Source: Promethearchaeota archaeon
GTDB taxonomy: Archaea; Asgardarchaeota; Lokiarchaeia; Sigyniarchaeales; SOKP01
DNA length: 64,000 bases
Reading direction: 5' to 3'
Assembly: GCA_048938005.1 (NCBI GenBank)
Contig: JBHLMQ010000006.1
Location: 1-64,000 of the forward strand
Notes under the pieces: generated by a model
The model's input: the letters and a program-made list of their open reading frames with translations, nothing else
Told to the model about the DNA's origin: nothing
The model's database searches: none
Program-made: the position numbers and the translations under genes
In this document: piece after piece, positions 1 through 64,000 of the stretch
Numbering within the stretch: the first letter of the stretch is position 1
Layout: every line of letters begins with the position of its first letter

Positions 1-1119
1 TCACCTCTTGCAAGTTCTACATCGATGAATGGTCCTGGTTTTACATCTCCTTCTACAGGATATAGTGCGAGAAATGTTTTAGCTGTGGAATGGGTTTTGC
101 CAGACGGAGAAATTATGAAATTAGGATCTTATGGCTTGAAGAATAATCCTGATTGGTATCATGGAGATGGTCCAGGTCCTAGTCTAAGAGGGATAATGAG
201 AGGTTGGTCAGGTACAAAATCTGGACTTGGAGTATTTACTAAAGTTGCTGTAAAACTTTTTCCATATCCTTGTAGTACAGATTTTAATGTCAAAGGAAAT
301 TCTCCTAACTATGATTTTGATATTCCTAAATTTATGAAATTATATATTATGGATTGTGGAAACTTCAAAAAATTTGAATCTGCTATATTAAGAGTGGAAG
401 AGGAAGAAATTTCATTCATTTGTAGCTATTTATGCAATTACGCTGTGATGGCAATATTTTCAAATACAATTGAAAGTTTATTAGATAAAATAGCATTAGG
501 AAGAATGAAAGCTCCCTTAGTTGTATTAATAGCTGCTCGAACGAGGCGAGAATTTGATTATAAACAAAAAGTTATGCAATCATTATTGAAAAAATTAAAA
601 TTAAAGAACATAATTGGAACATTATATACTCCAGATCCAATTTTTTATGCCGAAGCTCTTCGTTCAAATTTGGGATTACATGGTTTTTTAGCAACTGGAA
701 GTATGCAATCAGCAGAAGGAGGAGGCGATACAGCTTCTGTTTGTCTTCGCAGTGCTTCCATGAATGTTCCATTAAAGAAAAATTATATTAAGAAAGGTGC
801 AATAGTTAATGATTTTGGAGGAGGCGCATGGCTAAGTTCCTATGAATCTGGACACTACTTTCATTTAGAAGCTCTAACTTTTTATGATCAAACAGACCAG
901 AAAAGTATTAATGGAATGGGTGAATATATGGAAAAAAGTTATCAATTAGATTTACTTAAACATCTTGGTGCTCCATTTTTTGTGGAGGGAAATCGCTTAC
1001 ATGAACTTTTTGGGCCTCATATGTCGAATTATCATATCTGGTTAAGAAAAATTAAAGAAGCTTTTGATCCAAGCAACATATCTGATTCTGGATTTTATAT
1101 AACACCAAAAATAAAGTAA
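1..1119 (+). CDS. FAD-linked oxidoreductase (GlcD/VAO-type), 5' truncated by window edge
   Basis: Frame open from base 1; motifs 'VLAVEWVLPDGEIMKLGS', 'GPGPSLRGI..G..G.LGVFTK' and C-terminal 'KIKEAFDPSNI'. Confidence 0.8.
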   Translation, partial: SPLASSTSMNGPGFTSPSTGYSARNVLAVEWVLPDGEIMKLGSYGLKNNPDWYHGDGPGPSLRGIMRGWSGTKSGLGVFTKVAVKLFPYPCSTDFNVKGNSPNYDFDIPKFMKLYIMDCGNFKKFESAILRVEEEEISFICSYLCNYAVMAIFSNTIESLLDKIALGRMKAPLVVLIAARTRREFDYKQKVMQSLLKKLKLKNIIGTLYTPDPIFYAEALRSNLGLHGFLATGSMQSAEGGGDTASVCLRSASMNVPLKKNYIKKGAIVNDFGGGAWLSSYESGHYFHLEALTFYDQTDQKSINGMGEYMEKSYQLDLLKHLGAPFFVEGNRLHELFGPHMSNYHIWLRKIKEAFDPSNISDSGFYITPKIK

Positions 1120-1142
1120 AATATTATTTATCAATTAATATC

Positions 1143-1565
1143 ATGACAGATAAAAACGAAGAAAATAATAGAATAAGAGGTTTTGCTGGCCTAATTAATA
1201 GCGTTCTCGTCCCTTTGAATGAAAATAAGAAATTTCAAGAAAAATTCAGAGAGATTGATGCTAAAATCCTCTTAAATGCGTCCAATTTAAATTATGCGGC
1301 ATTAATTATTATCGATCATGGATCTGTGAAAGTTAAAAGTATTCCAAATAAACCAAAAACAAATTTAAAAAAGAAAAAGATTGGCTGGAATGCGTTCTTA
1401 GAAATGGACACGCAAACTTTTCTTGCCATCGCTATGAGGCGAATATCTATGCTTGGAGTTGCTAAAATTTGGCTAACTCGTAAAATAAAGATGAGGGGAA
1501 TAAGAACATTACTCCTTTTATTGAAAATGTTTAACTTATTAACAGATTACAATCAAGAAATTTAA
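1143..1565 (+). CDS. SCP2 (sterol carrier protein 2)-like lipid-binding protein
   Basis: 140 aa; C-terminal 'AFLEMDTQTFLAIAMRRISMLGVAKIWLTRKIKMRG' matches the SCP2 pattern. Confidence 0.65.
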   Translation: MTDKNEENNRIRGFAGLINSVLVPLNENKKFQEKFREIDAKILLNASNLNYAALIIIDHGSVKVKSIPNKPKTNLKKKKIGWNAFLEMDTQTFLAIAMRRISMLGVAKIWLTRKIKMRGIRTLLLLLKMFNLLTDYNQEI

Positions 1566-1583
1566 TCAATAAACGGTGTTATT

Positions 1584-2567
1584 ATGGGAAAAAGAAGTAG
1601 ACCTAATGTATTTCAGGGAAATTTAAAAAAAAAGTTCTATTTTGAAGGTTGGTATAATAAAATTGTAGATGCATCAGCAGATCATATATATGCAATTATT
1701 CCAACTATAGCATTGAATAAAAAAGAGCAAACCTCACATGCTTTTATCCAATATTTAGATGGAATTAATGCAACAGCAGAATATTTTAACTACTCCTTAG
1801 ACGATTTTGAAAATCTTTCAAATAAGATATATGAAGTTCGGATTGGTAAAAACTATTTTGCATTAGATCGAATACATATTGATATAAATCAACAAGGATA
1901 TAAAATTTATGGAGATCTGGAATATTTAGACCCAATTCCTTGGCCCAAGAAATTCTTGCAGCCGGGAGTAATGGGTTGGTTTTCTTACATGCCATTTATG
2001 GAAACATATCATGGAATAGTGAGTATGAACCATAAAATTCATGGAACACTCACTATTAATGGGGAAATTGTTAATTTTGATAATGGAAAAGGCTATATTG
2101 AAAAAGATTGGGGTAAGTCATTTCCAACTGCTTGGATTTGGACACAATCAAACCATTTTTCTAACCCTAATCTCTCGTTTATGTTTTCAATTGCTAAAAT
2201 ACCTTTCCTTGGAATGCGGTTTAATGGATTTCTAAGTGCATTATGGCATGAAGGAGATTTCTATAAATTTGCTACCTATACGAGAGCAAAAGTTAAATCA
2301 TTAGATGTAAGCCAAGATAATATTCAAATCGTAGTGGAAGATAAGAATTATCGACTTGATTTTAAAGTTGCAAAAAAAGGGATTGGATCTGGGCTTATGA
2401 AAGCTCCTCAGGAGGGAGTAATGTCAGGCCATATTGCTGAGAGTATTAATTCTAAAATAAAATTAAAATTTATTGATAAAAAGAAAGATAGAATCATTAT
2501 TGATGATTTAGGTGTAAATGCGGGACTAGAAATTAAAAATCCTGAAGTTCTCAAGCCAAAAAAGTAA
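1584..2567 (+). CDS. Tocopherol cyclase family protein
   Basis: 'YFEGWY', 'GVMGWFSYMPFMETYHG', 'GKGYIEKDWGKSFPTAWIWTQSNHF'. Confidence 0.85.
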   Translation: MGKRSRPNVFQGNLKKKFYFEGWYNKIVDASADHIYAIIPTIALNKKEQTSHAFIQYLDGINATAEYFNYSLDDFENLSNKIYEVRIGKNYFALDRIHIDINQQGYKIYGDLEYLDPIPWPKKFLQPGVMGWFSYMPFMETYHGIVSMNHKIHGTLTINGEIVNFDNGKGYIEKDWGKSFPTAWIWTQSNHFSNPNLSFMFSIAKIPFLGMRFNGFLSALWHEGDFYKFATYTRAKVKSLDVSQDNIQIVVEDKNYRLDFKVAKKGIGSGLMKAPQEGVMSGHIAESINSKIKLKFIDKKKDRIIIDDLGVNAGLEIKNPEVLKPKK

Positions 2568-2578
2568 TTTAAAAAAAT

Positions 2579-3265
2579 CTATTTCTTTTCATTTAATGCT
2601 TTTTTTGGGAATAGACGCTCTTTCAATTTAACCGTACTAGTCTCCATATCATATTCTACTAATCCTACTTTAGCTAATTCCTGTACTGAATGCAACACAA
2701 AGGCGCCACCTATACCCAGCGTTGTTTTTAACTCATCCCTTGTCATTACCTCCTTATCTCCATGTAGTGTAAGAAGTATCCTATAATGGGCTTGTCCGGC
2801 CCATATCTCCGAGACTAATGCAGTATAAATTGAAAGTAATGCACGAACTCTCTCAAAATTATATTCTGCTTCTTCTGCTTCTTCCGCAGCTTTCATAAAT
2901 TTTGATAATTCAACCTTAACTTTTTGATATTCATCTAAGAGTTTAATTTGTTCTTCTGTTAATGAACCAATTTTTTGATCCCTCTCTTGTTTTTCAAGTT
3001 CAAGCTTCTTTGTCTCTTCTTCTAATTTTTTCTTATCGATTTCTAAAAGTTGCTTTTCACTTTCTAATTTAGTTTTTGCTCCTTCTAATAGCACTTTTTC
3101 ATTTTCAAGTTTCTCTTTCTCTTCACTCAATGCTTCTTTATCACTTTCAAGTTTTAATAATGCTGTTCTTGAAGTCTCTAAAACATTAATAAATTCTTTA
3201 AAACTTGATTCAGCAGCTTGAATTGTCTTATCAATAACATTTAAAGTCTTTTCTTCATCTGACAT
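2579..3265 (-). CDS. Hypothetical coiled-coil protein with C-terminal winged helix
   Basis: About 8 heptads of type LExEKxx followed by a wHTH-like segment 'RILLTLHGDKEVMTRDELKTTLG...VQELAKVGLVEYD'; ATG at 3265 preferred over GTG at 3274. Confidence 0.7.
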   Translation of the reverse strand: MSDEEKTLNVIDKTIQAAESSFKEFINVLETSRTALLKLESDKEALSEEKEKLENEKVLLEGAKTKLESEKQLLEIDKKKLEEETKKLELEKQERDQKIGSLTEEQIKLLDEYQKVKVELSKFMKAAEEAEEAEYNFERVRALLSIYTALVSEIWAGQAHYRILLTLHGDKEVMTRDELKTTLGIGGAFVLHSVQELAKVGLVEYDMETSTVKLKERLFPKKALNEKK

Positions 3266-3401
3266 TGGAATCACATTAAAATTTAATATCTAATATGAAT
3301 TAAAATTTTATCTTTATTATATTATATTATAATTTTAACAGGTTTTAAATTAATTATCCTTATTTAAAATTCAATTTTATAAATAATATTCGATAAACAA
3401 T

Positions 3402-4631
3402 TTGATATATATGGGCAAAACAGGAAAGTCAAATCGAGTGGTAAAACTCATCTTCGGAGTTTCAGTTCCTATCTTTATTATGGGATTAGTTTCTTTTTTT
3501 ACAGATATTTCAAGTGAAATGATTCAAAGTATATTACCTTACTTTATTTTGGAAGTGGGTGGAACGGGATTAATTTTAGGATTAATTACAGGATTAACCA
3601 CAGCTATTTCAAATATTCTTAAAGGAGTATCAGGTTGGATTAGTGATAAGATAAATAAAAGAAAACCTTTTGTAGTAGCTGGTTATACAGTATCAAATTT
3701 ATCGAAACCATTTATAGGATTAAGTCCTTCCTGGGAATATGTATTGGGGTTAAAATCTATAGATCGTTTTGGAAAAGGACTTAGAACATCCTCACGAGAT
3801 GTTCTTGTATCTTATTATGCTACAGAAAAGGGCAAGGCTTTTGGATTACATAGAGCAATGGATACCATAGGCGCAGTTATAGGCTCATTATTAGCATTCT
3901 TATTCTTATTTTTAGCATGGACATACTCTCAAATTATCTTTTTCTCTATATTTCCCGGATTTATAGCAATAGCTCTTATTTTGACAATAAAAGATGTGAA
4001 ACCAGAAGAGCTTGATGATAAATTAAGATTTGAAGAAACTAGTCCTAAATCGGAAAAATTAGATAAAAATTTTATCAAACTGATTATAATTTTAGGCGTT
4101 ATTGAATTTGCGAGCTTAGATATTGCTTTTCTTCAAATTCGAGCAGGAGATTATGTTGATTTTATTTTTATAATTCCGATCTTATACATGCTTAGTAATA
4201 TTATATATGCTATTTTTTCACCCATCACTGGAATATTATCCGATAAAATAGGGCGAAAAAAAATTATTGTTATTGGTTTGTCAGTTTTGTTAACGTCATG
4301 TATTATTTTAGCGTTTCCAATCAATAGTTCTATGTTCTCTCTTATAATTATAATAATTTTGTTCCTAGTATATGGATTTTACCTTGCATCTGTGGATCCT
4401 ATATCACGAGCATATATTGCTGATTTAACGGGTGAAAAAAAGAGAGGTCGAGCGTATGGATATTATTATTTATCTGTTGGTCTCATCTCTATGGCAGAAT
4501 CTCTTATTTTTGGATTAATTTATGATTTCTCATATACATGGGCATTTATCTATATTTCAATATTATTATTTATTTGTATAATTGTATTTTCCATTACTGA
4601 TTTTTCAAAAATTCTTCAAAAAAAGCAATAA
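3402..4631 (+). CDS. MFS transporter
   Basis: About 12 hydrophobic segments; motif A 'GWISDKINKRK' and 'GILSDKIGRKK'; 'GKAFGLHRAMDTIGA'. Confidence 0.9.
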   Translation: MIYMGKTGKSNRVVKLIFGVSVPIFIMGLVSFFTDISSEMIQSILPYFILEVGGTGLILGLITGLTTAISNILKGVSGWISDKINKRKPFVVAGYTVSNLSKPFIGLSPSWEYVLGLKSIDRFGKGLRTSSRDVLVSYYATEKGKAFGLHRAMDTIGAVIGSLLAFLFLFLAWTYSQIIFFSIFPGFIAIALILTIKDVKPEELDDKLRFEETSPKSEKLDKNFIKLIIILGVIEFASLDIAFLQIRAGDYVDFIFIIPILYMLSNIIYAIFSPITGILSDKIGRKKIIVIGLSVLLTSCIILAFPINSSMFSLIIIIILFLVYGFYLASVDPISRAYIADLTGEKKRGRAYGYYYLSVGLISMAESLIFGLIYDFSYTWAFIYISILLFICIIVFSITDFSKILQKKQ

Positions 4632-4680
4632 TCCTTTTAAATACAATTATTTTCAGATTAAATAATCAATATTTTATTAA

Positions 4681-5484
4681 GTGATTTTAATAGTGAAAGA
4701 AAATCTATGTTGTGCCTCAAAAGATGTAATTCAAGCAGCAATAAAATCTTCTGACAAAAGCATGAAAGATTTTGAAATTGATCCTAATGTTATGATAATT
4801 TTTTCTGGATTCCTTTTGAATTATTTAAAAAATAAAGTTAAAATGGAGCAAATTGAATGGTTAATGCGATTTCACCCTTATTCCGCGCCAGAATACATGT
4901 ATCGAGGAAAATATAGAAAACTACCCATTACAGTATTAATACCACCTATGGGGGCATCACCTATGGCTTCAATTGCAGAAGATTTGATCTTTTGTGGAGC
5001 AAAAATTATTCTATTAGTCTGTGGTTCTTGGGGAATAGGCAATAAAGTAAAATTACTTGATTATCTTATTCCAACACATGCTTTGGGGATAGACGGAACA
5101 TCAATACATTATGGAAGAAATCAATATGAAGAAACTGAATTAGAACAAGAAATAATTGATATACTTATTCATGAAACAAAAAAAAGAACTGAAAATTATC
5201 ATATTGGAAAAAACTTCTGTAAAGAAGCATTCTATCGAATAAATAAAGAGGAAATCTTTGAATTACAGAAGAAAGGTTGCATTTCAATTGAAAATGGGGA
5301 GCTCAATGTCCTCACAACAATTTGTATTCAAAATAATGTAAAATTTGGTGCTATATTTTATAGTTATTATAATCCCCTTGAGGGGTGGATTATTCCTTGG
5401 ATGGAAGAAAGATATAAGGAATGTGCAACCCTAGAGGGTGAAATTGCTTTAGCTACGATATTAAGATTAAATAAGGTGGAATAA
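4681..5484 (+). CDS. Nucleoside phosphorylase family protein (PNP_UDP_1)
   Basis: 'PMGASPMASIAEDLIFCGAKIILLVCGSWGI', 'DGTSIHY', 'GCISIENGE'. Confidence 0.75.
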   Translation: MILIVKENLCCASKDVIQAAIKSSDKSMKDFEIDPNVMIIFSGFLLNYLKNKVKMEQIEWLMRFHPYSAPEYMYRGKYRKLPITVLIPPMGASPMASIAEDLIFCGAKIILLVCGSWGIGNKVKLLDYLIPTHALGIDGTSIHYGRNQYEETELEQEIIDILIHETKKRTENYHIGKNFCKEAFYRINKEEIFELQKKGCISIENGELNVLTTICIQNNVKFGAIFYSYYNPLEGWIIPWMEERYKECATLEGEIALATILRLNKVE

Positions 5485-5494
5485 AATTAAATAA

Positions 5495-6757
5495 CTATTT
5501 TTGCTGTGTCCATAATTGAGCTAAATATATTATAACTTCGGTTGCTTTTTGTAAAGCTAAAGTTGGTATATATTCCTTTCTAGAATGAAATAATTGACCT
5601 CCGGTAAAGATGTTTGGTGTTGGAATTCCACTTTCACTTAAACGGGAACCATCTGTACCTCCTCTAATAGGATTAACCTTAACGTCTAATCCCGCATTTT
5701 CTATCGCTTTTTTAACTAATTCAATAACTATTGGTTTTTTCTCTATAAACCTAGCCATATTTTTGTATTGATGCTTGAAATCAATTTCAATCTTTAATCC
5801 AGGATAACGAATTTCATAGATTATTTTTAAATTTTTTATATAATCTATTCGCCTTTGGTTATTTTTTTCTTTAAAATCTCTAATTAACATTCTTGCTGTT
5901 GCTTCCTCTACCTTTCCTTGTAATTTACTTAAATGAAAATATCCCTCCCTTTCTTCAGTATGTTCAGGTGACTCATATTCAGGAAGCTCACTAAAAAACC
6001 TAGACGCAATTTGTATTGCATTGATCATTTTATCCTTAGCTTTCCCTGGATGAACACTTAGACCTTTAAATTTAATTTGAGCTAACCATGCATCAAAACA
6101 TTCGAATTCTAATTCACCAAGTTCACCACCGTCTACTGTATAACATATTTCAGGTAATTTTGTTTTATCTACTTTATCAATTCCTTTTCCAGTTTCTTCA
6201 TCTGTAGTAAAACATATAACTATAGGCCCATGCCTTAATTCAGGATATTTTTCCCAAGTAGCACAAGCAGCCATTATCTCAGCAATGCCCGCTTTATCAT
6301 CAGCACCTAATAAGGTATCTCCTTCAGTTGTTATTATATCAAGTCCTATATAATCTTTCAAAAGTGAAGAATCATCAAAAGTTAAAGTTAAATCTTTATC
6401 TTGAGCAAATTTTATATCTTTTCCATCATAATTTCTATGAATAACAGGTTTTACATCTTTTCCACTCACTGCGGGTGAAGTATCCATATGAGCTATTAAA
6501 CCAATAGGTTTTGTCTTTTCAAGTCCTTTACTAGGTGGTAAATATGCATATACAAAACCATAATCGTCTTGGATAATATCTTCAAGATTAAATTTATTTA
6601 ATTCCTCAACCAACATTTTTCCTAGATCTAATTGGATTTTTGTCGATGGAACAGATTCTACACTTTCATCTGAAGTAGTCCATACTTTAACATACCTTAA
6701 AAAACGCTCTAATGCATCATTAAATAGAAAGTCTTGTATCTCTTTTGAAAGTTCCAT
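5495..6757 (-). CDS. pepT: Peptidase T (tripeptide aminopeptidase, M20)
   Basis: 'AHMDT', 'TLLGADDKAGIAEIM', 'DEE', 'HPGKAK', 'IRGGTDG', 'FHSRKEY'. Confidence 0.95.
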   Translation of the reverse strand: MELSKEIQDFLFNDALERFLRYVKVWTTSDESVESVPSTKIQLDLGKMLVEELNKFNLEDIIQDDYGFVYAYLPPSKGLEKTKPIGLIAHMDTSPAVSGKDVKPVIHRNYDGKDIKFAQDKDLTLTFDDSSLLKDYIGLDIITTEGDTLLGADDKAGIAEIMAACATWEKYPELRHGPIVICFTTDEETGKGIDKVDKTKLPEICYTVDGGELGELEFECFDAWLAQIKFKGLSVHPGKAKDKMINAIQIASRFFSELPEYESPEHTEEREGYFHLSKLQGKVEEATARMLIRDFKEKNNQRRIDYIKNLKIIYEIRYPGLKIEIDFKHQYKNMARFIEKKPIVIELVKKAIENAGLDVKVNPIRGGTDGSRLSESGIPTPNIFTGGQLFHSRKEYIPTLALQKATEVIIYLAQLWTQQK

Positions 6758-6815
6758 ATCATTGAAAATTAATCTTAAATTTTAAATTTAAATAATATTA
6801 AAAAAATACGAAATT

Positions 6816-7613
6816 TCATCGCCCCTTGAATTTTGGTTCTCTCTTTTTCATAAAAGATTTCATTCCTTCTCCAAAATCATAAGTTCTTATATTTTTTAAA
6901 TATAATCTAAATTCATTTTGTAATGATGGGAATAACTCATTATATTGTGAAAAGTTCAACATCGCTTTATTATATCCAAAGCATTTCGTTGGCAAATCTG
7001 TTATTTTTCTTATAAATTCTAATGATTTTTGCTTGAATTCTTCAAGTGGGAATACTTTATTTACTAAACCAATCTCTAAGGCTTCCTTTGCATCAAGATG
7101 TCGTCCAGTTAAAATTATATCTGTAGCTCGCGCAAAACCTATAATTCTCGGAAGAAACCAACTTGCCCCACTTAAAATGCATTGAGCTCTTGTAATACGA
7201 TGATCACCAATCTCCAAATTATCCGCAGCTAATCTAAAATCACAAGAAAGTGCAATATCAAATCCAGCTCCTAGACAATAGCCATGTAATAAAGCAATAA
7301 CGGGTTTTTGAATTTCTCGAATTAAACGCACTACTTTATGATGAGGCATTCTAGAACCATCTTCTAAGGGTTTAAACCGAGGTCCTTCGTGTCCTAAACT
7401 TTTCATATCATCGCCAGAACTAAAGCATTTCCCTTTCCCTTCAATAACAATTACTCGAATTGTTTTATCTTTCTTGATAGCTTCTAAAATATCAATAATT
7501 TCCAATAATAGTGGATATTGCAAAGCATTAAGCTTATCGGGGCGATTTAAAGTGATGGTACAAATACCATTCTCAAATTTATATAATATGTATTCAAAAT
7601 TAGTACTTAAAAT
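6816..7613 (-). CDS. Enoyl-CoA hydratase/isomerase family protein
   Basis: 'FSSGDD', 'KPVIALLHGYCLGAGFDIALSCDFR', 'KREPKFKGR'. The family N-terminus 'FEYILYK..GICTITLNRPDKLNAL' lies in frame upstream of the ORF-track start (7523), so the start is placed at ATT 7613. Confidence 0.88.
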   Translation of the reverse strand: MLSTNFEYILYKFENGICTITLNRPDKLNALQYPLLLEIIDILEAIKKDKTIRVIVIEGKGKCFSSGDDMKSLGHEGPRFKPLEDGSRMPHHKVVRLIREIQKPVIALLHGYCLGAGFDIALSCDFRLAADNLEIGDHRITRAQCILSGASWFLPRIIGFARATDIILTGRHLDAKEALEIGLVNKVFPLEEFKQKSLEFIRKITDLPTKCFGYNKAMLNFSQYNELFPSLQNEFRLYLKNIRTYDFGEGMKSFMKKREPKFKGR

Positions 7614-7728
7614 GTGAATCCTCTCTTGATTAAAATATTAAGATAATTAATTATAGATGTTCTGAAAAATAATATTTACTTAAATTCCTTTTTAACAATC
7701 AAATTAAAAAAAAAAAGAATGAAAATTA

Positions 7729-8352
7729 TTACCAAATTTCAAATTTTTCATCAAGTTTAGTTGTAAATACAAGCAAGTAAGGAATTAATAAATCCCATAA
7801 ACTCGTTAGAGCATTGAGCAGAATTACAATTACAATATAATATCCTAATCCTGCTGGGTTAAGCCCCAACGCCAAGTAAACGACGATATTTAGAATCACC
7901 ATTACAATTATTCTAACTATTGTGCCTAATGCTCCATAAATAATATAAGTTTTTAGCTTTTTCAATTTTTGGCTCATTCTCTCTCCTTCTTGCTTTTTAA
8001 TTAGATATAGCAAAAGTATGGGGATAATAATCAACGAAAATGTGGCTGAAAACTTCATAAGAGGGCCGATAGGGGTAAAAGGATCAAAAGGAAAAAGTAG
8101 TATCATTCCAATCACACAACACAAAATTCCTGCTAATGGGCCAAATATTAAAAAACATGTTACCCATATAATTGAAACGGGATCGAAATAAGCAATACCT
8201 TCCGGAGTCCTAGGTAAATATGGCACCACAAAGAGAGAAAAAATTAAAGATAATGAACTAAAAATTGCGGCACCTACAATTTGTAGAGTTAAGCGAGTTT
8301 TTTTAGATAAAATTGATATTTTTTCTTTTCCAACAGTCTCAATTTCAGACAT
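7729..8352 (-). CDS. ECF transporter S-component-like membrane protein
   Basis: About 6 TM helices; 'AYFDPVSIIWVTCFLIFGPLAGIL' pattern. Confidence 0.7.
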   Translation of the reverse strand: MSEIETVGKEKISILSKKTRLTLQIVGAAIFSSLSLIFSLFVVPYLPRTPEGIAYFDPVSIIWVTCFLIFGPLAGILCCVIGMILLFPFDPFTPIGPLMKFSATFSLIIIPILLLYLIKKQEGERMSQKLKKLKTYIIYGALGTIVRIIVMVILNIVVYLALGLNPAGLGYYIVIVILLNALTSLWDLLIPYLLVFTTKLDEKFEIW

Positions 8353-8612
8353 TTTTACCTTTTAAGAATATGTTTATAATTCTATATTTTTAATATAGAT
8401 TTTATTGGAAATATTTAAAAAATTTTGGGTAAAACAAAATTTATAATCTAAACCAAAAAAAGTAATTTTAAACAGAAAATTATGAATTAAATGTAAAAAT
8501 CATCAATCTCATTAAATATTTATTTAATAAAAATATTATTTTTAATTTATCTTTTCTTAAATCTTAAATTTTTAAAGTATTGATCTACTCATTCTTGGAG
8601 ATCAAAATTTGT

Positions 8613-9968
8613 TTATTTCAATAACTTTTTCTCTTTCGCGTCCAAATCTAACCAATCACTCACATTTTTGAGTTGCTTTCTTGAAGCTCCACACAAAATC
8701 TTTAAGAATGGAAGGAAATCTTGAATGAAATCGATCTGAGAGATTTCATATTTTCTTTTAAGTTTTTCTACAAATTCTTTTTCAACATTCGTTAAAGAAA
8801 AATAAGTTCCGGAAGTATATCGTGGGAAAATAACTCTCTGGAATCCTTTTGATACTGGTGTTTCTTTTCGAGATAAAGCAACGCCTCCAGCAAAAAGGTC
8901 GAAAAAATAAGGTAATAATCCCCAATATTGATTGATACGAATTCTTCCAAAAATTTCATCTGCTAACGAGAGATTTTCAAACGCATCAGCAAGTTCTTTA
9001 TTAGATTTTATGAATGTAAGGAGATTTTCATTTATCCATTTGTATAAGAAGTTGTAATCAACATCAGATTTATCAGTTATACTTCGAGCTTCTCTTAAAG
9101 AAGAAACACGAAATAAATCTCTTATTAAAGTAAATATTTCTTCTAAATTGTCACGATGGAGACTTAGAATTAACTCCTTTACATCGCCTTCTATTTTACC
9201 CTGGCTAATTCCTTGAATATCATTAATTACACCTCTTAAATCACCGTTGTTTTTATCAATAATTAATTCTAAATCCTCCGGTTTAAGGTTTGTAATATCT
9301 TCATTTTTCAGAATATTTTGTGCAATCTTTACAACTTCTTTCTTAGGTAAAGGATGAACTTCATACCTTCGGATTTTATTATAAATTGGCTGTAAATTTG
9401 TTTTATATTCATTAGAACACATTAAAATTGGAAATTGTGTATTCTGAATAAATTCGATTACAGTAGGGATAGCTCCTCTATCTTGAACACCATAAATTCC
9501 ATCGATTTCATCAATAAGAATTAACTTCTCTTTAGATTCGGTAATAAAATCCATAATTCCGCGAGATTTAACAGTTTCTTTCAATCTTCTTTCTAATGTA
9601 GCTCTTGTTCGCGTATCCGACGCATTTGTTTCTATTACTTCCATATTTAAATCATTAGCAAGTGCATAGACGATAGATGTTTTACCAATTCCAGGAGGTC
9701 CTTCTAATAATACAGCAGCTTTTTCAGGAGCAATTTTTATTTCTTCTTTTTGTTCTTTTTCGATTGCGGTTCTATTAAATTTTCGAATCTGTTTGTTTTC
9801 TCTATTAACTCTTTTTCGTTCTACAAAAAAATCTTTAACAAAGCTTATTAATTCTTCAGCTAGTTTTATTCTCTGCCCACTCATTCTTGCTGAGGGTAAG
9901 GCCATTTCTTTAATGCTTTTTGGACGATATTTCTCAACCCATGGGATCTCTGATTTTTTTTTTGACAT
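8613..9968 (-). CDS. rfcL: Replication factor C large subunit
   Basis: 'PWVEKYRP', Walker A GPPGIGKT, 'ETNASDTRT', Walker B LIDEIDG, 'GDLRGVIND', 'WGLLPYF'. Confidence 0.9.
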   Translation of the reverse strand: MSKKKSEIPWVEKYRPKSIKEMALPSARMSGQRIKLAEELISFVKDFFVERKRVNRENKQIRKFNRTAIEKEQKEEIKIAPEKAAVLLEGPPGIGKTSIVYALANDLNMEVIETNASDTRTRATLERRLKETVKSRGIMDFITESKEKLILIDEIDGIYGVQDRGAIPTVIEFIQNTQFPILMCSNEYKTNLQPIYNKIRRYEVHPLPKKEVVKIAQNILKNEDITNLKPEDLELIIDKNNGDLRGVINDIQGISQGKIEGDVKELILSLHRDNLEEIFTLIRDLFRVSSLREARSITDKSDVDYNFLYKWINENLLTFIKSNKELADAFENLSLADEIFGRIRINQYWGLLPYFFDLFAGGVALSRKETPVSKGFQRVIFPRYTSGTYFSLTNVEKEFVEKLKRKYEISQIDFIQDFLPFLKILCGASRKQLKNVSDWLDLDAKEKKLLK

Positions 9969-9980
9969 GTTCCAATCTCT

Positions 9981-11027
9981 TCACATGTATTCTGAAAATA
10001 GACAAATCTTTGATAAAAGGGCAGATATTTGAATATCATTATCTCTACCATCAAGAGATCTGAAATCGGAATCTGCAATAAAATTTATTAAATTGCTCCT
10101 GGCGAATTTACTTAATGGTAATTTATTTAGTTCATCAATCATGAGTTTAAAAAATTCATGAGCATCAAATTTATACTTAGATAGGATTTTACGAGCTAAT
10201 TCTCGAGATTTTGGGAAATCTCCTTTGAAAGCAACCATTAAAAGACTCCTTATAAGATCATTACGAAATATTTGAGAATTTTCATATAATTTCTCCATAT
10301 CGATTGTCTTTCCTGAAATACTACTTAGTTGTAAAAGATCTGTAGCGCGAGATATTTGACCCTCAGAAATCTTATATAAAATTTCAATTACTTCATCAGA
10401 GATCTCTAAGAACTCCTTTTTAGCAATTAATCTTATCAATTTTTTGAAATCCTCAAATTTAACACTAGAAATTAAAACGATTTGGCATCTACTAACAATA
10501 GGATTAATAATACTTGAAATTTTTGTACTAATTAAAATCATTCTACAATTTGTACCATAAATTTCCATCAATCTTCTAAAACCTTGCTGGTTTGAACCTA
10601 AAACCTCAAAATTTTTCACAATAAGAATTTTAAAAGGGGCATTTCCTAATACTTTCAATTGAACAAACGGTTTGACTCTTGATTGAATGAATGCAGGTGT
10701 TGTAATTCTTCTTCCTGCAATGCTACCAATTTTACTTGTAGAAATATACGCATCCGCTCTCGCCTGTTTTCTTTCCTCTTCACTTAAAGGAACATTAGCA
10801 TAAATTAATTTAAAATTCGCATCGTAATCTTTACCAAGAAACTCTTTCGAAAATAATTGAGCTATTAATGTTTTTCCAATCCTCTTTGATCCTATGAATA
10901 ATAAATGTGGAAAGTTTTTTTGTTGAATAAAACCCTTTAAGGTCTCCTTAACCTTTTTTCTTCCGCTAATTTGGTCTAAATTTTTTGGATGATACTTAAT
11001 TCGCCATATAGGAATTTCCTCATTCAA
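9981..11027 (-). CDS. RFC small-subunit paralogue with degenerate ATPase motifs
   Basis: 'IWRIKYHP', Walker A GSKRIGKT, Walker B replaced by 'IVKNFEVL', 'FRRLME', SRC arginine finger, C-terminal 'IQISALLSK'. Confidence 0.85.
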   Translation of the reverse strand: MNEEIPIWRIKYHPKNLDQISGRKKVKETLKGFIQQKNFPHLLFIGSKRIGKTLIAQLFSKEFLGKDYDANFKLIYANVPLSEEERKQARADAYISTSKIGSIAGRRITTPAFIQSRVKPFVQLKVLGNAPFKILIVKNFEVLGSNQQGFRRLMEIYGTNCRMILISTKISSIINPIVSRCQIVLISSVKFEDFKKLIRLIAKKEFLEISDEVIEILYKISEGQISRATDLLQLSSISGKTIDMEKLYENSQIFRNDLIRSLLMVAFKGDFPKSRELARKILSKYKFDAHEFFKLMIDELNKLPLSKFARSNLINFIADSDFRSLDGRDNDIQISALLSKICLFSEYM

Positions 11028-11064
11028 ACTTGAATACCTTTAGATCTTTTTTTTTAATTTGTAG

Positions 11065-12042
11065 TTAAGATTGAACCTTTTCTATAATGCTTGCTAAAAG
11101 TGCTGAAATCTGAATTTGTTCGTCTGCCCCTTGGCTTATTTTATAATCAATTTCTCCAATATATGTTCTTAAATTTACAATTTTTTCTGGGTCAATATTA
11201 AATGATGGTAAAATTTTCGCTATTTGTCTAATGAAATTGCGACTGTCAAGAATTTCAATAGAACCAATTATTTTTCTCGATTTCATATAATCTTTACCCT
11301 TAATAGCTGCAATTAAATTTCCTAAAGTTTTAGTGTCTAAAAATCCTGAAATTTTTAAAATTTCATCTATATCTAAATTATCTAAAAGTTCAAGAGCAAC
11401 AGCCATCTGAAGAGCGTTGATAGCTTTTCTCAAATCCCCTCCTGATATAAAAAACAATTGATTAAAAAATTCAGCTGATATATCAGAAGGAATTTTCAAT
11501 TTCTCTTTTTCAGCAATATATTTTAGTCTTTCTATTATCTTTTCTTTTGGTAAACTTACAAATCTAAATACAGCACATCGAGAAACTATCGGATCTATTA
11601 ACCTGTTTATATAATTACATAAAAGTATAAATTTTATGTTATTTGATGTTTTTTCAATAATTCTTCTAAGAGCTTGTTGGACGGGTCCTGGTATATTATC
11701 CGCTTCATCTAAAATTACAAATTTTAAGTTTTCTTTTCCATCCTTTACAAGAATTTGATTTACAAAAGACTTAAGAACTTGCCTCACGAAATCTATTCGC
11801 ACTGTGTCTGAAGCATTCAACTCTAAGAGATTTGTATCCATCTCCTGTGATTTAAGAAAGCTTCTTGCTATTATAAGGGCAGTGCTGGTTTTTCCAGTTC
11901 CTGCGGGGCCTGTGAAAATCATATGAGGCATATTTCTATTCTTAACAAACTCTCTAAGGTTGTTAATCGCAATACTCTGACTTACAATATCGTCAAATGT
12001 TTCAGGACGATATTTTTCAACCCAAGGAGTTTCTAAACTCAT
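11065..12042 (-). CDS. rfcS: Replication factor C small subunit
   Basis: 'PWVEKYRP', GPAGTGKT, 'ELNASD', 'ILDEAD', 'QQALRR', 'SRC', 'GDLRKAIN'. Confidence 0.95.
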   Translation of the reverse strand: MSLETPWVEKYRPETFDDIVSQSIAINNLREFVKNRNMPHMIFTGPAGTGKTSTALIIARSFLKSQEMDTNLLELNASDTVRIDFVRQVLKSFVNQILVKDGKENLKFVILDEADNIPGPVQQALRRIIEKTSNNIKFILLCNYINRLIDPIVSRCAVFRFVSLPKEKIIERLKYIAEKEKLKIPSDISAEFFNQLFFISGGDLRKAINALQMAVALELLDNLDIDEILKISGFLDTKTLGNLIAAIKGKDYMKSRKIIGSIEILDSRNFIRQIAKILPSFNIDPEKIVNLRTYIGEIDYKISQGADEQIQISALLASIIEKVQS

Positions 12043-12066
12043 TTTCTCAAATCATTCTTTGCTTTT

Positions 12067-12528
12067 TTAGCTATTTTCTGTTAAATCTAATTCCAAAACT
12101 TCATAAACCTTCTTGAAATTCATTTTTTCATAGAGTTTCAAAGCTTCTAATGCTCTCTCTTTAATATTAACCTTTATCTTTTCTACTTTTATCTTCTTCA
12201 AATGTTCTAAGGCTTTTTCTAACAAAAGACTTCCAACACCTTTCTTTCGATAATCTTCCTTTAGGAAAAATTGCTTAATATATCCCTCGGATGAGCCAAA
12301 CGGATCAATCCGCAATTCTGCAATAATCATTCCAATCACATCATTTGAATCTTCATCTACAGCTATAAGTATACCGTGACGCTGAAGAGGATCAAAAAGA
12401 CGACGTCGAATTCCCCAATCAAAACGTTTTGGATCAAATTTTTGCCCCAAACCTTCTACCAATTGTTTAGTTAAATCTCTTAAATTTTCAATTTGCTCTG
12501 GAGAAGCGATTTCAACTTTAATAGTCAT
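12067..12528 (-). CDS. GNAT family N-acetyltransferase
   Basis: Acetyl-CoA motif 'DYRKKGVGSLLL' and 'ALKLYEKMNF'; ATG at 12528 follows a GGTGA SD. Confidence 0.9.
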   Translation of the reverse strand: MTIKVEIASPEQIENLRDLTKQLVEGLGQKFDPKRFDWGIRRRLFDPLQRHGILIAVDEDSNDVIGMIIAELRIDPFGSSEGYIKQFFLKEDYRKKGVGSLLLEKALEHLKKIKVEKIKVNIKERALEALKLYEKMNFKKVYEVLELDLTENS

Positions 12529-12549
12529 AAAATTCACCAAATAATTATA
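12523..12549 (-). repeat. 27-bp leader/start duplication, copy 1 (copy 2 at 12959-12985)
   Basis: AGTCATAAAATTCACCAAATAATTATA is identical at both positions and spans the SD and ATG of two adjacent genes. Confidence 0.9.
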
Positions 12550-12676
12550 ATAATTATTGCTATTTTAAAATTTAAATTTTCTTCACTCAAAATTAATAAA
12601 ATTACAAGTGAGATATTAAATGATACTGTTTTTAATTAAAAAAATGATACTGAAAAAAAAAATTAAATTAAAGATG

Positions 12677-12964
12677 TTAAAAGTGGCGAGCAGATGTTCC
12701 ATCCCACGCTGTTACATCTTTATTTACCCATCCACATTTAGGACATTTATTCGGAAGTTCCCAACTCTCTAAAGCTGGATGGACTCGACAGTATAAACCC
12801 CCACAATTCTCACAAACTAAATATTTAGCTCCGCAACCTGAACACATTTTCAGTTGACCTTGTTCAACAAAAGGGAATGCTCTTCTCATCCACTCATCGT
12901 GAGCAAGGCTCATACTCTCTTTTCCACAAACAATACAATGAACACCATCTTCTTCATGAGTCAT
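12677..12964 (-). CDS. Small multi-CxxC zinc-finger protein
   Basis: CIVC, CSGC, CENC, C..H and CPKC motifs in 95 aa; ATG at 12964 follows a GGTGA SD. Confidence 0.75.
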   Translation of the reverse strand: MTHEEDGVHCIVCGKESMSLAHDEWMRRAFPFVEQGQLKMCSGCGAKYLVCENCGGLYCRVHPALESWELPNKCPKCGWVNKDVTAWDGTSARHF

Positions 12965-13135
12965 AAAATTCACCAAATAATTATACCTAATGTTTGTATA
13001 AAATGGAATAAATACTTTTACTAAGTGCTGATATTAAATTAATAATAAAATAAAGAATTAAATATTTTTTTAAAAGTAAAACCTTGTTAAAAAATCAATT
13101 AGAATTTTGAAAGAGATAAACAATATAATTTTTCT

Positions 13136-13459
13136 CTACATATCTAATTTCTTAGTAGCTCCAGCTCCTTTTATTTCAGGATTGACCGCTTCAACATTTT
13201 GAATCAATGTATATATCGTATCTTCCTCTAAAGCCTCTTTAAAAGCAATATACATCTCTTTACTTCCAATAAATAATCCCTTTCTTTTCATAGGTTTGCC
13301 ATCGTTTTTTAAAGGATTAACTTCTAAGAATAATAAGGCGGGTCTTGTTTTTGTCGCGGGAACTTTTACTACAAATACACCGGGAATAGGAGTTTCCATT
13401 TTTTCCCAATCTTTTCCATTCTTCAAATGATCTTTTAATTGTGCTTGAATATCTGCCAT
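13136..13459 (-). CDS. Conserved hypothetical archaeal protein
   Basis: 107 aa clean ORF with 'TPIPGVFVVKVP' and 'EVNPLKNDGKPMKRKGLF'; AGTGAG SD-like sequence upstream. Confidence 0.7.
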   Translation of the reverse strand: MADIQAQLKDHLKNGKDWEKMETPIPGVFVVKVPATKTRPALLFLEVNPLKNDGKPMKRKGLFIGSKEMYIAFKEALEEDTIYTLIQNVEAVNPEIKGAGATKKLDM

Positions 13460-13497
13460 TTTAACTCACTTTTGATTTTTCATTATATGTAATATGT

Positions 13498-13514
13498 TAT
13501 ACGTAACACGTATA
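13498..13514. promoter_or_regulatory. Inverted repeat TATACGT-AAC-ACGTATA, candidate operator
   Basis: Perfect 7-bp arms overlapping a minus-strand TATA-like TTTTTATATA in a divergent intergenic region. Confidence 0.45.
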
Positions 13515-13725
13515 TAAAAATTTTTGGATAGAATTAAAATCTCATAATGCTCTAAGAGTTTTCTAATATTGCTGGGTATTAAATTTCTACAACTTCTTTG
13601 TTCTAAACTATCATTTAAAGATATATATGAATTCTGTCGGACTTCTTGGGGTTAATTTCCACTAAACCTTTAAATATATCACTCTCGTATATACATATAT
13701 CAATTGAAACAAATTTAATAAAAAA

Positions 13726-13959
13726 TTGGTGGAGAAAATTAAGTTAATATCAGTTAATTTACCAGAATCTTATTTAAAAGTTTTAGAGATACTTGTAATT
13801 GATGGTAAGTTCCCAAATCGCTCAGAAGCGATTCGAGTGGCTATTAGAGATTTGATTAAAACAGAATATTTGATCGAAGAATCCGTAAATAGGAATCTAT
13901 CCCCAAGTGTAATAGAATCTGATGTTGAGAATGAAATTCAAGAAAAATTATTAATTTAA
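13726..13959 (+). CDS. Ribbon-helix-helix (CopG/Arc) regulator, CdrS-like
   Basis: 'ISVNLP...LVIDGKFPNRSEAIRVAIRDL'. Confidence 0.85.
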   Translation: MVEKIKLISVNLPESYLKVLEILVIDGKFPNRSEAIRVAIRDLIKTEYLIEESVNRNLSPSVIESDVENEIQEKLLI

Positions 13960-14012
13960 ACTAATTTTTTTTTATTCTTTTTTGAAATAATTTAAATAGT
14001 ATAAAAAGTATT

Positions 14013-17000
14013 TTATTCATTACGCTTTCCCAACAAATCTAGTACTTTTTTCCTCCTTTCTTTGCGTCTGGCAGCAATACGCACTCTGAGTAATTCCCTC
14101 TCGTCTTTTAAAGCTTCTTCTTTGACTTTCGGAATTTCTTCTATTGGTTTCTTACGAACTTTTGCTCTGAATTCGTTGATTTTTTTATCAATTTCTTTTA
14201 AGATCTTCTTTCCTATTTTAAGATTCTCAAGCTTGAACTTAGCTTCAGTTAATTCAGAAATAGCTTTCTTGAATTGGTTATTCGCTACAGATATATGAGC
14301 TCTATCTAATGCTTTAAATGCGTTCTTAAACTTTTCATTCTGTAAATCATTAATAGATACTATTAATGTTATTAATGGAATCCCCGCTTCAGTTTTTATA
14401 TTTTCAATTTGTTCATTAATTTTTACAATATCATCATATTTTCCCAATTTCGTCAATCTTTCTGTTTCTTCTCTTAGTAATAATACACCTTCGTTATATT
14501 GGAAATTTTCTATAAGCTTGTGAGCGCGCTCTATTTTTTTAGTTATTTCCATTTCAAGCTCTTTTCGTGCAAGTCTACGTTTTTCTTCCTTTCTTCTTTT
14601 CTCAAGTTCCTTACGTTCTCTTTTTTCCTGTTCTTTTAATATTGCTCTCTTTTTCTCTTCTTCAATCTTTTTTATTTTAACATCTTCTAAAATTTCAGCT
14701 TTCTTCTGTTCTCTTTTAAGTTTGAATAAAAGCTCATTATTTATTCGTGAAACCTCTCGCTCCCAAAATATTTTTTTGAATAATTCCCGAGCATTTATGT
14801 ATTTGTCGTAAGCTTCAGTGAATTTTTTACGGTCCATTAAAGCCGTTCCTTCTTCTAAAAGTACATAAGCTTCTTCAGAAATTTGCCTCTCCCTTTCTTT
14901 TTCTCTCTGAATTAATAAAAATTCTTTTCTTTTCTCTTCTTGCTGTTTTCTTCTCAATTCTTGAGTTTCAAACAGTTTTTCTTCTAGTTGTTCTTCCATC
15001 TTTAATTCTTCAATTTTTCTTTCCTCAGCGGCTTTTTGTTCCATTTCAATGGCTTTTTTCTTATTTTTAATCATTGCAACCGAATCTCGAACCATGTTAA
15101 TTCCTTCTAGCCACTCTATATCTGCAAATATATTTTCACTTTCATTATAATATTCAATAGCTTTTTCAAAATTATTTTCTCTTAATTCGTGTTTGGCTTG
15201 ATCCATTAAACGAAATGCTTTATCCTTTTGAGTCTCAAATAATGCTACCTTTTCTTTTTTTAAATCTAAAGTTTCTTTTCTCTCTTGGAGTAATTTTTCT
15301 TTCTCTATCCGCTCCTGCTCCAATAATCTTTGTTGATGTAATAACTCTTCTTCTCGCTTTTTAACCTTCTCAGCTTCTAAAGCACGTATCTTCTTGTCTT
15401 TTGCTAATTTTTCTTTATAAAATTTTATCGTATCTACTAATTTTGCGGATTCTTCTTTCCAATTAATACTTTCAAATTGTTTACGCGCATCACGATAAAT
15501 TTCAATAATTTTTTCATAAGGTGCTTCAAAATCAAAAACTCCGGATTTTAGTTTTAATTCATATTCTTGTGCAAGTCTCTCAGCATTTTGAATCATACTG
15601 AAGATTGCTGTAGCAGCTTCATCTGCATCTTTCTGCTTCTCCTCGAATTCTTGCAATCTCTTCTGTCTTTCAATAAAATCTTTTTCAAGTTCAATCTGTT
15701 CTACTTCTAATTCAATTTCTGGTTTTTCTAGTTTCTTTTGTTCAATCTCTCTTAATTTATCATCTTTTTCTTTTTTGTCTTTGTAAAACTTAATTGTATT
15801 AATTAAGCGGTTAGCTTCATCATTCCACCCAATTTTTTTAAACAATTCTCGAGCTTCTTCATAATTATAAATCGCTTTATTATAAGGACTTTGATATACT
15901 AAAACATCTTTCTGTATACTTAATTCATAGCTTTTTACTGCTTTTTCTGCCTCATCAATAAGATTCATTGCTTCATCAAGGATAATATCCTCTTCTTTTT
16001 CCTCTGCTTCAATTTCCTTTATCTTTTCTGGTTTAACTGATTTTCCTTCCTTTTTTCCTGCTTTAAGCATTTCTTCAAGTTCTTTTTCTTTTTGAACTTT
16101 TTGGGCTTCAATTTCTAACAATTTTTCATGTTTTTCTAATTTCTCTTGATAAATTCTTATTTGTTCTAAATATATTTGTGATTGTTTCTTCCATCCCCTT
16201 GAATAAACTCTTTCTTGTAATTGTTTATATAACTCGATTATTTCGGGATAAGGAGTCTGTTCGATTACTTCTCCCTTTTTTAAGGCTTTTTTCATGGCAG
16301 AATCAAAATCTCTCTCTAATTTTTCTCCTTTATTAACCATTTCCGTAATGTATTTTTCAAATTCTTTTTCTTCCTTTTTCCTCTCGACAGCTTTCAATTT
16401 TTTTTGATCTACTTCAACTTTTACACTAACCTTATGCATTTCTTCGATTGCTTTTTCTCTTTCCGCTTTTTGAGCCTCTATTTCAAGTAGTTTCTCATGT
16501 TTCTCTAATTTCTCCTGATATATCCTAATTTGATTTGCGTATATCTCTGCTTGCTCTCTCCACCCCCTTGCATAAACTTTTTCTCGTAATTGTTTATATA
16601 TCTCAATAACCTCAGTATAAGGAGTACTCTCTAGTATTTCTCCATCTCGATAAGCTTTTCTCATAGCGATTTCATGTTCACGTACCATTTTCTCTGCTCT
16701 ATTGACATTTTCAGACAGAAATTTTTCGAAGTCTTCTTCATCTTTCTTCTTTTCTATAACTTTTATCTTTTCCTCATCTACTTCAACTTTTTTACTAACT
16801 TTATACATTTCTTCAATATCTTTTTCCTTTTGAGCTTTTTGAGCTTCTATTTCCAGTAATTTTTCATGTTTTTCTAACTTCTCTTTATAAATTTTAATTT
16901 GATTTGCGTATATCTCTGCTTGTTCTCTCCAACCCCTAGCATAAACTTTTTCTCGTAATTGTTTATATATCTCGATAACTTCAGCATAAGGAGTACTCTC

Positions 17001-19304
17001 TAGTATTTCTCCATCTCGATAAGCTTTTCTTATAGCGATTTCATGTTCACGTACCATTTTCTCTGCTCTATTGACATTTTCAGAAATGAATTTTTCGAAA
17101 TTTTCTTCTTCTTTCTTCTTTTCTAAAATTTTTAACTTTTCCTCATCTACTCCAATTTTTACACCAACTTTATGCATTTCTTTGAGTGCCTTTTCTCTTT
17201 CTGCCTTTTGAGCCTCAACTTCTCGTAATTTATTATCTTGTTCTAATTTTTGAGTATAAAAATTTATTTGATTATTATATGCATCAACTTCTTCTTTTCT
17301 TCCCTTTTCAAGTAACATTCGGTTTACTCTTTCATAAATACCGATAATCTTTAAATATGGAGGATTTTCTGCCAATTTTCCTTTCTTTATAGCTTTTTTC
17401 ATAGCTTTTTCATATTCTCGAGCCATTTTTTCTGCTCGATTTATCATCACCTCAATAACACTGTCAAAATCTTCTTTTTCTTTCTCCAATCTTCTCTGTT
17501 CTTCAATTAATTTCAATCTTTCAGTATCTAAACCAATAATAGGTTCTTCTTTTTTAACTTTTAATTTCTCCTCAACTTCTATCTTTTTCCTTGCTTTATC
17601 AGCCTCTATTTGTCTCAATTTTTTATCCTTTTCCAATTTTTCTCTATAATTATTTATTTGACTTGAAATGATTGTTACATCAGTATCCCAACTCCTCTCT
17701 AATGCCAATTGTTTAGCTTTTGCTAAAATATTGATGATTTCTGAATATGGACATTTTAATTCAAATTTACCTTTCCGCAATGCTACTTCATACTCTCTTC
17801 CTAAACGCTCAGCTCTATCTGTGATTTCATCAATTTGATTCCTAACATTTTGAATTTCTATAGCAATTTGACGTTGCTCTTCTATGACTCTTTGTTGTTC
17901 CTCACTTATTCCAATTTCTATATCTTCTCTCTTAACTTTTAGCACTTCCTCAGCTTCTTCTTTTCTTTTTGTTTTTTCTGCTTCAATTTGTCTTACTTTT
18001 TTATCTTGTTCAAACTTTTGAATATAGACATTTATCGTATCATCATAAATAGTAGCTTCACTATTCCAACCCTTTTCGACAAGTAATTCTTTTATTCTTT
18101 TATATATTTCAATAACTTTAGGATATTCACATTCCTCTACTATATTTCCTTCTTTAATAGCTTTCTGCATTGCTAATTCGTAGTTACGCGCCAATCTAGC
18201 AGCTTCAGTGGCCATATTATCGATTTGGGCTTTAAAGAATTCCTGTTCCATTTTTTGAAGTTCTATTCCTCTAATTCTTTCCAGTCTAGCTAATCTTTCC
18301 TGTTCCTCAATTTCTTCTACTCGATGATCAACAATTTCTTCTTTTTGTAATTCGGTTTTAATTTTTTCCTCAGATTTTAATTTTTCTTTTTCAATTTCCT
18401 CAATTTTTAATTTTTCTTTTTCTAATTGAGATATAGTATCTTGAATTTTTTTAATCTCATAAGTCCAGTTCAATTTTTTGAACAAATTCGCGCCATCTTC
18501 GTACAATTTAAGGGCTTGATCATATTCATGAATTCTTACCATTTCTACTGCTTGATCTAATAGCTCATAAGCTCTAGATGAGATATCCTCTTCTCGTTTT
18601 TTCGCTTCAAGAAAATGTTTTAATTTTTCTTCTTTTAATTGCTCTTCGCTTACTTTCTCATCAGGTTCTAGTTCTGTTACTGGTTCTTCAACAATCTCTT
18701 CCTTCTTAATAACTCGTAAGAATTCCGCTTTTTTATTATAACAATCTTCAATTAAAGTATATAATCTTTCTATTTCATCAGGTTTGTTAGCATCTTCAAG
18801 GATTTTCTCGACTTCATCGTATTTATTAAAAGCTTCCTCAAATTTATTAATATTAACTAATTCTTGAGCTTCAACTATCAATTGGTTTGATTTTCTGATC
18901 CATTCTTCTTCGCTTTTAGCTTCTTTACTGACTTCAAATTCTTCAATTTCTCCAGGTTCTTCAATTATTTCAATGCCTTTTTCAGATTCTATTTCAACTT
19001 CTCTGAATGCTTTTTCTTTAAGCACATATATTTCTGATATTTTTTCATTTATAGCTTTAATTTCTGCTTCTCTATTAATCTGGGTATATAAACCAATTGC
19101 TTGTCGTAAAATCTCTATACCATCATCATAATACTGTGTCTCTATCAGATTAATAGCATGCTCAACTAATTCATAAGCTTCAGAAGCAATTTCTTCCTCC
19201 ATTTCCATCATATCAGAAAAAAATGCTTCTTTTGTAGGATCAAACTCGTCCTCATCAAATTCTAGTTCGAAATCTTCCTCTCTCTTCTCTTCCATAAATA
19301 TCAA
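14013..19304 (-). CDS. Giant (1763 aa) charged helical repeat protein, MIT/TPR-like modules plus coiled coil
   Basis: About 13 modules of ~120-135 aa with pattern 'AE...REYE...PY.E.IEIY......GW..(Q/E)A..Y..QI..Y.EKLE' separated by E/K/R-rich linkers; ATG at 19295 is possible. Confidence 0.85.
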   Translation of the reverse strand: MIFMEEKREEDFELEFDEDEFDPTKEAFFSDMMEMEEEIASEAYELVEHAINLIETQYYDDGIEILRQAIGLYTQINREAEIKAINEKISEIYVLKEKAFREVEIESEKGIEIIEEPGEIEEFEVSKEAKSEEEWIRKSNQLIVEAQELVNINKFEEAFNKYDEVEKILEDANKPDEIERLYTLIEDCYNKKAEFLRVIKKEEIVEEPVTELEPDEKVSEEQLKEEKLKHFLEAKKREEDISSRAYELLDQAVEMVRIHEYDQALKLYEDGANLFKKLNWTYEIKKIQDTISQLEKEKLKIEEIEKEKLKSEEKIKTELQKEEIVDHRVEEIEEQERLARLERIRGIELQKMEQEFFKAQIDNMATEAARLARNYELAMQKAIKEGNIVEECEYPKVIEIYKRIKELLVEKGWNSEATIYDDTINVYIQKFEQDKKVRQIEAEKTKRKEEAEEVLKVKREDIEIGISEEQQRVIEEQRQIAIEIQNVRNQIDEITDRAERLGREYEVALRKGKFELKCPYSEIINILAKAKQLALERSWDTDVTIISSQINNYREKLEKDKKLRQIEADKARKKIEVEEKLKVKKEEPIIGLDTERLKLIEEQRRLEKEKEDFDSVIEVMINRAEKMAREYEKAMKKAIKKGKLAENPPYLKIIGIYERVNRMLLEKGRKEEVDAYNNQINFYTQKLEQDNKLREVEAQKAEREKALKEMHKVGVKIGVDEEKLKILEKKKEEENFEKFISENVNRAEKMVREHEIAIRKAYRDGEILESTPYAEVIEIYKQLREKVYARGWREQAEIYANQIKIYKEKLEKHEKLLEIEAQKAQKEKDIEEMYKVSKKVEVDEEKIKVIEKKKDEEDFEKFLSENVNRAEKMVREHEIAMRKAYRDGEILESTPYTEVIEIYKQLREKVYARGWREQAEIYANQIRIYQEKLEKHEKLLEIEAQKAEREKAIEEMHKVSVKVEVDQKKLKAVERKKEEKEFEKYITEMVNKGEKLERDFDSAMKKALKKGEVIEQTPYPEIIELYKQLQERVYSRGWKKQSQIYLEQIRIYQEKLEKHEKLLEIEAQKVQKEKELEEMLKAGKKEGKSVKPEKIKEIEAEEKEEDIILDEAMNLIDEAEKAVKSYELSIQKDVLVYQSPYNKAIYNYEEARELFKKIGWNDEANRLINTIKFYKDKKEKDDKLREIEQKKLEKPEIELEVEQIELEKDFIERQKRLQEFEEKQKDADEAATAIFSMIQNAERLAQEYELKLKSGVFDFEAPYEKIIEIYRDARKQFESINWKEESAKLVDTIKFYKEKLAKDKKIRALEAEKVKKREEELLHQQRLLEQERIEKEKLLQERKETLDLKKEKVALFETQKDKAFRLMDQAKHELRENNFEKAIEYYNESENIFADIEWLEGINMVRDSVAMIKNKKKAIEMEQKAAEERKIEELKMEEQLEEKLFETQELRRKQQEEKRKEFLLIQREKERERQISEEAYVLLEEGTALMDRKKFTEAYDKYINARELFKKIFWEREVSRINNELLFKLKREQKKAEILEDVKIKKIEEEKKRAILKEQEKRERKELEKRRKEEKRRLARKELEMEITKKIERAHKLIENFQYNEGVLLLREETERLTKLGKYDDIVKINEQIENIKTEAGIPLITLIVSINDLQNEKFKNAFKALDRAHISVANNQFKKAISELTEAKFKLENLKIGKKILKEIDKKINEFRAKVRKKPIEEIPKVKEEALKDERELLRVRIAARRKERRKKVLDLLGKRNE
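16102..17208. repeat. Intragenic tandem repeat with 369-bp (123-codon) period, about 3 copies
   Basis: Matching anchors at 16102, 16471, 16840 and 17209; near-identical blocks at 16622 and 16991. Confidence 0.9.
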
Positions 19305-19419
19305 CTATTTTCAAGGAGAATTAAGAATAAACCTAATATAAAATAAACTCTATACAAGTTTAATATAATATTTTAATTATAATATAAGAATCATTAAACG
19401 AAAATAAATATTTAATCAG

Positions 19420-19812
19420 TTAAATTTCAAATTTTCCTAGATTTTTATTAAGATAATCATCGCAAATTCTTCCTCCTTCATTTGTTAAACTCCACCCATT
19501 AGCGTCCCTTTTTACAAGATTCAAATTTTCAACACTAGATAAAATTGTATGCACTTCATCCTCACTTTTACGAATATTAAAATCAACTCTTAAACTAAAT
19601 ACTATCTCATCAATTGGTACAGGGCCTCCAAGCTCATCTTCCATTACTCCTAGAGCTGCGATTATTTGATTTTGTTCTACCATGCCTGCGTCCATAGAAT
19701 GTGAAACTTCATCAAGTAACCACGGATTCTTATCTAACATCTTTTTAATTGCTTTTTCGTCCCCCTTCTTAAAAAGCTTATCGAACTCCTCCCTAATCTT
19801 CTTCTTAGCCAT
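19420..19812 (-). CDS. Small winged-helix domain protein
   Basis: 'PVPIDEIVFSL...EVHTILSSVENLNLVKRDANGWSLTNEGGRI' matches a wHTH pattern. Confidence 0.7.
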   Translation of the reverse strand: MAKKKIREEFDKLFKKGDEKAIKKMLDKNPWLLDEVSHSMDAGMVEQNQIIAALGVMEDELGGPVPIDEIVFSLRVDFNIRKSEDEVHTILSSVENLNLVKRDANGWSLTNEGGRICDDYLNKNLGKFEI

Positions 19813-19921
19813 GATAGTTCCCTATTCTTCCGTAGTATAAAAAAAATTCCGGAAGTTATATTAATATCTATAATATAGATTTCGAAAATAAAATCTTTTA
19901 TAATGAGTTTAAAAATAAGCT

Positions 19922-20641
19922 TTATATTAACTTATTCAAAAATTCTTCTACTTCATCTTTACTGCACATATGAAACTGTTTATCCTCTGATTTTATATAA
20001 GCAAGTCGGATGTTTTCTTTTGTGGCATCTTCATCAATTGACTCTTTAAGCGCGTTTAACGCTAGATTTAATGTCTCCTCAAAAGTCAAATTTTCTTTAT
20101 AATGTTCAATTAGATATTCTCGAGCAGCTGCTTCTCCAGTCCCGATGGCATAAGCTTTAAATGAACGATATATTCCACTAGGCGATGTAGTATAAATCTG
20201 AGGACCACTAGCATCAATAGCAATAAAAAAGAGTGCACAACCGAATGGTCTAATACCCCCATACTGAGTATACATTTGCTTCAAATCTGCAATAGCTTTT
20301 GCTAGCATACTCAGACGAACGGGCTCATCATATGTTAATCTAAATGATTGAGCTTGAACACGTGCATAATTAATAAGAGTACGGGAGTCAGCATGCAAAC
20401 CAGAAATCGCTACTCCAATATGTTCATCAACCTGAAAAATTTTATCAATCGAATCAGCGTTCATTAATATTGATGGAATTTTTATTTGAGCTGCTAAACA
20501 CACATCTTCATTAGATTTAATGGCAACCGCGAGTGTTCCACGCCTTACTGCCTCTAATGCATACTCTACTTGGAATAGGCGCCCTTCTGGGCTAAAAACA
20601 GTTAATGCACGATCATAGGCCCTACCTGCTGCTCCAAACAT
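19922..20641 (-). CDS. psmA: Proteasome alpha subunit
   Basis: 'YDRALTVFSPEGRLFQVEYALEAVRRG' and 'QYGGIRPFG'. Confidence 0.97.
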   Translation of the reverse strand: MFGAAGRAYDRALTVFSPEGRLFQVEYALEAVRRGTLAVAIKSNEDVCLAAQIKIPSILMNADSIDKIFQVDEHIGVAISGLHADSRTLINYARVQAQSFRLTYDEPVRLSMLAKAIADLKQMYTQYGGIRPFGCALFFIAIDASGPQIYTTSPSGIYRSFKAYAIGTGEAAAREYLIEHYKENLTFEETLNLALNALKESIDEDATKENIRLAYIKSEDKQFHMCSKDEVEEFLNKLI

Positions 20642-20722
20642 ATAATTTACCTATTATTATTTAGTTTTATAGTTTAAAATTTACAACTAAATTTTAATTT
20701 ATTGTTTATAACAAATAAAAAG

Positions 20723-21271
20723 CTATATCTTTTTTGTATGTTCTACTATTGCTAAAGTTATATTTTTAAATACCGGCTCAATTTTGACATCATGCTTAGC
20801 ACTTGTCTCATAATAGGCTATTGCATTTATTTCATCCTTCAATGCTTCCCCATCTCCTTCTCCAACCTCTCTGTTACCTTGTTCTGCTAAATCTAATTTA
20901 TTTCCGACAAGCACAGAAGGCTTACCATTACCAACTACTTTTTCTACTTCGGTTTTCCAATCTAAAATATTTTGAAATGAGCTCCTTCGGGTTAAATCAA
21001 ATGTATATATAAGACCGCTCGCACCTCGATAAAATGGTGGACGCACAAAGCTAAAATGCTTTTGTCCTGCGAGATCCCATAGTTGTAACTTAATTAAATA
21101 ATTTGGATACTCTTCTAATTCAACTTGTTTTGTCGAAAAGTTAGATCCAATAGTCATGATATAATTTTCTTTAAAAGTATTTTCACAATATCTTAATACC
21201 ATACTAGTTTTTCCTACTCCGCCATCTCCTACAATACATACCTTATAGATAAAACTTTTTGTTACAGCCAT
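20723..21271 (-). CDS. Rab-like small GTPase (Ras superfamily)
   Basis: G1 GDGGVGKT, G2 'TIG', G3 WDLAGQ, G4 NKLD, G5 ETSAK; no C-terminal prenylation cysteines. Confidence 0.95.
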   Translation of the reverse strand: MAVTKSFIYKVCIVGDGGVGKTSMVLRYCENTFKENYIMTIGSNFSTKQVELEEYPNYLIKLQLWDLAGQKHFSFVRPPFYRGASGLIYTFDLTRRSSFQNILDWKTEVEKVVGNGKPSVLVGNKLDLAEQGNREVGEGDGEALKDEINAIAYYETSAKHDVKIEPVFKNITLAIVEHTKKI

Positions 21272-21450
21272 TTACATCAAACCTTATAAAGAGACTCTTG
21301 AAATCAAATTTTTACTAACTATAAACTTAATTTCTCAGTAAGATAATGATATTTCTATACTTCTTATATTTTTTTTATAATATATTATTATATTCAATAC
21401 ATAAAAATAATCATTATTAATTTTTTTTTAATTCACTTTTTAGGGGGAAT

Positions 21451-21549
21451 ATGAAAGTAAGTGATTTAGAAAAGAACATTGAAAAACAAACAAAATTAAT
21501 CCTTAAGTCAAAAAATATTGAAGTACTCACTGAAGCAGGGATGAGTTGA
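21451..21549 (+). pseudogene. Truncated sirtuin N-terminal remnant (32 aa)
   Basis: MKVSDLEKNIEKQTKLILKSKNIEVLTEAGMS* aligns with MSSLEEKIEDLANLILNSENIVVLSGAGMS of the gene at 22655. Confidence 0.8.
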
Positions 21550-21621
21550 TTAAATTAATAAAAAAAAATTTGTTGTAAAAATAAAAATTTACTCCCCTTA
21601 ACAATTAAGGGAAAACCTCAT

Positions 21622-22500
21622 TCATTCTGCGAGCTTTTCTTTGATTTGAACAATTAATTCTTCAGCTTTTTCAGAATCAGTTATAAATTCAATATTATCT
21701 GGTGATGTTATTCCTACTCCTAGCTCCACTGCTCTTTTAATTTGGGCTTGCTCAAAAATTGATCCCTTAGTAACTTCTGGAGTTGTCCCTAGAATTCGTA
21801 ATAATGCAACTCCAACAGCATCAATTGCTACTTTATCTGTCCCTGCTAAAAAAACATTTGCTTTTTTTCGAGTACCATTCATTGGGCCGCCATCTACAAA
21901 AGTAACAAGACCATCCATGATAATTAAGTCTGGTTTATACACAGTATTAATTTCCGCAATCATTTCCCTTTGATACTTAGAAGAGTGCAACTCAGCCATG
22001 TAATCTCTACGCACTAATGCTACTGCGTTTTTTAGTGATAAAGTAAAATGCCCACCATACCTATGAGTCTTTAAACAACAGGTCTCAACAATACATTCTG
22101 CATCATCATATATTTTAGCAAAAAGAAAACCTTCTTTCCAATGATTGTCTTTTGGTTTTTTAAGAACGTAAGCATCTTTAGGTACATCAGTTAAATCAAC
22201 AATATTAAATTCTAATTCTTTTGCTAACTTATATAATCCTTTTTTCTTAAATGTTTCAGCAGTGTTAACTGGACCACTCCGTTCCGCAACTGTAATGGAT
22301 TTTGCACCCATTTCTTTTATCTTAATGATAAGTTGCTTTACAGTTTCCATTGAACTTGAAGCAGGAGGAGGATCAGCAGTATTAAAATTCGGTTTAAAAA
22401 TTACATTTTTATCTTTAACAGGATTAATAGCTAATAATTCAAAGGACTTATTAACACCATAAATACGATCTTTTGTAGAAATAACTGCTATTTCTGTCAT
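21622..22500 (-). CDS. DUF362 domain protein
   Basis: 'VIFKPNFN', 'LKTHRYGGHFTLSLKN', 'PDLIIMDG', 'DKVAIDAVG'; ATG at 22500 follows a GGTGA SD. Confidence 0.85.
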   Translation of the reverse strand: MTEIAVISTKDRIYGVNKSFELLAINPVKDKNVIFKPNFNTADPPPASSSMETVKQLIIKIKEMGAKSITVAERSGPVNTAETFKKKGLYKLAKELEFNIVDLTDVPKDAYVLKKPKDNHWKEGFLFAKIYDDAECIVETCCLKTHRYGGHFTLSLKNAVALVRRDYMAELHSSKYQREMIAEINTVYKPDLIIMDGLVTFVDGGPMNGTRKKANVFLAGTDKVAIDAVGVALLRILGTTPEVTKGSIFEQAQIKRAVELGVGITSPDNIEFITDSEKAEELIVQIKEKLAE

Positions 22501-22654
22501 ATAATTCACCATACTTTTGTTAATAGACAATATTTATAAAAATAAAATGTTAATTCTTAATCAAAATTTCTTTAATTTGATATAATATTATAATCTATAA
22601 TTTCAATTTATACCGGTTTTTTTTTTAATAATTACTTTTTGGAGTATTGAATTA

Positions 22655-23431
22655 ATGTCGAGTTTAGAAGAAAAAATTGAGGATCTTGCAAATTTAATCC
22701 TAAACTCAGAAAATATCGTTGTTTTATCTGGAGCAGGAATGTCTACTGAAAGTGGCATACAAGACTTCCGGTCACCAGGTACAGGATTATGGGAAAAAGT
22801 AGATCCATATGAATTTGCTTCAATATATTCCTATGTGGCAAATCCCGCTAAAAATTTAGAATTTATGTTAGAGACAGGTAAGGCTATTTTTAGAGCACGA
22901 CCAAATAAAGGGCATAAAGCATTGACAAAACTTCAAAAACTAGGGAAATTAAAGGGAATTCTCACACAAAATATTGATAGATTGCATCATAAAGCAAAGA
23001 CTAAAAACATTGTTGAATTTCATGGAAATGCTTATGAGGCAAAATGCATGAGGTGTGGGCAAATATATCAAATAAGTTTCATGGTAAATCAAGTACTAGG
23101 AGGAAATTATTCCCCTTCTTGTAGGAAATGTTCTGGAGTATTAAAACCTAATGCCATTTTTTTTGGTGAACCTCTTGAGTCTAAGACACTCGAAGCAGCG
23201 GATAAAATGATTGTTGATTGTGATTTATTACTTGTTCTCGGATCTTCACTTGTAGTTTACCCTGTTGCCTTTTATCCTCAAAAAGCGCTGTCAAATGGAG
23301 CAAAATTAGCTATTATCAATATTCAAGAAACTGACATGGATACGGTTGCAGAAGTAGTAATTCATGAAAAAATAGGAGATGTACTTCCAAAAGTAGTTTC
23401 CATTGTTGAAAGTAAAGTAAATACAAATTAA
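22655..23431 (+). CDS. cobB: NAD-dependent protein deacylase (Sir2/CobB family)
   Basis: 'GAGMSTESGIQDFRS', 'TQNIDRLH', 'EFHG', two CxxC, 'GSSLVVYP'. Confidence 0.93.
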   Translation: MSSLEEKIEDLANLILNSENIVVLSGAGMSTESGIQDFRSPGTGLWEKVDPYEFASIYSYVANPAKNLEFMLETGKAIFRARPNKGHKALTKLQKLGKLKGILTQNIDRLHHKAKTKNIVEFHGNAYEAKCMRCGQIYQISFMVNQVLGGNYSPSCRKCSGVLKPNAIFFGEPLESKTLEAADKMIVDCDLLLVLGSSLVVYPVAFYPQKALSNGAKLAIINIQETDMDTVAEVVIHEKIGDVLPKVVSIVESKVNTN

Positions 23432-23730
23432 AAAAGTAAAAAGGCAAAAATAAAAAATTAAAAGAGAATTTCAGACTTTACATAAAAAAATTTTAGAGAT
23501 TATAATTAATTTGATGATATCCTCAGGTACTCCTCACGATTAAAAAGTTTCTTTACTTTATTTTTACTTTTAATTACCCCTCTCTGTCTCCACGAAACCA
23601 TCTTACTCTTAAAAGATTATTTTTTCTCAAAAAAAGAAATGATAATTCTACACTATAGAGAAATTGCGTGTATTTCAGAAAATTGTCGGCGTATCTTTGT
23701 TTTATTTTGAAGGATGGTTACTTCATATTG

Positions 23731-24477
23731 ATGACGTTTGACTCAGGACTCAAGGTATTTAAAAGGAACAATCATTTTTCACTCATTTCAAGCGGGGATG
23801 CCACACTAGACGAATTGCTTTCTGGGGGGTTTCACCGAGATTTAGTTTATTTACTCTATGGAGATAAGAAACTAACAACAAATATTTTATTAACAACGGC
23901 TGTTATTGTTCAAAAAGCTTTTAACAATGGAGGGCTTGGAGAAGGTATTAGAGTCGCCTTTATCGACGGAAATAATCGATTTAATCCTTATAATGTAAGC
24001 AAGTTTGCTGTGTCACAAAATCTCTCCCCCCGGAAAGTGTTAGAAAACATTTTTATTTCACGAGCGTTTACATGGGATCAAATGGTTGAGATTTTGGAGA
24101 ATAGGCTTTCCACGCTTGGAGATGTGAAAGTTGTGTTAATCTCTGGGATTACAACTTTGTTTGAAGGCTATGAAAAACAGACTTTTGAAGATCTGCTGGG
24201 AACAATAGATGGAATTAAACAAATACTCTGGAAAACAAAACCTTTCATTATTATAACAGCACCATTACATGAAAATTCCCTTTTCAGACCGAAGGGGGGA
24301 AAAATTCTTTCTCATTTTGGAAATGTGTTAGTAATGATAAATGATGACGAACGATATATGGAATATACCCTTGTTCAGCATCCTTACTTGCCTGAAAATA
24401 GGTTGTTAAAGTGGAAGCCCCGTAAACCTAAGAAAAAAGTTCCTTTAAAGAATGCGACATTAGATTATTGGGTTTAG
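23731..24477 (+). CDS. Inactivated RadA/RecA-superfamily protein (iRadA, PolB2-associated type)
   Basis: 'SSGDATLDELLSGG', 'AFIDGNNRFNP', 'VLENIFISRAFTWDQ'; Walker A degenerate (YGDKKLTT); ATG 23731 preferred over GTG 23668. Confidence 0.85.
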   Translation: MTFDSGLKVFKRNNHFSLISSGDATLDELLSGGFHRDLVYLLYGDKKLTTNILLTTAVIVQKAFNNGGLGEGIRVAFIDGNNRFNPYNVSKFAVSQNLSPRKVLENIFISRAFTWDQMVEILENRLSTLGDVKVVLISGITTLFEGYEKQTFEDLLGTIDGIKQILWKTKPFIIITAPLHENSLFRPKGGKILSHFGNVLVMINDDERYMEYTLVQHPYLPENRLLKWKPRKPKKKVPLKNATLDYWV

Positions 24478-24644
24478 TTTTCATTTCAACTGAATTTGTT
24501 TCCAGTGTTTTCTATCTATTAATAAAAGGTGAATTTATCTATACCATACTGATTAAATATATAAGGGTGAATAGCTTTTTAAGAATGCGAGATAATAGTC
24601 AATAGTATCTAATAAAAAATTAATTTCGACAGATGTGAAAAATT

Positions 24645-24941
24645 TTGGACATTAAGATTTTTAAAAAAACATTTAAATTTATTTGTGATGAATGTGGAGA
24701 ATTTACACATACAGAAACGGAATATTGCGAAAAATGTGGGGTACAAGCTATAAGGAAGGCAACAAATGAGGATTATACGAGATATGAAATGGAAAAAATG
24801 AGAGACGTTAAAGAACAACGGATAGAAATTGAGAAAGCTGAAGAAACTAGGAAGGTTGCTGAGAAAGCTGAGAAGGTAGCTGAAAAAGCTGAAAAGGCTG
24901 CTCAAAAAGCTGCTAAAAAAGCTAAGAGGAAAGCAGAGTAA
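24645..24941 (+). CDS. Small zinc-ribbon protein with charged helical tail
   Basis: CDECG...CEKCG followed by AEK/VAEK repeats. Confidence 0.7.
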   Translation: MDIKIFKKTFKFICDECGEFTHTETEYCEKCGVQAIRKATNEDYTRYEMEKMRDVKEQRIEIEKAEETRKVAEKAEKVAEKAEKAAQKAAKKAKRKAE

Positions 24942-24957
24942 CTAGCTTAAAATAGAT

Positions 24958-25377
24958 TTAATTTTCATTTTTCTTCTTTTTATACATATTAGGATCTTTT
25001 TTTTCAAGTGTTAAAGGATCACCACCATAATGTATTTTTCTTCCCTGATAATAGAGTGTCGTTTTCTCATTGCAGATTTTATTCCATTCCTCTAATCCTA
25101 GTTTTTTTATCATAATTGAATTATACACCTTGGAATTATGAGGTGTGAAAATTTCAAAATTTACAATAGGTTGTAACATTTCGCAAGGAAAATCAACACA
25201 TTCATAGCAAAAATCATATCCTTTACTAATAACACACTTATAAGTTTTACACTCTGGAAACTTAAGGATTTGACCTTTTTGTTCTCTACATCCTTTGCAT
25301 CCAAAGGATTCTACTCCTGGACATCTCTTGCAATAAATTCCGCAGGGGCCATGCCATTTTTTTAAATCTTCAGTCAT
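24958..25377 (-). CDS. DUF3795-type Cys-rich protein
   Basis: 'PCGIYCKRC', 'CKGCR', 'C..YKC...KG.DFCYEC.DFPC'. Confidence 0.8.
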   Translation of the reverse strand: MTEDLKKWHGPCGIYCKRCPGVESFGCKGCREQKGQILKFPECKTYKCVISKGYDFCYECVDFPCEMLQPIVNFEIFTPHNSKVYNSIMIKKLGLEEWNKICNEKTTLYYQGRKIHYGGDPLTLEKKDPNMYKKKKNEN

Positions 25378-25443
25378 AATTTAAACATTATAATTGGTTT
25401 TATTACGTTAATTTTCTGCGCTATTTATTTTTTTTTTGTTTCC

Positions 25444-25479
25444 TTATAAATTTCGAACTTTATAAATTTCAAACTTTAT
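25444..25479. repeat. 16-bp direct repeat TTATAAATTTCRAACT (2 full copies plus a partial) in a divergent promoter
   Basis: Copies at 25444-25459 and 25460-25475; further AATTTC words at about 25519-25539. Confidence 0.7.
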
Positions 25480-25588
25480 GAAAACATTTAAATAGGTAGA
25501 TTTCTAATATAATGATGGAATTTCTAAATTTCAAATTTCGTGAAAAATTTAAAAATTATTGAACTCAAAATTATAAGATGGGAAAACC

Positions 25589-26794
25589 ATAGAGATTATA
25601 GGATTTGGAATAAATATTTTATGTGTTTTATTAGGATATTTGATAGGTTCAATCTCTCCAGCATATATATTTGGTAAATTAAAACAGTTAGATATAAGAA
25701 AAGAAGGATCGAGTAATGCTGGTATTACAAACATCTATCATACATTAGGGACTTCTTATGCTATTCCAACAGCAATTTTAGACACTTTAAAAGGCGTTTT
25801 TTCAATTTTTATTGCTCAAAGTATAGGTGTTAATTTTTTATGTGCACAATTAAGCGGATTAGCAACTATTATTGGACATGTTTTCCCACTTTATATAGGT
25901 TTTCGAGGTGGTCGAGGCGTCGTTTGTGCTGAAGGAATTTTATTTTTTTATTTACTCCAATATCTTTTCATTAGTATAGATTTCTTATATATCCTTTTAT
26001 TCTTGGTTGTTCTGATAATAATTTTTGCTTATATCTCAAAAAGCGGGAAAATTATACGAGCCATTGTGTTGCCATTGCTAGGATATTCTGCTTTTCTATT
26101 ATATCCTCATAATCCTTACACTTATTTCTTCTATATTGTTGTTGGTTATATCACAGTAGCCAGTATTTTTGGAATTATAACTGATAAGGTAATTCAAGTG
26201 CAGGATGAAAGTTTTAAAACTCATTGGTGGCGTGTTGCTCTCAGACCTTTTGCCTTCATTTTTATAATTTTTTATTTTGCATACTCGAAGTTATTGGCTC
26301 TTACTATCATAGGTATTGTATTCATATGTTTTTTCGGACTTGATATATTTAGATTCTTAAATAGGAAGACTAACGAATTGCTCACAGTAAAAGTGAAATC
26401 ATTCTTTAGAAAAGGTGAGTCGAAAAAATTATCTTCGATGACGCTATTTTTGTTGGCAGCTTTTATTACTATTATTCTATTTGATAAAAACATAGCAATT
26501 ATAGCTTTAAGTTTTCTAATTTTTGGTGATATGTTTAGTAAAATCTTCGGATTAGCTTTCGGTCGAAATAAATTATTTAATAAAACTTTTGAGGGTACGC
26601 TTGCGTATATCGGATCTGTACTCATCTGCAGCTTCTTATTTTACACTTTTTTACGTTTTTCCTTGTTAATTCTAATTATCGGTGGAATTACTGCTCCAAT
26701 GACAGAACTTCTTTCATTTAAAATAAATGATAATTTTACAGTTCCTTTAATTAGTGGAGCTTTTATGACATTAGGAATAATTTTATTCGCATGA
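25589..26794 (+). CDS. PlsY-like acyltransferase fused to a CTP-dependent polyprenol/diacylglycerol kinase-like (Sec59/DGK1/VTE5) domain
   Basis: N-terminal 'GYLIGSIS', 'DIRKEGSSNAGITN', 'GHVFPLYIGFRGGRG'; C-terminal 'FGDMFSKIFG', 'KTFEGT', 'NDNFTVPL'; first TM helix extends upstream of TTG 25640 to ATA 25589. Confidence 0.8.
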   Translation: MEIIGFGINILCVLLGYLIGSISPAYIFGKLKQLDIRKEGSSNAGITNIYHTLGTSYAIPTAILDTLKGVFSIFIAQSIGVNFLCAQLSGLATIIGHVFPLYIGFRGGRGVVCAEGILFFYLLQYLFISIDFLYILLFLVVLIIIFAYISKSGKIIRAIVLPLLGYSAFLLYPHNPYTYFFYIVVGYITVASIFGIITDKVIQVQDESFKTHWWRVALRPFAFIFIIFYFAYSKLLALTIIGIVFICFFGLDIFRFLNRKTNELLTVKVKSFFRKGESKKLSSMTLFLLAAFITIILFDKNIAIIALSFLIFGDMFSKIFGLAFGRNKLFNKTFEGTLAYIGSVLICSFLFYTFLRFSLLILIIGGITAPMTELLSFKINDNFTVPLISGAFMTLGIILFA

Positions 26795-26819
26795 TTACTC
26801 TAGGGAGGTGATCTAAAAA

Positions 26820-26960
26820 GTGAGTTATTTTGTATTTCCTAAGGGAGATATAAAAAAATGTGAATTATGTGAAGGTTATGGTAAAATATATGTTTGGAGA
26901 AGTGATTTAGAAGATTTTGATTTAGTAAAATGTCCAGAATGTAATAAAAAAAAGGATTAA
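26820..26960 (+). CDS. Zinc-finger microprotein, 46 aa (not in ORF track)
   Basis: GGAGGTGA SD then GTG; MSYFVFPKGDIKKCELCEGYGKIYVWRSDLEDFDLVKCPECNKKKD. Confidence 0.75.
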   Translation: MSYFVFPKGDIKKCELCEGYGKIYVWRSDLEDFDLVKCPECNKKKD

Positions 26961-26974
26961 TCTATTAAATCTAA

Positions 26975-27946
26975 TCAGTTTATGCCAAAGAGTTTAGCTG
27001 CATTACTATAAAGCCATTTTTCCTTCACTTTTTCCTTTAAAGGTAATTTCATTACTTCGTCTGCCAATTGTTTTATTGATATTCCCATAAATAGCCAAGT
27101 GGAACCAAATAGAATTTTATCCTGTAAAACAGAATTTCCATAATGTATAAGGGGTTCCCATCCTGTTCCTTTCATACCAATATATTTTGGAAGGTAAGAT
27201 GCAATATCGATATAAATATTTGGATTATGCCATGCGACAGCAACGGTTTCAATTACCCATGGCCATCCTCCATGCCCAGCAATCATTTTTAATTCAGGAA
27301 AGTCTTGAGCAACAACATCTAGATAAATAGGGCGTTCAACTTCCATCGTATGAGTTGAATAGTTAATAGACATATGAAACCATATAGGAATATCAAGTTC
27401 TACGCATATAGAATAAATTGGATACATTTTTTTATGAGTTGGTGGGATTTGAAACATAAATGGTCTAATAGCTATGCCTCTTAAACCTAATTCATATGTT
27501 CTTTTGATTTCTTGTATTGCCTTCTTTTTTTTTAACGGATCAATACCAGCAAATCCTATGAATTTATCAGGAAACTGTCTTACAATTTCAGCATAATAAT
27601 CATTTGGAAGTCCTGCGATCCCGCTAGGAGTTTCCTCATCTAAATTGAAGATAACTGCTTTTTCTACTCCCATTTTATCTAGTTGTTCTACAAAATCTTC
27701 AATTGGCATAGTCAATTTTCTTATTTTAGGTAAAAATGGTTCAATTGCTTCCTTGAGTTCGGAAGTGCTCAGCGTTGATTTCATTTTATAAAGCTCTTCT
27801 GATGTAATACCTAATAGAGGCGCTACTCTTGGACCAAAAATATCTTTAAGATATCGTGCCATTTGCGGAGGTAAAGAAACTAGAAGATCAATAAAAACTT
27901 CTTCGGTTGGTACATAACAAAGAGAATCAATTATCTTATATGTCAT
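26975..27946 (-). CDS. Amidohydrolase family protein (Amidohydro_2)
   Basis: 'FIGFAGIDP', 'IWFH', 'AGHGGWPW', 'KILFGSTW', 'NAAKLFG'. Confidence 0.88.
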   Translation of the reverse strand: MTYKIIDSLCYVPTEEVFIDLLVSLPPQMARYLKDIFGPRVAPLLGITSEELYKMKSTLSTSELKEAIEPFLPKIRKLTMPIEDFVEQLDKMGVEKAVIFNLDEETPSGIAGLPNDYYAEIVRQFPDKFIGFAGIDPLKKKKAIQEIKRTYELGLRGIAIRPFMFQIPPTHKKMYPIYSICVELDIPIWFHMSINYSTHTMEVERPIYLDVVAQDFPELKMIAGHGGWPWVIETVAVAWHNPNIYIDIASYLPKYIGMKGTGWEPLIHYGNSVLQDKILFGSTWLFMGISIKQLADEVMKLPLKEKVKEKWLYSNAAKLFGIN

Positions 27947-28029
27947 CTAATCACCTCTCAAATTCTATATAGTATTATTGTCTAGACTATTATTATTTTG
28001 CTTATTAAAAAAAATCAGAAAATTAGTAT

Positions 28030-28055
28030 TGTATTTCGGTTTTAATTTGCCGAAA
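28030..28055 (+). promoter_or_regulatory. Candidate operator upstream of PPB2-polB2 (TTTCGG-N10-CCGAAA)
   Basis: Perfect 6-bp inverted repeat at 28034-28039 and 28050-28055; a related TGTATTTC(A/G)G element lies upstream of iRadA at 23669. Confidence 0.45.
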
Positions 28056-28097
28056 GACTTTCTTTTTTGGATTTTACCTAAAATAAAAGTGTAAGAA

Positions 28098-28370
28098 ATG
28101 GGAAGAACTGTACCCTCTTTTAGACCTGCGTTAGAACATGAAATTGAAAGCTGGAAGGACTTCAAAAGAGCGCTACGTCCTGAAGAACAGAAGATCTTTG
28201 ATAAATTGATGAACTTTGCTCGAATACATGCAGATGCAGGCAGCATGAGCGCACGCCCGATGGTGTCAGAAGTATTGTTTATTTCCTTTGCAGTTGAACA
28301 AGAAAAAAAAATCGAGATACTAGAAGAGAAAGTAAAAAAGTTAGAAGAAATGATAAAAGAAAAAGGTTAG
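28098..28370 (+). CDS. PolB2 partner protein (arCOG07300/PPB2-like)
   Basis: 'MGRTVPSFR...WKDFKRALRPEEQKIFDKL'; ends 3 bp upstream of polB2. Confidence 0.85.
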   Translation: MGRTVPSFRPALEHEIESWKDFKRALRPEEQKIFDKLMNFARIHADAGSMSARPMVSEVLFISFAVEQEKKIEILEEKVKKLEEMIKEKG

Positions 28371-28373
28371 AGA

Positions 28374-30782
28374 TTGGATTATCAAGATCAGTTTGATGGC
28401 TGGCTTTTAGATATCTCCACTTATAGCAATGGAGTAATTCTTTGGGTGAAAAAAGCAAAAGAGCAAAAGGTTGTAAAAATCTTACATGGCTTCCACCCTG
28501 AGTTTTTTGCTGTCCCAAAACGACATGTTGGCAAAGACTTAAAGAGATTAAAACAAATTCTCAAATCTCATCATAATGTAACGGATGTTAGAATTTGTCA
28601 AAAATATGTGAAGCTGGAGGAACATGAAAAAACAAAAATTTTTGGAGTATCTGTAGTAAAACCTTCTGTATTTAAGAAGACAATTAAAGAAATCGATGAG
28701 ATTGGGCTTTTTACTTTGTATAACACAGATCTTCCAATCTCTCAGATGTATTTCTATGTAAATGATCTGTTCCCAATGTCTCTTTGTAGTTTCAAGGTTA
28801 AACTTGAAAAGAAGAAAAAAGCTGACAGGCCCCTAATGCGTTTAATATCCTTAAATTTAAAAGATGACAACGAAGTATTGTTTTACGATTTACCTCCTCT
28901 GAAGGCTGTATGGTTGGATATTAAAATACAGCAGCGTGGTATGAGGTCATATTACAACGATCCTCTGGCATATGCCGAAATCAGCATTGTTGAAAAAGAT
29001 GAAAAAGCCAACATCCCAAGAGCGGATGGACAGAGAAAAAGAAAGATTCTAATTGATAAGGCAGATGAAGCTGAAACCATCAAGACAATTAGTAAGGTAA
29101 TTGAGAAACTGGATCCTGACATTATATTAACACAGGGAGGAGATGAATTTGTATTCCCTTATTTAGTAGCTCGAGCATCAGTGAATCGAGTCTCTAAGGA
29201 TCTATATTTTTCTCGCACTAAAACGCCACTCAAGAATTGTATTTTTGATCTTTCAGGAAGCTCTGATCATTATATGTCTTATGGAATAATTATGCGACGT
29301 TCTAAAACACAAGTTTATTTTACAGGGCGTTTTCATTTAGACACTACAACTTATGGTAGTTTACATTTTAGTGAGGGTAATATCCCCGGAGTTATTGAAG
29401 TTGCAAGAGTGTCCCGAGTTCCTTTGCAAAGATTATGTCGAGTAACGATTGGGGGCGCACTTCAATCAATACAATACTATAATGCATATAAACTAGATCA
29501 CCTTATCCCACCTTTTAAAAAGAGTCCAGAAGACTTTCGAAGTGGCATTGATTTAATCACAAATGATCGGGGAGGGCACATATTCGAACCATTAATCGGG
29601 GTTTTTGATCAAGTTGTAGAGTTGGATTTTTCTTCAATGTATCCGTCCTTAATGGCTAACTTCAATATTTCTTCTGAAACTATTAACTGCCAATGTTGTA
29701 AAGATGATGGTACAGGAATTAAAGTACCCGGCACAAATTTTCATATATGTACAAAAAGACAAGGAATTATATCGAAATCAATTAGCTTACCACTAAGAAA
29801 GCGTTTGGAGTGCAAAGAATATAACAAGACACATGATGATCTTCGGTATAAATTCACTGATATTGCACTAAAATGGGTTTTAGTGGTAAGTTTTGGATAT
29901 TTGGGGTTTAAAAATGCTCGTTTTGGCAAAATTGAGGCACATCAAACAGTTTGTGCTTTTGCTCGGGAATTTCTATTGAGATCCGTTGAGATTGCTAAAA
30001 AATATGGTTGTAAAGTTGTCCATGGTATTGTTGACTCAATGTGGCTCCAAGATACGAAACGAAGATCTCCAGAAGAATTTGAAAAATTAACAAAGAAAAT
30101 TGCTGATGAAATAACCAAAAGCACTGGTATTCCTATGAGTTGGGACGGTCGATTCAATATAATCGTTTTTTTGCCTTCTCGAGCAGAACCAGATGTTCCT
30201 GCCCTCAGCCATTACTGGGGGATAAAAAGTGATGGAGAGGTTAAGGTGAGAGGAATAGAAGTAAGGCGCAGAGATATGCCCAAAATTGTGAAGGATGCTC
30301 AATATGCATTTATTGATATATTTCAAGGTGCAAAAACTGTCGATGAGTTCACAAGAAGAATACCTAAAGCAAAAAAGAAGCTCTACGAATATGTAGAGAG
30401 AGTTTATTCAGGAAAAGTGTCTCGTGATGAACTTACAATTCGTCAAAAAATCTCCCGAAAACCTTCTCAATATAAAGTGAATTCCTATCAAGCAGTGGCT
30501 GCTAGACAGCTTGAACGTTCAGGAATAGTAGCGTCTGCTGGTAAAAATGTAAGATATATTATTCTTAATGCTGAGGCTGATCCAAACTTTCCTGAAAAAA
30601 AGGTTATCCTTTCAGATCTATATGATGATAAAAAGCATGAATATGATAGAAAAAAATATGTTGAACTGCTAAAAAGAGCCTTTGAGAATATCTTCCCGCT
30701 CAAATTTCCAGAGTTAGAAGAACTACTGACTTTAGATTACAATAAGAAATCTCTTCAAAAAGATCTCTCGTGCTTTATTTAA
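28374..30782 (+). CDS. polB2: Family B DNA polymerase, PolB2 (Dpo2) clade
   Basis: Motif A DFSSMYPS, motif B 'LKWVLVVSFGYLG', motif C 'HGIVDS', 'KVRGIEVRRRD'; degenerate exonuclease motifs; C-terminal QKDLSCFI. Confidence 0.9.
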   Translation: MDYQDQFDGWLLDISTYSNGVILWVKKAKEQKVVKILHGFHPEFFAVPKRHVGKDLKRLKQILKSHHNVTDVRICQKYVKLEEHEKTKIFGVSVVKPSVFKKTIKEIDEIGLFTLYNTDLPISQMYFYVNDLFPMSLCSFKVKLEKKKKADRPLMRLISLNLKDDNEVLFYDLPPLKAVWLDIKIQQRGMRSYYNDPLAYAEISIVEKDEKANIPRADGQRKRKILIDKADEAETIKTISKVIEKLDPDIILTQGGDEFVFPYLVARASVNRVSKDLYFSRTKTPLKNCIFDLSGSSDHYMSYGIIMRRSKTQVYFTGRFHLDTTTYGSLHFSEGNIPGVIEVARVSRVPLQRLCRVTIGGALQSIQYYNAYKLDHLIPPFKKSPEDFRSGIDLITNDRGGHIFEPLIGVFDQVVELDFSSMYPSLMANFNISSETINCQCCKDDGTGIKVPGTNFHICTKRQGIISKSISLPLRKRLECKEYNKTHDDLRYKFTDIALKWVLVVSFGYLGFKNARFGKIEAHQTVCAFAREFLLRSVEIAKKYGCKVVHGIVDSMWLQDTKRRSPEEFEKLTKKIADEITKSTGIPMSWDGRFNIIVFLPSRAEPDVPALSHYWGIKSDGEVKVRGIEVRRRDMPKIVKDAQYAFIDIFQGAKTVDEFTRRIPKAKKKLYEYVERVYSGKVSRDELTIRQKISRKPSQYKVNSYQAVAARQLERSGIVASAGKNVRYIILNAEADPNFPEKKVILSDLYDDKKHEYDRKKYVELLKRAFENIFPLKFPELEELLTLDYNKKSLQKDLSCFI

Positions 30783-30800
30783 TTGATAAAAAAAAGGAAT

Positions 30801-31343
30801 TTAGGGAATTGTAATTATTTCAAAAAAATCAAAGAATATAATTAAAAGACAGATTAATTCTAATAATATCCAGAGATTTCGTTTGAGGCTTCTAAAAGCT
30901 TTGAAAGCCTTACCATCATAATTAATAATGTTGTAAATTAGTATTATTATCCAAGTTATTACCAAGAAGGAAATAGGGAGGATTAATGCTATTAATTCCC
31001 TACTTGGACCCAATAAATATTTATAACCAAGGATTGTAAATCCAGAAATAACAAATGTAAATCCAAGTCCAAATGAATACTCTGCAAAAATTACAAAGTG
31101 ATTAATTCGCTTTTCAGAAACATTGCCCAAATTGGCTTCAAAATGAGCTTTTGAATTACTAGTTACTGAGTTTATGAAAAAGATGAATGCTAACATTAAT
31201 AAAAATGTCACTGAGACTATGCCAGTTGAAGGAGGACTAGACCAAATTAAAGCGAGGATAGTTAAAACGGCACCAATCATAACGGTACTAAGTACAATCC
31301 AATCTCTTACGTTTATTTTTTGTTTAGGTTCTTCATTACTCAT
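30801..31343 (-). CDS. Hypothetical membrane protein (about 5 TM)
   Basis: 180 aa hydrophobic ORF. Confidence 0.7.
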   Translation of the reverse strand: MSNEEPKQKINVRDWIVLSTVMIGAVLTILALIWSSPPSTGIVSVTFLLMLAFIFFINSVTSNSKAHFEANLGNVSEKRINHFVIFAEYSFGLGFTFVISGFTILGYKYLLGPSRELIALILPISFLVITWIIILIYNIINYDGKAFKAFRSLKRNLWILLELICLLIIFFDFFEIITIP

Positions 31344-31443
31344 ATTCTTAATCTCAAAATTTTTAGTTAATTAAAATTACTTGAGACCTAAAATTTAAAG
31401 ATTATGATGTAGGTTGTTAAATAAAAGGATTAGGAATAAAAGA

Positions 31444-32067
31444 TTATTTAAATGGTTGTCTTATAACGGTTTTCATAGTTGCTGGATTAGCTTTCCTCGG
31501 ATCACTTAAATATATTTCATGGTGTTTTTTATTATGACCATCAAATCTACCTCCTTCTTTCTTAATGAAATCATGGACTTTTTGAATTGTATGACCTTCT
31601 TCCGAATATGGGCCTATATGCATGATCTGAGCAGCTTTCCCTTCTTCATATTTTTCTAATCTGAGTTTGGGAAGTAATTCTGAAAGTTCAGGTTTCTTCT
31701 CTTTAGTAATTGAAATTGCTTCATTAATCATATCTTGAGTGATCCAGTCTGGTTGCATAATCATCATGGTCCATTTCCATTTATCACGATTTCCTTCGGT
31801 AAAATCCCCCATATTATCAGCCCACCACAAACCTTCTAATGGAGGAACAACATAATCTTTCCCTTTTGACTTACTCAAGAATTTAGTTTTGAACGCAATT
31901 GGATATAATGCTGCAAGTGCATCTAGATATTCTTTAGAATCTCCAGGAGATCCCATTCCATCAATCATTAAAAATTGCATTTCAGGAACTTCCAACATTA
32001 CTACTTCTTGTGAACTTGGGTTATAAAACTCTTTCATTGATTTTTTAAAATCTACTTTCGTTGGCAT
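31444..32067 (-). CDS. GyrI-like small-molecule-binding domain protein
   Basis: 'FLMIDGMGSP', 'VPPLEGLWW', 'QIMHIGPYSEE', 'HHEIYLSDPRK'. Confidence 0.9.
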   Translation of the reverse strand: MPTKVDFKKSMKEFYNPSSQEVVMLEVPEMQFLMIDGMGSPGDSKEYLDALAALYPIAFKTKFLSKSKGKDYVVPPLEGLWWADNMGDFTEGNRDKWKWTMMIMQPDWITQDMINEAISITKEKKPELSELLPKLRLEKYEEGKAAQIMHIGPYSEEGHTIQKVHDFIKKEGGRFDGHNKKHHEIYLSDPRKANPATMKTVIRQPFK

Positions 32068-32096
32068 TTATATCACCTAAATTTTATAGTTTGAGC

Positions 32097-32228
32097 TTAT
32101 TCCCTGGGTTGAAAAGCATTCGCAGGACAATTTTCAACATCAAGTGTAGCGGGAACTTCATGCCCAAAACAATCTCCTTTAGTGTCATCAATTGGTTTAT
32201 AAAATTTACAATCTTTGCATTGAGCCAT
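32097..32228 (-). CDS. 43-aa four-cysteine microprotein, BssC/HpdC-like putative Fe-S or Zn binder (not in ORF track)
   Basis: MAQCKDCKFYKPIDDTKGDCFGHEVPATLDVENCPANAFQPRE, preceded by ATGTGAT SD-like sequence. Confidence 0.75.
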   Translation of the reverse strand: MAQCKDCKFYKPIDDTKGDCFGHEVPATLDVENCPANAFQPRE

Positions 32229-32273
32229 TATTTAAATCACATCAATTTTTTTTAGATATTAAGATAATAAATG

Positions 32274-32331
32274 ATTTGTGACAATAAAAGATTTATTATA
32301 TTACAAAATATATTTAAATAATGTCACAAAT
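32274..32331. promoter_or_regulatory. 10-bp inverted repeat ATTTGTGACA-N38-TGTCACAAAT, candidate TrmB-family operator
   Basis: Perfect arms at 32274-32283 and 32322-32331 between divergent genes. Confidence 0.55.
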
Positions 32332-32372
32332 TACTCTAATAACAATAAAGTAAAAATAAAAATTTTAATAAA

Positions 32373-33389
32373 ATGAATTCATATTTAGTTTCTGTTCTTA
32401 ATGAGATTGGGTTTTCTAATATTCAAATAGATATTTACCTATATCTTTTAACACATAAATTTGGAACTATTAATGATATTAAAACAGAACTGAATTATTC
32501 TTATACTCAAGTGTATCATAACCTCTTGTATTTAAAAGAAAAAAAGCTTATAGAATCTTCAAAAGATTCAAAACCTAGATTGTTTGTTAGAGTTAATCCT
32601 AAGATTGCTTTAACCGAATTAATAAATAAGAAATTCATCACTTTTAAAAAAAATTTAGAGAAAATTGATGAGGAATTTAAAGCCCAAGAGAGTAAATTTG
32701 GACGATGTCTTAAGGATATTAGCTTTTATCATTATTCTAGTGCCATCCTTGCTTATGAAAATTTTTACAACTTATTCGAAAAAACCCAAAAGGAGATTAT
32801 AATGACCTCTTTACCTCCTTCTATGTTAAAAAGATTAGAACCAAGCCTTTATGAAGCTTATAGGAGGGGGATCAAAATAAAGCTTTATTTTTCATTAATA
32901 GATTTTGAAGTAATATCTAATTATCTTGAAATTATCACAGATATTTTAAAAAGAATAAGAATTGAGATAATTCAAACAGAACAAAAAACGTGTCAAGTTG
33001 TTAGATATAATGACGAAATTGTGAATATGGGAAATATCCTTTTAGATGAGAATTATTTGAACTCAATTGTTTTCAAAGAAGATGAGACATTTCATATTGA
33101 TGGTTTTCGAAGTCCCTTCGCAAAACAAGCTAAAAACTATTTAGAAGTGTTAACAATAGTTAAAAGAATAGAAATTGAATATCCTGAACCAATTAAAAGA
33201 ATATTAGATACAATAAAAAATAATAAAATGATAAAGACTAGAGATCTTAGTAGTAAATCAAAATTAGGTGGTGGGAAGTTGAAAGAACTCCTTGAATTTT
33301 TAATTAGTGAAGGTTTAATTGAAGAAACAGTTTCTAAAGGAGAAAAAGCAGGGCGACCTCAACGTATATATTCTATTATAGAAAATTAA
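32373..33389 (+). CDS. TrmB family transcriptional regulator with an additional C-terminal wHTH
   Basis: N-terminal TrmB HTH ('IGFSNIQIDIYLYLL...QVYHNLLYLKEKKLI...KPRLF'); C-terminal 'LISEGLIEE...GRPQRIYSI'. Confidence 0.85.
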   Translation: MNSYLVSVLNEIGFSNIQIDIYLYLLTHKFGTINDIKTELNYSYTQVYHNLLYLKEKKLIESSKDSKPRLFVRVNPKIALTELINKKFITFKKNLEKIDEEFKAQESKFGRCLKDISFYHYSSAILAYENFYNLFEKTQKEIIMTSLPPSMLKRLEPSLYEAYRRGIKIKLYFSLIDFEVISNYLEIITDILKRIRIEIIQTEQKTCQVVRYNDEIVNMGNILLDENYLNSIVFKEDETFHIDGFRSPFAKQAKNYLEVLTIVKRIEIEYPEPIKRILDTIKNNKMIKTRDLSSKSKLGGGKLKELLEFLISEGLIEETVSKGEKAGRPQRIYSIIEN

Positions 33390-33734
33390 AAGTCATAAAA
33401 TCCTACTATAATCTATAACTTTTTTTTAGGAAATCAACACTTAAATATTTTAGTCGGATATCTCTCCCCTAATAGACAAATTTGTATTATTTTTACAGCT
33501 ATTAGAAAATTGATACAGTGTATTTATTTATTTCTTATAAATCTGAGTATTGAATAATGTCAAAAGCAGTTTCATATTATGATTGGGAATTATCATTCAA
33601 GAATAAATCTAAATCTGAAAAGAATTTAAAAAAGGATAGTTTTAATTCCCTTGGTATGTCTGATAATAATTTTAAAGATTTTATGAAAAAATGGAAAGAA
33701 AAAAACTTTCATTAAAAAAATTGAAAAATTTATT

Positions 33735-35432
33735 TTATACTTCTTCTCCTCGTTTTCTAGCTTCCATATCTTTTAAGTCCTTACGAAGAACTTTACCTAC
33801 TAAAGTTTCTGGGAGCTCTTTTCGAAATTCTATGAATTTTGGCATTTTATAAGGTGCTAGATTTTGTCTTAGGAACTCTTTTATCTCACCTTTAATTTCA
33901 TCTGTCTCACGGTAACCATCTTTTAACACAACATATGCCTTTACTTTTTCACTGCCGCGGAGGTCAGGATCTGGGACACCTATTACAGAAGCATTTTCAA
34001 TAGCTTCATGTTCAAATAAAACATCTTCAAGTTCTCTTGGATAAACCTTGAAGCCGCTAACGATAATCATATCCTTTTTCCTATCCAGTATATATAGATA
34101 GCCATCTTCATCAATTTTCCCAATATCACCAGTTAGAAGCCATCCATCTTTCAATTGATTTGCTGTTTCCTCCGGTTTATTCCAATACCCTTTCATTACT
34201 TGAGGTCCCTTAATCATAATTTCACCTTGCTCACCAATAGGCATAATCTTAGTGTAATCATCGACATCGACAATTCTAGTTTCCGTACTTGGTAAAGCTA
34301 ATCCAACAGAGCCAATTTTCCTTTTTCCACCATATGGATTAACATGAGTTGCGGGTGAAGCTTCAGTCATCCCATATCCTTCAAGAACTGTAGCCCCAGT
34401 TCTTTCTTCGAATTCTTTTAGTACTTCAGGTGGCATAGGAGCTGCACCAGTGTTACAGACTTTAATAGATTTAAGATCTTTTGCATAATCTTCAAGATCA
34501 TCTCGTTCAAGTAAGCGCATATACATAGTTGGTACACCAGGAAAAAATTCAGGATGAGTAGCTTTAATGATTTCAAATAAAGTTTTTTGGTCGCGAGGAT
34601 CAGGAGCTAAAGCAATAGTTACTCCATTGTAAATAAAAAAATTCATACAGACATTCATTCCATAGATATGAAAAAGTGGTAAGGTTGTAAGTACTGTACC
34701 TTTTCCCCTCTCTCCCACAGACTTATTCCATTCGTATATCATAACACAATTAGAGATGAGATTTGAATGTGTAAGCATTGCTCCTTTAGGTAAACCCGTA
34801 GTACCTCCAGTATATTGTAGGACAGCTATTTCTTCATCAGCATTGGTTTCAAATTTAGGTGGTTTTGGTTTTGTTTTATTAACTAATTTTAGAAGTTGAA
34901 TAGTACCACTGATTTCTGGTGGTTCTCTTTGACCAAGTGGATTAGCCATTGGAGCATAGTCAAATACATTGGTTATTATTACATGTCTAAGACGCGTTCT
35001 TTCTTTAATGCTGTTAATTTTTTCAACTTGATTATCCCAAGCTATAATTATTTCAGCCCCAGAATCGTTTAATTGGTAAGCTAATTCGTGTTCAGTATGG
35101 AGTACACTACATGCTGTAACTATTCCTCCTGCTTTTAAAATACCATAGAAACTAAAAAGAAATTGAGGGAAATTTGGCAACATTATAGCAACAACGTCTC
35201 CTTTTTTAACTCCTAAATCTGCTAAAGCTGTGGCAAGTCTATCGGTTATATCCTTGAATTTTTTATATGAAATTTTATGTTCCATGAACCAAATTGCAGT
35301 TTTGCCACCAAATTCTTTTGCTGTATTATCAAGGCACTCATAGACATTAATTTTAGGAAAATCTATTTCAGTTGGAACATCATCGTCATAAAACTTTAAC
35401 CAAGGTTTCGCATCATATGGGTTTTCACTCAT
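33735..35432 (-). CDS. fadD: Long-chain fatty acid-CoA ligase
   Basis: 'YTGGTTGLPKG', 'GYGMTE', 'WLLTGDIG', 'DRKKDMII', 'GKVLRK'. Confidence 0.92.
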   Translation of the reverse strand: MSENPYDAKPWLKFYDDDVPTEIDFPKINVYECLDNTAKEFGGKTAIWFMEHKISYKKFKDITDRLATALADLGVKKGDVVAIMLPNFPQFLFSFYGILKAGGIVTACSVLHTEHELAYQLNDSGAEIIIAWDNQVEKINSIKERTRLRHVIITNVFDYAPMANPLGQREPPEISGTIQLLKLVNKTKPKPPKFETNADEEIAVLQYTGGTTGLPKGAMLTHSNLISNCVMIYEWNKSVGERGKGTVLTTLPLFHIYGMNVCMNFFIYNGVTIALAPDPRDQKTLFEIIKATHPEFFPGVPTMYMRLLERDDLEDYAKDLKSIKVCNTGAAPMPPEVLKEFEERTGATVLEGYGMTEASPATHVNPYGGKRKIGSVGLALPSTETRIVDVDDYTKIMPIGEQGEIMIKGPQVMKGYWNKPEETANQLKDGWLLTGDIGKIDEDGYLYILDRKKDMIIVSGFKVYPRELEDVLFEHEAIENASVIGVPDPDLRGSEKVKAYVVLKDGYRETDEIKGEIKEFLRQNLAPYKMPKFIEFRKELPETLVGKVLRKDLKDMEARKRGEEV

Positions 35433-35571
35433 TTTTAATCAATTACTTTTAAATTATCTCGTTATATTAATTTAAACAATTAAATATTATATTATATTTA
35501 AAAACTATTAAATGTTTTATTGAACAAGAAAATATTATTGTAAAATATTATTGGAATAGGTATAATATTGC

Positions 35572-35601
35572 TATAGATTTATTAAAAAATCTAAATCTAT
35601 A
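35572..35601. promoter_or_regulatory. Inverted repeat TATAGATTTA-N10-TAAATCTATA (terminator or operator)
   Basis: Perfect 10-bp arms between the HEAT gene stop and the fadD start. Confidence 0.45.
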
Positions 35602-35633
35602 AAAATTAGAGTTACAAAAAAAACCTTATAATT

Positions 35634-36227
35634 TTAATATTCAGAAATTTGGTCTAAGGCTTCTAAAGCTACAGTTGCAACTAGATCAGATTTATCATGA
35701 AGTAAAGACTTTAAAGCAGTAATAACTTTAGGGTCTTCTGGGTTTATTTTTGCTAGAGCTTCAACTGCGCGCCACCTAACAACAGGATTCTTATCTTCTA
35801 ATGCCTTTATTAATGAAGAAACAGCTGAAGTAGCGGAGGAACCTAATTTCCCCAAAGAAAGGGCTGCTTCTCTTCGTATAATATATTTTGGATCAACTAG
35901 AGCATATTCTAAAGCTGAAATAGCTTCTTCTGAATTTATTCCTATTTTCCCTAAAGTTCTTACTATTTCAACACGATACTGATTTTTTAAATCCCATATA
36001 AAGTATATCCGGATTAAAAGACCAATAATAGCGATTATTAATCCTAATAGTATTATTGATGGCCCTATGATAAAATAATATACATAATGATATTTGGCTG
36101 GCCATGAATAGAAAGCAGCATGGTAAGGAAACAAGAGATATTCCAAAACTGCCGCAATAACCACAATTAAACTAACAATAGTAGTTTTATTTAAACTTCT
36201 CAATTTTAAACACCAATTTTTATTCAT
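35634..36227 (-). CDS. Membrane-anchored HEAT-repeat protein
   Basis: Two N-terminal TM helices followed by PBS-lyase-type HEAT repeats ('IRREAALSLGKLG', 'VRWRAVEALAKI'). Confidence 0.75.
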   Translation of the reverse strand: MNKNWCLKLRSLNKTTIVSLIVVIAAVLEYLLFPYHAAFYSWPAKYHYVYYFIIGPSIILLGLIIAIIGLLIRIYFIWDLKNQYRVEIVRTLGKIGINSEEAISALEYALVDPKYIIRREAALSLGKLGSSATSAVSSLIKALEDKNPVVRWRAVEALAKINPEDPKVITALKSLLHDKSDLVATVALEALDQISEY

Positions 36228-37281
36228 TCAATTTCTTTTTTAATAAATTAGATTTAGAGTACAAACGCTCTCTTCTATAATCAATATCTTCTTCTTTAGA
36301 TTTCAAGATTCTAATTAAAGTTGGGATAGCATCTTTAGCATCAGCACCAATTGCGCCTATAGCAGATATGATCAGTTTTTGAATATCCATATCAGAGCTT
36401 TCAAGTGCTTCCAATAAAGCTGATACAGATTCTTTACCAATATTACTAAGCGCATTAGCAGCTTTTCCACGAACACCTTCATCTTTATCATTAAGCATTG
36501 TTGCTAATTTTTTGATTATCATCGGATCTGGTATCTTTAATTCTCCAAGAGCTTCCAATACTCCTTTCCTAACTATTGGATTGTAGTGTTCCAAGTATGC
36601 TAAAAGGCTTGGAACAGCACCAATTCCAATTTGAGAAAGAGTAGATATTATTGCTTTTCGAACTCTCCAATCTTTATCACCAAGCGCTTTAAGTAATGAT
36701 GGAATAGCTTTTCGTGTTCCCTTCCCAATATCTGATAATGCGGTCACCGCTGCTGCTCTAACGGACCAATTTTGATCCTTTATACTATTTAATAAGTCTG
36801 AAATGGCTACATGAGCATCAGGACCAATTTTTCCAAGAGATTCTGCAGCTTCTTTTCGAACTGCCTCACTATCATCATTTAATCCTTTAATCAGGCTAAA
36901 AATAGCCTCTTCTGAAGGATATCCGATTTTTCCTAGTGCTATTGCCGTTTCTTTTCTAATTGATTCCTCTTCATTTTCTATTAATTTTGATAATTGCGCT
37001 ACCCCATTCTCCGCAATATTCCCCATCTTTCCAAGTGATCGGACTGCTTCACGGCATATACTCCAATCATTGTCTTCTAAACATTCTACTAACTTGAAGA
37101 GCGCAGAACTTGATTTTTCAGCTAATTCTCCTAAAGCATAAATTGCATTGAATTTGATAGACCTAATTTCACTATCTAAATGACCAATAATTTCTTCTAT
37201 AATTGTTGGATCTTTTTCAACTCTAGCAAGAACTAAATCTATTCTCGCATCTCTTAATAATTTTTCTAAAGGAGCAGACAC
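36220..37281 (-). CDS. HEAT-repeat (PBS lyase-like) protein
   Basis: About 9 repeats of type 'L.D....VR..AA..LG.IG'. Confidence 0.88.
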   Translation of the reverse strand: MSAPLEKLLRDARIDLVLARVEKDPTIIEEIIGHLDSEIRSIKFNAIYALGELAEKSSSALFKLVECLEDNDWSICREAVRSLGKMGNIAENGVAQLSKLIENEEESIRKETAIALGKIGYPSEEAIFSLIKGLNDDSEAVRKEAAESLGKIGPDAHVAISDLLNSIKDQNWSVRAAAVTALSDIGKGTRKAIPSLLKALGDKDWRVRKAIISTLSQIGIGAVPSLLAYLEHYNPIVRKGVLEALGELKIPDPMIIKKLATMLNDKDEGVRGKAANALSNIGKESVSALLEALESSDMDIQKLIISAIGAIGADAKDAIPTLIRILKSKEEDIDYRRERLYSKSNLLKKKLNE

Positions 37282-37293
37282 TTTTAATTCACC

Positions 37294-38043
37294 TTAAATT
37301 CCTAAATAAACTTTTTTTATTCTGGGTTCCTTTTCTAGTTCCTGTTTTGTACCTCTCATCTCTATCTTTCCTTCTTCCAATACATGAATGTACTCTGCCG
37401 CATCAAATGCTAGAACAGCATCTTGTTCAACTAACAGTGTCGTTGTACCAGTTTCTTTGATTTGATCAATTGAATCAAATATTATTTTCTTAAATAATGG
37501 AGCCAAGCCCAATGACGGTTCATCAAGTAATAAAAGCTCTGGATTTGCCATTATTGCTCGACCTAGGGCAAGCATTTGTTGTTCTCCTCCGCTAAGAGTT
37601 TCCGCTCGCTGTTTTTTTCTTTCTTTTAGACGAGGAAACATTTTAAATACAAATTCCAAGAGTTCATTGTATTTTTCTCTATCTTTTAATGAAAAAGCAC
37701 CCATTTGAAGATTTTCGAGAACTGTCATATCATAGAAGAGTTTACGTCGTTCAGGGCACTGAGATATACCCATTCGTGCAATTTTATATGCATCCTCTTC
37801 ATCTATTCGTTTTCCCTTAAATAATATTTTACCTCTATCTATCTCTTCTAATCCAGAAATAGCCCGAAGTAAAGTAGTTTTCCCCGCTCCATTAGGGCCA
37901 ATGACTGCCTCAAGTGCTTGTTTTTCAAGACTTAAATTCACCTCTTCCAGCGCTCGAGCCTTTTCATAGTAATGATAGACCTTTCTCAATTCAATAACTT
38001 TATTTGTATCTTCTATAGGTGTGGATTTCTTTCGATTTCTCAT
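37294..38043 (-). CDS. livF: Liv-type ABC transporter ATP-binding protein
   Basis: GPNGAGKT, LSGGEQQMLA, LLLDEPSLGLAP. Confidence 0.92.
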   Translation of the reverse strand: MRNRKKSTPIEDTNKVIELRKVYHYYEKARALEEVNLSLEKQALEAVIGPNGAGKTTLLRAISGLEEIDRGKILFKGKRIDEEDAYKIARMGISQCPERRKLFYDMTVLENLQMGAFSLKDREKYNELLEFVFKMFPRLKERKKQRAETLSGGEQQMLALGRAIMANPELLLLDEPSLGLAPLFKKIIFDSIDQIKETGTTTLLVEQDAVLAFDAAEYIHVLEEGKIEMRGTKQELEKEPRIKKVYLGI

Positions 38044-38047
38044 AATT

Positions 38048-38776
38048 TTAACCTCTTCCTAAATATGCTTCTACTACAATTTTAATATTAGCGACCTCTT
38101 TTGGAGGTCCATCTGCGATTAACTTACCTTGGTGCATAACAAGTACTCTTGGAACTAAAGCCATGAGCTCTCGTAATACATGTCCCGCTATTAAAATGGT
38201 GTATCCTTCTTCATTCAATTGCTTAATTAATTCAACTATGACCATTTGTTCTTCATATGATAGACCACTAAAAGGTTCGTCGAGAAGGAGTAATTCAGGA
38301 TTGGAAGCAAGTGCCCTAGCAATTTCAAGCTTTTTCAAATCACCGAAAGGTAGAATTACCGGGGGTATTCTTGCTTTATCTACTAATCCCACAGACGCAA
38401 GGATCGAACTCGCAAGTTGATTGATTCCAATAATCTCACTCATTGTTTTACCTCTTGGAGACATACATCCAACTATAACATTATCAAGACAGGTGAGATA
38501 TTTTAAAGGTCTGACTACTTGAAATGTTCTCGCTATTCCATATTTAACTCTTTTGTGAACACTAAATTTCGTAATATTTACACCATGAAGCCATATAGAT
38601 CCTGCATTAGGTTTTTCTGATCCAGCAATTAAATTAAATAATGTAGTTTTTCCTGCACCATTTGGTCCTATTAAACCGACAAGGGCACCACGCTCTACAT
38701 CAAAACTTACATCATTTACAGCAGTTAATCCTCCAAATCTTTTTGTTAAATTCTTTATTTGTAAAATTATTGCCAT
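38048..38776 (-). CDS. livG: Liv-type ABC transporter ATP-binding protein
   Basis: 'KRFGGLTAV', GPNGAGKT, 'GIARTFQ', 'LEIARALA', 'EAYLG'. Confidence 0.92.
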   Translation of the reverse strand: MAIILQIKNLTKRFGGLTAVNDVSFDVERGALVGLIGPNGAGKTTLFNLIAGSEKPNAGSIWLHGVNITKFSVHKRVKYGIARTFQVVRPLKYLTCLDNVIVGCMSPRGKTMSEIIGINQLASSILASVGLVDKARIPPVILPFGDLKKLEIARALASNPELLLLDEPFSGLSYEEQMVIVELIKQLNEEGYTILIAGHVLRELMALVPRVLVMHQGKLIADGPPKEVANIKIVVEAYLGRG

Positions 38777-38815
38777 AGCTTTTTCCTCTTCTATTATTTT
38801 AGTTTTTTAATTTAA

Positions 38816-39964
38816 TTATTTTCCTAAAAGAATATCCCACAAGGTTTTTGTATGCTTTATTGCAGGTTCCATAATCCCCCGCTCCGTAAATCTAATAATT
38901 ATCAACAAAATAATTGCGAAAATAAACGCTGCTATAGTTTCAAAGTAAATCTGGAGTTCTGAAGGAAGAAATAATGAAAAAATTTCACTAATAGCTTTAG
39001 TTAATAATGTGAAAGTATATGCGCCCATTACAGCCCCAGAAATTGATGCAATCCCCCCTAAACATGTAAAAACTACCGGATAAAATGATAATGTAGTTGA
39101 AAACGAGAAGAACGTTACTAAACCACGGCGAAGTGTAAATAGAACACCAGCTAAACCTGCAAAAAATGAACTTATCATAAATGAGAATAATTTATACTTG
39201 GTGATATTAATCCCAGAAGCTTGAGTGGCATACTCATCATCGCGTATTCCTTGAAATATCTTACCAAGTCTGGAATTGTAAATAACAAGCATAATAACTA
39301 CACTTATAGTCATAAAAGCAAAAATAATGAAAAATTCTCTCAATATATTGCTTCTATACCAGAAATCTAATGTAAGGGGTAATTCTAGTTGATCTATGTT
39401 TAATTCGGGATATTGTAAAAGATAATAAAATAATAAACTAAATGCTAAGGTACCTAATGCTAAATAAGGTCCTTTAAGTCTAAGAGATGGAATTGCGATT
39501 ATTAACCCTACTAATACTGTTAATATTGCAGCAATAAATATAGCCAAGACCCAATTGATTTGAAACCCGAGCAACCAGGCAAAAGCATAACCACCAATCC
39601 CAAGAAAAGCAGCGTGACCAAAACTAACTTGTCCAGTAACTCCAGCTAATAAATCCCAACTAGCAGCATAAATGGAATATATCATTGCTACTATGAAAAG
39701 ATGATAATATTCAGCCGTATTTAAAATTAAAGGAAAAATGAGAGAAAAACCAAAGCAAAACAGAATTATCCCACCCCTAAATGATGTAATCCAACTTTTA
39801 AAGTTGTCTCTTGCTGCGGGAATTTTATAGTCCACGAATTTTCCTGTTCCCGTAATTATTCTTCTATAAAAGTTTTTAAAGGGTTCCCAAATTGGAAAAT
39901 GAGTTTTAACCTTTAATTCCTCAATTTCCTCAGGTTTTAATATAATTTCTTCTTTTTCAGCCAT
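38816..39964 (-). CDS. livM: Liv-type ABC transporter permease
   Basis: 'GQVSFGHAAFLGIGGY', 'LRLKGPYLALGTLAF', 'IRDDEYATQASGIN'. Confidence 0.9.
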   Translation of the reverse strand: MAEKEEIILKPEEIEELKVKTHFPIWEPFKNFYRRIITGTGKFVDYKIPAARDNFKSWITSFRGGIILFCFGFSLIFPLILNTAEYYHLFIVAMIYSIYAASWDLLAGVTGQVSFGHAAFLGIGGYAFAWLLGFQINWVLAIFIAAILTVLVGLIIAIPSLRLKGPYLALGTLAFSLLFYYLLQYPELNIDQLELPLTLDFWYRSNILREFFIIFAFMTISVVIMLVIYNSRLGKIFQGIRDDEYATQASGINITKYKLFSFMISSFFAGLAGVLFTLRRGLVTFFSFSTTLSFYPVVFTCLGGIASISGAVMGAYTFTLLTKAISEIFSLFLPSELQIYFETIAAFIFAIILLIIIRFTERGIMEPAIKHTKTLWDILLGK

Positions 39965-40000
39965 TTTTATCGTGTCTCCTTTTACTTACCTTATATTTAA

Positions 40001-40897
40001 TTATATTTTTTCTTTCTTTCCTAATATTCCTCGAGGTCTAATCATTAGCATTACTATTATAACGATAAGATACAAAATACTAGATAAATTGAAATATGGG
40101 TCAATAAAATATTGGCAAATGTATGTAGCGAATGAAAGAATAAACGCACCAATCACTGTTCCAGGAATACTTCCCATCCCTCCTAGAATTACCACTGACA
40201 TAGATAATAATAAGAAATGCCAACCACTCGCCATATCTAATGGTTCTTCAGGTACATATAGAAACGCAGCAAATCCAGCTAGAAAAGCAGACAGAGTCAC
40301 CGTAAATAATAGTACACTATCGATGTTTATCCCCATTAGTTGAGCAGCATCTTGGTCTTGTGAAACAGCCCTTATTGCTTTGCCAAATCTAGATTTCTTT
40401 ATAAATATTATTAACAAAACAATGACAACCGATGATATTATCATAATAAATATTTCATGATAACTGAATAAGATACCAAAAATACTAACAGCCCCAGAGA
40501 TGAATGAAGGAAATTGGAGAAATGTATAACCTGGCACAAGATGTTCGATTAACATTATTGTCTGTTGAATAAGAAAACCCAATGCAAATGTTGCAATCAT
40601 TACCATTATTTCATTATCACGAAATGGCTTTATAAGTGCGAAATAACTAAGTGCTCCAATTACTGTAATTATTGTTAGACCTAGAAATACTCCAAGCGCA
40701 TAATCCAATCCAAGATATTCAGGACTAGTAAAACTAAAGATAAGATAGCCGGTAAGAAAATAAAACATTCCATGACTCAAATTAATAACACCCCCAACGC
40801 CATAGACTAAAGAATAACCTAAAGAGATTATGGCTAAAATTAGCCCTAAACTGCTTCCAAAAATCAGAATTTCAATTATATCAGTAAAAAATGTCAA
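40001..40897 (-). CDS. livH: Liv-type ABC transporter permease
   Basis: 'SLGYSLVYGVGGVINLSHG', 'GKAIRAVSQDQDAAQLMGI', 'RPRGILG'. Confidence 0.9.
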   Translation of the reverse strand: MTFFTDIIEILIFGSSLGLILAIISLGYSLVYGVGGVINLSHGMFYFLTGYLIFSFTSPEYLGLDYALGVFLGLTIITVIGALSYFALIKPFRDNEIMVMIATFALGFLIQQTIMLIEHLVPGYTFLQFPSFISGAVSIFGILFSYHEIFIMIISSVVIVLLIIFIKKSRFGKAIRAVSQDQDAAQLMGINIDSVLLFTVTLSAFLAGFAAFLYVPEEPLDMASGWHFLLLSMSVVILGGMGSIPGTVIGAFILSFATYICQYFIDPYFNLSSILYLIVIIVMLMIRPRGILGKKEKI

Positions 40898-41077
40898 ATC
40901 GAATCAATCTTTTAAGTGTTTGTAATAATTATATTAATTTTAGTTATTAATTAAAATTGGTTAAAAAACCTTTTGATTTTTAATTTTCCCTTAATGTAAA
41001 AATTCAATGAGATTACGCCAACGCGTTGAAAGAATATAAAAAAAAAATTTTTTAAATTTTAATTTAATTTAGTTAAG

Positions 41078-42610
41078 TTAATGTACACCAGGTAGCCACC
41101 AATGAGGAAACATTATTTCGTTGCTGTATGCTGTTTGGTTTAAGGGTATACCAAACTTTAGACCTATCGTGGGATATGTCACTGTGTCAAGAGGACCTTC
41201 TAAATTGGAAAAATAGCCAGGATGTCTTGTTTCATTTCCGTAATCCCATCCTGGAACGAGAGGACAAGTTTGATACATATATTGATTTGGATTCGAAAGA
41301 TTTAGAGGTTGCCACTGACGGAATTGATTTTCGCCCCATCCAACAGGCAGGCTTCCATTTTGAGGTAATATATCATGAGCTTCATCAAATCCTATAAATT
41401 GGTTAAGTCCTTGATATGGATTTGAGTAATCTAATTGCTCCAAAGCAAGAACAAGTTCATCACCATTTAAAATTTTATCCGCCGCTACCATTAAATCAAC
41501 AATTATATTAATACCATTAGCACCATTCCAGGTTGTATAGATTGGAGATTCTCCCCATTTTACGAAGTATTCCTCCAGAAAAGGTAATATATACGGAGTA
41601 CCATTGTTATATGAAAAACCATGGGAAGTAATTTCATACAATCCAGCATGTACTTTATAGCCAGCATTGTAAGTATATAATGGATATACGTCAAATTGTG
41701 CCATAACATTGATGCCTGCCACAAGAGCATTTGGGTGATAAAGACCGTAGCGTGCTCCGAAATTTGCTCCAACAGTTGGATCTGAGATTATTGGAACTAT
41801 TAAATGAGATTTGGATCCTGCTATGGTATACCACATTGTATCATAATCAAATGCGATTCCACCAGCAGGAATTTCTTTTAATATCATTGTAATACCTGGG
41901 TTTTTAGCTTGAACTGTTGCTATAAATTCATCTCTAACGTCTCCAACCCAAATAAGTTTCTCATATACAACTGTAATATTTTCAACTGGATATCCCATAT
42001 GGTTAGAAATGTTTCCTAAAAGTCTGTTATTTACATAATTTCCTATAATTACTCCCATTCTTTGATTATTAAGCGGACCCAACCGAAATGTATAATTATA
42101 TATTTCAGGCTGATTTTTCACTCTTACCCAACACCAATCTCTCGTTGCGGTACCGGTTATAAGAAAAGGAACGTGACCACCCATTGCTATAGTTTGGTAA
42201 TCCGAAAAAACTTCAGAACGGAAACCTCCCAGCATAGCATGAGGTGCATGTTCAATCATCGCATATGTAGCGGCCTCTGCTGTATCAAAATCATATGCTG
42301 CTTCTTTCGTATCTTCTGCCACCATGCCAACCCAATAGTTTACACCACCTATCTCTACACCACCACCTAAATTAATTCGGCGCGCTGCTATATACATTCC
42401 ACCCCAAGCTCCTTCACCGCTCCAACTCATATCATCGAGAAGTCCGAATTTAATCGTATTGCTCAATGGTTTTTTTGAGGGTTCAAGGCCTGGATATATA
42501 AAAGGATTTTCTGCTCCGGGAGCAAGGAAAAACCATGCTCCTACACCGATTCCCACGCCTATAACGGCAATAAGAACAATAGCTAGAATTCTTTTTGTTA
42601 AAGCTTCCAT
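41078..42610 (-). CDS. Liv-type ABC transporter substrate-binding protein, membrane anchored
   Basis: N-terminal TM anchor, 'AARRINLGGGV', 'LGGFRSE', 'YTFR'; first gene of the liv operon; ATG at 42610. Confidence 0.82.
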   Translation of the reverse strand: MEALTKRILAIVLIAVIGVGIGVGAWFFLAPGAENPFIYPGLEPSKKPLSNTIKFGLLDDMSWSGEGAWGGMYIAARRINLGGGVEIGGVNYWVGMVAEDTKEAAYDFDTAEAATYAMIEHAPHAMLGGFRSEVFSDYQTIAMGGHVPFLITGTATRDWCWVRVKNQPEIYNYTFRLGPLNNQRMGVIIGNYVNNRLLGNISNHMGYPVENITVVYEKLIWVGDVRDEFIATVQAKNPGITMILKEIPAGGIAFDYDTMWYTIAGSKSHLIVPIISDPTVGANFGARYGLYHPNALVAGINVMAQFDVYPLYTYNAGYKVHAGLYEITSHGFSYNNGTPYILPFLEEYFVKWGESPIYTTWNGANGINIIVDLMVAADKILNGDELVLALEQLDYSNPYQGLNQFIGFDEAHDILPQNGSLPVGWGENQFRQWQPLNLSNPNQYMYQTCPLVPGWDYGNETRHPGYFSNLEGPLDTVTYPTIGLKFGIPLNQTAYSNEIMFPHWWLPGVH

Positions 42611-42792
42611 AAAATAGATCACTTCTTATTTTATTTTTTTATATTTTTTATTTAAATTTAGATTTACAAGTACTATCTCATTTTAACATATATATAAAGT
42701 TTTCAACTTTTTATATCCAAAATCAGCATATATATATAAAAATTTGTAAAAACCATTCAAAAAAATGATCTACATTATTATTTAATTAATAC

Positions 42793-45700
42793 TTAGAAAA
42801 AATATATGTAATAAATCTGTAGAGCAAGCAATATTCCAAATAGAACAAGCAAAATAATTAAAATTATAAGGGTATAAAACCTCCACTTAATTGAAATATT
42901 TTCACGTTTTTCTTTAAAACTTATATAGGGTAACAAAATAGCCCCCATTATCCAAATTGATATCCAAATAGTGAAAATATACCAAACCCATGTTATAAAA
43001 GCAAACAAAAGAACAATAATGCTACCCCAGCTGATGATTAAACGCAACATTCTACGCCGAAACATTAAATCAGCATCTTCAGATTTTTTAGAAGGCATAA
43101 TAGAGTAAAGTATCCCAAAAATAGGAAAAACTAGTACTATTGAATGAACCAACCAGAGTGTAAGTATGTATGTAAGGATACCAAAAAATATTGATACAAA
43201 GAGGCTAAATATTATCCAAACATATTGAAAATTTTTCTTTAGGAAACTGACAATTTTAATAAATGTGTTCTTAATTAAGATTTTGACTTTTCTAAAGAAT
43301 ATTGTAAGATAATCAACTAATTTATTGAAGAGTTCTTTTAATTCTTCCAAAAGGAAAATAAATGGATAAACCATAACTGTAATGATAAAGATTGCTAATC
43401 CTGCAATCCAAGATAAAGAAATAAAATATATGATTATGCTTAATAAAACAAATATTATTACCCAAAAGGTGAGAGCTAAAATAGAATGTTCTTTAAAGGG
43501 TTTTATCTTTATTCCTAAGAACATTATAAAAACTAGAGAAGAGATACTTAAATTTAAAAAGATATTGAAATCTGGAATAAAATTCAATAATAAAAATACA
43601 TCAATAGATAATAGACCTCCAATTATTAGAAATGAGTAAGATCTCAAGGATTTTCGTAATGTTTCTTTTAGAACGCCTATGAAGTTATCGATATATGTAA
43701 GAATAAACATAATGAAAAGAGAGGCTAATGTTAAATTAAGGATGAGAAATGGATTTAAACTAGCAAAATATAATGGCCATGTCATGAAATTGAGATATGA
43801 CAAGCCAATTAGAGAAACTCTAATTTTCTCTTTGTTAGAAACAACTAATTGCCAAAAAAGTAATAATTTAAAAAGATAAGCGAACTCAAGGATTAAGATA
43901 AAAATGATTATAGGTATAACTGTTAATAAAAATGTAATAGAAAAAATATTATAAAGCCATATTAAATAAGTTGATGTAAATATCATAATTAAAATCCAAG
44001 ACATTACTTTTACATAACGAGTAGCTATTCCTAAAAACTTTAATAGATAACTATCTATAATCATTAATAGATGGATTAAAAGGCTTAAAATCAATAGTAT
44101 CAATGGGATTGGAAATCCCTGCAAAAATAATGCTTGGAATATTGAAATGGATAATGTAATGTAGAAACCCGTGCCTATTGTATGTTGAACATATGTTTGG
44201 ATTTTATTAAGAGCATCTTTGGTATTAGGGTAAAAATCCTTTAATGAGGCAAAAAGAGAATAATTAGTATAAAATTGCATTAGTATAAAAATAAAGATTT
44301 CCAAACTAAGCAGAAAAGGATATTGAGATATCAAATTGTTTAAAATTAGAAATAACATTAATGAAATTGTAAAAAAGCTGATAGTATGAACTAATGATGC
44401 ATAACTTCTCTTTACTTTCTTTATTGAATAAATATCTAACAATGTTAGTACAAATAATATTGATACAGATACCATTATACTTTCAATCAAATCAAAGCCT
44501 AAAAATTCACTAACCAAGCCATACATGATGATGCTTATTTCAAAATATAATATTAATAGCATGAATGAATTTATCTTCGGTAAAAAATTAGGATATTTTT
44601 GCTTATCTATCATAATATTAATGTATTTAATAGAATTGAATGAAAAGCATATCTCTATTAATATTATTAAATTAATCATGAAAAAGTTTAAATAATCTAA
44701 TATTGTGAAGATGTAAAAAAGACTTATAGCTAATAATCCTTGAAATAGGACGAAAAGAATAAATTCAATCCAATTTTTCAAACGTTTCTCAATTTTGACG
44801 AAAAAGAAACTTAGAGCATATAATAGAATAGTAGCGTTTTGAAATAACAAAGAATAGTAGGGAAAACCTTTTAATCCTTCAAAAAGTAGTATTAGTCCAT
44901 CAGAGATTAAAGAAGCTATATAAAAGGAACTCCATATAAATGAATTATAAATAAGGATTAAACGAGCTGTAGAGATCTTCTCTTTCGAAATATCTAAGTA
45001 AGATAAAAAATGGAGAAAAATAAGATTTAAAAGAGAGATTGTTAATACTAAAAGGAAAACATTTAAATGAAACAAATAAAGGAAAAGAGACAACGTATTG
45101 CTGAATATAAACCACGAACATACAATAAATTTATTTCGAGTTGAATTAAATAACAAATAGAAATAATTTCTATCCATTAAGTAACTCTCAATAAATGCTA
45201 TTCCACTAACTACTAATAAAAAAGAATAAATTGAAATTGCTAAATTGATAAAAACTAAATATAGAAGAAGATTTACAGCTAAAGCAAAAGGAATTAAAAG
45301 ATATAAAACAAAACTAATTTTATTGAAATAACGGAGTGGATTTTTTATTTTTATATCTAATTTTGATTTTTCAATATATTTTAAACAGAATAAGAATAAA
45401 AATGGCCAAATTATTAAAAAATCACAAATCTGGTAAACTATCAAAATTTGAGTAAATAGAAATAGCTTTAATAGATTTGGCAAAATAATTGCAATAAATA
45501 AGGAAATACAAATTGAGTTTAATAGAAAACCTGTAAGATTGAGCCATTTAACTTGATTCTCATCCTCAAAAAGCTTCAATATGCTATTTCTTTTTTCTGG
45601 TGTTTCAGCCTTCACTAAATTTTTAAATATATTAATTAAAATCTGAAAAGAAATGAGATAAAGTATCGCCCAAGTTAAAAACCATAAGGGTTGAATAAAC

Positions 45701-48700
45701 TCAAATATTAAGAGCAATTCTAAAATAAGTGTTGATATTGGAATTGGAATACCAAACCAGAGCATATATCGATATTCAGTGAATATAAAGTATAAGAAAA
45801 CGATAAACACTGAAGAAAACGTAGAAATTAAAATAGCAGGGGATGCTTTAAATATGATGGAAATTAAGGATGTCACTGAGAGGGATGCTCCAACTGCCAC
45901 TATTAAATACGGAATTATTTTATTAATACGGAATTTCATTTTATAACGATTAAATATGAAAAAGGAACATCCACCAACGGTTAATGCTAATGAAAAAGCA
46001 AACAATAATAAGCCCGGAAAAAAATTGAATGTGTTGAATGTCAACCATGAAAAATTAAAAATTAGAATCCAAGAGAGGCATAAATTTATTATTCTTTTGG
46101 GTAATTGTGTGTATTTAGAGGAAAAAAGACTGAATCCAATCACAATAAGACTAATGTTAACAGAAAAAATGGGATCCAAAATTATAGAATAAAGAACAAA
46201 GTAGATTGTTAAGAAAATTCCTAATAAAGTTATGAAATATGCACCTATTAAGATAATGCCAATTGATCTTATATTTGGGAAAAACGAATAAACAATCAAA
46301 AATAAGCCAATAACTAATATGTCAATAGAAATTGTAATTTCTGGTAAGATGCCGATTTCCATCAGATAAAATAACAAAAATCCAGCATTAATAACAGTTA
46401 ATGGGAATATCCATAAAATCGAAATAATTTTCCAATATTTAAATATTGCCAATAATGGCATTAATAAGATTGCTGAAAACAGACCAAAAGATAAATTTGT
46501 TAATAAAATGTCAGTCGGAAATAGATATTGACTTACCCAATATAATAAGAATAAGCTTTCACCCCAAATAATAAAAACAATTAGAGAAAAGTATTTCTTT
46601 ATTTTACTATACACTACTGGCAAGAAAAATAAGGAGCAAATTATAATTGATATTATTAGTGAGCCATCTACACTAAAGGCTCCGAATTGTAATGATTTAG
46701 TTAAAACATCTATTCCTGTGAAACTTTGATAAATAATATAAAAGTTAACAAAGGGAAGAATATTCCAAGCATACCACCCAGATTTCCAAATCGCCCAAGA
46801 TATTCTCCACTGGTAAATACCAATTGAAAGATAATATAAGAAAACTCCAAAATTAATTGCAACTATTAGAGGAACAACAGATAAAAGGGGCAAATCCAAG
46901 GATGCGATGATAAGAAAGTATAAAAAGGTTGGAAAAGAGAGCACAATTGATATAAGCACGATATAAAAGGATATCTTTCTAAATCGTACTGGTGAATTAT
47001 TATATAGAAGAACAAATCCAAAACCAGTTATACTCATTGTTAGTGTAAAAGTTAGAATAGGATTATATAATCCAAAAATCAGATTGTTAAAAAACCAAGA
47101 ATATGACATAAAGCTAGTAATGTCAAAGATAGCTAAAACCACACATGGTCTAATAAACCATTTATAACGCTCATCTTTTAGACGATAGAAGAAAAATCCT
47201 ATGAATAATAAAAAAATTAGAATTGAGATTGTTATGTTATAGATAATGAGGATATTAGTAAACGTAATTAGAGAGACAAAAGACAAGAGAGAAATGAGAA
47301 AATATAATGCAAATTTCTCTAAATTGTTATTTTTTTTAATGTTTATTAAAATCGAGAAAAATAAAGCCCAACTCATAGTTAAGAGGGATATAATGACGAG
47401 AATACTAAATCCCAATATGACACTATACATGCTTAAAATCGCTAGAACTTCAATAAATGTTATGTAGCTTAGTAGAAAATACGATACAAATCGAAAAATG
47501 GGGATTATACTCCTTTGAGAAAGAATTAGCGCATATGATATTAATGTAAGAAAAATTGTAAGAATTGAGTTAAAGTAAAGAAGACTTACTAGTAATAACA
47601 CTGATGGTATATAAAATTGGTATAAAGTAAAAACAGATCTTTCTTCTACAGTTTTGTTAAATCTTAAAAAGGAATAATATAGAAATAAAATTACATTAAC
47701 CGTAATAACTGTTATCTGTAATAAAAGATTCTGATTAAAGAAAGGGATGATAGCTGTTAGATTGTATAAAATTTCTAAATATATGCTTAATATTGAAATT
47801 ATAAATGTTATTAATGTTATTTTCTTCATTAAGAGTTGATTTTTGGCGGAAATATACTTTAAATTCCTTAGAATGTAAAGACTCAGAGGAGTTAAAAGAA
47901 TAAAAGTTAATGAAAACAAAAATATTTTATTTACAATGAAGAATTGGGGAATATAGAATTCAATTAGAGAAAGTGTTAAAGTGCACAAGATTATCTTAAT
48001 AACCAACCATGCTGTTAACTCTAAAATAATCTTTAACTGCGTTAATTTAAATTCTATCAGATTATCAAAAACAATCACAAACAAAAGAAATATTGTTAGA
48101 AAAAACCCTATTAACATCGATATGTAAAATACCAAATTAGGTAAGATAAACGCAAATAAATTAGTTGAGAGAATCAAAAATGTAAAAGTAAATGATATAG
48201 AAACAACTATTCCATAAACGATTATATCATGTAAATAATTAAATATCTTTAATTCCGGAAAATAATCAGATGATAACTTTAGTGTATACATACTTAAAAC
48301 AAAAAACATAAATAAAGAACAACTTATTATTAAAAGGGTAAAAGGGTTTAGCGTTATTGTTACGATAAAGATTGATGCTACATAATAAGATAAAAGCACT
48401 GTAAATAAAAACCAAGAAATAATTCCAGATAATTTGAAGCGTTTAATATAACTCTCTTTTAATTTAATTCTTACACTTAATAATTCAGAAATCTTTAAAA
48501 AACTAAATAAAAGGAATATTGTTGTAGTTAATATGAGAATTATATTTAATTTTAATCCAAATCTCGTTAAATCTAAACTAATAATTGTTGGTAAAGAAAT
48601 AATCAAACAAGATAAGACAATAAAGTCATAAATCGTTAATTTTTTAATCCATTCTAAATTAAAATATTCTTTTTTATATGAATAATAGAAAAGGAAAAGC

Positions 48701-51315
48701 CACGAAAATAGTAATAAGATTAACGGTAAGATTATACCATAAAAAGTCCCTATTAATAAGAAAAAGGGATAATAAAATATCGTTGTTGCACTTATACAAA
48801 ATGCTATGATTATTTGTAATTTCAGAAAAAATCTTACTCTATTCTCCCTAATTTTGACTTTCTTAGATATATAAAAGATACTTGTAAAAATTAAAAATAC
48901 GATATATAGCGTACAATTTATTACAGTTATTATCAAAAAGATTATATCAAAATATAAATTCAAATAGAATAATTCCAATCCTATAATAGTTGGAATTAAT
49001 GATATCGTGGTTGATAATAATATACTATTTATGATAAGAGATTTAGATATAAATTTATGGTATAATCTTTTCTTTCTTAAATATAATATTGGAAGGTAAA
49101 GAATTATACTCGAAACTAACAGTGGAACTATTAAAACATAAAGAGTACCAATTGTTAACAATAAAAAATAGTAGAATACTATCACGGTTGTATATAGCAG
49201 AATAAAACTGTTTATCTTTATATAAAGACCTTCAGAAAAGATCTCTTTTTTTGAAAAGATGTTGATTATTCCACAAACTAATGCCAATGATAAATATGTT
49301 GAATAAATTATGTTCTGAACTAGCGAAACCACTTGAAAGACTTGAAAGACACTCAAAAATAATAAGCAAAATACAGAAAAAAGTTCCACTGCTAATAAGT
49401 AAGAATTGATTTTAACATATTTTTTAAATTTAGATTCGGTTATTCTTTCCAATTTCAAACCAAACTTTAATATAAAATAATAAAAAATAGACGTAAAAAG
49501 GCAATCTAACGCTATTATAATAAAGTATGTAGTAAATAGGGATATTATTAACAGAGATATAAAAAAATCAAATAAAAATATCCAAAGTGAAAAATAGCAG
49601 AATTTCAAGAAATCTTTTAGGGGATACACATGTAAGCCATAATTTAAGTAAAGAAAAAATATGAAAACAATAGGAAATAAAACTGATGATATCAATATTC
49701 CTTGTAGAAAAGGAATTAGTTCAATCAAGAAATAGGTTCTAAATAATATAAAAGCAATAACAAATAATTCGACTAAAAAGCTATTAAATAATACAAAGAT
49801 CCTGAATAATTTCGGGGATTTTCTGTAGAAGTATCTCACACCTAAAACATACTGAGAGATTAAAAAAATTATTGAAATTATTAATGAGTGTAAGAGAACA
49901 TTTGAAATGAAAATTAATAATGGGTTTGATGTAAAAGTTGTTGGAAAGAAATAATACATAATCATTGGAAAGAAATAATACATAACCAAAGAAAAACTAG
50001 CAACGGCTAGCAAATTTTGAAAGATTAGAATGTTATCTTTAAGGAAATAATCTAATTTAACAAACACTTGCAAAACCAAATACAAAGAAATGCAAAATAC
50101 CAAAAAATTCAATAAGATGGTCTCTATTGTAGGTAGTATTATTCCAAAAGAGATGTAAATCAAGAGAGCAATAGAGTTTAATAAAATTACATATTTATTA
50201 TACTTCTTTGAACATAGTTCATACTTCTGTTCATAGTGAAGTAGTATATAAATAAATGGAAGGATAATTAAGATTAAGTATGGAATTTGGATTAGAAAAG
50301 AGAACAATGTAATTAATAGAATTAAAATTCCAGATAAATATGAATTGTATTTTTGATATTTAATATTTAGTGGGGGAGGACTTTCCTTAGACTCTTCAAT
50401 TTTATCAGACTTGTCATATAGATCAAGTTTAGAACCATAATAATAATTAACATAGAACCTAGATTTAAAATAGAATAAAATGAATATCAGTGTTAAGAAA
50501 GAGCTATTTAGGAGTTCTGCTAAGAGATTAAATGTTATAACAATAACTAATGGCATTTGAACTAATATAAAGAAAATAAGGCTAACTAAGGAAATTACAA
50601 AATTTTTTTTAAATAATATTAAGTCTCTTAAAAATGGTTTATTTTTAATTATGGAATCTTTTATTCTTTTTATTTGACTCTTAGTACCTGTTAATGTGAT
50701 GATATAAAATAGTAAGTTTGTTATAAGAGCATAAAGCCAGGAGAAATTAGTGGAAGCAGTAAAAGCTAAAAAAATAATATGAGTAACATAATTAACGAAA
50801 ATTAAGAAATTATATGGCTGCTTAACCATTAATGCAAAATTTTCGCTATGTTTGAATTCTCCATCTTCTATATTAAAAAAATCAATTGGTTGGAAATAAT
50901 AATAGTAGTAAACAATGTTGAAAAGAACTGCATAACTAATTAATGGAAGGAAAATAAATGAATCAAATGGTGAACCAAGTATAAAAATAGGAGTTGTAAC
51001 AAATGAAAGGATAGAAATTAAAAAAAGGACATGAATTCTAGCAGTAAGATTATTCCTTTTGTTAAGAAAAAAGGGATTATTTCTGTATTTATCATAAGCC
51101 TTATAGAAAAAAAGCAAAGTAAACACAAAACATTCTACTGATAAAGATAATGTAATGAATAGACCAACTCGAGAAAAATTTAGGATTAAAAAAAGTACAA
51201 CTGCTGCTATTAAAGGAGCAATAATTAAATAAAATGAAAACCACCAAAATTTCTGAAGTAGTTCCGTAGCCTTCGTTATTCTTTCTTTTGAATTATCGGT
51301 AGTTTTTGATCTCAT
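42793..51315 (-). CDS. Giant polytopic membrane protein (~2840 aa), unknown function
   Basis: Uninterrupted 8.5-kb ORF made almost entirely of hydrophobic ~20-aa segments with short K/R-rich loops; ATG at 51315 (TTG at 51327 is possible). Confidence 0.85.
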   Translation of the reverse strand: MRSKTTDNSKERITKATELLQKFWWFSFYLIIAPLIAAVVLFLILNFSRVGLFITLSLSVECFVFTLLFFYKAYDKYRNNPFFLNKRNNLTARIHVLFLISILSFVTTPIFILGSPFDSFIFLPLISYAVLFNIVYYYYYFQPIDFFNIEDGEFKHSENFALMVKQPYNFLIFVNYVTHIIFLAFTASTNFSWLYALITNLLFYIITLTGTKSQIKRIKDSIIKNKPFLRDLILFKKNFVISLVSLIFFILVQMPLVIVITFNLLAELLNSSFLTLIFILFYFKSRFYVNYYYGSKLDLYDKSDKIEESKESPPPLNIKYQKYNSYLSGILILLITLFSFLIQIPYLILIILPFIYILLHYEQKYELCSKKYNKYVILLNSIALLIYISFGIILPTIETILLNFLVFCISLYLVLQVFVKLDYFLKDNILIFQNLLAVASFSLVMYYFFPMIMYYFFPTTFTSNPLLIFISNVLLHSLIISIIFLISQYVLGVRYFYRKSPKLFRIFVLFNSFLVELFVIAFILFRTYFLIELIPFLQGILISSVLFPIVFIFFLYLNYGLHVYPLKDFLKFCYFSLWIFLFDFFISLLIISLFTTYFIIIALDCLFTSIFYYFILKFGLKLERITESKFKKYVKINSYLLAVELFSVFCLLFLSVFQVFQVVSLVQNIIYSTYLSLALVCGIINIFSKKEIFSEGLYIKINSFILLYTTVIVFYYFLLLTIGTLYVLIVPLLVSSIILYLPILYLRKKRLYHKFISKSLIINSILLSTTISLIPTIIGLELFYLNLYFDIIFLIITVINCTLYIVFLIFTSIFYISKKVKIRENRVRFFLKLQIIIAFCISATTIFYYPFFLLIGTFYGIILPLILLLFSWLFLFYYSYKKEYFNLEWIKKLTIYDFIVLSCLIISLPTIISLDLTRFGLKLNIILILTTTIFLLFSFLKISELLSVRIKLKESYIKRFKLSGIISWFLFTVLLSYYVASIFIVTITLNPFTLLIISCSLFMFFVLSMYTLKLSSDYFPELKIFNYLHDIIVYGIVVSISFTFTFLILSTNLFAFILPNLVFYISMLIGFFLTIFLLFVIVFDNLIEFKLTQLKIILELTAWLVIKIILCTLTLSLIEFYIPQFFIVNKIFLFSLTFILLTPLSLYILRNLKYISAKNQLLMKKITLITFIISILSIYLEILYNLTAIIPFFNQNLLLQITVITVNVILFLYYSFLRFNKTVEERSVFTLYQFYIPSVLLLVSLLYFNSILTIFLTLISYALILSQRSIIPIFRFVSYFLLSYITFIEVLAILSMYSVILGFSILVIISLLTMSWALFFSILINIKKNNNLEKFALYFLISLLSFVSLITFTNILIIYNITISILIFLLFIGFFFYRLKDERYKWFIRPCVVLAIFDITSFMSYSWFFNNLIFGLYNPILTFTLTMSITGFGFVLLYNNSPVRFRKISFYIVLISIVLSFPTFLYFLIIASLDLPLLSVVPLIVAINFGVFLYYLSIGIYQWRISWAIWKSGWYAWNILPFVNFYIIYQSFTGIDVLTKSLQFGAFSVDGSLIISIIICSLFFLPVVYSKIKKYFSLIVFIIWGESLFLLYWVSQYLFPTDILLTNLSFGLFSAILLMPLLAIFKYWKIISILWIFPLTVINAGFLLFYLMEIGILPEITISIDILVIGLFLIVYSFFPNIRSIGIILIGAYFITLLGIFLTIYFVLYSIILDPIFSVNISLIVIGFSLFSSKYTQLPKRIINLCLSWILIFNFSWLTFNTFNFFPGLLLFAFSLALTVGGCSFFIFNRYKMKFRINKIIPYLIVAVGASLSVTSLISIIFKASPAILISTFSSVFIVFLYFIFTEYRYMLWFGIPIPISTLILELLLIFEFIQPLWFLTWAILYLISFQILINIFKNLVKAETPEKRNSILKLFEDENQVKWLNLTGFLLNSICISLFIAIILPNLLKLFLFTQILIVYQICDFLIIWPFLFLFCLKYIEKSKLDIKIKNPLRYFNKISFVLYLLIPFALAVNLLLYLVFINLAISIYSFLLVVSGIAFIESYLMDRNYFYLLFNSTRNKFIVCSWFIFSNTLSLFLYLFHLNVFLLVLTISLLNLIFLHFLSYLDISKEKISTARLILIYNSFIWSSFYIASLISDGLILLFEGLKGFPYYSLLFQNATILLYALSFFFVKIEKRLKNWIEFILFVLFQGLLAISLFYIFTILDYLNFFMINLIILIEICFSFNSIKYINIMIDKQKYPNFLPKINSFMLLILYFEISIIMYGLVSEFLGFDLIESIMVSVSILFVLTLLDIYSIKKVKRSYASLVHTISFFTISLMLFLILNNLISQYPFLLSLEIFIFILMQFYTNYSLFASLKDFYPNTKDALNKIQTYVQHTIGTGFYITLSISIFQALFLQGFPIPLILLILSLLIHLLMIIDSYLLKFLGIATRYVKVMSWILIMIFTSTYLIWLYNIFSITFLLTVIPIIIFILILEFAYLFKLLLFWQLVVSNKEKIRVSLIGLSYLNFMTWPLYFASLNPFLILNLTLASLFIMFILTYIDNFIGVLKETLRKSLRSYSFLIIGGLLSIDVFLLLNFIPDFNIFLNLSISSLVFIMFLGIKIKPFKEHSILALTFWVIIFVLLSIIIYFISLSWIAGLAIFIITVMVYPFIFLLEELKELFNKLVDYLTIFFRKVKILIKNTFIKIVSFLKKNFQYVWIIFSLFVSIFFGILTYILTLWLVHSIVLVFPIFGILYSIMPSKKSEDADLMFRRRMLRLIISWGSIIVLLFAFITWVWYIFTIWISIWIMGAILLPYISFKEKRENISIKWRFYTLIILIILLVLFGILLALQIYYIYFF
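49941..49985. repeat. 21-bp direct repeat with 24-bp period (in-frame duplication MYYFFP-MI-MYYFFP)
   Basis: TTGGAAAGAAATAATACATAA at 49941 and 49965. Confidence 0.85.
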
Positions 51316-51508
51316 CGCCCAACACAATTTTTTAATTGTATCTTGAGAGTAATGAAAATATGTGTTTATAAATATATTATAAGTATGTTTACTAGTTTGT
51401 TAGAGTATTTAAAGATTAATTCGAACTTTTACCAGTAAAAGTCGAGAAAATAGTAGTAAAACTTTTATTTTGGTGGTAGAAATTAGCGAATGTAAAAAAA
51501 CTGGTGGA

Positions 51509-52840
51509 TTATTTGAAATTAGGTAAATAACTTTTTTGTTGTTCAAACATTTCATTATAGATGTTTTCTGCCATTTCAAAACTCCCAACATTCGGATCAA
51601 TTGCTAAACAAGCAACAGCGATATCTTTAGATCTTTTTAAAACTGCTTCAACACACAAATCTTGGATTGACGCTTCAATGCGAAGTAACGCAGCAATATT
51701 TTTAGGTAAAGGACCTATATTAACACCATGAGCACCCTCCTTATTTATTACTGCAGAACACTCAATTATTGAATCTTGCGGCAAATTTTCAATAAGATTA
51801 TTGTTTGGAATATTAACAGCAAATTCATAGGAATTCTCATCATTAATGATTGCTTCTATTATTGGGATCGCTCTTTCTCCAGACAGTTCTTTTGATAAGA
51901 TTCCTTTTCTAGGATATCTTCCTCTTTTAAGCCTTTTATAATAATTACGGAATCTCTCATATATCATTTGTCCTTCATTGTCTATAAAATCAATCCAATC
52001 TATCATATCCTGGGTTTCTGTAAATTCCTCCCCAAATTGTAAGTATTCTCCAATATGATTATCCCCTACATATGGAAAATACCCAAATCTCTTATAAATT
52101 TCAAATGTAAGTGTAGAAAACTCGAATCTATCCTCATGTTCTTTGAAATATTTCATGGCATTAGTATTAAATGAAGGCATTAAATTCTTTCCTGTTAGTA
52201 AATCCTCCAAGCCTAATAAAAATGCAAAATGATTAAAACCTGCTACTTTCATTTTTAACTCTCTTATCGATTTTTTAAACATTTTAGGCAAATGTCTGAC
52301 CATAAACTCGATTTGATGACATAAACCAATAAACTTTAACTTTTTTACACTTCTTTTAATTGCTAAGCATACTCGAGATAATGGATTTGAAAAGTTGATG
52401 AAAAAAGCATTTGGACAAATTTTTTCGGCCTCTTTAACAATCTCAATAATTGGGGGAATTATTCTCCAAGCATGAAAAGTACCACCGGATCCTCCGCACT
52501 CCCCTAAAATCTGTGTTGACCCATATTTTCTTGGTATTTCATAGTCTTGTCGCCATAATTCCATTCGATTTCCAACTTCTATTGAATTAATTATGAAATC
52601 GGCGTTTTTAAGAGCTGTAGTTCTATCAATCGTTCTTTCTAGATTGAATTTATTATTTATTCTATCGTTTTCTACCATTAATAACTCATAAATCATTTCT
52701 AACTTCTCTTTATTAGTATCATGAAGTACTATTGTTGAACCTTCTAACACATCACTTAAATAAATATCATTAAACATTGGAGGTCCAAACGAAGTTGAAC
52801 CTGCTCCAATCAATACAATTTTCTTATTCATGTCGCTCAC
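51509..52840 (-). CDS. Glycoside hydrolase family 4 (NAD+-dependent alpha-galactosidase/glucosidase)
   Basis: 'KIVLIGAGSTSF', 'GECGGSGG', 'INFSNP', 'GLCH', 'AGFNHF'. Confidence 0.92.
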   Translation of the reverse strand: MSDMNKKIVLIGAGSTSFGPPMFNDIYLSDVLEGSTIVLHDTNKEKLEMIYELLMVENDRINNKFNLERTIDRTTALKNADFIINSIEVGNRMELWRQDYEIPRKYGSTQILGECGGSGGTFHAWRIIPPIIEIVKEAEKICPNAFFINFSNPLSRVCLAIKRSVKKLKFIGLCHQIEFMVRHLPKMFKKSIRELKMKVAGFNHFAFLLGLEDLLTGKNLMPSFNTNAMKYFKEHEDRFEFSTLTFEIYKRFGYFPYVGDNHIGEYLQFGEEFTETQDMIDWIDFIDNEGQMIYERFRNYYKRLKRGRYPRKGILSKELSGERAIPIIEAIINDENSYEFAVNIPNNNLIENLPQDSIIECSAVINKEGAHGVNIGPLPKNIAALLRIEASIQDLCVEAVLKRSKDIAVACLAIDPNVGSFEMAENIYNEMFEQQKSYLPNFK

Positions 52841-53187
52841 AAACTAGTTTATTGGCAAATGATTTAATAATTTACTTATAAGTATAATTCAACAAATTCC
52901 GATAAATGGGAAGTAAATGGGAAAGTTTATAAGGTTATTCTAACTTTTCCTAATTAATGAGTTTTTCACAGTATACTATGGATTATTGGTGTAAGATACA
53001 TATTACAGTATTACCTTTAATCCGTGGTATTAAGAGAGAATAAATCAAAAAATTTTGACCTCTTTCTTATAACTTTTACTGATTTGTTCTCTTTTATACT
53101 GCATCTCAATAATTATTATATGAAATAGGTCGTAATTAGATTGATCCTCCCAGTGAAGAATTCAATTAAAAATGGAGGTGAAGTGTA

Positions 53188-53367
53188 CTGGAAAAAGAAT
53201 CAGATAAAATTGATCTGATATTAGATTATTATAAAGATTGGGATTCTTATAATGCTCCAGTTATGATGATGTTTAATGCGCCAAATGAGCTTTCAGAAAG
53301 TTTAGAGGCGGAGGATAGCAAAAAGTTGGAGTATTTAAGGAAAAAGTATCAAAATTCTTCGAAATGA
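53188..53367 (+). CDS. Putative 59-aa acidic microprotein with CTG start (not in ORF track)
   Basis: Perfect GGAGGTGA SD at 53174-53181, 6 nt before CTG; (M)EKESDKIDLILDYYKDWDSYNAPVMMMFNAPNELSESLEAEDSKKLEYLRKKYQNSSK. Confidence 0.55.
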   Translation: MEKESDKIDLILDYYKDWDSYNAPVMMMFNAPNELSESLEAEDSKKLEYLRKKYQNSSK

Positions 53368-53423
53368 TGACAATCTTTTTAGTTTTTATAATATAACTCT
53401 TTTTTTTTTATTTTTGTTATATT

Positions 53424-54599
53424 TTAAGTAAATAATGTTTCAATTCTTTCTAATGCTTGCCTAATCCGTTCTTCGGGTTGTGTTAAAGCAAATCTCACAA
53501 ATCCCTCTCCATATTGACCAAAACCTATTCCAGGTGTGATTATTACTCCTATATCAATTAATTTCTTTACAAAATCCATGCAGCTCATTTCACAGTACTT
53601 CTCTGGAATTTTAGTCCATACATAAAATGTTGCTTGAGGTTTGTCTGTTGTCCACCCTATATCATTTAAACCTTTAATTAGAATATCTCTCCGCTTCTCG
53701 TAAGTTTTTACTGTGCTTTCGACAACTTCTGGTTTTTTTTCTGATTTATATTCATTTAAACCTTTAATTACAGCTTTTTGTATAAAAATCGGACAACCCG
53801 AGTCGATCTGAGATTTGATCTTTCTTAACCCTTTTATAATATCTCTATTTCCTGCCACCCAACCACATCGGAATCCTGTCATATTGAACATTTTGGATGC
53901 ACTGTTAATCTCAATATGGTTTTGATCTATTTGTAATATGGATGGAGCAATATAATTACCAAATGTAAACTCTGAATAAGGATTATCATAAACAATAAAA
54001 AAATCATAATCCTCAGCATAATCCACTGCTTTTTTCAAGAATTCTTTTGGCATTATAGCACCAGTAGGATTATTTGGATAATTCAAATACATTAATTTAG
54101 CTTTTTTAAGAATTTTTTTATCAATTATATCTAAATCAGGCAAAAAATTATTTTCTTTCAATAAAGGCATTGAATATGGATTTGCATCACACAATTTTGT
54201 TGCTCCATTCTCATAAACTGGATATCCCGGATTAGGACAAAGAACTATATCTTCTGGATTAATAAAGGCTCTTGCAATATTCGCAACACCCTCCTTTCCT
54301 CCAATTACATTTGAAATCTCATCTTGAGGATCTAATTCCAGTTTAAATCTTACTTTATACCATCTTGCTACAGCTTCCCTAAAATCTTGTTCTCCCATAC
54401 TAGCAGGATAATTTTGATTCTCTGGAATTCTAACTTGCCTTATCATCTCGTTAATTATCAATTCTGGGGTAGTTAAATCAGGATCTCCAATCCCTAAAGG
54501 AATTAAATCAATCCGTTTTTTTCTTTTTTCTTCTAATAATTGCTCTATCTCTACAAAAATATATGTTGGGAGCCTTTTTACCCTCTCAGCATAATTCAT
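53424..54599 (-). CDS. PLP-dependent aminotransferase class I/II (LL-diaminopimelate aminotransferase-like)
   Basis: 'LGIGDPD', 'LNYPNNPTGA', 'SASKMFNMTGFRCG', 'PGIGFGQYGEGFVRFAL'. Confidence 0.88.
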   Translation of the reverse strand: MNYAERVKRLPTYIFVEIEQLLEEKRKKRIDLIPLGIGDPDLTTPELIINEMIRQVRIPENQNYPASMGEQDFREAVARWYKVRFKLELDPQDEISNVIGGKEGVANIARAFINPEDIVLCPNPGYPVYENGATKLCDANPYSMPLLKENNFLPDLDIIDKKILKKAKLMYLNYPNNPTGAIMPKEFLKKAVDYAEDYDFFIVYDNPYSEFTFGNYIAPSILQIDQNHIEINSASKMFNMTGFRCGWVAGNRDIIKGLRKIKSQIDSGCPIFIQKAVIKGLNEYKSEKKPEVVESTVKTYEKRRDILIKGLNDIGWTTDKPQATFYVWTKIPEKYCEMSCMDFVKKLIDIGVIITPGIGFGQYGEGFVRFALTQPEERIRQALERIETLFT

Positions 54600-54728
54600 C
54601 TTACTTTAAAACACCACAAATTTATTGATCATTTAAGAAAAGTATTGTCTAAAATCTTCTAAAATTGAAAAATTTAACTATTAACAAAAGGTTATGTTTA
54701 ATTTCAATGTAATTGTTCTATATTCTTT

Positions 54729-54763
54729 ATAAAAAAAAATATTGAATATCCATGGATATTCAA
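54729..54763 (-). terminator. Perfect 22-bp palindrome followed by a U-tract on the minus strand
   Basis: TTGAATATCCATGGATATTCAA (54742-54763) lies just after the MFS stop and is followed by TATTTTTTTTT on the minus strand. Confidence 0.6.
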
Positions 54764-54771
54764 AAAACTAC

Positions 54772-56100
54772 TTATAAATTTGGTTTTATTTCATATTGAT
54801 TACGATCCAAGAAGAGAAATGGGATTATTGCTAAACTCGATAGAATCATCATGGTTATAAATATTATTCCAAATATCACTATTACGTCAGCAGTTAAACC
54901 CGCGATTGCATCAAATATTAGCCCCGTAAAAATCAAGCCAAGTTGCGTGCCTAAATTGATAAACGTTGTACATATTGAATAGTAAGTACTAGGTGCTTCA
55001 GGATATTGTTGTGAATATTGTGTAGCAATAGCTGAAAAAGAAGAATTACTCCATCCACTTGAAGATCCGACCAAAAAGGCGAAAATTAATAAAATCATAC
55101 TATATGTTTTTGGAATTGGTATTAGAAGTAAAGCTAATGATCCCACAGTCAATAATATTGATGCAAAAAAAGCAGTTCTTCTTGAAATTTTGTCAGCAAT
55201 CATTCCTCCAATAAGAGCTCCTGCAAACACACCAATTCCTGTTAAAAATGTTATGATTGCTTGAGGAGGGTATAATGTAATATCTTCCTCCAACACACTT
55301 GTTGTTGCTCCAGCTGCTTCAACGTATCCTGATTGGATTAGAATAAATAAAGCTAAAAAGACGAATATAACACCATCAACGATTGCCATGAAAAGTGAGA
55401 AAATGTAAACTTTCCAATTCTCACGTTTTTTAAACATTACTTTTAGATTAGCAACTAGACTTATATCTTCAACTATAGGCTTATGTTTAATTATGAGAGT
55501 TAATGTTGAAAATATTATTGTCAAAACTCCTAGAGATATAAATACAAAAAATATATGAATAACACCTAGTAAGAGCAATATCAATGGACCTCCAACTATT
55601 ATTCCCACTGATCTACATGCCCAAACCATTCCTGTCGTACGTCCAAGAAGTTCTTTAGGACAAATTTCGATAATAAAACCATCCATTGCAGTATCTGCCA
55701 TTGCTACTCCTAATACAACAAAAAATCCTGCATATGTGAATAATGCCATCGCAGAATCGGGATTTATTGAGATTGTTAATAATAGAATTGTGATAATAAT
55801 CCACATTAGGCCAGAAAATGAAGCGCCCCCTATTATCCATGGTTTTCGCCTTCCAAACTTTCTTGATCTTATTTTATCTCCCAATATACCATAAATTAGC
55901 TTTAATATAAATGGAATAAATACGAAACTAAGCATAAATGATAATGCTGCTAAATCAACAGTTCCGAGAGAGTAAAGATAAATTGGTATTACTGCTGTAA
56001 AGATACTCTGATTTATACCCTGTATGAAATAATTGAGTGAGAAAATACCAGTATAGCTAAATTTATATTCAATATTACTGTTTTCCATAATAATACCCAA
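54772..56100 (-). CDS. MFS transporter (AmpG/BT1-like)
   Basis: 'YFIQGI', 'FGRRKPWI', 'ADTAMDGF', 'GGMIADKISRR'. Confidence 0.85.
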   Translation of the reverse strand: MGIIMENSNIEYKFSYTGIFSLNYFIQGINQSIFTAVIPIYLYSLGTVDLAALSFMLSFVFIPFILKLIYGILGDKIRSRKFGRRKPWIIGGASFSGLMWIIITILLLTISINPDSAMALFTYAGFFVVLGVAMADTAMDGFIIEICPKELLGRTTGMVWACRSVGIIVGGPLILLLLGVIHIFFVFISLGVLTIIFSTLTLIIKHKPIVEDISLVANLKVMFKKRENWKVYIFSLFMAIVDGVIFVFLALFILIQSGYVEAAGATTSVLEEDITLYPPQAIITFLTGIGVFAGALIGGMIADKISRRTAFFASILLTVGSLALLLIPIPKTYSMILLIFAFLVGSSSGWSNSSFSAIATQYSQQYPEAPSTYYSICTTFINLGTQLGLIFTGLIFDAIAGLTADVIVIFGIIFITMMILSSLAIIPFLFLDRNQYEIKPNL

Positions 56101-56239
56101 AATTAATTTTACTTAATATTGATTAATTTATTTAAAAGGTATATTTATATTTGTAATATATATTTTTAAGGTTTAAGAAAATTTAACTATATTAAACATA
56201 AAATAAAAAAAATCTAAAAAGAAATCACAGATATAAGTT

Positions 56240-56431
56240 TCAAATTGGATAATCCTTCCGTATTTGAAGTTCACGTTTATAATGCTTAATTTGATTTTTA
56301 ATAAATCTGAGAGGTCTTGGCTTTATTAGATGAGCATATTTCTGTAAATGATCTTCTAAAAGATAAATCGAAAGCTCTAATTTATGTATTCTTTCTTGGA
56401 TTTCTTTCATCATAATTTTTTCTCTCCTCAA
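56240..56431 (-). CDS. Small helical hypothetical protein
   Basis: 63 aa ORF with a plausible helical hairpin composition. Confidence 0.5.
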   Translation of the reverse strand: MRREKIMMKEIQERIHKLELSIYLLEDHLQKYAHLIKPRPLRFIKNQIKHYKRELQIRKDYPI

Positions 56432-56634
56432 ACCCTTAATTTGATATTAATAAGGATTTAAGAACTACCAACTAAAAAATTCTAAGAGTCCTAAGATTTT
56501 ATAGATTTTTTCTAAAAATTTTGACATCTTTGAATACCATTGCCTTATTAAGTATTCTCATAATGTAATTAAATCATCAATATTTTTATCAATTAAGAAT
56601 ATTTTAAGAAATTTTAAATAAGGATATAACAAAA

Positions 56635-57732
56635 ATGACAGATAAATTCTGGTATAAAGTTGCCAGAACTATTATTAAAGCAGGAGTATTTCCTGTCCCT
56701 ATTAGTGATACTCTGATTGAAATATTACAAACTCTTTTAACTGAAGAACAAGCAAAATTTGTTTTAATATATAGAAAACCCTCAATGACTCTCGGACAAA
56801 TTAAACAAAGAATTGATATGCATGAAAAATCAATACTTGAAATGCTTGATACTTTAATGCAGAATGGAGTTATTGTTGGTACGAGGAGTAGAGGTACTGG
56901 GCTAATGGTTTATCGCTTAATGGGGCTATATCCAGGGATCTTTGAATACACATTTTTAAAAGGTACGACAAGAGAAAGAGATAAAAAGTTAGCAGAATTA
57001 TTCGAAAAGCTTTTTGTAGAAATAAGCAAGGGGACACAAAAGAATTATGAAAGTATTGTAAATGTGTTTAAAAATTTGCCACCAACTGATAGAACACTTC
57101 CGGTTGAAAAAGAAGTTGAAGTTGGAACTGAAACTGTAATGCCATTTGAGGAAATAAAGAAATACGTGGAAGAGTACGATGATATCGCCCTAGTACATTG
57201 TTATTGCCGTCATGCAAAAGATCTTATTAATGACCCTTGTAAATTAGGAGCATCAAAAGAAAATTGTTTCCTTTTTGATAAAACTGCTGTATTTGGAATT
57301 GAACAAGGTTTTGGTAGACCAGTATCAAAGGAGGAAGCAATTAAAATATTAAGAAAAGCAGAAGACGAAGGGTTAGTCCATAAAGTCTTTCATGTTCATT
57401 CGGATACAAATAGAGGAATTGAAGCTGTCTGTAATTGCTGTAATTGTTGTTGTGGGATGATCAATCTGTACTATCGTGGTGCAAAACCAATACATACAAT
57501 GTCGTCTTATATAGCAACTGTTGATGAAGATTTGTGTATAGGGTGCGGAACCTGTGTCGAAAAATGCCCTATGGAAACAATTGATTTAGAAGATACTATT
57601 GCTGTTGTGAATGAAGATAAGTGTATTGGATGTGGTGTGTGTGCTCATCATTGCCTTGAAAATGCAATGCATTTGAAAAGAATTGGTCCAAGACATATCT
57701 TTATCCCCCCAAAAAAGATCGAAGTAGAATAG
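56635..57732 (+). CDS. 4Fe-4S dicluster domain protein with N-terminal wHTH-like region
   Basis: 'CYCR', 'CNCCNCCCG' and two CxxCxxCxxxC ferredoxin motifs. Confidence 0.88.
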   Translation: MTDKFWYKVARTIIKAGVFPVPISDTLIEILQTLLTEEQAKFVLIYRKPSMTLGQIKQRIDMHEKSILEMLDTLMQNGVIVGTRSRGTGLMVYRLMGLYPGIFEYTFLKGTTRERDKKLAELFEKLFVEISKGTQKNYESIVNVFKNLPPTDRTLPVEKEVEVGTETVMPFEEIKKYVEEYDDIALVHCYCRHAKDLINDPCKLGASKENCFLFDKTAVFGIEQGFGRPVSKEEAIKILRKAEDEGLVHKVFHVHSDTNRGIEAVCNCCNCCCGMINLYYRGAKPIHTMSSYIATVDEDLCIGCGTCVEKCPMETIDLEDTIAVVNEDKCIGCGVCAHHCLENAMHLKRIGPRHIFIPPKKIEVE

Positions 57733-57779
57733 ATTAAATCTTTTTGTAAGTTTCATTTTATCAATATGAGATTCAACTT

Positions 57780-58652
57780 ATGGTTGTTCGTATAGATTAT
57801 CATTGTAATAATGAAATTTTAGAGTGGCAATGGGCTTCAGATAATGAATTGATGCCCTATCCGTATTTTACATCTTGCTATTTAGTAGATGGGCTCCTTA
57901 TTGATTCTGGTGCCCCCGGAGGAGAGAATGATCTTAGAGAATTTGTAAAATCACTTAATCATAGTCAAATGATTGATAAATGTTTTATTACACATACACA
58001 TGAGGATCATGCTGGTGGAGCCCATATTTTGAACACAGAATTTAATATCCCAATATATACAAGTGAAAAAGCAAAAGAAATTTTAAAAACAGGTAAAATA
58101 TATCCAGAATACCGTCAAATAGCATGGGGTTCAAAATTATTACCTGTTAATGCCGAAATTATTGATAAATCAATAATAACAAAATCAAAAAAGTATAAAT
58201 TTGAATTATTTCCCATGATTGGCCACGCTCCAGAATTAGTTGCTTTAATTGAAAGAAAGCAACAATGGGCTTTCGTTGCTGATGCTGTACAGCCCAAGTA
58301 CAAAATGCTATTTGGAGGAAATAGTGATATTCAAGAGGATATATCATTAATATATCAGTCCCTTCAAAATTTATATGAATTTACTGAGGATATGGATGAG
58401 TTATTAATATTTTCAGCTGGAAATGGTGTTTTTCATGGTAGAGCCTTCTTAATTGAAAGAATGGATGAAATTCAAGAGATGCATAAAAATGTTTATGAAA
58501 GCTATAATAATTTTCTTAAAAATGGATTGTCTGAAACACAGGCAATTAAAAAGATATTAAAAGAAATTTTTAAAAAGGAAAGTATTATGGGGCAATTAAC
58601 TCAAGGAGATCTGTCAAAAAATAATTTAATAATATCATTTCTGAATTGGTAA
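57780..58652 (+). CDS. Metallo-beta-lactamase fold hydrolase
   Basis: 'LLIDSG', THTHEDHAGG, 'GHAPE'. Confidence 0.88.
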   Translation: MVVRIDYHCNNEILEWQWASDNELMPYPYFTSCYLVDGLLIDSGAPGGENDLREFVKSLNHSQMIDKCFITHTHEDHAGGAHILNTEFNIPIYTSEKAKEILKTGKIYPEYRQIAWGSKLLPVNAEIIDKSIITKSKKYKFELFPMIGHAPELVALIERKQQWAFVADAVQPKYKMLFGGNSDIQEDISLIYQSLQNLYEFTEDMDELLIFSAGNGVFHGRAFLIERMDEIQEMHKNVYESYNNFLKNGLSETQAIKKILKEIFKKESIMGQLTQGDLSKNNLIISFLNW

Positions 58653-58692
58653 TTTAAATCCTAGAAAAAATTAATTTAAAGTTAAATTTCTC

Positions 58693-59697
58693 CTAAACTA
58701 AATTATTTATTATAATTTCAGAGATATCTCCAGCATATTCTCCTGTTCTTCTAATACTTTCCATAATATAACCTATTGCGATTGAAAATTCTGCACTGTT
58801 AGTTGTATTAAGACTTATCTTTTCTGTATTTGAAATTAATTCTTTTATTCGTTCTATGTTCTCATTCGCTAGAAGTATATTCTTTTGAAGCCAAGCATCA
58901 AGGCTTCTATTTAATAATTCTAATGATAATTTACTTGTTTTTAAGATGTTTTTAATCAAATCTTTATTAATCTTCTTGTAATCTATTAGCGATACATTCT
59001 TTGCTATACGCACTGCGTGATCACCGACTCTTTCAAGGAACCTCGAAATTTGTTGAAAATGATTAGCCTGCTCTAAAGTTAAACCCATCTTTTGGCAGAG
59101 TATAATATCTCTTAAGACTATGTGTGACTGACGACTGATTAACCAGTGTAATCTATCAACATCATTATCTCTTTTTATTACTTCTTCAGCCAAGTTTTTA
59201 TCATCGGCTTCTAAGGCATCAATAGCATCTTTGTGCATATCATGTACAAGTATATACATTCTTTTTATGGTTTTTTCAAAAGGCATTTCTGTGGGATTAA
59301 GTAAATCTTTAATAACTATGAAATTATTAGATTCTTCTACAACCTCAGGACCTATAGCAATTTGAGTAAAATTTATAATACAATCTCTTATGAAAGTTTC
59401 AAATTTTTTACTGGATTTAATAACAATTTTAGAAAAACCCATTATATATGCTCCAATTAAAATACGGAATAAATAGTTATCATCTTTAAAATCGTCAACT
59501 ATAATCTCTTTTATTTTGATCATTTTCTCTGTATCAATTTGAGGAGTGATAAGTAAATTTCCATCAGGTTGACTAAGTATACCAAGGGTATCGTGGTTCT
59601 CAACATGATATTTATCAATCCATACCTTAGGTAATGAAATTATATAACTTGAACCTCCTGTTTTTTGAACTTTTCTTGTTTCTATATGAAATGCCAT
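58693..59697 (-). CDS. phoU: Phosphate uptake regulator (AbrB-like N-terminal domain plus two PhoU domains)
   Basis: 'ETRKVQKTGGSSYIISLPKVW', 'DNDVDRL', 'LERVGDHA', 'ESIRRTGEY'. Confidence 0.92.
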   Translation of the reverse strand: MAFHIETRKVQKTGGSSYIISLPKVWIDKYHVENHDTLGILSQPDGNLLITPQIDTEKMIKIKEIIVDDFKDDNYLFRILIGAYIMGFSKIVIKSSKKFETFIRDCIINFTQIAIGPEVVEESNNFIVIKDLLNPTEMPFEKTIKRMYILVHDMHKDAIDALEADDKNLAEEVIKRDNDVDRLHWLISRQSHIVLRDIILCQKMGLTLEQANHFQQISRFLERVGDHAVRIAKNVSLIDYKKINKDLIKNILKTSKLSLELLNRSLDAWLQKNILLANENIERIKELISNTEKISLNTTNSAEFSIAIGYIMESIRRTGEYAGDISEIIINNLV

Positions 59698-59757
59698 GAT
59701 TTAATCCTTTTTTTCATAATTATATAAAACAAATAAACCATATATTTAAATTCTAAT

Positions 59758-59838
59758 CTATATATTCTATATATTTTTTTTCCTTCTTTTTATTTTTTTT
59801 CCGTTTTTTATTAAAATATAACTATATTAAATATATAG
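59758..59838. promoter_or_regulatory. Two copies of CTATATW-N3-WATATAG-like palindrome upstream of phoU
   Basis: CTATATATTCTATATAT at 59758-59774 and CTATATTAAATATATAG at 59822-59838. Confidence 0.45.
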
Positions 59839-59880
59839 ATCAGATACGAATCAATTATTTTATTCCTATGTATTCGGATT

Positions 59881-60510
59881 TTAATAGAGGTTTTTAGAAA
59901 TTTTTAATTTTTTTTGTTTTTTTATATTTTCTTTTAAAAGAATAATCGATTCCTCTCTCGCTTTTAATAAAGCCCTATCCTTTATTCCAGCCATTTCTTT
60001 TGAAGTTATAATTTTCTCTTTTAATACTTTTCTAAATAATAAATACTCATCTTTTCTGCTGATGAATGGATCGACTTTTTCCTCATGAATGAATTCTTCA
60101 ATAGTAGTATTCTTTCCGTTGCAATTACCTTCGGTAAGATCAAATCGATAATCTTGATACACTAGAAAGCAATGAATCATTGGTACATAAGGAATGTTAT
60201 ATTTTTTTAAAATTTTATTTGTACCCGTTAAAATTTCCTCATTGAGTTTATAAATACCTACATGCTTGAATAGTGGTATATCGAGTTCTTTAGCAAGACC
60301 GGCGATTACCGCATGTTTAGATGTACAAGTACCTTTTTTCTCTTTAAAAAAGATTAATTTATCATCATAATTTGTATTATAACCATATTCAATATTATGT
60401 ACATAATCAGAAGCCTCCTTGAAAGTAGAAATTCCAAGCTCTAAAAATTTACTTGATATCTCCCCTGCAGACTTAATTTCAGCATCTGGTAATTTATTAT
60501 ATGAATCCAT
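59881..60510 (-). CDS. Hypothetical protein, transglutaminase-like fold possible
   Basis: 'KGTCTSKHA...HCFL...FDLT' suggests a Cys-His-Asp triad. Confidence 0.65.
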   Translation of the reverse strand: MDSYNKLPDAEIKSAGEISSKFLELGISTFKEASDYVHNIEYGYNTNYDDKLIFFKEKKGTCTSKHAVIAGLAKELDIPLFKHVGIYKLNEEILTGTNKILKKYNIPYVPMIHCFLVYQDYRFDLTEGNCNGKNTTIEEFIHEEKVDPFISRKDEYLLFRKVLKEKIITSKEMAGIKDRALLKAREESIILLKENIKKQKKLKISKNLY

Positions 60511-60665
60511 AAGAATATCCTTTAATATTTCAACTATAAATTTGATAATGTAACCAAGTTATAGTATAAAAAATTAGTTTCTAAGAATTATAAGTGAATC
60601 TAAAATTAGCTTAATCTTTATTGTTTAATTTGAAGGAAATCTTATAATAAGTTCAAAATTATAAT

Positions 60666-61352
60666 CTATTCTACACCAGTTAATAAAACCATTATGTAAT
60701 CAGCAACGCCTTCTATACTATCAGATATAGCCTCCAGAATATCGAAAATATTTCCTACCGTAAAAATAGTAAAAAAATTAACATCATAATGAGTTTCTTG
60801 AAGACTTCTCCTTAACTTAATATTTAAAAGATCTATTTCATGCTCATGGTAATTTATTTGTCTAGCGAATTCCTTAACATTCTTCCTCTCTTCTACTAAG
60901 TCTATTACAATTTTGTCTAAGAATTGAGAGCAATCTACTGTAAGGTTCATAATCTCACTAATTAATTTTATTGTCGTTTCACTGCTCTGCTCCCAAAATT
61001 TTACTGGAACAGTTGCAATCCTACGAGCAACTCCAGTGCAACAGTTAGCAACATCATCTATTCTCTTAATTAAATGTGATAAATTTTGCCTAACATTTGG
61101 ATCTAATTCTCCTCTTGAAATATCTTTTTGAAGGTCTCTTCTTAAACTATCAGCCTCACCTTCTAAAAAATCAACATTATGAAAAATGTCATGTGTTTTT
61201 GCAAGATCTCTTTCTTTTAGTAGTATTTGTAATCCTTTGTCCAATTCCCTAACACACTCTTGCACTTTTTGGGCATGTTTTATAGTTTTTTCCAAAGCAT
61301 TTAAGGCAGTTTCCCTTTTTAAATATTCAATTAAAGAACCCATTTTTACCAA
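60666..61352 (-). CDS. DUF47 family Pit accessory/PhoU-like protein
   Basis: 'LEGEADSLRR', 'IDDVAN', 'EHEID', 'LEAISDSIEGVAD'. Confidence 0.85.
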   Translation of the reverse strand: MVKMGSLIEYLKRETALNALEKTIKHAQKVQECVRELDKGLQILLKERDLAKTHDIFHNVDFLEGEADSLRRDLQKDISRGELDPNVRQNLSHLIKRIDDVANCCTGVARRIATVPVKFWEQSSETTIKLISEIMNLTVDCSQFLDKIVIDLVEERKNVKEFARQINYHEHEIDLLNIKLRRSLQETHYDVNFFTIFTVGNIFDILEAISDSIEGVADYIMVLLTGVE

Positions 61353-61376
61353 TATTTTTATTCTAGCTTATAATGT

Positions 61377-61393
61377 CTATATAGAATATATAG
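61377..61393. promoter_or_regulatory. Perfect palindrome CTATATA-GAA-TATATAG upstream of DUF47 gene
   Basis: Same pattern as the two copies upstream of phoU. Confidence 0.5.
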
Positions 61394-61424
61394 AAATATA
61401 TATCTTTTTATTATTAAAAATTTA

Positions 61425-62462
61425 TCAAGAAAAACCAAATGAACTTAATCCAAAATATATAAAGCCTGCCAAAATTGCAGCAATTGGGAATGTTAGCACC
61501 CAATAAAGTCCCATTTTACCTAATCCTTTATAATCCACTTCTTTTTTTTGGGCAATACTCATACCAATTATGCAGAAAACAATTACATGGCTATGGGAAA
61601 TTGGAAGAGAGAATAATGTGGCAATCATTAAAATAATTGCAGAACTAATCTGTATAATGAATCCTTCACTAGGGCGTGTATTAATCATATGAGATGCTAA
61701 ATTTCTAATTACATAACGTGCTGCAATATAAATACCCAAAAAAGAAAATATTCCACAGAAAATTACAAGTGTAAGATATTGGCCGCTAGATATAGAATTA
61801 TTTTCTCTAAGCCCCAAAAGAATACCTAAAGCTTCTCCTGAATTAGCCCCAACCCAAATTTCAGCAAATAAAACAGCAATTAACAAAAGCCATTTAAAAT
61901 TTTTTTCAGATTTTTCGATCTGATTTAAACCTTTTAAACGAGATAATATAAATTTAGCACTGATTTTGAAGAGAATATATGTTATTAATAGTCCAGATAT
62001 GGGAGATATAAACCAACTTAAAACAACATCTCTTAATTTCTCATAATTAAATGCAGTGTTAAGATCAATTCCTCCTTGAAAGAGTGCATAAACTATAACA
62101 ACACCAACAATGCTACCAATTAATGAGTGAGTGCTACTTAAAGGTATGCCTGCAAAACTACCTATTACTAACCATATAATACTACTTATTAATACTGCTA
62201 AAAGCATATAATTAGTATACTTTTCTTCTAGTCCTTCACCCAAAAGACTTTTACCTACTGTTTCCGGGACAAAACCTCCACTAAAAAGAATCATACCAGA
62301 ACCTATTGCAATACCACCTAATATAAGTGCTATTTTAAATTTTAACACGCCAGCCCCAACCAAAGATGCTAGAGTTTCATCATTCGCCCCAATGCTAAAA
62401 GCTAGGCCAATTGACATAATTATTAAGATTATGACTAAGATTATAGTTAACTCTTCAGCCAT
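61425..62462 (-). CDS. pit: Inorganic phosphate transporter (PiT family)
   Basis: 'IGAND', 'GIPLSSTHS', second repeat 'VGANS', 'PISHSH'. Confidence 0.92.
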   Translation of the reverse strand: MAEELTIILVIILIIMSIGLAFSIGANDETLASLVGAGVLKFKIALILGGIAIGSGMILFSGGFVPETVGKSLLGEGLEEKYTNYMLLAVLISSIIWLVIGSFAGIPLSSTHSLIGSIVGVVIVYALFQGGIDLNTAFNYEKLRDVVLSWFISPISGLLITYILFKISAKFILSRLKGLNQIEKSEKNFKWLLLIAVLFAEIWVGANSGEALGILLGLRENNSISSGQYLTLVIFCGIFSFLGIYIAARYVIRNLASHMINTRPSEGFIIQISSAIILMIATLFSLPISHSHVIVFCIIGMSIAQKKEVDYKGLGKMGLYWVLTFPIAAILAGFIYFGLSSFGFS

Positions 62463-62485
62463 GTTGATTCTTGCCTTTTAATTTT

Positions 62486-63148
62486 TTAATCAAAGATTAG
62501 ATATTTTGTTGCAAGAAACTGAATATATTCCGAGAAATTTTTAATATGATCGGCCAACATCATTATATCTTCAATCAATTCTTTCAGATATATGAATGTA
62601 CGAGATAAGTAGTCCATATCGTAATTGTAGAGACGATTTAATAATTTCCATTCTTCTTTTCTCATTTTTCTACGTTCTTCTTTTATTTCTTCACATATAT
62701 CGTGAGCTTTACTAAGATCAGAACCAATTGATTTCACAGCACTTGATAAATTGTTAGAAATATTTTTTAACATATTAAGGATACTTAAAATTTGTTGCTT
62801 AAACTGCTCATCAGGGAAAACAGCTTTATAAAGAAGCATTTTATTTGCTAAAAATTCCCCGATATTTTTGATATCATTTATTTTAGTGAATAATTTTAAT
62901 CTATCAGCTTTAGAGAACATTAATTTTGATTTGAATATTTTAGATTCAAACTTTTTTTTTATTTGGACTTCAGTATTAGTTCCAATCACATAATTCATAT
63001 TATCTTTAAATTTATTAAAATCCTCTTGAACAAGAAATTCAATCCCTTCTATCAATTTTAGATTTTGTTCATTTATATTCTCTATAAATAATTGCGTTAA
63101 TTCATCAATACTAAGTTTTTTTAGTTCTTTATCGTCAATCTCTTTCAT
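62486..63148 (-). CDS. Divergent DUF47/PhoU-like helical protein
   Basis: All-helical, 'SKADRLKL', 'IEDIMMLADHIKNFSEYI'; directly upstream of pit. Confidence 0.65.
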   Translation of the reverse strand: MKEIDDKELKKLSIDELTQLFIENINEQNLKLIEGIEFLVQEDFNKFKDNMNYVIGTNTEVQIKKKFESKIFKSKLMFSKADRLKLFTKINDIKNIGEFLANKMLLYKAVFPDEQFKQQILSILNMLKNISNNLSSAVKSIGSDLSKAHDICEEIKEERRKMRKEEWKLLNRLYNYDMDYLSRTFIYLKELIEDIMMLADHIKNFSEYIQFLATKYLIFD

Positions 63149-63412
63149 TTTTTGAAAACTTATGTTCTATTATCTATATAGTATAATATACATCTATTAA
63201 ATTTCTATATATAATTTAATATAATTATTGATTTATTAATCTCTAAATATTGCTATGAATAAATCCGAATTAAGGTATTTATTTATTTTTAGAATTTTAC
63301 TATTTCGATATAAATATCTTTAAAAAAAGTAGATTTGTAAAGAAAATATTAGATTAGAAGGAAAAAGAGCAAATAAAAATTTGATTAAAATTATAAAAAA
63401 GACCTTTTTTCT

Positions 63413-64000
63413 TTAAGTTTTCTTAGCTACTGTTAACATGATTATATAATCAGCAACATCTTCAGCATTATCACTTACTGCTTCTAAAGTGGAGATACAA
63501 TTATGAATTTCAATCGCACTAAAAGGATTGATATTCGGATTATTTGATACTAGTATTCTGTTTATTCCATGACGTAGTTCATCACATTTATGTTCTAACA
63601 TATTAATTTCTTCACCTAATTGATAGATCTCTTCTTCAGTAGCAGTCAGTAATTTATTAACCATAATATTTACCTTCTTAACTGAATCTACGGAGATTCT
63701 CGCCATTTCTAAGAACTTTTTATGAACTTCTTCATCCAACTTCAAAAAGTCAGCATGATTCATGTATATAAAAATCCTTGCTCCTGCATTGGCAGCATTT
63801 GCTATATCATCGATTCTTTGGGTAAGATGAATCAAATTTTCTCGTATTGTGGTACTGAGTTCTGCCTTCGAAAGCATATTTAATATATTCCGCCGAATTC
63901 CATCAGCCTGATGTTCGATTTCATCTACACGAAAAAAAACTTTTAAAGCAAGGTCTATATTCTTTTCATCAATAAGATAAGACACCGCTTTTTCATATTC
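63413..64000 (-). CDS. DUF47 family protein, 5' truncated by window edge
   Basis: 'EHQADGIRR', 'IDDIAN', 'LEHKCDEL', 'LEAVSDNAEDVAD'; frame open to base 64000. Confidence 0.85.
   Translation of the reverse strand, partial: EYEKAVSYLIDEKNIDLALKVFFRVDEIEHQADGIRRNILNMLSKAELSTTIRENLIHLTQRIDDIANAANAGARIFIYMNHADFLKLDEEVHKKFLEMARISVDSVKKVNIMVNKLLTATEEEIYQLGEEINMLEHKCDELRHGINRILVSNNPNINPFSAIEIHNCISTLEAVSDNAEDVADYIIMLTVAKKT

Follow-up and report, generated by a model that had tools for sequence, protein, structure and literature searches.

What does the longest open frame in this Lokiarchaeia genome encode, and what could a chain of 2840 residues built almost entirely of membrane helices do for the cell? 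The gene lies on the minus strand of the window, by which we mean the whole 64,000-nucleotide stretch of DNA analysed. The first-pass annotation had read 42793..51315 as coding for a protein of about 2840 aa, and so it does, as one intact gene of 2,840 codons.

42793..51315, minus strand: gene for the giant membrane protein; start ATG at 51315, stop codon at 42793-42795, 2840 aa
51316..51508, minus strand: AT-rich spacer of 193 bp separating the start codon from the GH4 gene upstream

The full open frame (42793..51327, minus strand) counts 2844 codons from an in-frame TTG at 51327, a start that would extend the protein by 4 residues. Residues are numbered from this TTG throughout, and the ATG is residue 5; the length from the ATG equals that of a 100%-identical database record (P0002). 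Judged by eye, the 193-bp spacer probably contains the gene's own promoter. The remaining five frames across the same interval contain 135-392 stops each, and the probability of meeting no stop in 2844 codons, calculated from base composition, is ~1e-92. The coding strand is rich in T (44.5%); more than half of all codons (53%) have T in second place, which alone is enough to specify hydrophobic residues.

Colinear homologues are present in 117 of the 161 Lokiarchaeia genomes searched, with an intact colinear frame across many genomes at 21-85% identity, which upholds the earlier claim that the stop-free frame is under selection. The gene is real, conserved among Loki-type Asgard archaea and kept single-copy in Lokiarchaeia. 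Genome matches fall in families f1, f2, f28, f29 and f30, and closed genomes of the sister family contain homologues. The first-pass annotation had framed the distribution as one across Asgard archaea; this is too wide, as no credible homologue was found in 225 genomes of other Asgard families. A single match beyond Lokiarchaeia (G363, E = 2.1e-4) was judged spurious; its 45-aa open frame contains a TAG. In a check of search sensitivity, a query with the full-length protein recovered sister family f2 in 0 of 3 cases and a query with the hub alone (see below) in 11 of 14; because the full-length query missed f2, the full-length phylum search was not used as evidence of absence. The gene was not found in several near-complete genomes of the same family, e.g., G138 (99%), G144 (98%) and G183 (97%), which suggests an accessory rather than an essential role for the giant protein. 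Genera g6, g8, g60, g61 and g62 of that family likewise gave no match.

Relatives within Lokiarchaeia span 2,400 to ~4,900 residues and 75-138 hydrophobic segments. Length and segment number rise together (r = 0.98; 61 members with 75-116 segments), and distant homologues have 2615 to ~4920 aa and 88-138 segments. The copy described here, with 2840 aa and two tandem-block copies, is at the short end of this range. Homologues in the databases (n = 116; 1564-4977 aa, identity down to 30%) are labelled as hypothetical or as ‘membrane protein of unknown function’, with one ‘zinc ribbon domain-containing’ protein. Members share a colinear N-terminal arm, a Trp-rich hub with four invariant residues, a C-terminal arm and a C-terminal W-R motif. 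The order of N-arm, hub and C-arm is kept in the distant homologues, where both arms are longer and where profile mapping was colinear wherever more than one part matched. Two family alignments were used, A1 with 61 members and A6 with 13 sequences from across the class.

The number of membrane helices was estimated by our own hydropathy segmentation, which gave 80-93 hydrophobic segments over 24 parameter settings (87 at default), together holding about two thirds of the chain. The same routine returned 12 segments for the neighbouring MFS transporter, and 4, 1 and 3 false positives in three neighbouring soluble or mostly soluble proteins. The many-helix nature seen on first inspection therefore holds, and the 70-85 segments then counted by eye were slightly too few. 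The reported absence of a soluble domain was likewise correct: Pfam returned 0 families for the protein (E ≤ 0.01), and no loop is longer than 41 aa, the longest being a basic one. Across 61 members loop length reaches a ceiling of 86 aa, with a loop of 84-86 aa in P0111, where it contains a zinc ribbon, and in P0114.

The loops, described at first simply as short and basic, follow a sharper pattern, in which K/R-rich loops (n = 45; mean 17.6 aa; 168 K+R averaged over the alignment) alternate with K/R-poor loops (n = 42; mean 5.7 aa, maximum 15 aa; 7.9 K+R averaged over the alignment), and the alternation is interrupted at two places only. The autocorrelation of the K/R profile has its top peak at lag 60 (0.385) and more peaks at 128, 195 and 256, compared with a maximum of 0.16 in 200 block shuffles. 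The hairpin period is ~62 residues, with K/R-free turns, mostly of 3-7 residues, between the K/R-rich loops. This alternation and its period point to ~44 membrane-spanning hairpins with the N-terminus inside. There is thus strong support for a cytoplasmic-membrane protein with a predicted ~44 consecutive membrane-spanning hairpins (~88 helices), and for a predicted topology with the N-terminus inside, outer turns of 3-7 residues and basic cytoplasmic loops of 10-41 residues. A cytoplasmic position of the K/R-rich side fits a zinc ribbon inserted in a K/R-rich loop of P0111 (a below-cutoff Pfam match).

43225..43347, minus strand: residues 2661-2701, a basic amphipathic helix that makes up the longest loop (41 aa)

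The long amphipathic stretch noted earlier near the C-terminus is evident in the helical hydrophobic moment of residues 2665-2682 (0.61 vs. a protein-wide 99th percentile of 0.50). The basic amphipathic helix of residues 2661-2701 is probably placed on the cytoplasmic face; E2661 is kept in 98% of family members.

A layout in three parts, consisting of an N-terminal arm, a Trp/Pro/Asn-rich hub (~1220-1930) and a C-terminal arm, is strongly supported, as is the composition of the arms from duplicated four-helix blocks (~120-130 aa), which individual species have gained or lost.

50428..51315, minus strand: N-terminal module of ~8 helices (residues 5-300), ending at a basic 40-aa loop (294-333)
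48820..49182, minus strand: tandem four-helix block in the N-terminal arm, copy 1 (residues 716-836; hhalign, unit HMM)
48430..48783, minus strand: tandem four-helix block, copy 2 (residues 849-966; hhalign, unit HMM)
45538..47661, minus strand: hub (residues 1223-1930), where conservation across the family is highest, modelled with AlphaFold2 as 24 long helices
46708..46878, minus strand: Trp-rich hub signature (residues 1484-1540), from the class-wide alignment
43516..45561, minus strand: C-terminal arm (residues 1923-2604; hhalign), made of repeated blocks that have diverged, period ~250 aa
42871..42921, minus strand: C-terminal loop on the cytoplasmic side (residues 2803-2819), conserved, carrying a K-W-R-F motif and the invariant E2806

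The N-terminal module is split off in at least 7 genomes of the sister genus g4, where it forms an ORF of its own (316-337 aa) immediately ahead of the remaining gene. Composition-corrected BLASTP of the protein against itself gave zero internal repeats at E ≤ 1e-3, and profile-profile comparison was therefore needed to reveal them. A scan of 231 window pairs with hhalign, for which reversed-profile controls scored at most 28.4, placed the tandem block pair far above the others (717-840 vs. 850-970, score 137, probability 99.3), and the unit HMM matched copy 1 (716-836) with E = 4.9e-35. Further pairs were recovered within the C-terminal half (1923-2111 vs. 2178-2356, 82.8; 2041-2248 vs. 2292-2504, 68.5) and between the arms (971-1177 vs. 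2071-2260, 53.8). A possible third tandem copy (residues 593-705) scored 11.8, against 12.2 for its reversed control, and was not counted. Extra copies of the block enter at an insertion hot-spot near residue ~798, with 34 extra-copy matches among 61 aligned members. Such copy-number variation of the arms is also compatible with a channel-like or an enzyme-like hub. Of the small in-frame duplications mentioned in the first-pass annotation, three 9-nt tandem arrays were found (e.g., 49331-49350); the larger ~120-aa tandem duplication had been overlooked.

The AlphaFold2 model of the hub (708 of 2844 residues; pLDDT 81.6, pTM 0.66) has 24 long helices of 17-31 aa, vs. 23 segments by hydropathy; the additional helix (1224-1249) mends one of the two breaks in the loop alternation. 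In the class-wide alignment (A6) W1514, W1521, P1525 and N1528 are invariant, and the longest K/R-poor, outside loop of the protein (15 aa, residues 1540-1554) follows right after this signature. In the C-terminal arm, the conserved acidic residues E2263 and D2576 are predicted to lie inside the membrane, with E2481 near a helix end. Conserved polar residues deep in predicted helices comprise N1492, N1528, N1647, K1111, E2263, D2576 and Q2196. The motif of the C-terminal loop takes the form K/Y/Q-W-R across the family, and a K-W-R-F-type motif precedes the last helix in five of seven distant homologues. Positions conserved in at least 90% of sequences (n = 122) are enriched in Trp (5.7-fold), Pro (3.3-fold), Tyr (2.6-fold) and Gly (2.4-fold), and none of them is His or Cys.

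The giant protein fits no known family and, as judged through the hub model, no known fold. In 23 members scanned (16 including the query at E ≤ 1, and 7 distant ones at E ≤ 0.1) no Pfam family was established; isolated weak single matches to DUF6526 (P0086) and MGT5A_N (P0101) were discounted. The family profile had 0 sequence matches in the PDB at E ≤ 1, and Foldseek against the PDB gave 0 matches for the hub model at E ≤ 0.001. Its best rows were soluble solenoids (SKI complex, FANCD2/FANCI, nucleoporins) with TM-scores ≤ 0.19, none of them significant (E ≥ 0.23, rmsd 20-43 Å). VIA-align wide returned no convincing match to the hub model. The ESM Atlas feature search led to unnamed clusters only, the best 30 without a common family. 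In the literature listings and matched passages that our searches returned, there was no description of the family, and within this coverage the earlier view of the protein as undescribed agrees with the Pfam, PDB, Foldseek and VIA-align results.

A relation to proteins of the DUF2339 type had been proposed for checking. DUF2339 proteins (PF10101) are bacterial many-helix membrane proteins of unknown function, several times shorter than the giant protein, and both have a long run of membrane helices without a soluble domain. DUF2339 is also the nearest Pfam-bearing ESM Atlas cluster, at 0.84, a value to be taken as a lead only; PF10101 itself stayed unmatched, both in the 16 members (cutoff E ≤ 1) and in the 7 distant ones (cutoff E ≤ 0.1). 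Alpha-solenoids (TPR, HEAT, ARM) offer an architectural analogy, being likewise stacks of antiparallel helix pairs that differ in repeat number from one species to another. The helices of the giant protein differ in being hydrophobic, of membrane-spanning length and in obeying the positive-inside rule. Reticulon and REEP proteins, to which there was no Pfam match, are defined by the reticulon homology domain and by short hairpin wedges that stay within the bilayer without crossing it. The predicted hairpins of the giant protein each pair segments of 18-26 aa through an outside turn, and these segments, like the 17-31-aa helices of the AlphaFold2 hub model, have the length needed for a full membrane span.

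Gene neighbourhoods were compared at 10 orthologous loci. Upstream are genes for an aminotransferase, a GH4 glycosidase, an MFS transporter and a ferredoxin-domain protein, and downstream either a Liv-type ABC transporter or DNA polymerase B. Spacers to the neighbouring genes measure 170-193 bp. No conserved functional partner gene was found among these loci, and the neighbours are unrelated housekeeping or ordinary metabolic genes.

We favour, with a probability of roughly 0.4, a size-adjustable structural scaffold inside the membrane over an enzyme or a classical transporter. A structural rather than a catalytic role would fit the conservation of Trp, Pro, Tyr and Gly, the lack of conserved His and Cys, the lack of a Pfam family, the short loops and the missing partner gene. 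In such a scaffold, an area of bilayer would be filled and ordered by the helix array, and the basic loops and the C-terminal amphipathic helix would attach to the inner leaflet; the specific contact, e.g., self-association or lipid binding, would come from the hub. A bulky inside combined with a minimal outside would make an asymmetry that could favour membrane bending. The first-pass idea of a membrane mega-scaffold fits the block copy-number variation and the pattern of conserved residues, and is retained here as an interpretation; nothing was found in favour of its alternative suggestion of a giant translocator.

The strongest competitor, which we regard as unlikely, sees in the protein a giant channel or transporter that would move ions, lipids or polymers through the hub, acting alone or as an oligomer, with the arms as anchors or gates. 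The polar residues deep in predicted helices (invariant N1528, with N1492, N1647, K1111, E2263 and D2576) could line its conduction path, as in transporters, and the only sizeable outside loop is in the hub, beside the invariant Trp/Pro/Asn signature. Yet the conserved residues are mostly aromatic, Pro and Gly, without the conserved charged network of known ion-translocating modules. Pfam showed no transporter family in 23 members, the PDB profile search had 0 matches at E ≤ 1, and the VIA-align rows that might speak for a channel or transporter cover single small bundles and lie below the tool's stated noise level for helical models (~13). The adjacent Liv ABC and MFS genes are complete by themselves, and the ABC set is conserved within genus g1 only.

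It is improbable that the protein is a membrane-embedded enzyme (e.g., a GT-C-like transferase, polymerase or flippase) with lipids or lipid-linked glycans as substrates and with long membrane anchors attached. Such a reading could draw on invariant or near-invariant acidic residues at helix ends or in loops (E366, D2425, D2547, E2806) and on the upstream GH4 glycosidase and aminotransferase genes, whose order is conserved over four genera. Set against these are the absence of any enzyme family in Pfam and of His or Cys at the 122 conserved positions, and K/R-poor loops too short to provide an outside loop or domain that might hold a substrate. The spacers of 170-193 bp, the ordinary metabolic nature of the neighbours and the different context in genus g3 weaken the argument from gene order.

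Mechanosensing, one of the first-pass suggestions, gained nothing from the analysis, and a mechanosensor akin to Piezo, with curved arms of four-helix units that sense tension and gate a central pore, is very improbable. Piezo has ~38 helices per chain, and its blades consist of nine four-helix units. Piezo1 and Piezo2 resemble the giant protein in being very large polytopic chains with arms of repeated four-helix units and amphipathic helices on the cytoplasmic side, but the predicted helix number of the giant protein is over twice that of Piezo, its best-conserved region sits in the middle of the chain instead of at the C-terminus, and its outside loops of ≤15 aa make an extracellular cap impossible. 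No Piezo Pfam domain was detected in the 23 members scanned, and no Piezo chain is among the matches listed by Foldseek (PDB) or VIA-align wide for the hub model. The resemblance is one of building principle only, not of homology. Finally, a non-functional origin, as a chance or decaying frame or an annotation artefact in T-rich DNA whose second-position T alone gives hydrophobic residues, is effectively refuted by conservation, given the odds against so long an open frame, its colinear survival in many genomes with invariant Trp, Pro and Asn, and a positive-inside alternation that is nearly perfect over 87 loops.

Tentatively, we suggest that the family may represent a new class of membrane protein, a covalently linked ‘solenoid inside the membrane’ of ~90-140 helices in one chain of adjustable size, in which a hub and two arms would shape, stiffen or partition the membrane (e.g., in the long protrusions of these archaea), or in which the hub would form a tension-gated conduit. 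If the predicted topology is right, the largest polytopic proteins characterised so far, with Piezo (~38 helices) as the example, have less than half as many helices as this family. If the solenoid interpretation is true as well, this would be the most helix-rich polypeptide known, built on a structural principle absent from solved membrane proteins.

Asgard archaea are the group closest to the origin of eukaryotes and are noted for unusual cell shapes. The gene raises the questions of how a chain of ~90 helices and roughly 330 kDa is inserted and folded, what role a protein with almost no mass beyond the bilayer plays, and why it has been retained, single-copy, in one Asgard class only. With its conserved hub and variable arms, the family is a natural system for studying the evolution of repeats inside membranes.

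The largest gene in the window occupies the minus strand and encodes a protein consisting almost entirely of hydrophobic segments:

42793..51327, minus strand: giant membrane protein ORF, 2844 codons from TTG

An ATG at residue 5 (window 51315; residues are numbered from the TTG) yields a 2840-aa product that is 100% identical to a database record of the same length (P0002), confirming the coordinates assigned in the first-pass annotation. No ORF in this 3.72-Mb genome is longer, and no other ORF above 834 aa has a mean hydropathy exceeding 0.7 (giant protein: GRAVY 1.17; Leu 18%, Ile 16%, Phe 12%). The coding strand contains 44.5% T and 25% G+C; based on this composition a stop is expected about every 14 codons, and the chance of 2844 codons without one is ~1e-92. 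The remaining five frames across the gene carry 135-392 stops each. The gene is genuine and subject to selection, and the reading of the ORF as an artefact is extremely improbable. Small duplications had been noted from the sequence, and the DNA does contain three 9-nt tandem duplications.

Membrane-spanning segments were counted by dynamic-programming segmentation of Kyte-Doolittle hydropathy under 24 parameter settings, using either the query alone or hydropathy averaged over 61 homologues. The giant protein has 80-93 hydrophobic segments across these settings (87 at default). As controls, the neighbouring MFS transporter gave 12 segments and two LivH/M-type permeases 10 each; the GH4 enzyme gave 4, the aminotransferase 1 and the solute-binding protein 3, so the method over-calls in soluble sequence. 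An AlphaFold2 model of residues 1223-1930 (43 sequences; mean pLDDT 81.6, pTM 0.66), which cover the conserved, Trp/Pro-rich middle of the protein (the hub), contains 24 predicted helices of 17-31 residues, compared to 23 segments placed by hydropathy, and thus backs the helix count independently.

The strongest argument for the topology is the pattern of loop charge. Forty-five K/R-rich loops (mean 17.6 aa; Lys+Arg total, averaged over the alignment, 168) alternate strictly with 42 K/R-poor loops (mean 5.7 aa, maximum 15 aa, Lys+Arg total 7.9), with only two breaks (294/360 and 1222/1270), the second of which is mended by an additional AlphaFold2 helix at 1224-1249. Autocorrelation of the K/R profile peaks at lag 60 (0.385), then at 128, 195 and 256; the maximum in 200 block shuffles was 0.16. 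Since positively charged loops of membrane proteins are retained on the inside (the positive-inside rule), this alternation points to ~44 membrane-spanning hairpins, with the N-terminus predicted inside, the C-terminus outside, tight outer turns and basic cytoplasmic loops. The longest loop of the query (41 aa, residues 2661-2701) is basic and amphipathic, and its hydrophobic moment of 0.61 (protein-wide 99th percentile, 0.50) bears out the amphipathic stretch recognized near the C-terminus in the first-pass annotation. Loops in the 61 members do not exceed 86 aa. In two divergent members, P0111 and P0114, the counterpart of the K/R-rich loop at query residues 142-173 has grown to 84-86 aa; no other soluble element was seen in the family. 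Residues 168-190 of P0111 within this loop give zinc-ribbon matches that are weak and do not reach the Pfam cutoff, and their position fits a cytoplasmic K/R-rich side.

The 61 full-length homologues align colinearly. Their lengths (2408-3754 aa) correlate with segment number (75-116, median 88; r = 0.98), and the length variation clusters at a few points: behind residues 798, 2344 and 2509, a sequence carries on average 94, 23 and 12 aa of inserted residues, respectively. Conservation is highest at 1300-1900 (mean majority-residue frequency 0.52-0.67 vs. 0.42-0.55 elsewhere). Profile-profile comparison of 231 pairs of 240-residue windows detected the following internal repeats; scores in the reversed-profile control reached at most 28.4.

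Internal repeats of the giant protein (residues, score)
717-840 vs. 850-970, score 137 (probability 99.3)
1923-2111 vs. 2178-2356, score 82.8
2041-2248 vs. 2292-2504, score 68.5
971-1177 vs. 2071-2260, score 53.8
2048-2224 vs. 2421-2601, score 45.8
862-1052 vs. 1964-2141, score 43.9

An HMM of the ~120-aa four-helix block finds two copies in the query (716-836 and 849-966) and 34 extra copies among the 61 members, at the insertion hot-spot. The protein is therefore built as a conserved hub between two arms (N-arm and C-arm) of four-helix blocks, two hairpins each, which are duplicated and lost. A 2980-aa homologue from family f29 of the Lokiarchaeia (L038:2323-11262, genome G316) carries a C-arm block (profile positions 2188-2327) three to four times in tandem, indicating that the C-arm also grows by block duplication. 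In at least seven genomes of the sister genus g4, an ORF of its own (316-337 aa) encodes the first ~300 residues and lies directly before the rest:

G071:C14:20334-21239: split N-terminal ORF, likewise in G065, G162, G113, G125, G104 and G153

The division falls at the long loop 294-333, and represents a natural split at a predicted cytoplasmic loop; unsplit copies also occur in this genus (G121, G057).

A Pfam scan of 23 members recovered no family, searching PDB sequences with the profile of the family returned no matches at E ≤ 1, and Foldseek with the hub model gave none at E ≤ 0.001 (the top rows were soluble alpha-solenoids with TM-scores ≤ 0.19). The ESM Atlas returned only unnamed clusters, and DUF2339 scored 0.84. 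The passages of the literature that were searched contain no description of such a giant membrane protein. Relative to described families and solved folds the protein is of a new kind, and the suggestion of an undescribed membrane mega-protein is supported.

A word-indexed protein search yielded 116 homologues (1564-4977 aa), with Asgard labels wherever named, no Pfam domains and no informative names. With the hub as query, an exhaustive phmmer run against 1.84 billion representative proteins recovered only 51, all of them members of this family or fragments. Searching whole genomes with the hub gave matches in 117 of 161 Lokiarchaeia: 101/134 in the query's own family (f1), 11/14 in the sister family (f2), and 1/1, 2/4, 1/3, 0/2 and 0/2 in f28, f29, f30, f31 and f32, respectively. 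In a phylum-wide sample of 301 genomes, the hub profile matched 50/68 in f1, 6/7 in f2 and 1/225 in the other 28 families; this single match (E 2e-4), to a frame of 45 aa interrupted by a stop, is regarded as spurious. The full-length query missed f2 (0/3), so that its misses carry no weight as absence. The gene was not found in nearly complete genomes of its own family (e.g., G138, G144 and G183, with 99%, 98% and 97% completeness), and is thus probably dispensable.

Seven distant homologues, retrieved as stop-to-stop frames, span lengths from 2615 aa up to 4752 aa or more (4920 aa in one case), with GRAVY values of 0.85-1.21 and 88-138 segments. The family profile maps to the hub in all seven, a W-R motif precedes the last helix in five, and no Pfam family was found at E ≤ 0.1. 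Those with an arm match keep the order N-arm, hub, C-arm, with both arms expanded. In the sister family, a closed genome of 6.0 Mb (G213) has two paralogues; one has a frame of 4920 aa with at least 138 hydrophobic segments, the other a frame of 3151 aa:

G213:C1:3672502-3674073 and G213:C1:3431547-3433451: the two paralogues (loci L033, L034)

All of the giant gene's neighbours in the window share its strand but are set apart by 170-193 bp spacers. On the upstream side come a GH4 glycosidase, a class I/II aminotransferase, an MFS transporter and a ferredoxin-domain protein, and on the downstream side a complete Liv-type ABC transporter and then HEAT-repeat proteins.

51509-56100, minus strand: MFS, aminotransferase, (GH4), in that order before the giant gene; same order at loci L013, L015, L017, L020, L023, L026, L027 and L030
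35634-37281, minus strand: adjacent pair of HEAT-repeat proteins (197 and 353 aa), immediately following the Liv-type ABC genes
14016-19304, minus strand: 1763-aa ORF, extremely hydrophilic (GRAVY -0.99)

Among 10 orthologous loci, the aminotransferase is upstream in 8, GH4 in 5, and the ABC set is present only in 4 from genus g1; DNA polymerase B lies downstream in other genera, and the context in genus g3 is wholly different. The MFS-aminotransferase-(GH4)-giant order is kept across four genera of the family. Gene order is conserved among relatives, with no functional partner seen and no functional link evident between the MFS, aminotransferase or GH4 genes and the giant gene. The 353-aa HEAT-repeat protein matches HEAT_2 at E 1.6e-62, and two further genomes of the query's genus conserve the HEAT pair as a single, fused ORF of 473-486 aa (cluster c8). 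The 1763-aa ORF, the opposite extreme to the membrane giant, sits in the window's strongest GC and AT skew.

The giant protein combines a hairpin-repeat topology with a hub-and-arms layout and copy-number-variable blocks, and matches no known family. The 122 positions conserved at ≥90% are enriched in Trp (5.7-fold), Pro (3.3-fold), Tyr (2.6-fold), Gly (2.4-fold) and Glu (2.1-fold), and include no His or Cys. Invariant residues in a class-wide hub alignment (13 sequences, down to 21% identity) are F1413, W1514, W1521, P1525, N1528, G1555, P1570, W1588, W1632, W1639 and P1684. A structural role fits better than catalysis or classical transport because block gain and loss are tolerated, Trp, Pro, Tyr and Gly dominate the conserved positions, conserved His and Cys are lacking, there is no outside domain, and the gene appears dispensable. 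Conserved polar residues lie deep inside predicted helices (N1492, N1528, N1647, K1111, Q2196, E2263 and D2576), and D2425 and E2806 are invariant in the 61-member alignment; the buried Asn, Glu and Asp residues are the reason for retaining a channel or transporter centred on the hub as a lesser possibility. A lipid or glycan enzyme, which the same absence of conserved His and Cys disfavours, is improbable, and a Piezo-like sensor, as raised by the comparison in the first-pass annotation, found no support and is slightly less probable still. The remaining probability falls to functions outside all of these readings. Our preferred reading, held with low confidence (probability about 0.4), is a scaffold: the giant protein would form a size-adjustable platform within the membrane that may grip the inner leaflet through its amphipathic helix and basic loops and make the specific contact through its hub.
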